Assembly: GCF_000237865.1 (NCBI RefSeq)
Contig: NC_017459.1
Location: 600,001 to 632,000 of the forward strand
Length of the DNA: 32,000 bases
Origin: Haloquadratum walsbyi C23
GTDB lineage: Archaea; Halobacteriota; Halobacteria; Halobacteriales; Haloferacaceae
Direction of reading: 5' to 3'
Of the stretch, positions 1-32,000 are shown one piece after another; position 1 is the stretch's first letter, and each line of letters opens with the position of its first letter. The position numbers and the translations under genes are program-made. A model generated the notes under the pieces. That model did not search any database, was not told the origin of the DNA, and was given only the letters and a program-made list of their open reading frames with translations.

Positions 1-352
1 GGCAGACTCGCCTATGTAAGCAGTTATATTGTCGGACACCGGACAAGAAAAGTAAGACGGGTGTTCCGATCTGTCGGCTTCGATTCGCTCGTCGTTCCAT
101 TCGGAACGACTCGCTCCGTGCGAGGCTGACGGACAGGGATAGCGTTCAAACGCGACAAGAAGCGTGCGTTGCCCCACGGAATCACCCCGTCGAGCAACTA
201 GGAGTGGGACACCCCGAAGAAACGTCCCCAGAAATCGGAGATTTCTGGTTCTGGTGTGCGAACGGATCGCCCCGCGATTCGTCAACGCCTGTGGAGACTG
301 CACTCCCTGTGGATACACCTGTATCTGCAAAGTATGTCGTAGAAGCAGGAAG

Positions 353-405
353 CCCCGCCCTCAGCGAGGCCGTCAGGCCGAGCAGGGCGGGGTAGTTCAC
401 GATGG
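353..405. repeat. GC-rich hairpin element, copy A (stem ccccgccct / agggcgggg, 22-nt loop, conserved 3' flank tagttcacgatgg)
   Basis: Perfect 9-bp inverted repeat at 353-361 and 384-392. The right arm plus flank (384-405) matches 26894-26915 at 20 of 22 positions. The element overlaps the stop codon (397-399) of the MFS gene. Confidence 0.6.
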
Positions 406-1629
406 TGCCATATCGATCCCAGATTCAGACATTCGCCAGACAGAGAATCCCCCTGCGACGCCAAGGCTGCCGGCAAACCAGAGTATTATTACATAACTAC
501 CAGTGATTGCAACAAGTTCACCGGCGATGACAGGCGCGACAAATGACCCCAGCCAACCAGCAACACTCGCAATCGAGACGGCTGTGCCGGCAGCCTTTGG
601 ATCAACAAATTCCTGTGCTGACTGGTACAGTAGTCCAATTTGAAGTTGAATGACTACTCCCGCCAAAATGAGCATCATGACCAATATGGTGACGCTGATT
701 GTGTAAAAAAGAGCAACCGTGACCACGATAGCACCAACAAACGATGCGGCGAAGATAGGTCGTCGACGCTGATTCAATACAACATCCGAGACCCATCCAC
801 CAACTGGTCGGGCAATAATACCAACAGCTGGGAATAAGGCAACAAATGTCCCGCTCTCCGCCAATGAAATATCAAACTGCTGGATAATATATGTAGGCAT
901 CCATGAATTGAATACCATATATAATGAGTATGCAAGGACAGTAACAATAACAATAGACCAGATATTTCGATTAACAAACACCTGTCTGAATTCAGCAAAT
1001 GTAGGTGATTCAGCCGGCGTTTCAAACCGAGTGACATTCCCAACCGCAAAATAAAATACAACTGACGATACCAGAACCGCTGCGCCAAAGAGTGGAAACA
1101 CGCCTGGCCAGCCGACGATTTCGGCAACACGGGGGGCGCTAAATTGCCCGAGCGCGTATCCTGCTGGGTATCCAGAGATAATCACCGATGTTGCCGTTGC
1201 CCGTCGGGTTGGTGGAACAGTACTTGATGCAACATTGATACAAACAACCCATAAGACAAACATTCCAGCACCAGCGAACAGCCGCGAAGCAATGAGTAAC
1301 AGTATGTTTCCTGCGCCGCCGGCAAACCAATCACCCACACTCCCGATAAGAAGTACAACAGCAGCGGCAGGGACAACGCCACGAGTTTGGACACGGTCGA
1401 GGTATAGCCCGACTGGTATGCCAACAACTGTTGCTGTAACCTGTGGCATCGAGACAAGGGCTGCAGCCGTGGCTTCGGTGATATCGAGGTCGTTCATAAC
1501 TACTGTGAGAATACTCGCTGGAGTGATGAGATATGAGCCGACGAATAACAGCACCAGCCACCCAGTTGCGATGGTGACAACACGCCAGAATATTATACTT
1601 GTCTTCTCTGTCGACTCAAAAACCTCCAT
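397..1629 (-). CDS. MFS-family transporter, substrate unknown
   Basis: 410-aa ORF starting at ATG 1629-1627. About 12 hydrophobic helices. MFS loop motif G..LDR...R in GIPVGLYLDRVQTRG. Confidence 0.85.
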   Translation of the reverse strand: MEVFESTEKTSIIFWRVVTIATGWLVLLFVGSYLITPASILTVVMNDLDITEATAAALVSMPQVTATVVGIPVGLYLDRVQTRGVVPAAAVVLLIGSVGDWFAGGAGNILLLIASRLFAGAGMFVLWVVCINVASSTVPPTRRATATSVIISGYPAGYALGQFSAPRVAEIVGWPGVFPLFGAAVLVSSVVFYFAVGNVTRFETPAESPTFAEFRQVFVNRNIWSIVIVTVLAYSLYMVFNSWMPTYIIQQFDISLAESGTFVALFPAVGIIARPVGGWVSDVVLNQRRRPIFAASFVGAIVVTVALFYTISVTILVMMLILAGVVIQLQIGLLYQSAQEFVDPKAAGTAVSIASVAGWLGSFVAPVIAGELVAITGSYVIILWFAGSLGVAGGFSVWRMSESGIDMAPS

Positions 1630-1745
1630 ACTATTGTTGGATTGAGGTCTGAGGAAATTCTATCGATTCGGCGAATATACGGGGCAGTTGATGACTGGGA
1701 ACTGGGAACTGAAGCCACCCCATGACTATTAACAGAAAGTCGCCT

Positions 1746-1797
1746 GCTGGAGCGAGAGTTCGGATATATTATCGACAGTCATCAATCCCGCTCCAGC
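1746..1797. repeat. 9-bp perfect inverted repeat (gctggagcg ... cgctccagc) with a 34-nt spacer, in the pstB/MFS intergenic region
   Basis: Arms at 1746-1754 and 1789-1797 read directly from the sequence. It lies about 180 nt downstream of the pstB stop on the minus strand. Function unknown; it could be a terminator-type or a regulatory hairpin. Confidence 0.4.
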
Positions 1798-1976
1798 ATA
1801 GAACGAATGTCAGTGGTTCTTTGATGTTCAAAGGTGATAAAGAATAATCCAGCCCTAGTCTCAGCCTCAGTCAACCACAAGATCATCCACCTCCACAGTA
1901 TCGGGACGTAACACAATATCTAGCCGTCTTTGCTATTTATGCTACGACACGGATTCAGACTCGAATTCGACACACA

Positions 1977-2900
1977 TTATCCAAACTTTCCTGTGATATA
2001 ATCCTCGACTCGTTCGCTCTGTGGGTTTTCGAAGACCTGATCGGTGTCACCGTACTCAACAAGCTCACCGCCGGTCAGAAACACTGCTGTCTGCTCTGAT
2101 ATCCGTGCAGCTTGTTGCATATTATGAGTAACAATAACAACCGTATACTCTTTGCTGAGTTCGGCAATAAGATCCTCAATCTTCGCGGTTGCAATCGGGT
2201 CCAGCGCCGACGCAGGCTCGTCCATCAGGATCACTTCCGGATCGACTGATAAACACCGAGCAATGCAGAGCCGTTGTTGTTGACCGCCCGAAAGGCCGAG
2301 AGCGTTGTCATCAAGACGGTCGTGAACCTCATCCCACAGCGCGGCGTCCCGAAGACACCGCTCAACCAGTTCCTCGCGTTGTTTTTCGTCACTGCGACCG
2401 AGTAACCTCGCGAGTACGCCGGTGTCAATATCGCCGTGTTTCTCCGGACCATATGCAATGTTTTCACGGATAGATTTCGGAAACGGGTTCGGTGACTGAA
2501 ATACCATTCCAACCCGCTTTCGGAGTTCAACGAGGTTCACACCATCTTGATAGATCTCCTGACTATCAAGCGTAACCGACCCATCAATCCGCGCGCTTGA
2601 CACGCGGTCATTCATCCGATTGAGACATCGAAGGAATGTCGATTTTCCACAACCGGAAGGACCAATAAGTGCGGTTACACTCTTTTCAGGAATTTCCATC
2701 GACACGCCTTCTAGCGCTTGGTCATCGCCGTAGTACACATCAAGATCGTCGACCCCAAGCTTTGTCGGGACGTCAAAAGAGTACTCACGCCACTCTTCGC
2801 GGACGTATTCATCGGTTTCGCCGGTCGTCGTTCCGACCATGCTGTCAGTACTATTGGTATCGTCGGTATCCTCGGTCGTAGTGTATGTAGTTTCACTCAT
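1977..2900 (-). CDS. pstB: Phosphate ABC transporter ATP-binding protein PstB
   Basis: Walker [10 protein letters not shown], signature LSGGQQQRL, Walker [13 protein letters not shown]-loop VTHNMQQA, and a PstB-type C-terminus. I trimmed the track ORF (1977-3179) to ATG at 2900. The upstream 93 codons lie inside pstA in another frame. The start overlaps the pstA stop by 8 nt. Confidence 0.95.
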
Positions 2901-4500
2901 GTTGGAGCTTCCTCCGGAAGTAGTATCGCGCTCCGATTCCAACTGCGTAGAACGAAAGCACAATAAAGAGCAGGACGAATGCAGTCGCCCACTGGAACTG
3001 CTCGGGTGAACTGACGGTGTCGCCCAGTCCAACCCCTGCAGTAATAAGCGCATATAATTGGAAAGGCAGAGCGGTTGTTGCCTGAAGCAACTCAGGATTC
3101 GCAACGAATGGTGGCGTTGCGGTGAACTGGAACCCACCGATGACATCAGCTGTCTGACCGCCTGGTACGAATGTCCCACCGGTCATCGTTAATAGAATAG
3201 GCGCAGTCTCACCTGCAATCCGACCCACACCAAGGATGACACCGGTCACGACGCCAGGCAATGCTGCCGGCACAACCACACTCCGAATCGTCTGCCATTT
3301 CGAGACTCCTAGCGCCGCGCTTGCGTCGCGGTACTCGTCAGGGACGGCGAGTATCGCCTCACGACTCGTGATCAGCACGAGCGGTAGTAGCATGAATCCG
3401 AGCGTCAGCATCCCCGAGATCAGCGACTTGTTGCCGCCGAACCGTGGCACTAAGAATGCAAACCCGAAGAGTCCGAAAACAATGCTTGGCGTGCTCCATA
3501 ATCCATTTGTGGCTACCTCAACCACTTGAGTAAACCGACCGCGCTCGGCGTATTCGGTCAGGAAAACCGCTGCTCCAACGCCGAGGGGAACCGCAAACAA
3601 GACCGCGCCAATCACAAGCCAGATTGTCCCGACAATCGCAGGCAGCACGCCCTGGAACTCGTTGAACAGTGACGCACCGTTCATGACGAACGGCAGCGAG
3701 ATTGGAAGTGTCACGCCAAATACTGTTGGACCGACCCCAAGACCAACTGTCGCGCCTGTGAATAAGCCTGGAACTCCCTTCAAAGTGGTAAACGCAATGA
3801 GAATAAACAGCACCCCAACAATGGAAGAGGCATTCAAGTAGATTAACAGATATGCTCCCATCCGCCGACCACGCGCGCCAAAGCCTCCGTATGTTTTCGC
3901 CGCAGCCCACCCAGTGAGAAGCGCACAAAACAGAGTCCCAACTGGGATCACAAACTCCGCGGTCAGCGACGCCTGCTGTTCCCAACTTAGCTCCCAGATC
4001 CATGCAGGACCGATTGTACCGGTGAGATATACAATACCTACAAACATGGTCACCGCGCCCGCTGGGAGCGTCGAGCCGATGTCCTCTCGTAGAACGGCTG
4101 TCACCGCGAATGCTGCCCCCCCAATAATAAGCGCGATAGGCAGCCATGTAATTCCGCCGACCCCGATTACCTGCGCCATGATCCCACCCAGGGCGAACCA
4201 TACGAGCGAGAATGTCGCAGACGCAACGAGACCGGCGCTCGAGCTAGGCTGTGTCTCAACAACGCCTACGTATGACCCGATGCCAAAACCAATCACGACA
4301 CCACCGAGTAGAACCAATATTCCACCTAACAGTGTTACGGTCGAGATCCCAGCGACGGGATCGCTGATTGTGATAATCTCGAACAGTGCAGCTAGCGACA
4401 GTACGAACAATATCGCTGACAGTCCGATAGTGACCGCTGCGATTGCGTCCACCCCTGAGGTGTCGCGACCGATGAGCCGAGTTTCTGTCGCACCCGCCAT
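2893..4500 (-). CDS. pstA: Phosphate ABC transporter permease PstA, long form with extra N-terminal membrane domain
   Basis: The C-terminal half carries the BPD-transporter EAA-type loop ([23 protein letters not shown]) typical of PstA. ATG at 4500-4498 overlaps the pstC stop (TGATG); the track start at 4503 is a TTG. Position is between pstC and pstB. Confidence 0.9.
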
Positions 4501-5624
4501 CAACTCTCACCCCCGAGTTTCCGTTGCATCTGCCACTCGATATACTGCGAGCCAATTGAAATGACGATGACAGTAATGAACAGGATTACGCCTGCTGCGA
4601 ACAGCGCGTCCATCTGGAGTCCGTCAGCCTCGCCATAGTTATTCGCAATCAATGAAGTAAGCGTAGCCTGACCATAAAACGCGTTATATAGTGGTTTCGT
4701 TAACTGCGGGACACCCCGGAGCATAACCGTTGCCGCCATTGTCTCACCGATTGCCCGCCCGACTCCAAGCAAAACTGCCGCCGAAACCCCAGAGAAGGCA
4801 GCAGGCAGCGTAATCGAGGTCATCGTCTGCCAGTCGGTTGTCCCCATTGCCAACGACCCACTCTTCATCGACTCAGGGACACTATTGAGGGCATCCTCGG
4901 CGACCGACACAACCGTCGGCAACGCCATCAACCCAACAACGATTCCAACAAACAAGTACGACCCTTGACCGGTGATCTGAAATTGGTCGGCCGCCCATGG
5001 GCTTAGGATGGTGAACCCGATGAACCCATAAACGATCGAGGGAATGCCGGCGAGGATCTCAACGCCTGGCTTGACGAGTTCACGGACGGTTGTCGGCGCA
5101 ATCTCTGAGAGAAAAAGCGCTGCTGAAACGCCAAGAGGTGCGGCTACCACTGTCGCAATCGTTGTCACCATAACTGTGCCGTGGATCATTGGGACCATTG
5201 AGTATCGAATTGGTGGTGACACCGCATCCCACTGAACCTGTGTGAACATCCGGAGCCCTGGCACACTGACACCGAGAACACTCTGGCTTTCGTATTGAAT
5301 CACGGGAACTGACTTCATGAAAATAAATAGCGTGATCAAAAGCAGGATCAAGATGGTTGAAACCGTCATCGAGAGTGTCAGCATCCGCGCAGTTAGTCCC
5401 TGATAGTTCAGCCACCCATAGCTAGCTGCGATGAGAAATATGCCGAAGGGAATAATGGTAAATGGCGATACAAGTAGGAATCCAACAAGCGCTGACACCA
5501 GCGCGATTGTCATAATACCAACTGTCGCAACAGCTAGCGGCTCCTGATCCCCGACAAAACTGGATAATCGTTGCCACCGATGCGTGAGCGCGTTACGCGC
5601 AGCGACAACTTGTGTTCCTATCAT
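4500..5624 (-). CDS. pstC: Phosphate ABC transporter permease PstC
   Basis: 374-aa polytopic ORF with ATG at 5624. Permease loop ESMKSGSLAMGTTDWQTMTSITLPAA. Gene order is pstS-pstC-pstA-pstB. Confidence 0.9.
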   Translation of the reverse strand: MIGTQVVAARNALTHRWQRLSSFVGDQEPLAVATVGIMTIALVSALVGFLLVSPFTIIPFGIFLIAASYGWLNYQGLTARMLTLSMTVSTILILLLITLFIFMKSVPVIQYESQSVLGVSVPGLRMFTQVQWDAVSPPIRYSMVPMIHGTVMVTTIATVVAAPLGVSAALFLSEIAPTTVRELVKPGVEILAGIPSIVYGFIGFTILSPWAADQFQITGQGSYLFVGIVVGLMALPTVVSVAEDALNSVPESMKSGSLAMGTTDWQTMTSITLPAAFSGVSAAVLLGVGRAIGETMAATVMLRGVPQLTKPLYNAFYGQATLTSLIANNYGEADGLQMDALFAAGVILFITVIVISIGSQYIEWQMQRKLGGES

Positions 5625-5682
5625 AGTATGTTACGTATGGTTATGAACAAAAAACGGACGGAATATTATCGACGGACGGTAC

Positions 5683-6855
5683 CTACACCTGATCTGGTAA
5701 CTTCTCAGCCTCAGCTTGGATATCCTTCGTAGGTAGTGGGATGTAATTATTCTGCTCGACGAATACCTGCTGACCGAATGATGTCAAGAACATGTTGAGG
5801 AATGCACCTTCCTGCATATCGGTCCCACCTGGAGTCTCCTCAGTGATCCGCGTGTACATGTGGAGGTCACGATTAAGCGGGTAGGCGCTGTCGAAGATAG
5901 TGTTCTCAGCGTCCTTATCCGGCTTGTAGACCGTACCGTCAAAATCGATTGCGACTGGTGGGACCTGGTCGCTCGTGAACGCTAGCGCCATATATGCGAT
6001 TGCGCCTTCGTTGTTTGCGACCGCTTCGGCAACCTGCTGATTCTGCCCGAATCGCGAGCTAACGCCTGACATCGATGCGTCAGCGGCGCCCAGCATATTC
6101 AGCCGGAATGAGGTGTCAGTACCGGAGCCTTCAGCACGACCGATAACGAAGATCTCTTGATCTGGACCACCGATCTCCGACCAATTAGTAATCTCACCCT
6201 GGTAGATCCCTCGGACTTGCTCGCCGGTTATCTGGGTCACGCCTGCATCGAAGATTTCCTTGCTCACAACGACTGGCTGACCGTCGCGACCGACAACATG
6301 GTCAACGTATTCCTCTGATGCTTTCTCGTCGCTGATCCCGAGTTCAGCGGTGATTGGACCAGAGGAGTTACCAATGTCAACGAGTCCGTCACGGACTGCT
6401 TTACACCCGGTTCCTGAGTGACTCAAACTCACCGTTGTCGGGTATGGCGGGTCGGAACGCGTTTCGGTTGGGTCAAAGCCATATAAACTCGCGAAGTAAT
6501 CTGCGAGGTTCATATCGGTATTGTCGAACTCGCTCCATCCTGGCACAGTGCTCTCGTCGGTGGAGCCCCAGTATTCGCCGTCACTCGGCGGCGCGTTCGC
6601 ATTCCAGTAGGAACTGCCCTTGTTCGAGATTGGATAGACAGTCGATGACCCCTCTGCGTTGAGGAGGCTGATTTCACTACCACCAGAGCTGTCACTACTG
6701 TCAGAGCTGTCGGAACTATCGCCACCGTCGGATTCCTCACTACTGTTGCCCTCACTTGACGAGCAACCGGCGAGACCGGCTGCGCCGATTGCCCCTGAAG
6801 TAAGGAGGAACTTTCGCCGCGATACTTGTGTGTCGCCCGCGTTGGCTTTTGACAT
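5683..6855 (-). CDS. pstS: Phosphate-binding lipoprotein PstS (Tat signal plus lipobox)
   Basis: Twin-arginine signal SRRKFLLTSGAIGAAGLAGCSS followed by an S/D/E-rich linker. PBP-like body with SHSGTG and GRAEGSGT motifs. The first ATG is at 6855; the track start at 6879 is TTG. Confidence 0.9.
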   Translation of the reverse strand: MSKANAGDTQVSRRKFLLTSGAIGAAGLAGCSSSEGNSSEESDGGDSSDSSDSSDSSGGSEISLLNAEGSSTVYPISNKGSSYWNANAPPSDGEYWGSTDESTVPGWSEFDNTDMNLADYFASLYGFDPTETRSDPPYPTTVSLSHSGTGCKAVRDGLVDIGNSSGPITAELGISDEKASEEYVDHVVGRDGQPVVVSKEIFDAGVTQITGEQVRGIYQGEITNWSEIGGPDQEIFVIGRAEGSGTDTSFRLNMLGAADASMSGVSSRFGQNQQVAEAVANNEGAIAYMALAFTSDQVPPVAIDFDGTVYKPDKDAENTIFDSAYPLNRDLHMYTRITEETPGGTDMQEGAFLNMFLTSFGQQVFVEQNNYIPLPTKDIQAEAEKLPDQV

Positions 6856-6888
6856 CGAATAACTGTCTATCAAGTTCAAGTAAAACGA

Positions 6889-6896
6889 TTTATAAT
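6889..6896 (-). promoter_or_regulatory. Candidate TATA box for pstS (minus-strand attataaa)
   Basis: AT-rich octamer 34-41 nt upstream of the pstS ATG, a spacing compatible with a short-leader archaeal promoter. No transcript data. Confidence 0.35.
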
Positions 6897-6936
6897 ACCC
6901 CTACCGAGGACTCAATAGATGTGACGTTTGAAGCTA

Positions 6937-6960
6937 GTGCTATATATTTCATTATAGCAC
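6937..6960. promoter_or_regulatory. Operator-like palindrome gtgctata-N8-tatagcac in the pstS / 6986-gene divergent intergenic region
   Basis: Perfect 8-bp arms at 6937-6944 and 6953-6960. The spacer and arms are TATA-like (tatatattt). Confidence 0.45.
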
Positions 6961-6985
6961 TCCATGCGAGTAATGTTTCCAGGGA

Positions 6986-7972
6986 ATGAAACTTATCAAG
7001 AGTTACCCATTGGAGACGCAGACTGCAAATATGCACACCGAGAAGTCCAGCAGGGTCACCGTTAGCGACGTGGTGACAGCAGTCGACGATCCCGACGCCG
7101 ACGCCGACACTGTCCGCGACGCGCTCAGACCAGTGACTAATGACGGGATGGTCACCCAGGCGGCGATCGAGACCACTGTGTCCGACGTCTCAAAACTTCT
7201 TGCGACAGCAGAGACCCGAATTGAACTCGCCGGAGATGCTTACGACGATATAGCTAGAGTAGCCGAACCTGTTGAGGATATCCCAACGGTGCGGGCGCGT
7301 CTTAACAGATTCAGTGAGCGGTTATCGGCAATCGAATCGCGGATTCCAGAACTCCGTCCTGGGATATCAATCCCAGAGGACGTCGAAAGCCAGCCCGTCG
7401 AAGTCTACAAGTTCGCGGTCCACATCCGAGAGATTATCGTGATTGCACAGGAGGCGATTGAGGCGGCTGAAGATTTCTCGTTCGATGCTGAGCAGTTCGA
7501 GTCGTGGCTGAATCGCCCGGACCGCCGCTACGACGAGTTCGTCGAGGACTTGGAGGTGGTAGTTGACGCAGCCGATGAACTCGCTACCACAGTTGATGAG
7601 CTGGTGGACGAGTCTATGACCATGACCGTGGATCCGGCGGTCCAGTGGGCGGATGCCACGATGCGGACACAGGTGCTCTTACTTTTACTCACCGACCTCC
7701 ATGCAGAACTTGCTGATCTCCGCAGGCTTGCCGACCGCACAGATGCCTATATCCGAACCGGACTCGCCGATCGAATAAACCGGGCGGAGGAGCAGGTCAC
7801 TGATCTCAACTCAGCGCTCGATACGCACGCCACTCCAGCATGGCGTGACCGGTTCGGGGACGACGTCGAGGCGTTTGATGCGACCCTCAAAGGATTCGAC
7901 CCGCCAGTTGACTGGGGCGCTATTGACCGGGCACTTACGGAACATCAACCGAATTGTCCTGATAAGGAGTAA
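6986..7972 (+). CDS. Conserved haloarchaeal acidic, helix-rich protein of unknown function
   Basis: 328-aa ORF with very acidic composition and long predicted helices. It runs divergent to pstS. An alternative ATG lies at 7031 (MHTEKSS...). I found no catalytic motifs. Confidence 0.7.
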   Translation: MKLIKSYPLETQTANMHTEKSSRVTVSDVVTAVDDPDADADTVRDALRPVTNDGMVTQAAIETTVSDVSKLLATAETRIELAGDAYDDIARVAEPVEDIPTVRARLNRFSERLSAIESRIPELRPGISIPEDVESQPVEVYKFAVHIREIIVIAQEAIEAAEDFSFDAEQFESWLNRPDRRYDEFVEDLEVVVDAADELATTVDELVDESMTMTVDPAVQWADATMRTQVLLLLLTDLHAELADLRRLADRTDAYIRTGLADRINRAEEQVTDLNSALDTHATPAWRDRFGDDVEAFDATLKGFDPPVDWGAIDRALTEHQPNCPDKE

Positions 7973-8914
7973 TGTGACCACATGATGCGCTTGGCTTAGC
8001 TATGCTGGCACTCCGTCGAACAGCATGCGCCATCACTCGCGTTTGAATCTCCCCGTGTATAATGTGCACCTCGCTGAAGTCTCATCTGTAAGGTCTGCGA
8101 GTAAAAACGTATCAGATATAAAATGGTAGTTGTATTGCCAACGACTGTTAAGCAACATGTTGTCGTCCTAATCACCAATTCATTCGAGACGGTGAAAACG
8201 GACAAATGATAGACTCTACTCTAGAGACTAGTTGCTAGATCTCTTATCACCCTAATGCGTATCTAGATATGGAAACACATTCATTACAGCGAGTCTGACT
8301 CTCTTGATGCTGGGTCTGTTGCACCAACACTCGACTGAAAGAGCGCTTGTTAGCACCTCAAGAACTTTCTCAAAGAATTATTTGAGGCAGTGAGTTGAAC
8401 AATGACGTTTTCCCGTCAACATACCTGTCAGCTTGGATATTTAATTCGAGCTGAATTATTTGAGCGGACCAGCGCAGTTCGTCGACTCACATCCGCCGGA
8501 CGTCATTGACCGCCTCCTGAACTCGCTTCGAGACGCAGTTCTTGTTGTCCAGCAGGAGTGGGAACGAGCCGATGAACTTGATTCCGCTGTTACGTGCTGT
8601 GAGTAGGTCCGAATTTTGCTGAGTTCTGATCGACACAAGAAGTCTGTGTTCACTCATAAGATTTATTCGCAGGTGTCTTCGCATCATTCATTATCGAGCC
8701 CCGAAGCTTCCAGAGGGGTCGGGTCACAAGCCGTTGCACGAGTAGAGCCATATTTGTCTGGATCTCTCGTAACGTCTAAATACCAACCTTTGGCTGGATA
8801 TTGGTCCTTCTTCACTACGAGGAAACCCTATCCCTCATTAAAGAAAGCAACGGTGAATAAAGAAGGGGCATAGAGTGATATACTACTCAGAGCCTATCCC
8901 TACTGTCTTTTAAT

Positions 8915-9295
8915 CTATCTGAGAATTTCACTTTGGTATCTCTGATAAGAATCTTCCCTGATCGTATCCCAGAAAACGAAACAGCAGAGACTGAGCACTA
9001 TTGGCGCTATCGATGGTGCACTCGCATTACCGTGGATGTTGTAATTCCGTTGGCTTGTTCTAACTATACGAAGGAAGTGATTGGTTGAGGAGAGTTCCTC
9101 GTCCAACGTTTCGGTATTTCCGAGTACCCCTCCCATCTGACGGAGGTAATCAATATCGTACCTAGCAAGATCATCAATCTCCGCCAATGTGTTCTGTACC
9201 TCAGGTTCTGCTTCATACTGACGCCAATATTGAAATCGGTCGTGATAATTGAGGCCACTCTGGGTGGAATTATCTGGAGACCATACGAGATCCAC
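8915..9295 (-). CDS. Hypothetical protein or possible gene remnant
   Basis: 126-aa ORF whose only 5' start is GTG; the first ATG is at codon 54. The N-terminal half is acidic and protein-like, while the C-terminal half is Cys/hydrophobic-rich. It sits in a coding-poor region next to the tRNA. Confidence 0.25.
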   Translation of the reverse strand: MDLVWSPDNSTQSGLNYHDRFQYWRQYEAEPEVQNTLAEIDDLARYDIDYLRQMGGVLGNTETLDEELSSTNHFLRIVRTSQRNYNIHGNASAPSIAPIVLSLCCFVFWDTIREDSYQRYQSEILR

Positions 9296-9504
9296 AGAAG
9301 ACCCTCCTCAATTACCGTCTTGATTTAGGTCACATCTCCTCTTCGTCAGTCCATCGAGAATAGCCAAGGAACTGGGACCAAAGAGCCATTGCAGAACACC
9401 GGACGTGACAGGATGCGCCCAGTCACCGGTTGAAATTGCGCGAAAGAAACCAAAATCGCATGACGGTGTCGGCACTCTCAAATCTCATTCGACCGATAAC
9501 AGGA

Positions 9505-9578
9505 TGCCGCCTCCCGGATTTGAACCGGGGACAGCTCGATCTTCAGTCGAGTGCTCTCCCAGTCTGAGCTAAGGCGGC
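9505..9578 (-). tRNA. tRNA-Phe (anticodon GAA)
   Basis: The reverse complement folds as a 74-nt cloverleaf: acceptor GCCGCCT/AGGCGGC, D arm GCTC-AGACTGGGA-GAGC, anticodon arm CTCGA-CTGAAGA-TCGAG, 5-nt variable loop, T arm CCCGG-TTCAAAT-CCGGG, discriminator A. No intron, and CCA is not encoded. Confidence 0.95.
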
Positions 9579-9602
9579 TCATTTCAGGTGAAGCTGACTG
9601 CG

Positions 9603-9618
9603 TAAAAAAGGGTTTCGA
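9603..9618 (-). promoter_or_regulatory. BRE/TATA promoter of tRNA-Phe
   Basis: The minus strand reads cgaaaccc-tttttta. The T-rich TATA box lies about 25-31 nt upstream of the tRNA 5' end, preceded by a purine-rich BRE-like cgaaa. Confidence 0.6.
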
Positions 9619-9836
9619 ATCGGAAAACCACCTGACTGCGTTGCCACAGATGAATAGAGATACAATAGTAACCGTGACTCATCACAACATCAGTCTCTCT
9701 CCGCCATCCAATATAACTCTGTAATCATCAGTTGAAAAAATCAGTCCTCGCTTTGATACTGAAAAATTGCTGTGCTTCGGTGGTCGAGACTCGGTCACTG
9801 ATCACGCTAATTTTGCTCGGTGAGAATAACCTATTA

Positions 9837-10469
9837 TTATAGATATGACATTGCTTCTGCGTCAGAGACCTGCTCGAACGTCTGATAAAACTGCCCAACA
9901 CCACGGAATTGCTGTGGTGTATTCAAGCAAATAACCGAGTCAGCACTTTGTTCAAGCATTTTGACAGTATCAGATGGTGCAACAGGAACTGCAACCGTCA
10001 CAGATGTTGTATTGATCTTACCAACTTGATCGAGACAGGCTTGGATGGTCGCCCCTGTTGCTGCGCCATCGTCGACGATAATAACATGACTATTGGTAAG
10101 ATCTGGAAAATCATCATTCTCACGATAGCGGATTGCCTTCTGGTTAGCTTGCTTTGCAATCGCTGCTTGCTCCTGCTCAAAATACGTCTCACTAGCACCA
10201 GTTTGTTGGATTGCTGTATCATTCCGCCAGACAGACCCATCACTGGCAACAGCACCGATAGCATATTCAGTATTTCTGGGTGCAGCAATTTTCTTTGCAA
10301 CGATAATATCAAGCGGCGTTGAAACAGTGTCCGCGACTACTCGCCCCAGTGGAAGTCCTCCGCGTGGAATAGCAAGTGTAATATCAGCATCGATCTCATA
10401 CGTGTGAAGCGCTGCGGCTAGTTGCTCTCCCGCGTCCACCCTATCCTCAAACTGGTTTGATTTAGCCAT
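9837..10469 (-). CDS. Phosphoribosyltransferase-family protein (type I PRTase fold)
   Basis: PRPP-binding motif VIIVDDGAATGAT, plus N-terminal LAIPRGGLPLG. ATG at 10469 (MAKSNQF...). The 17 codons upstream in the track ORF are AT-rich and not protein-like. Confidence 0.85.
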   Translation of the reverse strand: MAKSNQFEDRVDAGEQLAAALHTYEIDADITLAIPRGGLPLGRVVADTVSTPLDIIVAKKIAAPRNTEYAIGAVASDGSVWRNDTAIQQTGASETYFEQEQAAIAKQANQKAIRYRENDDFPDLTNSHVIIVDDGAATGATIQACLDQVGKINTTSVTVAVPVAPSDTVKMLEQSADSVICLNTPQQFRGVGQFYQTFEQVSDAEAMSYL

Positions 10470-10612
10470 GAATGGAATATATATCAAGTATCTATAAGAA
10501 TCTGATCTAGATAGACACATATGATATATAATAAAATAATCAATACATCAGATATTGGTGATACTAATTAACGCTATCACTACCGAAGAGCAAACACAGT
10601 CAGCGTATGCGG

Positions 10613-11689
10613 TTAATGCCGGTTATTTGATTGAAACTCTTGAACGGTCGATAGCGCTGGAATCCCGTTTTGTGCGCCAGCATGCTGCGTCGATAATGAT
10701 CCAGCAATAATCGCTTTCTCGACTGCCTGTAATAGTGACTTTTCCACCGGAAGCCGAGCAGCAAGATAACCGCTAAGAACATCACCAGCACCTGTCGTAT
10801 CGACTGTCTCAACCGCAGGAGGTGTAATCGATAATCGAGTTGAATCCGGTATTCTTCCTTCGGTTTGAGTTTCATCTTCTGGGTCCGTTGTCACGTGTAT
10901 CTGATCGGGGATATCAGACTCAGACTCATCAGGAATTATTCGAGGGGGAGAGAGGGTAAGATAGTCCGGTATCTCGACAATAACGTCATCACCACCTGCT
11001 TTGCGAATAAGGACACCATCGTACTCACTGAGTGCTGGTTTGAGTGCTGTGTATTCAGTCTCATTTGGTGTCACATAGTCAATAGCGCCCGGGTGAAGCA
11101 GTTTATCAGCGCCACCGGCGGGAGCAGGATCAAACAAGACAGCTGGTGAATTGTCACTCGCCGCAAGCCGATCAAGTAAGTGAGTGACTGGATCTGGCGG
11201 GATCTCATTTTGAATCAAGAGACAGTTACTCTCAATAATCGTCTCGAAGTGTGTATCAATATAGTCGATATCAATGTTCTTGTTAGCACCGGGGCGGACT
11301 ATAATACGGTTATCACCGTCGGGATCAATAAAAATATCTGCGGTCCCAGTTGGCATTGCTGCTGACCGCACATTATCGATATTGACACCGAATTCACTGA
11401 GATGTTCACAAACGCCTGTGCTTTCCGCATCAGACCCAACAACACCAAGAAGCGTTGTTTGAGCCCCCGCCTTTGTTGCAGCTATAGCCTGGTTTGCTCC
11501 TTTCCCACCATATTGTACCATATCTGGCGGTGTCGGGATCGATGACGGGAGCGATTCGACATCATGTATAATTGTTTCGCCCTGATCCGGAAACCATGCA
11601 TGCGCTGATGTGAGACCTTTGAGCACGTCAGCTGAGACGTGATGAATTCGATCCACGTTAATGCTACCAAGACTGATTACGTCAGGCAT
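10613..11689 (-). CDS. rbsK: PfkB-family sugar kinase, ribokinase-like, with acidic insertions
   Basis: Ribokinase signatures GGKGANQAIAA near the N-terminus and VDTTGAGD near the C-terminus. NETE motif in TPNETEY. ATG at 11689. Confidence 0.8.
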   Translation of the reverse strand: MPDVISLGSINVDRIHHVSADVLKGLTSAHAWFPDQGETIIHDVESLPSSIPTPPDMVQYGGKGANQAIAATKAGAQTTLLGVVGSDAESTGVCEHLSEFGVNIDNVRSAAMPTGTADIFIDPDGDNRIIVRPGANKNIDIDYIDTHFETIIESNCLLIQNEIPPDPVTHLLDRLAASDNSPAVLFDPAPAGGADKLLHPGAIDYVTPNETEYTALKPALSEYDGVLIRKAGGDDVIVEIPDYLTLSPPRIIPDESESDIPDQIHVTTDPEDETQTEGRIPDSTRLSITPPAVETVDTTGAGDVLSGYLAARLPVEKSLLQAVEKAIIAGSLSTQHAGAQNGIPALSTVQEFQSNNRH

Positions 11690-11932
11690 CTATGAAAGGA
11701 GACTGTTGTGATATGATATTTGAAGATTAGCCATCAGTGAACTATGTGCTTAGGATTCTTGTTATTATTTTGACACCTGATAGTGAGTATGAGTATAGAT
11801 AGCGACTGTGTAAGATAGTTTGAAGTCTCTATAGGTAATAAAAGCGGTGCATACCGGAGTAGCAGAGAATAGCAGATCACCATACTCGATTACGCTGGAC
11901 TTCGTGTGTTGTAATTCGAGTAATATCAACGA

Positions 11933-12646
11933 TTATTCTCCAGATAATCCAGCGTTGAGAAATCGCTCAGGATTCGGGAAGAATGTCGTAGCGTCACCAT
12001 GTAAGAGCGTTGCAATATGTGTCCCATCAAGATAGTGAAGATGTGAAATCATTCGATTACAGTTCATTGCAACCCTCACTAATGATGCGGCATGAGTGAT
12101 TGAGTACGCGCCAGCGATAAATAATGACCGTGGTGGTGATACCTCCTCAATGCAGATGCATTCGGTGACGATGAATACTGTTCCCTTGACCACTCGTTGA
12201 TATACGAGCGTTTCATCCACAGTGAACGGCGGATCAATAAATTCAATTGAATCCTCTGCATTGCGGGGGACAACATGTGAGATCCCCCATTTCGGTGTAG
12301 ATGAACACTCGGGGGGAGTCATAATAATCGAGCTGGCGACATTGATATCACCACTCATATTCTCAGTATTTATTTTATGATCATCGTTAGTGGGTCCACG
12401 AGGCATTGTTTCAGCAGCGACCACAAGCGCTGTATGATATCCATCGGCTTCGCGATCATCAACCATTCGATAGGTATCCTCAATTGTTGCTTTCCATCCA
12501 TCGCGAACGGCATCAGCGGCAGCAGCGATATGTGCTGGGCTACCACTCATGTCGTACTCGCGGGATTGCTCACCAGGAATACCAGAATCTGGACCAATCC
12601 GCATTATATCAGTACATGATTGCGCACCTGCCTGAATGTTCCCCAT
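11933..12646 (-). CDS. Conserved hypothetical protein (soluble, acidic)
   Basis: 237-aa ORF with ATG at 12646; alternative ATGs at 12604 and 12550 (MSGSPAHIAAAADAV...). Composition is protein-like. No recognisable motif. Confidence 0.6.
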   Translation of the reverse strand: MGNIQAGAQSCTDIMRIGPDSGIPGEQSREYDMSGSPAHIAAAADAVRDGWKATIEDTYRMVDDREADGYHTALVVAAETMPRGPTNDDHKINTENMSGDINVASSIIMTPPECSSTPKWGISHVVPRNAEDSIEFIDPPFTVDETLVYQRVVKGTVFIVTECICIEEVSPPRSLFIAGAYSITHAASLVRVAMNCNRMISHLHYLDGTHIATLLHGDATTFFPNPERFLNAGLSGE

Positions 12647-12716
12647 CTCAAGACGACAGCTCCTTATTCTCGTTTTTATATCATGTCATTGGCATAATAT
12701 GACCACATACATTAAT

Positions 12717-13178
12717 TCAGATATGAATATCAAGTCCAATCTCAAAATAAAGTGACGTCGCAAGGACAAGGAGACTTGTCGCAAAAAGTTTCCAGTCGCG
12801 ACTTACTCGTTCGTTGATCGAAAGGCGATTATCACGTAATGGTGGGATTGTTTGAATCCGCGTTTCAAACCCATATTCAGTGTTAGTATCAGCCGAAAAT
12901 TGACCAAGCGATATTTGCCGGTGTGTCCTGTCTGATGATCCTTTATGTTCCGAACGAGTGTTCATTGCACGACGACGAACACGCTTCGGTTGAATTCCAA
13001 CACTTCCAATCCCAAAAAGTAGAATCCCAACCAGAAATAAGGCATTTTTTACAGCAACGAGGTTTGTCCAAATGACGAATGCGGTGACACCGCTTAGTAT
13101 GACAGTTACTGTTGATGCAATCAACACCCAAAGCAGAAACTCAGTCAATTGTAATATCAGTTTAGATGTTTGTAGCAT
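12717..13178 (-). CDS. Small membrane protein of unknown function
   Basis: 153-aa ORF with ATG at 13178. Two or three N-terminal TM helices, a basic loop (KRVRRRAMNTRSEHK) and a C-terminal TM helix. It starts 25 nt downstream of the dppF stop on the same strand. Confidence 0.55.
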   Translation of the reverse strand: MLQTSKLILQLTEFLLWVLIASTVTVILSGVTAFVIWTNLVAVKNALFLVGILLFGIGSVGIQPKRVRRRAMNTRSEHKGSSDRTHRQISLGQFSADTNTEYGFETRIQTIPPLRDNRLSINERVSRDWKLFATSLLVLATSLYFEIGLDIHI

Positions 13179-13202
13179 TATTGACTGTGTCTGATTGAGT
13201 GT

Positions 13203-14636
13203 CTAATCAACTGACGAATGCGTCCCAGCATCAGGGTCATTGAGACGCCGGTCAAATATCGTCGAGACATCGTCATGTTCAGATTTATGACAGTGACAGT
13301 AGCTTCGTTGTGTCGTCGCTATGGAAGATACTTTGGAGTTCTGAGACGTATCGATATCGCTGACAGCCTGTAATGTCGGTTCCTCGCGATCACAGATGCT
13401 ACCGAATGTGTCCCGAAGTAACTCGCGTGCCTTCTCAGGATATCCTGATTTGATATGCTCGACGGCTGATTCAATTGGGTTGACAACTGCTGGTGGGAAT
13501 TCCTGTAAGTCGCCAAAGAGATCTGTAACAGCTGAATCAATATCATCATGTGCTGAGAATACGCCAAGTTGTCGGGTAATCCGCCCACGAACACCAGGAT
13601 CTACCCGGGAACGCTCACGAACGACTTCCCGAAAGCGCTCAATACGTTCCCACGTTGTTGCATCGAGATGATCAAGTTCGCTTGGGCGGAGTTTCGCTGG
13701 GCATCGTGTCGCGAACTGACATCCTGTCGGGGGATCACGAGGACTTGGTGGTGTCCCTGGAAGTGTGATACGTGTTGTCTCATCCTGTGGGTCTGGATTC
13801 GGAATTGCTGAAAGCAGTGCTCGCGTGTATGGATTCTGTGGATTTTGATACAATTGCTCTGTTTCACCAATCTCCATTATTTTTCCAAGATATAATACTG
13901 CGACTCGATCACATATATGTCTAACTACTGAAAGGTCATGGGCAATAAACAGATATGTCAATCCAAACTTTGCCTGCAGGTCATCAAGCAGTGAGATAAT
14001 TTTCGCTTGAACACTCACATCAAGCGCACTCACCGGTTCATCAAGTACAAGAAACTCCGGTTCAAGCGCAAGTGCACGTGCGATACCGACGCGTTGGCGT
14101 TGACCACCAGAGAACTGGTGCGGGTACCGGACATAATGTTCGGGTTGAAGCCCAACATCAGCAAGTAGTGTTTGAACCCGGTTACGACGTTCACTTTTTG
14201 TCCCCCATTCATGCGCATCAAGTGGCTCACGGATGATCTCACCAACCGTCATGCGATCATTAAGACTCGACTCCGGATCCTGAAATACAATTTGTGCACG
14301 TTGACGCCACTCAGTCAGTGAATCGCCATGTAATGTCGTGACGTCAGTCCCATCAAAGGTAATATCTCCTGCTGTTGCTGTCTCTAATTGGACAAGTGTG
14401 CGCCCTAACGTGGTCTTTCCAGAGCCAGACTCGCCAACAAGTCCAAGCGTCTCACCACGCTCAATTTGAAAGCTGACCCCATCGACTGCTTTTACTGGTG
14501 GATCCGCAAATGCACCATCGCCACCATAGTATGTTTTCAAATCTTTAACAGTCACAAGCGGGTCTGTGGTTACATCGGATTCCAACTGCGAGGACCGTGC
14601 TGACTCGTCAGGACGAGAATCAACTGTTTTACTCAT
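13203..14636 (-). CDS. dppF: Peptide (Dpp/Opp-type) ABC transporter ATP-binding protein with a ~100-aa C-terminal insertion
   Basis: Walker [10 protein letters not shown], signature [12 protein letters not shown], Walker [13 protein letters not shown]-loop IAHDL, and the oligopeptide C-terminal motif NPYTRALL. The start is uncertain: ATG at 14636 is 2 nt past the dppD stop, and alternatives are ATG 14657 and GTG 14681. Confidence 0.9.
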
Positions 14637-15774
14637 GATATTCACCGGTATTAGCATCTGCTTCTGTCTCTGTCTCTGCACGACGACGATGTTTCGCTAC
14701 GCGCGGTGATTCTTCCATCTCCGCTGGATAAAGAAGACAGGCCGTTGTATGGGTTGAATTATCATCAACACTGACATGTTGTGGCGGCACGGCCTCACAC
14801 TCATCGAAGGCTTTTGGACACCGCGGCGCAAATCGACAGTTACTTGCGGGTGCATTGGGCGTTGGGACATCACCCTCAATCGTCCGTAATCCATCATCAC
14901 CAGACCGCCGTCCGGGGATAGCATCTAGCAGCCCGCGTGTATATGGATGTTGTGGGGATTGAAATAGCCGTTCGACAGGAGCTTGTTCAACAATCTCACC
15001 CGCATATACAACGTTTACACGATCTGCAATTTGGGCAATAACACCCATATCATGTGTAATGAATAGGATTGAAAGATCACGCTTCTGTTGTATCTCAGAG
15101 AGAAGATCAAGGATTTGTGCTTGAATAGTTACATCAAGTGCGGTTGTTGGTTCATCACAGATAAGAAATTCCGGATCACAGGCTAGCATCATCGCAATGA
15201 CCGCTCGTTGTCGCATTCCGCCAGAGAACTCATGTGGGTACTCCGAAAGTCGACGGGCGGGGTCTGGAATTGCAACGGCTTCAAGTAACTCAATCGCTTG
15301 GCGACGTGCCTCCTCACCACGGATATTCTGATTAACAGCAAGTGCTTCACGGATTTGATTGCCGATTGTATACACTGGATTGAGTGATTGTTGAGGATCC
15401 TGAAACACCATTCCAATACCATCACCACGGATTGCACGATATTCATCATCGCTGTAGTCGGTGAGTTCGTCATTGTTGAATCTAATCGAAGACGCTGGGA
15501 GTATCTCACCCGGTGCATCGATCAGACCCATAATTGAGCGGGCAGTCACACTTTTACCCGAGCCAGACTCACCGACAATACCGACTGTTTCGCCACGACG
15601 GACATCAAAATCAATCCCATCAACGGCATAGATTGTTTCACGATCAGTGCGAAAAACCGTCGTGAGATTGTGAACAGAAAGAACGACATCATCATCAGGT
15701 TGAGCTGATGTCGACGTTTTTCGGTCGACATCCGGTATCATTGAATCTGAGTTGGATCCTGCTGACGATTCCAT
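14629..15774 (-). CDS. dppD: Peptide (Dpp/Opp-type) ABC transporter ATP-binding protein
   Basis: Walker A GESGSGKSV, signature FSGGMRQR, Walker B LICDEPTTALD, H-loop ITHDMG, HPYTRGLL, and a canonical Cys-rich tail CRFAPRCP..C..AC. ATG at 15774 overlaps the dppC stop (TGATG). Confidence 0.92.
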   Translation of the reverse strand: MESSAGSNSDSMIPDVDRKTSTSAQPDDDVVLSVHNLTTVFRTDRETIYAVDGIDFDVRRGETVGIVGESGSGKSVTARSIMGLIDAPGEILPASSIRFNNDELTDYSDDEYRAIRGDGIGMVFQDPQQSLNPVYTIGNQIREALAVNQNIRGEEARRQAIELLEAVAIPDPARRLSEYPHEFSGGMRQRAVIAMMLACDPEFLICDEPTTALDVTIQAQILDLLSEIQQKRDLSILFITHDMGVIAQIADRVNVVYAGEIVEQAPVERLFQSPQHPYTRGLLDAIPGRRSGDDGLRTIEGDVPTPNAPASNCRFAPRCPKAFDECEAVPPQHVSVDDNSTHTTACLLYPAEMEESPRVAKHRRRAETETEADANTGEYHE

Positions 15775-17336
15775 CAGGCACCACCCCCAGTCACTCCTTC
15801 AGTCTGATCACTGCCATTGCTTTCTGGATCAATTGCATCTCGCAGTCCATCACCGAATGCGTTCAATCCAGTCACAAGAAGGACAATCATCAGTCCTGGG
15901 AGTAATGAAATGTGCCAAGATGAACTGGAAACATAACTCTGTCCAAGCGAAACCGCCCGCCCCCATGCTGGTGTTGGTGGCGTAATTCCAAGACCATTGC
16001 CAAGGAACGACAAGGCGGCAAGTCCAATAATAATGCCCCCAGTTGAGAGAGAAGCATACACCAACAGATACCCAGTTACATATGGAAGCATATGCTTTCG
16101 CATAATCGTCCGTGGGGTCTGTCCAAAGCTGCGAGCAGCATCAACCCATGACTCGCGGGCGACCTGTAATGCCGGTCCACGAACAGCTCGCCAAAGAAAT
16201 GGCCATCCAGTGAATGCAAATATCAACGCAAGAAGGAACCCACCATCTAACACCGTTGCAAGCCAATGATCAGCAAAGACGGCGCTAATCATAATTAATA
16301 ATAATAACTGTGGGACAGAAACAACACCATCGGCTGTCGTGAGGATGCCAAGATCAATTCGACCCCCATAGAATGCAGACATCATCGCAAGTGTGGCAGC
16401 AATAAGACTACTCAATCCAATTGCAAGACCAGCAACGATAAGCGTAATCCGTGCGCCACCCATCATAAATGTGAATAAATCCCGACCGTTCGGGAGTGTT
16501 CCAAACGGATGGAATCGATTGAATTCATCATAACTCATTGGACCAACATTCTGTTCACTCGAACCCTTTGACTTCGAGTCAAAATTGGCATCGCCAGCAG
16601 TAATTGTTTCAACAGTTTGAGTATCTGTGTTGAGATATGTAATCTCATGACTATATGGCGAAATAATATTTTGCTCGACAGTGGTTGGTCCAAGTGCGGG
16701 TCCAAACAGTGCCATCGTAAGGAATAGTGCGATAATAATAATACCAAACTGTCCCCAGCGGTGCTCAGAGAGCCGATCAACGATATCATCAGTCGGGGTC
16801 CATTCAGCATGTCGGTAGTGATCACGAAAGATTGTCCATCCTCGGAAGATCCAGTAGAAGACAAATAATGAGTATCCAATAATCAATAATGCACGGAGCG
16901 CCCATGCGAGACCTGGTTCAACACCAAATATTGGACCAGCCCACGGGCCATCGGGGCTCATAAGATGACCCTGGTTCGGAACTGTCTCTCGACTTAAGAG
17001 CGTTGGAATCCCCTCAGCGGCATCGCGAGCAGTCGTAATTGCATTTGAAGCCGTTGTCTGTATATCAACAACGGTGGCTGCGAGTTGTGGATTAATCACG
17101 CCAACAGCAATATCAATAAACGCGGTCAGACCAATGACAACACCGTCAAGAATTGTCAATAACCCACCAAGAAAGGCGCCAAGCTCAACTGCAAGCAATC
17201 CAGCGGCAACAACCGCCCATCTGATTGCTGGCGTTGGTTCGGCAGTAATACGAGCGCGAACTGATTGGCCATCGCGCTGAAACGGGTCATCAGCGGTCGT
17301 CTCAACGGTCGAGGTTGTGTGAGAGCGTGCGCACAT
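15774..17336 (-). CDS. dppC: Peptide ABC transporter permease (DppC/OppC type) with a ~180-aa N-terminal membrane extension
   Basis: The C-terminal ~330 aa align by eye to DppC-type permeases (GTLPNGRDLFTFMMGGARITL..., EAA-like loop ESWVDAARSFGQTPRTIMRKHMLP). ATG at 17336. Confidence 0.9.
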   Translation of the reverse strand: MCARSHTTSTVETTADDPFQRDGQSVRARITAEPTPAIRWAVVAAGLLAVELGAFLGGLLTILDGVVIGLTAFIDIAVGVINPQLAATVVDIQTTASNAITTARDAAEGIPTLLSRETVPNQGHLMSPDGPWAGPIFGVEPGLAWALRALLIIGYSLFVFYWIFRGWTIFRDHYRHAEWTPTDDIVDRLSEHRWGQFGIIIIALFLTMALFGPALGPTTVEQNIISPYSHEITYLNTDTQTVETITAGDANFDSKSKGSSEQNVGPMSYDEFNRFHPFGTLPNGRDLFTFMMGGARITLIVAGLAIGLSSLIAATLAMMSAFYGGRIDLGILTTADGVVSVPQLLLLIMISAVFADHWLATVLDGGFLLALIFAFTGWPFLWRAVRGPALQVARESWVDAARSFGQTPRTIMRKHMLPYVTGYLLVYASLSTGGIIIGLAALSFLGNGLGITPPTPAWGRAVSLGQSYVSSSSWHISLLPGLMIVLLVTGLNAFGDGLRDAIDPESNGSDQTEGVTGGGA

Positions 17337-17478
17337 ATGAACGAAGTTATGAATTGAATTCAGGACATTCGAGAGTGAGGCTCAGATTTGGAACAAGTCA
17401 TCTCAGTATATAATAAGCAATCACGTACACGAGTGTAGGTACGAGTGCGGGTGGTAGTACTGACGTATTCGGTATGAT

Positions 17479-18570
17479 TCATTGTTCGGTATCTTCGAGT
17501 GTGATCCTTGGGTCAACAACTGTGTAGAGAAGGTCTTGTGTGATATTGAATAATACTTGGATGATAATAAAGACAAAGACGAGTGTCATCACAACTGGAA
17601 TATCCGGACCAAGAACAGCCCGGAAGAATAGATTACCAAGTCCATTAATACTGAATACTTGCTCAACCAGTACCGACCCGCCGATGAGCAAATAAAACTC
17701 ACCCATGATCACTGGTAGTAGTGGCACAATTGCATTGCGACCAACATGTTTGATAATTATTCGTCGTGCTGAGAGTCCCTTTGCTTTTGCCGTTTCAATA
17801 TACTTTGAGTTCAGACTCTCGAGAACTGCTGTCCGACCAATCCGGATCTCGTTTCCCATCGACGCGGATCCCAGCACAAGTGCTGCAGGGAGGATCCATT
17901 TGAACGCGATAATGAAATTCTCAACATTTGGAATGGGAATAATCACTAACCCAATGATTGGTGCTGCTCCAAAGGGGTCAATAACGGTAAAGAGCTGCCG
18001 CACTGCAGCGGGTGTTCCAATAACATCGGTATTCACACCAAATGCCCGATACCATGAAAGAACACCACCGGCCGAAAGACTCCCAGCAATCATCACTGCA
18101 AGCCAAAAGTTAGGCATTGCTCGCCAGATAATACCGCCACCAGAGGCAACGTAATCTCCCCATGTATTCGCTTTGAGTCCAGCGTACAGCCCAACCGGAA
18201 TACCAATTAATAATGCAATGACAACCGACCACCACCCAAGCCATAGCGTGGGCGCCATTCGTCCAAGAATAACGCTTTGCACGGATGCTCCGCGCTGAAT
18301 AATCCAGGATTGACCAAACTGAAAGGTGACAAGATCTCGTAATACCATCCCATATTGTTCCCATAATGGAATCGGTGTTCCATTCGGGCGAATAATCCCG
18401 AGCGAAATTCGAAGCTGACGGGCAGCCTCAGGATTTGCATCTCGACCAAGGATAGACAATACCGGGTCGATAGGACCCTTATACATGATTAAAAACGACA
18501 TCGTCAACCCAAACAGAAGGACTGGAATGGCTAACGCAAATCGTTTCAATATATATATAAATCGGTTCAT
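17479..18570 (-). CDS. dppB: Peptide ABC transporter permease (DppB/OppB type)
   Basis: 363-aa polytopic ORF. N-terminus MNRFIYILKRFALAIPVL is typical of DppB. EAA loop YIETAKAKGLSARRIIIKHVGRNA. C-terminus DLLYTVVDPRI. Confidence 0.92.
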   Translation of the reverse strand: MNRFIYILKRFALAIPVLLFGLTMSFLIMYKGPIDPVLSILGRDANPEAARQLRISLGIIRPNGTPIPLWEQYGMVLRDLVTFQFGQSWIIQRGASVQSVILGRMAPTLWLGWWSVVIALLIGIPVGLYAGLKANTWGDYVASGGGIIWRAMPNFWLAVMIAGSLSAGGVLSWYRAFGVNTDVIGTPAAVRQLFTVIDPFGAAPIIGLVIIPIPNVENFIIAFKWILPAALVLGSASMGNEIRIGRTAVLESLNSKYIETAKAKGLSARRIIIKHVGRNAIVPLLPVIMGEFYLLIGGSVLVEQVFSINGLGNLFFRAVLGPDIPVVMTLVFVFIIIQVLFNITQDLLYTVVDPRITLEDTEQ

Positions 18571-18696
18571 TTGAATGGTCGATGTAATATTGATAGACTT
18601 GGTTTCATCTGTGGGATGCTAGAAGTCTCATATTTTTACTGAGAGTCAGACTGTATTGTAATACGTACTGTTTAAACGAATATCCTACCCTACTTA

Positions 18697-20553
18697 TTAT
18701 CCCTGCCAATGTGAATTATACGCCGAGGTCCCACCAGGGTACACTTGTGGTGGCGTGAGGTGATATGCAGGGACACCCCGACCTTTGAATACATCATCGA
18801 CAAATTGCTCACGATTAGTCACGTATGCCATTGCCTGTCGAACTGCTTTTGGAACTTTCTCCATATGGAATCCGACATAAAAGGTATTAATTGTCGGAGT
18901 GCGAGCCATGTTAACCGTCTTATCATTCTCAAGTGGACCGTACGTTCCAAATTCCTGTGACCCATCTGTTGATTCGATTGAGACTTTCTCAGGGTCGTAC
19001 TTTGCTGTTGGAATCCCTGCAACATCGGCATTTTCGTTTAGGAAGTAATTGTACGATGCAGTTGTATCAGTGATAATTGCGCTATCGATACCCTCAATTG
19101 CTGCTTGTTGTCCATGATACTCATCAAACCGATCGACGGTAAATGAGCCACCATTACCAGAGTTCCACTCAACAAAGGTGAATGGACCAGTCCCGATTGG
19201 GTTTGTGGTGGAGAATTCTGTCTGTGACATCTCACCATCATACCCCTCAATATCACCAATAATCCCTTCAGGAATGACAGAGAACGCTGAATATGCAAGA
19301 ACCTCAAGTGTGTAACTGAATGGTTGTTGAAGTGTGATTCGGAAGGAGTACTCACCAGTTGCCTCAACCCCTGTCGAATCGGGAATAACATTCCCATCTG
19401 CGTCAGTCTCACGCTCAATGTTTAAGACGCTATTTGGAAAGTACGTGTTCGTCGAGTTGTTTGACTCGACAAGTCGTCGAATCGAGTACACCACATCATC
19501 AGCGGTGACCTCCCCATAGTCGCCATGAAATTGAATTCCCTCCTTTAGCGTGAATTCATACTCTGTGAGATCATCGCTTACCTCATAATCACTGATGAGG
19601 AGTGGTTCAACCTCAGTATCCCCATTCGGATAGTTCATTGGCGCATCGAACATGTTCATGATTTTTCCTCCAGAGGCAGTATTTCCTGATGCAATTGGGT
19701 CAAGTGCACTGAATGTCGCTGAGGTCCCACTTAGTCTGTCTTTGCTCATAATTCCATCAACCGATACATTCTCTTTTGATCGTGAACCGCCCATGCCGCT
19801 AGGCGGATTATATGAGACACGATCATACCAAAACTGCTCAGAAACGCTATGATAGATTGGAAGTAATGCTGCAGACTCCCATAATCCGGCTTCTATATTC
19901 CCAACAGCATCGTTTCGGGTCTGAACAGCACTCTCATTTAACCCAGGGTTATCTTGAATTCGATTAAACTGCGAAGCAATGTATTCTCTGATAGGAGTAT
20001 CGGTATTCGCGTCTTCTGACCAGAATAACCGCGCACCATTTGGGGTATATCCATCCGCATCATAAACCGTATTCTCAGGGTCGACAAGTTGAAGGAAATT
20101 CTGTGGAGCAGGATAATCAGCAATCCAACCAAGTGTGAACGCTTCATGACTTCCCTTTTCAGTCGTTTCAAGAAGGGCACCGAAGTCTGCCTCACTGATG
20201 CTCATATCGATATATGCAGACTCAAGCCGAGCACGAACCGTATTCGCAATTTCCTTCCATGTTGGACTCGTATATTGAGTCCAGCTGAGTTCATATCGGT
20301 TATCCGGACCAAACCCAGCTTCTTCCATGACAGATCGTGCGCTTTGAACATCTGTCTCACCGGGTGAATATGGGTATGATGACGGTCGAGAGAATTCCGT
20401 TGAACTTGGACCTCCACTATCATCGGGTGTCTGTGTCTCAGTTTCAGTCTCCCCGTCACTCCCCTGTGAACATCCAGCGACGCCAACCGTTGCCGCAACA
20501 GCACCAGTCGCACGCAAGAACCGACGTCGATTCACCTCAGAGTCATCAACCAT
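18697..20553 (-). CDS. dppA: Family-5 (DppA/OppA-type) substrate-binding lipoprotein, circularly permuted domain order
   Basis: Tat signal RRRFLRATGAVAATVGVAGCS plus lipobox and an acidic linker. Family-5 SBP motifs are all present but out of order. The canonical C-terminal part (YPYSPGE..EEAGF, LGWIADYPAPQNFL, LPIYH) comes first. The canonical N-terminal part (ALDP, YEFTLKEGIQFHGDYGEVTADDVVYS, NPIGTGPFTFVEW, VRQAMAYVTNRE) comes last. Confidence 0.9.
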   Translation of the reverse strand: MVDDSEVNRRRFLRATGAVAATVGVAGCSQGSDGETETETQTPDDSGGPSSTEFSRPSSYPYSPGETDVQSARSVMEEAGFGPDNRYELSWTQYTSPTWKEIANTVRARLESAYIDMSISEADFGALLETTEKGSHEAFTLGWIADYPAPQNFLQLVDPENTVYDADGYTPNGARLFWSEDANTDTPIREYIASQFNRIQDNPGLNESAVQTRNDAVGNIEAGLWESAALLPIYHSVSEQFWYDRVSYNPPSGMGGSRSKENVSVDGIMSKDRLSGTSATFSALDPIASGNTASGGKIMNMFDAPMNYPNGDTEVEPLLISDYEVSDDLTEYEFTLKEGIQFHGDYGEVTADDVVYSIRRLVESNNSTNTYFPNSVLNIERETDADGNVIPDSTGVEATGEYSFRITLQQPFSYTLEVLAYSAFSVIPEGIIGDIEGYDGEMSQTEFSTTNPIGTGPFTFVEWNSGNGGSFTVDRFDEYHGQQAAIEGIDSAIITDTTASYNYFLNENADVAGIPTAKYDPEKVSIESTDGSQEFGTYGPLENDKTVNMARTPTINTFYVGFHMEKVPKAVRQAMAYVTNREQFVDDVFKGRGVPAYHLTPPQVYPGGTSAYNSHWQG

Positions 20554-20644
20554 TTGCTATAGAATAACATATTAATTGGCTTAAGCGTACTGACCGGATA
20601 CGTGGATGAGTATCTGAGGGTTGATAATTATGGATTAATAATGA

Positions 20645-20676
20645 TTAGACCATTAGATCATTAGATCATAAGATCA
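20645..20676. repeat. Four tandem octamers ttagacca|ttagatca|ttagatca|taagatca in the dppA / MFS divergent intergenic region
   Basis: Read directly from the sequence, and followed by a gatc-rich tagcggatcgatca. It lies about 92-123 nt upstream of the dppA ATG. Confidence 0.6.
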
Positions 20677-21053
20677 TAGCGGATCGATCAATGCACCGAG
20701 AATAATCATAAATATAATCTTCAGTATTTGCTTCTTTTTACTCATCAAAATAAGTATTGTGAGTGAGACAGGTCATTAAATATGTTTGAAGAGCAATAAG
20801 ATCAGCCTACTAAGCCGGCTTCCAAAATCACGCATGGCTTTGAGAGTTAACTAGAGGTATCAAACTATCATACCACACTGATATCAATATAGTATCGTTG
20901 CACTATTGATGATTCTATCAGAACAAAGATTAATTACAAGCGTCTAAGTTATGATTGAACAATCGTTATTTCAGGATATTATTATCGATCGGAATACCCG
21001 ATATCATGCGACTGTGAGACATTTATCTCTTAATTATTATCAACATTCACCTG

Positions 21054-22379
21054 ATGAAAAATAATACTATGCAGATTGACTATGCATCGCGTGCTCGCGA
21101 CCAACTTGGCTTTTCGCGATGGTGGTTGCTTCTTGGCGCTGCTGTGAGCATGGCGCTTGTCAGTCCATATCAGTATGTGTGGTCATCAATTGAAGGACCA
21201 CTGGCTACTCAATTTGGCGCTCAACCGCCAGCTCTTGGTGCTGTGTTTACCTTGTTTGTGATCTTCCAAGCAGGATCGCAATTTCCCATTGGGTGGTGGC
21301 GAGATAAACGCGGACCAAGAGCCATTTCATTCATCGCAGCGGTATTAGCCGGGGGTGGATATATTGGGCTTGCATACGCAACAGCAATCTGGCAGATATA
21401 TATTCTCTATTCACTTGGTGCAATTGGAGTTGGCGTTGTATACACAGTTTCGGTTAATACGGCTTTGAAATGGTTCCCAGATCGACCAGGATTGACTACC
21501 GGTGTTGGAACTATGGCATTTGCGGCTGGAAGTGCGCTCGTAGTTCCATTTGTCCGAGCGAATGCAACAGCAACATCATATCCATTTGTTCTTCGGACGC
21601 TCGGTGTCATTATCGGTCTCGGTATCTTTCTTGGAGCGCTCATTCTCCGTGATCCTCCAGACGGATGGACGGACAGCCGGACAACCACTACTGAGGAAAA
21701 TCAATCTGATAAAACTGACACTGAGATAACGAATGATACTGGCACAAATGAGACACAATATAGATGGCATGACGTGCTTCGAACATGGCAGTTTTGGGTG
21801 ATGTACGGTATGTTCATTGCCGTCAGCGGAGCAGGGTTGATGCTTACCGCAAAGGTCGTCTCATTCGCAGATGCGCTTGGATTGACAGCGGTGACAGCAA
21901 CTGCTTCTGCGACGCTATTACCTGTTGCTGGAGGCGCAGGACGTCTCATCCTTGGTGATCTCTCCGATCGGGTTCCCCGAGAGCATGCAATGGCGGTATC
22001 ATTCACATTGTGTGGGATTGGTCTTGCCGCAGTCGTCTATTTCGCTCAAAACGGGTCGACACTCGGATTCCTAGCAGCGGTTGTCATGACAACATTCTTT
22101 TGGAGCCCACAGTACACACTCTTCCCTAGCGTTATCGGGACGTATTATGGAAGTGCCAATTCATCAGCCAACTATGCATTACTGTACTCAGGAAAGATGT
22201 GGGGCGGTGTCTTTGGAGGAGCTGCTGCTGGGTGGCTTATCAATCAGGTCGGGTGGTCAATTGCTTTTCTGGTAGGATCGGGATTGGCTGTTATCGCCGG
22301 TATCGCAGCACTTGCCCTTCGACCACCAGAAACACCCGCAACAGAACATATTGACGCTGATGTTGATACCGGCGACTAA
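21054..22379 (+). CDS. MFS transporter, oxalate/formate antiporter (OFA)-like
   Basis: 441-aa ORF with 12 predicted TM helices. The N-terminal region WLLLGAAVSMALVSPYQYVWSSI and the loop GWWRDKRGPR are typical of the OFA subfamily. T/E/D-rich central loop. Alternative ATG at 21069. Confidence 0.85.
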   Translation: MKNNTMQIDYASRARDQLGFSRWWLLLGAAVSMALVSPYQYVWSSIEGPLATQFGAQPPALGAVFTLFVIFQAGSQFPIGWWRDKRGPRAISFIAAVLAGGGYIGLAYATAIWQIYILYSLGAIGVGVVYTVSVNTALKWFPDRPGLTTGVGTMAFAAGSALVVPFVRANATATSYPFVLRTLGVIIGLGIFLGALILRDPPDGWTDSRTTTTEENQSDKTDTEITNDTGTNETQYRWHDVLRTWQFWVMYGMFIAVSGAGLMLTAKVVSFADALGLTAVTATASATLLPVAGGAGRLILGDLSDRVPREHAMAVSFTLCGIGLAAVVYFAQNGSTLGFLAAVVMTTFFWSPQYTLFPSVIGTYYGSANSSANYALLYSGKMWGGVFGGAAAGWLINQVGWSIAFLVGSGLAVIAGIAALALRPPETPATEHIDADVDTGD

Positions 22380-22583
22380 TGAAGGCTATCTCTAAACGAA
22401 AAGGAGCGTGAACGCGCCACTGTGGGTGAGGTACTTCAGTTGGTGTCTGACACGATACTACAGGAGAGGGGTCTTTTGACGCAATAATCATTGTGAACTA
22501 CCACAACAATTGAGCATACTGGCTACCGCGTCTCGGATACACCAGTGGATATACTCATACTCAGTGCGGTCAACACTCAGAAT

Positions 22584-24182
22584 TCAGAATCCGATTGCTG
22601 TCCCGTCTTTTCTGGGGTCTGTCGCACCGGAGAGGACATCGCCACGACGGCGAGCGAACTGAGCACCACCAAATGCACTCGGTGGACGGACAGTTAGCTC
22701 ATGACCGCGACGAGCAAGCTTTCCAAGAACCCCGTCAGCAAATCGTTCTTCAACAGCGAGAGAGCCATCATCACAGTAGCGCCACCGTGGTGCGTTGAGC
22801 GCAGCCTGTGAATCAAATCCGTAATCAAGTAAATTCGCAAGAACCTGCAGATGTCCTTGTGGTTGCATATATCCACCCATCACACCAAATGCAGCCCAAT
22901 CATCTGAATCAAATTGGATCAATCCGGGAATGAGTGTATGAAACGGTCGCTTTTTCGGCTCAAGTGTGTTTGGATGCGATGGGTCAAGTGTGAAGGACGC
23001 ACCACGGTTCTGAAGCACGATTCCCGTGTCAGGTACAACAACACCGCTGCCGAATGGCTCAAAGATTGAATTAATTAATGAAACAACATTACCTGCCCTA
23101 TCAGCGACCGTTAGCAACACTGTGTCACTATCTTCTGGAGGCATCCCTGGTCCGCCGACGCTAACATCACTCGCATATGGACCAATACTTTCTGCTCGAT
23201 TCGCTGCGTATGATGATGAAGCGAGATCAGGAATTGACTCAAATTCCGGATCAGTAATGTAGTGATGTCCATCGTGGAATGCTCGTTTCAACGATTCTGC
23301 ATAGTAATGAATTCGATCCGCAGAATCATATGCGTATGACCCAGCATCAACTTTAGACGCGATATTAAGCGCTTCAAGTGCAATCAATCCTTGATTATTC
23401 GGGGGGAGCTCATACACTGTTGCTCCGCGATATGTCGTTGAAACCGGGTCAACATACTCAGCCTCAAACTCTGCAAGATCAGACGACTCAAGTAAGCCAC
23501 CACGGTCACGGACGGCACTTGCAATCTGTGTTGCGAGTGAGTCTTCATAAAAGGCGTCAGCACCGCCCTGAGCAATCGACTTGAATGTTTCAGCAAGATG
23601 TGGGAGTCGAATAACGTCACCAACAGATGGAGTGCCATCTGATACACTGAAAGCTTCCTTACCGATAGCATCAATAAACGTATCAGCATTACGCGTCCAC
23701 GCATCGGCAATAATCTCTGAGACAGGATATCCCTCACTTGCATGCGTAATCGCTGGTTCAAGTGCTGTTTCAAACCCATACTGACCATAATCCGTGAGAA
23801 GCCGTTCCCATCCACGGACAGTTCCAGGGACAGTAACAGCAAGCGGACCGGAACTAGGCATTGTTGGGGACTCGGTGTTGAGACGATCACGAATAGTCTC
23901 ACGAGTCGCAGCTGCAGGAGCACCACCACAACTTCGCATTGCACCAACATCACCATCTGCAGTTCGATACATCGCAAAGACGTCACCGCCAATCCCCGTG
24001 CTCATCGGCTCAACAACATTCAACGTTGCAGCGGTCGCAACAGCAGCGTCAAAAGCGTTGCCGCCACTCTGAAGTGATTGAATCCCAGCTTGTGCTGCTA
24101 ATGGCTGACTTGTCGCAACAACACCAGTACGTGCGTATACCGTTGAACGACGGGAGTCAAAGGCATCTAAATCGGGACTCAT
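22584..24182 (-). CDS. ggt: Gamma-glutamyltransferase (Ntn-hydrolase family)
   Basis: N-terminal GVVATSQPLAAQAGIQSLQSGGNAFDAAVATAATLNVVEPMSTGIGGD. Putative autoprocessing and nucleophile site KKRPFHTLIPG. C-terminal GGAQ...SGATDPRKDG. ATG at 24182; the track start at 24254 is TTG. Confidence 0.9.
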   Translation of the reverse strand: MSPDLDAFDSRRSTVYARTGVVATSQPLAAQAGIQSLQSGGNAFDAAVATAATLNVVEPMSTGIGGDVFAMYRTADGDVGAMRSCGGAPAAATRETIRDRLNTESPTMPSSGPLAVTVPGTVRGWERLLTDYGQYGFETALEPAITHASEGYPVSEIIADAWTRNADTFIDAIGKEAFSVSDGTPSVGDVIRLPHLAETFKSIAQGGADAFYEDSLATQIASAVRDRGGLLESSDLAEFEAEYVDPVSTTYRGATVYELPPNNQGLIALEALNIASKVDAGSYAYDSADRIHYYAESLKRAFHDGHHYITDPEFESIPDLASSSYAANRAESIGPYASDVSVGGPGMPPEDSDTVLLTVADRAGNVVSLINSIFEPFGSGVVVPDTGIVLQNRGASFTLDPSHPNTLEPKKRPFHTLIPGLIQFDSDDWAAFGVMGGYMQPQGHLQVLANLLDYGFDSQAALNAPRWRYCDDGSLAVEERFADGVLGKLARRGHELTVRPPSAFGGAQFARRRGDVLSGATDPRKDGTAIGF

Positions 24183-24439
24183 CGACAATTCACCTGCTGA
24201 AAATCCATCTTTACATCGATGGGTTGAACCATATGCAAACGATTTACCCCCCAATATAAAATTATATGTGCATACCTATTTCGGCAAACCTGTGCAAACC
24301 CTAATATCTCTACCTTAGGATTCCTCTGTCTTCAGACGAAAAATATCAATGATATGATCGCCAGTGACGAGGATATGGTGAGAAATAAAGCGAATGTGCC
24401 CGCGACTGTATTCACACTGTGATCCTCCACCGGTCGACT

Positions 24440-24527
24440 CAATTGTTGACATCCTCCCCGCGCTGAAGCGCGAGGCTTTCTCCTCGATTCTGCATAAAAG
24501 TACGGTCAGTGCATATGTCAACTGTTG
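24440..24527. other. Nested inverted repeat: 13-bp imperfect outer arms enclosing a GC hairpin (ccccgcgc-tgaa-gcgcgagg)
   Basis: Outer arms caattgttgacat (24440-24452) and atgtcaactgttg (24515-24527) are complementary at 11 of 13 positions. The inner hairpin is at 24456-24475. It lies 32 nt downstream of the GT gene stop (minus strand) and upstream of ggt. Confidence 0.45.
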
Positions 24528-24558
24528 TGAAAATTATGAGAATCAACAGATGCGGTGG

Positions 24559-26508
24559 CTATTGATTGCGTGTCTCCGTTTGTGTCACTCCCTCAGCAGA
24601 TATATCTGTATCACGATTGCGCACATCACGTGTCTCCTCAACAGCAGTCATCAATGAGACATTTAATCCAAGCATCGATCCATATCCACCGATGACCGTT
24701 ATGAGATTCTTCACAGCGTGATCAACAACTGCAGCGCCAATCGCAATGCTCGGAGTAATTGGTGTGAGTCCAACGACAAGCAGTGTAAACGCGCCTTCAT
24801 ACAGTCCGACACCACCAGGCGATAATGGAAGAACTTTGGCGAGATTTCCAACGCTGACAGCAAAGAAACTCACCGCAAGTAGCTGTATCGTATCTAACGC
24901 AGGTGTAAATGCCAGTAAAACAACGAATGCAGTTACGACATCAATTGACCAAATGAGGATGCTCGTTGCTCCAACACGAGCAAATCCACGACGTGTCCCA
25001 GCAACAGTCTGTAAGTCCTCAATAAACTGATTAATCACACTGACGACCATCTTAGCATAACTGTCAGTGCTCACCCGATATACGACAGCTGATGGAATGT
25101 CAATCTCACTCCGTGCGCTCAGTATAATCCCACCGACAGCTGCGACAGCAACCAGACCGACACTCATTGAGACAATAACAGCCACGCGACCAGCACCCTC
25201 AGCATCAATAATTGTCTGCGCAAGCGTCGCTGTTTGACCACTTGCCGTGTATCCTAACAGGACGACCCCAGCTAATGACGCAATTGTCAATAAGTCAAAT
25301 ACACGTTCTGCTGCAAGCGACGCGAACCCTGATGGGTACGCAATTCCTCGCCGTGCTTTGATCACATACGCACGAACGAGATCACCTGCTCGAGCAGGGA
25401 AAACAAGATTCCCCGTTTGGCTAATAAAGACCGCTCCAGTAAGAAACCGAACGCGCTCATAATACCCAAGCTCGAATAAAATATCACGATATCGCAGCCC
25501 ACGAATTGGCCATGACAGCGTATAGACAATCGTTGCAGCGACAACTAGCCATGGGTCAGCGGCGCGAACTTCAGAAATAACTGTGTTGAAATCAATATAC
25601 TGCGTCATCAGCGCTAGTGCAACAATCGCCAACACAGCGCCTGCTCCAAGGCTCACTCGCGGAGATAGCCGCGGTTGTACTGATATCTGCCACCATGTCC
25701 GCAGAATCTGACTACCCATGCCAAAGACATCGCGGACGAGATCAACCTTTGTATCACCCTTTGATGTCCACTCCACAGGAAACTCGACAACCGTTAAATC
25801 CGCTCGTTGCGCCCGAACGAGCATTTCGGTATCCCAAAACCAATGACTATCCTCAACAATAGGTTGGAGTGATTCAAACGCTTCTCGGCTGAACGCTTTG
25901 AATCCACATTGATGATCACGAAGATCTGATCGCAGGAAAAGACGGACAAGTGTATTATACACACGACTCGGAATACCGCGTTTTGCCGGACGATCAGCAA
26001 TGTTTTCGGGCAACCATCGCGATCCAGTCGCAATGTCAGCCTCACCGGTTTGTATCCGGGTGATAAGTTCCTCAAGATGACGGATGTCAGTTGCAAGGTC
26101 TGTATCGAAGTACGCGAGCACACTGCCGTTTGCGAAGTTGAATGCCTGCTCAAGTGCACCTCCTCGTCCTAATCGTGTATCGCTATGCATATGTCGGATA
26201 CGCCTATCCGAAGCAGCGAGTTGATCCGCAATTTCTGGTGTATTATCTGTGCATCCATCTTCAGCAATCACTATCTCAATCGATGTTGGCTCACAGAAGG
26301 TCTCAAGCGTGCTGATTGTCCTCTGGACTGTTGATTCAAGTGTTGATTCCTCATTATACGCTGGAAGAACGACGCTTATATTCACATCATCCTCGGCTGC
26401 TGGTGATTCGTCACCACGTGGTGTTTGTCTGTCTGCACTTGTGGTGACAGTATCATCATCACTTCCGGTTGCATTTGACTTCGCTGACCCGGCAGACGGG
26501 GATTCCAT
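24559..26508 (-). CDS. aglD: GT2 glycosyltransferase (Dol-P-hexose synthase-like) fused to a C-terminal polytopic membrane domain; AglD-like architecture
   Basis: N-terminal GT-A motifs VVLPAYNEE, AEDGCTDNT, FDTDL (DXD), and QCGFKAF. These are followed by ~8 TM helices resembling the flippase-like/LPG-synthase TM domain. ATG at 26508; the track start at 26559 is TTG. The symbol is assigned by architecture only. Confidence 0.8.
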   Translation of the reverse strand: MESPSAGSAKSNATGSDDDTVTTSADRQTPRGDESPAAEDDVNISVVLPAYNEESTLESTVQRTISTLETFCEPTSIEIVIAEDGCTDNTPEIADQLAASDRRIRHMHSDTRLGRGGALEQAFNFANGSVLAYFDTDLATDIRHLEELITRIQTGEADIATGSRWLPENIADRPAKRGIPSRVYNTLVRLFLRSDLRDHQCGFKAFSREAFESLQPIVEDSHWFWDTEMLVRAQRADLTVVEFPVEWTSKGDTKVDLVRDVFGMGSQILRTWWQISVQPRLSPRVSLGAGAVLAIVALALMTQYIDFNTVISEVRAADPWLVVAATIVYTLSWPIRGLRYRDILFELGYYERVRFLTGAVFISQTGNLVFPARAGDLVRAYVIKARRGIAYPSGFASLAAERVFDLLTIASLAGVVLLGYTASGQTATLAQTIIDAEGAGRVAVIVSMSVGLVAVAAVGGIILSARSEIDIPSAVVYRVSTDSYAKMVVSVINQFIEDLQTVAGTRRGFARVGATSILIWSIDVVTAFVVLLAFTPALDTIQLLAVSFFAVSVGNLAKVLPLSPGGVGLYEGAFTLLVVGLTPITPSIAIGAAVVDHAVKNLITVIGGYGSMLGLNVSLMTAVEETRDVRNRDTDISAEGVTQTETRNQ

Positions 26509-26818
26509 TGCCAGTGTGTGGCAGTGCACGATGTATGAACTTTCTGACTCGAGATGCAAAATAAATCAACGTACTGATGAGATATCTATTAGTGAGACTC
26601 TCATACAGAGCGCCGATTGACTTTTGACTGCGTTTTGCCCTGAGTTATCGCAAGTTAACTTAGAATCCTCTACTGCTCAAAAACGGAATGACGTACCCAT
26701 ATAAATATTTGTCTCAATAACAAGTACGAATCGATTTTGTTGGCTACTACTCCAATATGTAACCCAACTTCATGCTCATGCCTCTAAAGAAAACAGTGAA
26801 AATTCCACAGGTCAGTTG

Positions 26819-26852
26819 ACTCGTATCCGTGGTCGTTTGGCTGAATACGAGT
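26819..26852. repeat. Hairpin (8-bp stem actcgtat/atacgagt, 18-nt loop) immediately 5' of hairpin element copy B
   Basis: Arms at 26819-26826 and 26845-26852 read directly from the sequence. Confidence 0.4.
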
Positions 26853-26859
26853 ACCAATC

Positions 26860-26915
26860 CCCCGTCCTCAAGCAACGAGCGAAGCGAGTGAGTAGGGCGG
26901 GGTAATTCACCATGG
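26860..26915. repeat. GC-rich hairpin element, copy B (stem ccccgtcct / agggcgggg, 25-nt loop, 3' flank taattcaccatgg)
   Basis: Same stem and 3' flank as copy A (353-405). The single left-arm difference (c to t) keeps pairing as G-U on a plus-strand transcript. Intergenic, between the aglD-like gene and the 27115 gene. Confidence 0.6.
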
Positions 26916-27114
26916 AATCCAATTGGAACAAGAGAATTATGCGATACTATATTGATGGATAGCGTCAAATGTGATTAAGTGATTGTACCTTTAGTCACTT
27001 CACAATCATCAAAAAGCCGTTTGCTGGAGTCAGATTTTACACTTAATCGGCGGACGGCAGCGACTTAAGTATCTGTACCAAACCGCTCATACGGTGTAGT
27101 GCGTATTATTATAT

Positions 27115-27432
27115 ATGAGTGCAACAACGGAAACAGAGACCGAAGCAGAGATAGAAACGAACGTGGATGGACGTACAACTGAGAGTCGATCTGAGTTACC
27201 GACGTTGAGCGAGAAACAGCAACGGATCCACCAGTATCTCATCCAACAGGCTAACCAGCAAACTTATTTCAAATCCCGTCTCATCGCCGCCGAACTTGGT
27301 CTTTCAGCAAAAGAAGTAGGCGCAAACATGTCTGCAATTATTAACAACAATACCACTGATGTTAGCATTGAAAAGTGGGGATACTCTTCAGGAACAACAT
27401 GGAAAGTTACTCTTGAATCAGCTAACTGCTGA
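27115..27432 (+). CDS. Small winged-helix (wHTH) protein, conserved haloarchaeal family of unknown function
   Basis: 105-aa ORF with an acidic N-terminal tail. An HTH-like core follows (LSEKQQRIHQYLIQQANQQTYFKSRLIAAELGLSAKEVGANMSAI) and ends in EKWGYSSGTTWKV. Confidence 0.7.
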   Translation: MSATTETETEAEIETNVDGRTTESRSELPTLSEKQQRIHQYLIQQANQQTYFKSRLIAAELGLSAKEVGANMSAIINNNTTDVSIEKWGYSSGTTWKVTLESANC

Positions 27433-27461
27433 GGACGCTCAACGACAGGTGAATATGAGTC

Positions 27462-28130
27462 TCAATCCTGTGGACTGTACTTGAGCAGTGTTTCCGCCTC
27501 ATCGGCGATTGCAACTGCATCTGGTCCGAGTGAATCTGCATGTCTGAGTATCAACGTGAGAATTATCTCGGGTTCTTTAATTGTATAATCGTCAGTACGG
27601 GATATGAGCCCAGCATCATCAAGCTTTGAACTGTATGTGCTCACCGTCGCCTGTGAGACATCAAGAACTGTGGCAAGGTCAGCACCAGTTGCTGTTGGAT
27701 CTTTTAATAGCTCAATCAATATACCCCGTGGGGTCGTTCGGCGAAGAAATCCGAGTGCAACCTGTTCAAATGTATTAAACCGTCCGCTGAGATAGAATCG
27801 CTTGTAATCGCCATCGCGGTGAATTGTGAGTTTCCCATCATCAACAAGCCGACGGAGATGATGTTGTGTCTCACCAGTCCCGAGTTTTAATTCATCGCGA
27901 ATTTTTGAGAAATGCACCCCAGGCGTTGAGCTAACATATCCAACAATTGCCTTACGAACCTCATTGCGGTTATCTGATCCAGTCTGTTCATGATCCTGTG
28001 TTCTTTCTGCGCCTGTATTATCTGTTGTCCTCTCTCCTCCACCGAGTACTGCAAGTGGTGACGCAGCACCAATCGTCGCGAACCGTCGCAGTGTCGCTCG
28101 CTTATTTTCGTCGATATTGCGATTTCCCAT
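27462..28130 (-). CDS. Transcriptional regulator with two wHTH (ArsR/MarR-like) domains and an N-terminal twin-arginine-like motif
   Basis: 222-aa ORF with ATG at 28130. First wHTH: VHFSKIRDELKLGTGETQHHLRRLVDDGKL. Second wHTH: TGADLATVLDVSQATVSTYSSKLDDAGLI. N-terminus: RATLRRFATIGAASPLAVLGGG. Confidence 0.75.
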   Translation of the reverse strand: MGNRNIDENKRATLRRFATIGAASPLAVLGGGERTTDNTGAERTQDHEQTGSDNRNEVRKAIVGYVSSTPGVHFSKIRDELKLGTGETQHHLRRLVDDGKLTIHRDGDYKRFYLSGRFNTFEQVALGFLRRTTPRGILIELLKDPTATGADLATVLDVSQATVSTYSSKLDDAGLISRTDDYTIKEPEIILTLILRHADSLGPDAVAIADEAETLLKYSPQD

Positions 28131-28308
28131 CTATACGAGTTTCAATTAATTTATGATTTACTGACAGACTGAATTACCGTACGATCTACTTTGACGGGTA
28201 AAATGCGGTGAGAGGTAAAGAAACCTGTTGTATTTCTCAGTTTTACGATATGGTGAAGATAAGTACATCACGTCAAGTATCTAATTACCGGTTTTCCCGG
28301 CTTTTTAT

Positions 28309-29484
28309 TCACTCACGCTCGGTCTCAACAGCGCGCTCGGCTTCGCCGTCTTGCATTTTTTCGGTTTTTTCAGCAGTGATCTGATCTGCATCCTTGATAT
28401 CATTTGTCTCTCCTGCTTTGATTGCTTCGGCTTCTTGTTCAAGTTCTTCGAGATCCATTTCTGCAGCCTCATCAATTTGTCCAAGAATCCTCTCAATGTC
28501 ATCGAGTCCAAGAAGCTCACGCGTCTCATCATCGAAATCAAGACTTTCAAGACCGGCTTCCTCTTGTACGTCTGAATTGGTTAGTTGCCGACCATACCGA
28601 CCGAGTAGACTGGTTAGTTCCTGTGGAAGAACAAATGTCGTTGATTCACCCTCACCAATTGACTCAAGCGTCTCCATTCCACGTTCGATCACGGCACGCT
28701 CACCCATCGATTCTGAGGACTTCGCCCGCAGCACCGTTGATATAGCATCTCCTTGCGCTTCAAGAATCTGACTTTGCTTTTCACCCTGTGCACGGACAAT
28801 ATTCGATTGCTTTTCACCCTCTGCCTGCTCAACCGCCGATCGGCGTTCTCCTTGCGCCTCCAGAATCATGGCACGACGCCGACGCTCTGCAGAGGTCTGT
28901 TGTTCCATTGCCTGCTGGACTTCTTTCGAAGGATTAACTTCCCTTACTTCGACGGATTCAACGCGAATCCCCCATTCATCTGTTGGTTCATCAAGCTCCT
29001 CGCGAATTTTCGAGTTTATTTCTTGCCGCTTATTCAGCGTATCATCAAGTTCCATATCACCAAGCACCGCTCGAAGGGTTGTCTGTGCGAGATTCGAGAC
29101 AGCCTTTTTATAATCATCAACTTCGAGGAAAGCTTTCTTAGCGTCCATAACCTTGATGTATACGACAGCGTCGGCAGTGACTGGTGAATTGTCCCGCGTG
29201 ATAGCTTCTTGTCGGGGGACATCCAATGTCTGCGTTCGCATGTCAAACGCGTATGTTCGCGAAACGAACGGTGGAATAAAGCTGATCCCCGGTTCGAGCA
29301 GGTGACGGAACTCACCAAAGACAGTTAATGCTTCTTTCTCATATGCATCAACAATCTCAACCATTTGATAAACAGTGACGATTGCAAGGAATAATCCAAG
29401 CAACCCGACAAGGGACGTGCCTAGACCAATCCCAGCCTGAATCGGGAGTTGCGCTCCTTGACCCGTCACAACAATGATATCCAT
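28309..29484 (-). CDS. SPFH/band-7 (stomatin/prohibitin-like) membrane protein with a long acidic C-terminal tail
   Basis: N-terminal TM anchor, then an SPFH core (EKEALTVFGEFRHLLEPGISFIPPFV, RDNSPVTADAVVYIKV, TLRAVLGDMELDDTL, WGIRVESVEVREV). A coiled-coil EAQGE repeat region follows. ATG at 29484; the track start at 29562 is GTG. Confidence 0.88.
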   Translation of the reverse strand: MDIIVVTGQGAQLPIQAGIGLGTSLVGLLGLFLAIVTVYQMVEIVDAYEKEALTVFGEFRHLLEPGISFIPPFVSRTYAFDMRTQTLDVPRQEAITRDNSPVTADAVVYIKVMDAKKAFLEVDDYKKAVSNLAQTTLRAVLGDMELDDTLNKRQEINSKIREELDEPTDEWGIRVESVEVREVNPSKEVQQAMEQQTSAERRRRAMILEAQGERRSAVEQAEGEKQSNIVRAQGEKQSQILEAQGDAISTVLRAKSSESMGERAVIERGMETLESIGEGESTTFVLPQELTSLLGRYGRQLTNSDVQEEAGLESLDFDDETRELLGLDDIERILGQIDEAAEMDLEELEQEAEAIKAGETNDIKDADQITAEKTEKMQDGEAERAVETERE

Positions 29485-29680
29485 ATATAATATTAGGGCG
29501 GAGTTCGGATAAGCTTGGCTCTCAATTACACCTATCGTGGTTGTAATAGATAATATAGTCACTATCAGTATCTTAAGAGACCGATTATCGATCTGAGATA
29601 ATCCAAATCAAGTTGATATCAGCATGTTGGAACTCATGTGATTCGAATTGTTTACTATATCATGCTGTATATAGATATAC

Positions 29681-30709
29681 ATGACAGCGGCACTCGTCGC
29701 CGAGAACGTGTATAAATCATATGGCGACGTAAGAGCACTTGATGGTGTTTCACTTTCAGTCGACGCAGGAGAGATGTTTGGATTGGTCGGACCGAATGGC
29801 GCTGGAAAGACAACGCTTGTTCGCGCGCTGACCGGAACAACAACTGTCAGAGGGCAATTATCAATTCGTGGAGTCACCCCAACGAAGCTTGATAAATCAC
29901 AAGTCGGTGTACTCCCGCAATCATTCACACCCCCCGGTCGACTGACAGCACACGAACTCATTGAATACTATGCAGGACTATATGACGATACCCGTGATCC
30001 TGTAACGGTTCTCGATGATGTCGGTCTCAGTGGTGACTCAACAACACAATGGTATGAAACACTCTCAGGGGGACAGCAACGCCGTGTTTGTGTTGCAATC
30101 GCATTGATTAATGATCCTGCAGTTTTATTCTTAGACGAACCGACGACCGGCATTGATCCTGCGGGTCGTCGCTCCCTCTGGTCACTTCTTGAAACACTCG
30201 CCGCTGGTGGGACGACTGTCTTCCTCACAAGTCATTCAATGACGGAAGTTGAGCGACTTGCCGACCGTGTTGGGTTTTTGAATGACGGTCAATTGCTGAC
30301 TATCGGTGACCCACAATCGCTTATTGACACCCATGCTGGAGAAAACAAACTTATCATTGAGACCGAAACTGCGCTTGATTCAACAGCATTTTCATCACTG
30401 TCATTTGACATTCAAACCAGTGTATCAGGCACTCGTACAGTCGTCAAATCGGTTGGTCCCCGTGATATCGGTGATATTATTGATGCAGTTGATATGACCA
30501 CCGTGACTGTTGAATCGCTCACGTGGAAGCAGCCTGATCTTGAGGATGTTTATCTTGCATTGGCTGGTGAGACACTCAACCCGAGTAGAACCACTAAGAC
30601 ATCAAACTCAAATGAGGATACTGCTCCCCGTATTGACGATGTCAATACTGGTGGAAATGTTATGTCACAGACTGCTATTACAACAACCACAGAGGAGTCA
30701 GATCAATGA
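29681..30709 (+). CDS. ABC transporter ATP-binding protein (ABC-2 / DrrA-CcmA type)
   Basis: Walker [10 protein letters not shown], signature LSGGQQRRV, Walker [14 protein letters not shown]-loop TSHSM. The stop overlaps the permease start (ATGA). Confidence 0.92.
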
Positions 30710-31467
30710 CCCGTCATAGTCGTATTCGTGCTGAATTTACAGCTGCGTGGCATGCGTTTCTTCGCCGACGGACAGCAGTATTTTTCACCTTCTTCTTTCC
30801 AGCAATCATCGTCGTTATATTCGGTGCACTGGTGCAAACACAACCGACAGGTGGTGGTCTTTTTGCTGAGCCTCGAGCATATTATATTGCCGGGTATCTC
30901 TCCGTTGTCGTGCTATTCACGCCATTATCTCGTGTTGGCAGTACTGTTGCTCGATATCGCAGTGGAAGCCGATTTGAGAAACTTGCAACAACACCATTAT
31001 CACGTGGTGAATGGCTTCTTGCACAATCACTTGTCAATGTGGTTGTTATCGGTATCGCCGCCGGATTACTACTAATCTTATCCGTGCTTGTGACCAATAC
31101 GACACTTCCACTGAATCTTACAACATTATTCATTATTCCATTTATTATTCTTGGTGTTGTATTGTTTTGTGGAGTCGGTGCAATTATTGGTCGTGTTGCA
31201 GGTTCTCAAGATGGGGTCATTGCTGCGTCGAACGCTATTGCACTTCCATTATTATTCCTTTCTGAGACATTTGTCACCCCATCGCTCCTTCCGGTCTGGT
31301 TTCGCCCTGTATTAGGTCTATCCCCACTCACATATATCGCTCGAGGCATTCGATCAGTGACATATCTAGAGGCAACAACAGCCCCACTGGGCAACCTCGG
31401 TGTTGTCACGGTGATTGCGATCATCGCGTTCCTTGCTGGCACAAGAGCCGTCCCACAGACTGATTGA
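30706..31467 (+). CDS. ABC-2 type transporter permease
   Basis: 253-aa ORF with 6 predicted TM helices, translationally coupled to the preceding ATPase. Typical ABC-2 topology. Confidence 0.85.
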
Positions 31468-31564
31468 TATCGATATCAACTCATGTTAGCGATCGAGAAA
31501 TCGATGTATGATTAAGTTGGGACAACATTCAGTATATCCCCGACATCAATATTGATTGCACGAG

Positions 31565-32000
31565 ATGACTACTAATATATCGAGCGTCTTCGATCAACTG
31601 ATAGACAGTGGTGTCGTTGCTGTTATGCGAGGTGCGGATGCGGATACGATTATTGACGTTGCAACAGCGCTTCATGACGGTGGTGTGACTGCATATGAAA
31701 TAACTGCTGACAACGCTAATGCAGCTGCCCTTATCAGTGAGGTCCGTGCATCGTTTCGCGATTCAGAGGCCATTGTTGGGGCTGGCACTGTACTTGATTC
31801 GCCGACAGCTCAAGAGATGATAACAAGCGGTGCTGAATTCATTGTTGGACCAACTTTTGATCCTGATATTCTCGAAATATGCAATCGACATGGCACGCTC
31901 GTTGCGCCGGGTATCCTCTCCCCGACAGAGGCGCTTAATGCATACGAGGCTGGTGCGGACCTTCTGAAGGTATTCCCAGCGGCGACAGTTGGACCAACAC
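31565..32000 (+). CDS. eda: KDPG/KHG aldolase (Eda family), 5' partial, runs off the window end
   Basis: Not in the ORF track. My own translation from ATG 31565 gives MTTNISSVFDQLIDSGVVAVMRGADADTIIDVATALHDGGVTAYEIT...GAGTVL...GAEFIVGP...APGILSPTEALNAYEAGADLLKVFPA. These are the class-I aldolase motifs, including the Schiff-base Lys in KVFPA. Confidence 0.85.
   Translation, partial: MTTNISSVFDQLIDSGVVAVMRGADADTIIDVATALHDGGVTAYEITADNANAAALISEVRASFRDSEAIVGAGTVLDSPTAQEMITSGAEFIVGPTFDPDILEICNRHGTLVAPGILSPTEALNAYEAGADLLKVFPAATVGPT

Follow-up and report, generated by a model that had tools for sequence, protein, structure and literature searches.

The family-5 (cluster C) substrate-binding proteins (SBPs), DppA, OppA and NikA among them, rank with the best-studied ABC receptors and are common scaffolds; they have been regarded as having one fixed chain topology, an assumption shared by classification schemes and profile HMMs. 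For DppA it is generally known (1DPP literature) that Asp408 contacts the alpha-amino group of the ligand and Arg355 its carboxylate. Natural permutation of an SBP is already known from Treponema pallidum Tp0684 (MglB-2; ‘Type Ic / Cluster Bc’), a circularly permuted glucose-binding lipoprotein, whose authors speculate that its topology relates to tethering (PMC4990184). Permutation by duplication is itself an established model in other families, e.g. the DNA methyltransferases and saposin/swaposin. A permuted family-5 SBP, by comparison, seems to be undescribed so far: the searchable literature (subscription-only papers being outside its scope) yielded no description of a natural permuted cluster C / family-5 SBP, in agreement with an earlier sequence-only reading that knew of none, and what was returned concerned engineered sensors, the cluster B protein of Treponema or permutation in general terms.

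The window analysed here, a stretch of 32,000 nucleotides from Haloquadratum walsbyi C23, contains what is very likely (a probability of roughly 0.85) such a protein: a functional, lipid-anchored importer SBP with a cleanly circularly permuted family-5 mature domain, most likely arising through an old duplication/deletion event. The complete gene (18697..20553, minus strand, as are all features below; CCC39526.1 / WP_014555368.1) is a single open frame of 618 amino acids plus stop, with no internal stop or frameshift. Following the chain from its N-terminus, we find a Tat signal peptide and lipobox (20470..20553; aa 1–28, NRRRFL...VAGC), lying in the region collinear with positions 1–48 of a canonical-order profile, in which R9, R10, G27 and C28 are invariant across 72 homologs; TIGR01409 scores 17.2 bits (cut-off 16.7) and Pfam TAT_signal 21.1, slightly below its cut-off of 22.7. 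An acidic, disordered tether linker follows (20383..20469; aa 29–57), with pLDDT below 50 through aa 52. Next comes block C (19768..20382; aa 58–262), the counterpart of the C-terminal third of canonical family-5 SBPs (profile positions 407–605), carrying the motif GWIAD, whose D146 aligns to the ligand-binding Asp408 of E. coli DppA and is invariant in homologs. Seven residues (19747..19767; aa 263–269) then bridge the old C- and N-termini; AF2 models them with high confidence as a turn between two strands (E265-268 and E273-278). Block N1 (19405..19746; aa 270–383) corresponds to the beginning of the mature protein in canonical SBPs and block N2 (18700..19389; aa 389–618) to its middle, the two jointly spanning profile positions 62–405. 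Between them lies a surface loop (19390..19404; aa 384–388, inside ETDADGNVIPDS) that is unbroken here but forms the cut site in N2-C-N1 relatives. Block N2 ends ...HWQG, a new C-terminus corresponding to the residues directly before canonical YPYG.

That the C-terminal block precedes the N-terminal block in a permuted family-5 SBP was the central claim of the sequence-only reading, and it held in each of three comparisons (phmmer, SBP_bac_5 and the canonical-order profile). Searched against the PDB with phmmer, aa 258–613 align to residues ~16–325 of canonical DppA/HbpA and aa 59–189 to residues ~326/347–470. Pfam SBP_bac_5 (PF00496) matches in two stretches (204.3 bits against a gathering cut-off of 32.4; E=4e-60), the best placing aa 314–613 on HMM positions 1–259 of 368; collinearity with this family model, N-terminal block ahead of C-terminal block, is not satisfied. 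On the canonical-order profile (612 positions, from 19 canonical-order haloarchaeal relatives), hmm 1–48 falls on aa 1–48 (the signal), hmm 407–605 on aa 58–262 and hmm 62–405 on aa 270–616; the two blocks give E-values of 1e-69 and 1e-138, thus excluding chance as a source of the swapped matches, and two canonical controls each produce a single collinear match to the same profile. The breakpoints abut at canonical profile positions 405 and 407, with C, N1 and N2 each present as a single copy. Where canonical relatives read ‘...PGGKSAYDQHAQEN’ running straight into ‘YPYGYNE...’, the H. walsbyi protein terminates in ‘...PGGTSAYNSHWQG’ and its mature domain starts at the YPYS of ‘...SRPSS-YPYSPGE...’. 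Strict criteria for circular permutation are therefore satisfied: the segments are swapped and abutting, each is single-copy, and the old termini are joined (by the 7-residue junction). Other details of the sequence-only reading also survived: all the motif strings it quoted occur at the residues it assigned, its equation of nucleotides 19759–20382 and 18700–19746 with aa 58–265 and aa 270–618 is right, and comparison at the YPYG breakpoint confirms that, as it stated, the new termini adjoin each other in a canonical protein. A single collinear HMM alignment, which it had named as refuting, is absent, late profile positions coming first.

The arrangement is not confined to this genome. When HMMs for blocks C, N1 and N2 were run on 120 homolog hits, 119 held all three blocks (the 120th being a fragment without N2), each in single copy; block order was recorded as 90 in the query order (C-N1-N2), 19 canonical and 11 N2-C-N1. 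The complete genome of H. walsbyi C23 encodes the identical protein, which clusters at 90% identity with a protein from HBSQ001, one from a fosmid and others located on >100 metagenome contigs. C-N1-N2, at the same length, is common to 39 haloarchaeal species-representative genome loci; these come from many assemblies made independently, several being complete genomes, and the order is found in genera of both Haloferacales and Halobacteriales. The sequence-only reading had asked whether the order marks a clade or is unique; proteins with the permuted order form a large haloarchaeal clade, Halobacterium salinarum included. The permuted SBP is under strong purifying selection (dN/dS 0.027–0.050).

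The AF2 model of the H. walsbyi SBP is a confident single unit (pLDDT 87.1, pTM 0.84), and all 50 of its 50 best Foldseek matches are cluster C SBPs (probability 1.00). These matches extend over only 246–298 aligned columns, with target-normalised TM-scores of 0.33–0.44; since the aligner is sequential, about half of each solved DppA/OppA structure is covered and none is aligned full-length. A canonical relative, the Haloferax protein P0099, gives 556–604 columns and TM-scores of 0.59–0.77, even though its model is poorer (pLDDT 63.6, the alignment having been limited to 19 sequences) and was used only to compare aligned length and the order of secondary structure; inside the blocks, that order is the same in both proteins. 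The structure prediction, which the sequence-only reading had proposed as a check, and the Foldseek contrast with the canonical control both agree with a permuted fold. Whilst there is neither an experimental structure nor a permutation-aware superposition, the prediction and the aligned-length contrast together support a model in which the fold is a permuted copy of the cluster C fold.

The gene is the first of five. Behind it lie a DppB/OppB-like permease (17479..18570; BPD_transp_1), a DppC/OppC-like permease (15774..17336; OppC_N plus BPD_transp_1, with an N-terminal extension of about 180 aa) and two ABC ATPases (14629..15774 and 13203..14681), both with an oligo_HPY C-terminal domain. 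This SBP-permease-permease-ATPase-ATPase operon, with its OppC_N and oligo_HPY domains, is kept at nearly all loci with the SBP gene in first position, and the flanks contain no second SBP gene. We infer that the permuted SBP serves a Dpp/Opp-type ABC importer with a peptide-like substrate; the actual substrate is unidentified. The H. walsbyi protein scores only 89.2 bits against the DppA equivalog NCBIfam NF043070, far under the cut-off of 1005, and the carboxylate-binding Arg355 of DppA aligns to Q93, so that the arginine is not kept. Two neighbouring genes were considered as substrate clues and dropped: a GGT gene (22584–24254) is missing from all other loci, and an MFS gene (21054–22379) is seen again only in one further assembly of H. 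walsbyi. As a separate observation, DUF7529 is found downstream of query-type and P0104-type operons alike.

In the mechanism we favour, which is inferred, the mature coding region would first have been duplicated in tandem or fused, in either case in frame, behind one signal peptide (sig-N-C~N-C); the first N part would then have been lost by internal deletion and the last C part truncated. The chain as it stands starts at canonical residue ~326, inside the second lobe, runs to the old C-terminus, passes through the 7-residue junction into the old N-terminus and ends at canonical residue ~325. In this account the three-dimensional fold, ligand cleft and two hinge crossings are kept and only the positions of the chain ends altered, so that a different lobe bears the lipid tether; any functional effect of this relocation is likewise an inference. 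Duplication followed by double truncation, as originally proposed from the sequence, holds only in part, because the Tat signal, lipobox and linker are still N-terminal (hmm 1–48 on aa 1–48); what was lost on the N side must therefore have been deleted, in frame, from inside the gene beyond the signal, and ‘double truncation’ is not to be taken literally. An origin from one gene is supported by the congruent similarity of the N and C parts to 59 canonical sequences (Spearman 0.80, p=4e-14). The query-type event is judged to be old, since its order is common to Haloferacales and Halobacteriales genera. No double-length tandem-fusion intermediate was seen among ~400 sequences examined (120 + 150 + 120), the long proteins among those inspected being fusions to unrelated domains, and a profile search of the window flanks (18401–21100) found no remnants of a second copy.

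Related archaeal SBPs would have undergone similar events, in one case (Haloglomus) starting from a chain already of the query type, and the query order is one of at least four non-canonical rotations among archaeal relatives, the others being N2-C-N1, C2-N1-N2-C1 and a Methanofastidiosia variant. N2-C-N1 proteins of Haloglomus are nested within the query clade (neighbour-joining tree, bootstrap 100 on the enclosing nodes), their genes occupy an operon orthologous to the query-type operon, and their junction ‘...HWQG-YDGSDTGGSDFDGLS-GYPYSP...’ consists of the query-type C-terminus, a linker and the query-type N-terminus, with an ‘ERET’ remnant kept at both new termini; nesting and fused termini together indicate a chain that has been permuted twice. 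A second N2-C-N1 set, the P0104 group, is 65–67% identical to canonical P0112, to which it is sister (bootstrap 84) and with which it shares a lineage-specific loop; cutting this loop, ‘HETETVTQDGEEQEVYRPGS’, reproduces both P0104 termini, overlap included. The Methanofastidiosia variant is 88–91% identical to canonical relatives and differs by the exchange of two adjacent internal DNA segments between collinear flanks, its junction peptides being remnants of the old linker and tail, and its C-terminal membrane anchor, like the signal peptide, staying in place. The Haloglomus junction, the P0104/P0112 loop and this segment swap all support a duplication/deletion mechanism. P0091 has the order N2-C-N1 with an N2-C junction of native length and groups with basal query-type P0089/P0090, and P0184 (C2-N1-N2-C1) is sister to canonical P0181 (bootstrap 100) while just 33% identical to other C2-N1-N2-C1 proteins. 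In rearranged orders the linker is 22–26 residues long, from a conserved SRxK-type motif (HHxK/SHxR in some lineages) to a DP motif. One rearranged protein, P0162 of Halapricum salinum, is fused to a protein named in its source as a kinase-domain protein, and one MAG carries both a query-type and an N2-C-N1 gene.

A bolder reading, which we consider more likely than not, is that archaeal family-5 SBPs are a natural hot spot where circular permutation has happened repeatedly and also in series, with at least five orders in some six to eight separate lineages, the signal always kept and all cuts falling in surface loops. The five orders are the canonical one, C-N1-N2, N2-C-N1, C2-N1-N2-C1 and that of Methanofastidiosia, in which the cut lies close to the hinge between domains I and III. 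As the phylogeny (neighbour-joining, 100 bootstraps) leaves deep nodes unresolved (bootstrap <30), no exact event count is claimed, and it remains possible, though uncertain, that the query-type fusion is shared with some of the N2-C-N1 lineages.

Four other explanations deserve consideration. An assembly chimera, or two genes joined through a missed stop or frameshift, was the default caveat of the sequence-only reading, which named both as refuting; we found nothing in its support, and it is all but excluded by the open single frame, the identical protein in the complete genome, the independent genomes and contigs (HBSQ001, the fosmid, the >100 metagenome contigs of the 90% cluster), the same order in 39 species loci and a dN/dS of 0.03–0.05. 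Domain shuffling, in which the C-terminal part of one SBP recombined with the N-terminal part of a paralog, could draw on the several family-5 paralogs per haloarchaeal genome and on the MAG holding genes of both types. It is nonetheless very unlikely, as the blocks abut exactly on the canonical profile with neither loss nor overlap, both are nearest to haloarchaeal canonical sequences of one group (P0093-P0118) with correlated similarity profiles, and in the younger analogous cases one and the same canonical relative matches both halves at 65–91% identity. Also very unlikely, in our view, is that the protein has ceased to serve the transporter and acts as a sensor or receptor, or is a relic in decay that merely sits in the operon. 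SBP-like domains are indeed reused as sensors, rearranged P0162 has its kinase-domain-named fusion partner, and permuted MglB-2 of Treponema has been discussed as a chemoreceptor (PMC4990184); against this stand the leading position of the gene in a conserved five-gene importer operon at essentially every locus, flanks without another SBP, the strong purifying selection and the invariant signal, lipobox and ligand-binding Asp.

Harder to set aside, although still unlikely, is a single long-lived double-length fusion that was resolved differently in each lineage to give all the non-canonical orders, as opposed to repeated independent duplications. In its favour, the old C-terminus is fused to the old N-terminus in all rearranged orders with a similar linker length, P0091 groups with basal query-type proteins on a tree with unresolved deep nodes, and DUF7529 lies downstream of both operon types. 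On the other side, the double-length protein is missing from the ~400 sequences, the P0104 group is the sister of canonical P0112 and has its loop, P0184 is the sister of canonical P0181 and diverges from other proteins of its order, the Haloglomus junction is explained only by a further permutation of a query-type protein, and the Methanofastidiosia case is unrelated and young. Repeated duplication and deletion remains our preferred account.

A rotated chain of this kind explains split, two-piece domain matches in annotation, and its natural cut sites, validated by evolution, are available for engineering circularly permuted sensors from the family-5 fold. These proteins also supply evidence, unusually explicit at the sequence level, for circular permutation by duplication and then deletion, together with a comparative system in which to ask whether shifting the termini and lipid tether between lobes changes docking or the capture of ligands; this question was also raised, but left open, for MglB-2, the only other known natural case. 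Were the hot-spot reading true, archaeal SBPs would offer a natural series relating connectivity and tether position to folding, hinge dynamics and docking on the ABC translocator, and selection on the attachment site of the tether would become a possibility.

Set beside canonical cluster C SBPs (E. coli DppA 1DPP, OppA, MppA and NikA; B. subtilis DppE/OppA/AppA), the H. walsbyi protein likewise has a significant SBP_bac_5 match, finds its best structural matches among them, has the same operon partners (two permeases, two oligo_HPY ATPases) and keeps the Asp equivalent to D408 of DppA; it is exported and, as is the case in Gram-positives and archaea, lipid-anchored. Its chain, in contrast, is rotated, canonical ~326-end coming first and ~1–325 second, and its termini lie in what we take to be the second lobe (domain III), rather than in domain I as in canonical proteins (from DppA domain boundaries). 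Also close are the canonical-order haloarchaeal paralogs (Haloferax WP_151111344.1, i.e. P0099; P0112; P0118), 45–51% identical over both blocks and with the same Tat signal, lipobox, acidic linker and operon type; these are collinear with the family profile, read continuously (‘...HAQEN-YPYG...’) through what is the cut site in H. walsbyi, and have as free termini the very ends that are joined there. With Tp0684 the H. walsbyi protein shares a natural permutation, a lipid tether, membership of the ABC-type binding proteins and a bilobed, ligand-binding fold (predicted for H. walsbyi). Tp0684 nevertheless belongs to another SBP class (type I / cluster B, sugar-binding) without detectable homology, no cluster B protein appearing among the sequence or structure matches of the H. 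walsbyi SBP; in Tp0684 the permuted part has ~13% identity to its canonical counterpart, a fourth hinge crossing is added and the question of origin was not resolved (PMC4990184). The H. walsbyi permutation, by contrast, is clean, with clear homology of each half to canonical relatives, and its family contains several rotations side by side. Finally, the archaeal SBPs differ from the permutation-by-duplication model in that no extant duplicated intermediate was found for them and the signal peptide (in Methanofastidiosia, also the membrane anchor) is fixed, internal segments thus being exchanged between fixed ends; they nevertheless match that model in their single-copy segments, old termini joined by a short linker, overlap remnants at the new termini of younger relatives and a second-round product that holds the first-round termini internally.

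The query, the substrate-binding lipoprotein gene at 18697..20553 (minus strand), reads as one open frame, 618 codons long, its product an exact match to H. walsbyi C23 CCC39526.1 / WP_014555368.1; the corresponding 90%-identity cluster includes a strain HBSQ001 protein and a fosmid-derived protein, and has members on >100 metagenome contigs. The N-terminus is a twin-arginine signal with lipobox, NRRRFLRATGAVAATVGVAGC, directly followed by an acidic linker; the TIGR01409 score of the signal slightly exceeds its cut-off, and R9, R10, G27 and C28 are unchanged across 72 homologs.

Behind this signal the chain carries the canonical C-terminal third (block C) ahead of the N-terminal two thirds (N1 and N2), an order, C-N1-N2, that three independent tests show to be real. 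Pfam SBP_bac_5 aligns in two stretches (E=4e-60), the best of which pairs aa 314-613 with positions 1-259 of the 368 in the HMM. Searched against all PDB sequences, aa 258-613 match residues ~16-325 of DppA/HbpA-type proteins, with residues ~326/347-470 of those same chains matching aa 59-189. Finally, a canonical-order profile (612 positions, made from 19 haloarchaeal relatives) aligns through hmm 1-48 to the signal (aa 1-48), through hmm 407-605 to aa 58-262, and only then through hmm 62-405 to aa 270-616; two canonical controls each gave a single collinear match. The breakpoints adjoin on the profile (405|407), with no segment duplicated and none missing. Canonical relatives read uninterrupted through the cut site ('...PGGKSAYDQHAQEN-YPYGYNE...'), where the query instead ends ('...PGGTSAYNSHWQG', then stop) and begins its mature part ('...SS-YPYSPGE'), the old C- and N-termini being linked by about seven residues (aa 263-269). 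The sequence-only reading, of a circular permutation whose new termini adjoin in a canonical protein and whose old termini are joined by a linker, thus held, as did the peptide strings it quoted, all found at their assigned positions; late profile positions come first, as it predicted, and there is no single collinear alignment.

The AlphaFold2 model (72-sequence alignment; mean pLDDT 87.1, pTM 0.84) limits disorder to the signal and linker (aa 1-52) and forms a confident turn, joining two strands, at the old-termini junction. Foldseek against the PDB matches this model solely to cluster C binding proteins (probability 1.00), including DppA, OppA, DppE, MppA, NikZ and AccA, each over just 246-298 columns at a target-normalised TM of 0.33-0.44, whereas the canonical Haloferax control P0099 (model pLDDT only 63.6) aligns with the same entries over 556-604 columns (TM 0.59-0.77) at much lower E-values. 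Block by block, the two models agree in the order of their secondary-structure elements. Structure prediction, also proposed beforehand, is consistent with a rotated chain of the same fold; the contrast is as expected for one, albeit between predicted models, aligned sequentially and without permutation-aware superposition. The short matches also show that this connectivity, as modelled, is absent from solved structures. Sequence, fold and operon all place the protein in the SBP_bac_5 / cluster C superfamily, whose implicit requirement of collinearity it nevertheless fails.

Downstream, on the same strand, lie genes for a pair of BPD_transp_1 permeases, of which one carries OppC_N, and a pair of ABC ATPases, each with an oligo_HPY domain; by domain content these four and the query make up a complete Dpp/Opp-type importer. 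In the second permease (15774-17336, minus; 520 aa) OppC_N starts only at residue 180, the ~180 N-terminal residues having no Pfam match; that of the Haloglomus operon is of the same length class (517 aa). As listed, the ATPase ORFs (13203-14681 and 14629-15774, minus) have 53 nt in common; the downstream ORF has a GTG start codon, and its real start probably lies further in. Directly beyond are DUF7529 and DUF7555 genes (11933-12646 and 12717-13178, minus). Most query-type loci, and N2-C-N1 loci of both kinds, have a homolog of DUF7529 behind the operon, with few exceptions in the same orientation; its identity is 69-77% within H. walsbyi and 25-37% beyond it. The three canonical loci examined lack one. 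It is possibly an operon-associated gene, of unknown function.

Elsewhere in the window, a phosphate-type ABC transporter cluster (1977-6879, minus) comprises a PBP_like_2 binding protein (5683-6879), two permeases (4500-5624 and 2893-4503) and an ATPase (1977-3179), the permease and ATPase ORFs overlapping by ~290 nt as listed, such that one start is likely mis-set; G+C is 0.51-0.56 here versus 0.43-0.49 in the rest. The ORF at 6986-7972 (plus, 328 aa) has no Pfam match at E<=0.001.

Misassembly, a hidden frameshift or pseudogenisation might each be suspected behind such an order. Block HMMs (C, aa 59-262; N1, 270-383; N2, 389-618) run on the 120 best database homologs found 90 of query type, 19 canonical and 11 of a third order (N2-C-N1); each block occurs once, coverage is near end to end in intact proteins, and one fragment lacks N2. 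Query order recurs at 39 loci of species-representative genomes, spanning Haloquadratum, Halolamina, Halorubrum, Halonotius, Haloferax, Halorhabdus, Halapricum, Halodesulfurarchaeum, Halosegnis, Halosimplex and Halobacterium (including H. salinarum DSM 3754), nearly all keeping the five-gene operon; the adjoining GGT and MFS genes are not conserved as neighbours across these loci. Given conserved order and operon, and dN/dS of 0.027-0.050 against two other H. walsbyi lineages, all three artefacts are excluded. Of the alternatives posed at the outset, the permuted order thus defines a haloarchaeal clade rather than a unique protein, and an assembly chimera or overlooked stop or frameshift is not borne out.

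The query is, moreover, one of a family of rotations, a refinement of the original reading. In a neighbour-joining tree of all full-length sequences, each first rotated to one shared block order (163 sequences, 548 columns, 100 bootstraps), deep nodes are unresolved, so whilst we count five or more chain orders, and several events that were independent, we claim no exact number. Three Haloglomus proteins, of order N2-C-N1, fall inside the query clade, where the nodes that enclose them have bootstrap 100; they are encoded in operons orthologous to the query's. Their N2-C junction, '...EHWQG-YDGSDTGGSDFDGLS-GYPYSPNE...', is a query-type C-terminus, acidic linker and query-type mature N-terminus, and an 'ERET' remnant stands at both new termini, its source loop continuous in the query; this is a second permutation layered upon the first. 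The query-type P0014 (Halomarina salina, 644 aa) does not stop at the usual '...HWQG': a further ~25 residues, rich in Ser, Gly and Asn, form a tail resembling the linker at this position in Haloglomus.

A Halanaeroarchaeum/Halodesulfurarchaeum group is also N2-C-N1, but its N2-C junction is the native one. Its sister is the canonical P0112 (bootstrap 84; 65-67% identical in swapped order), and cutting an unusual P0112 loop, 'HETETVTQDGEEQEVYRPGS', yields both termini ('...HETETVTVEQ', then stop, and '...TVEQEVYKPGS'); this rotation is therefore independent of the query type. In C2-N1-N2-C1 proteins (P0167, P0162, P0198 and P0184) the cut lies within a flexible loop of block C. P0184 is sister to the canonical P0181 (bootstrap 100; 52% identical in swapped order), with only 33% identity to P0167, while P0147 (canonical), P0166 (N2-C-N1) and P0167 are mutually 52-55% identical.

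Outside haloarchaea, a permuted family-5 protein is P0226 of Candidatus Methanofastidiosia (MGD2250031.1), whose cluster has five members, one of them from an NCBI MAG. The cut lies close to the boundary of domains I and III. Identity to canonical relatives is 88-91%; P0226 retains their N-terminal lipoprotein signal and C-terminal membrane anchor, and has junction peptides that are recognisable leftovers of the old N-linker and C-tail. Compared with the locus of P0300, two adjacent DNA segments (134-820 and 842-1686 in the locus of P0226; ~687 and ~845 bp) are exchanged between collinear flanks; this permutation is very young.

Several relatives have further domains. P0162 (965 aa; Halapricum salinum, complete genome; QCC51974.1 / WP_079979476.1) opens with ~330 aa for which UniRef gives the name protein kinase domain, followed by a hydrophobic segment and, at aa ~423-960, the rearranged binding-protein unit; if the name is right, P0162 may be a kinase in the membrane whose sensor is an extracellular binding protein. 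In P0158 (866 aa), a representative-search hit, a canonical-order unit precedes a Gly-rich linker, two repeats with 'YHCxPHExxG' motifs, which from sequence alone look like cupredoxin/halocyanin-type copper domains, and a C-terminal hydrophobic tail. P0335 (847 aa), a family-5 protein found in the P0226 homolog search, adds PF00959, PF23457 and PF01476 in its precomputed Pfam list; with PF00959 being phage lysozyme and PF01476 LysM, it would join a binding protein, unusually, to cell-wall-binding or lytic modules.

As to origin, both parts of the query-clade proteins, N and C, find their closest matches in one same group of canonical haloarchaeal sequences, and their similarity profiles are congruent (Spearman 0.80 over 59 sequences), which argues for a single source gene and against a chimera. 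Since the signal peptide is kept in place, the simplest route would be that the mature region was duplicated in frame, downstream of a single signal, and that the first N part was then lost by internal deletion and the last C part by truncation. The duplication and double truncation originally suggested are thus supported as the likely route with one refinement, the N-side loss being an internal deletion that spared the signal. No remnants of a second copy survive in the window, as expected for an event older than the divergence of several haloarchaeal families. Alternatively, some lineages may have resolved one shared double-length ancestor in different ways, a possibility the unresolved deep nodes allow and that we keep open.

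The invariant D146 of the query (GWIAD) aligns with E. coli DppA Asp408 (GWTGD), a residue that binds the peptide alpha-amino group; Gln93 aligns with DppA Arg355, and the DppA equivalog score is far under cut-off, so the query is not a DppA equivalog. From these we infer a peptide-like or amine-bearing ligand, whose exact identity cannot be named. The cut we take to lie inside domain III, from published DppA domain boundaries; the two hinge crossings of the chain would then remain, but both termini, hence the lipid tether, would now sit in the second lobe.

The literature searched yielded no natural circularly permuted ABC binding protein besides Treponema pallidum Tp0684/MglB-2 (PMC4990184), a cluster B protein where ours is cluster C; a permuted protein of family 5 / cluster C is nowhere described in it (subscription-only literature not covered). 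The permuted part of Tp0684/MglB-2 is poorly conserved and of uncertain origin; its topology adds a fourth hinge, and its authors speculate that it is adapted to membrane tethering (PMC4990184), an idea equally applicable, and equally untested, for the query family, all members of which are lipoproteins. Permuted family-5 proteins give clear experimental handles, and we regard the family not as a new kind of system but as an apparently undescribed, unusually rich natural circular permutation in a heavily studied fold.
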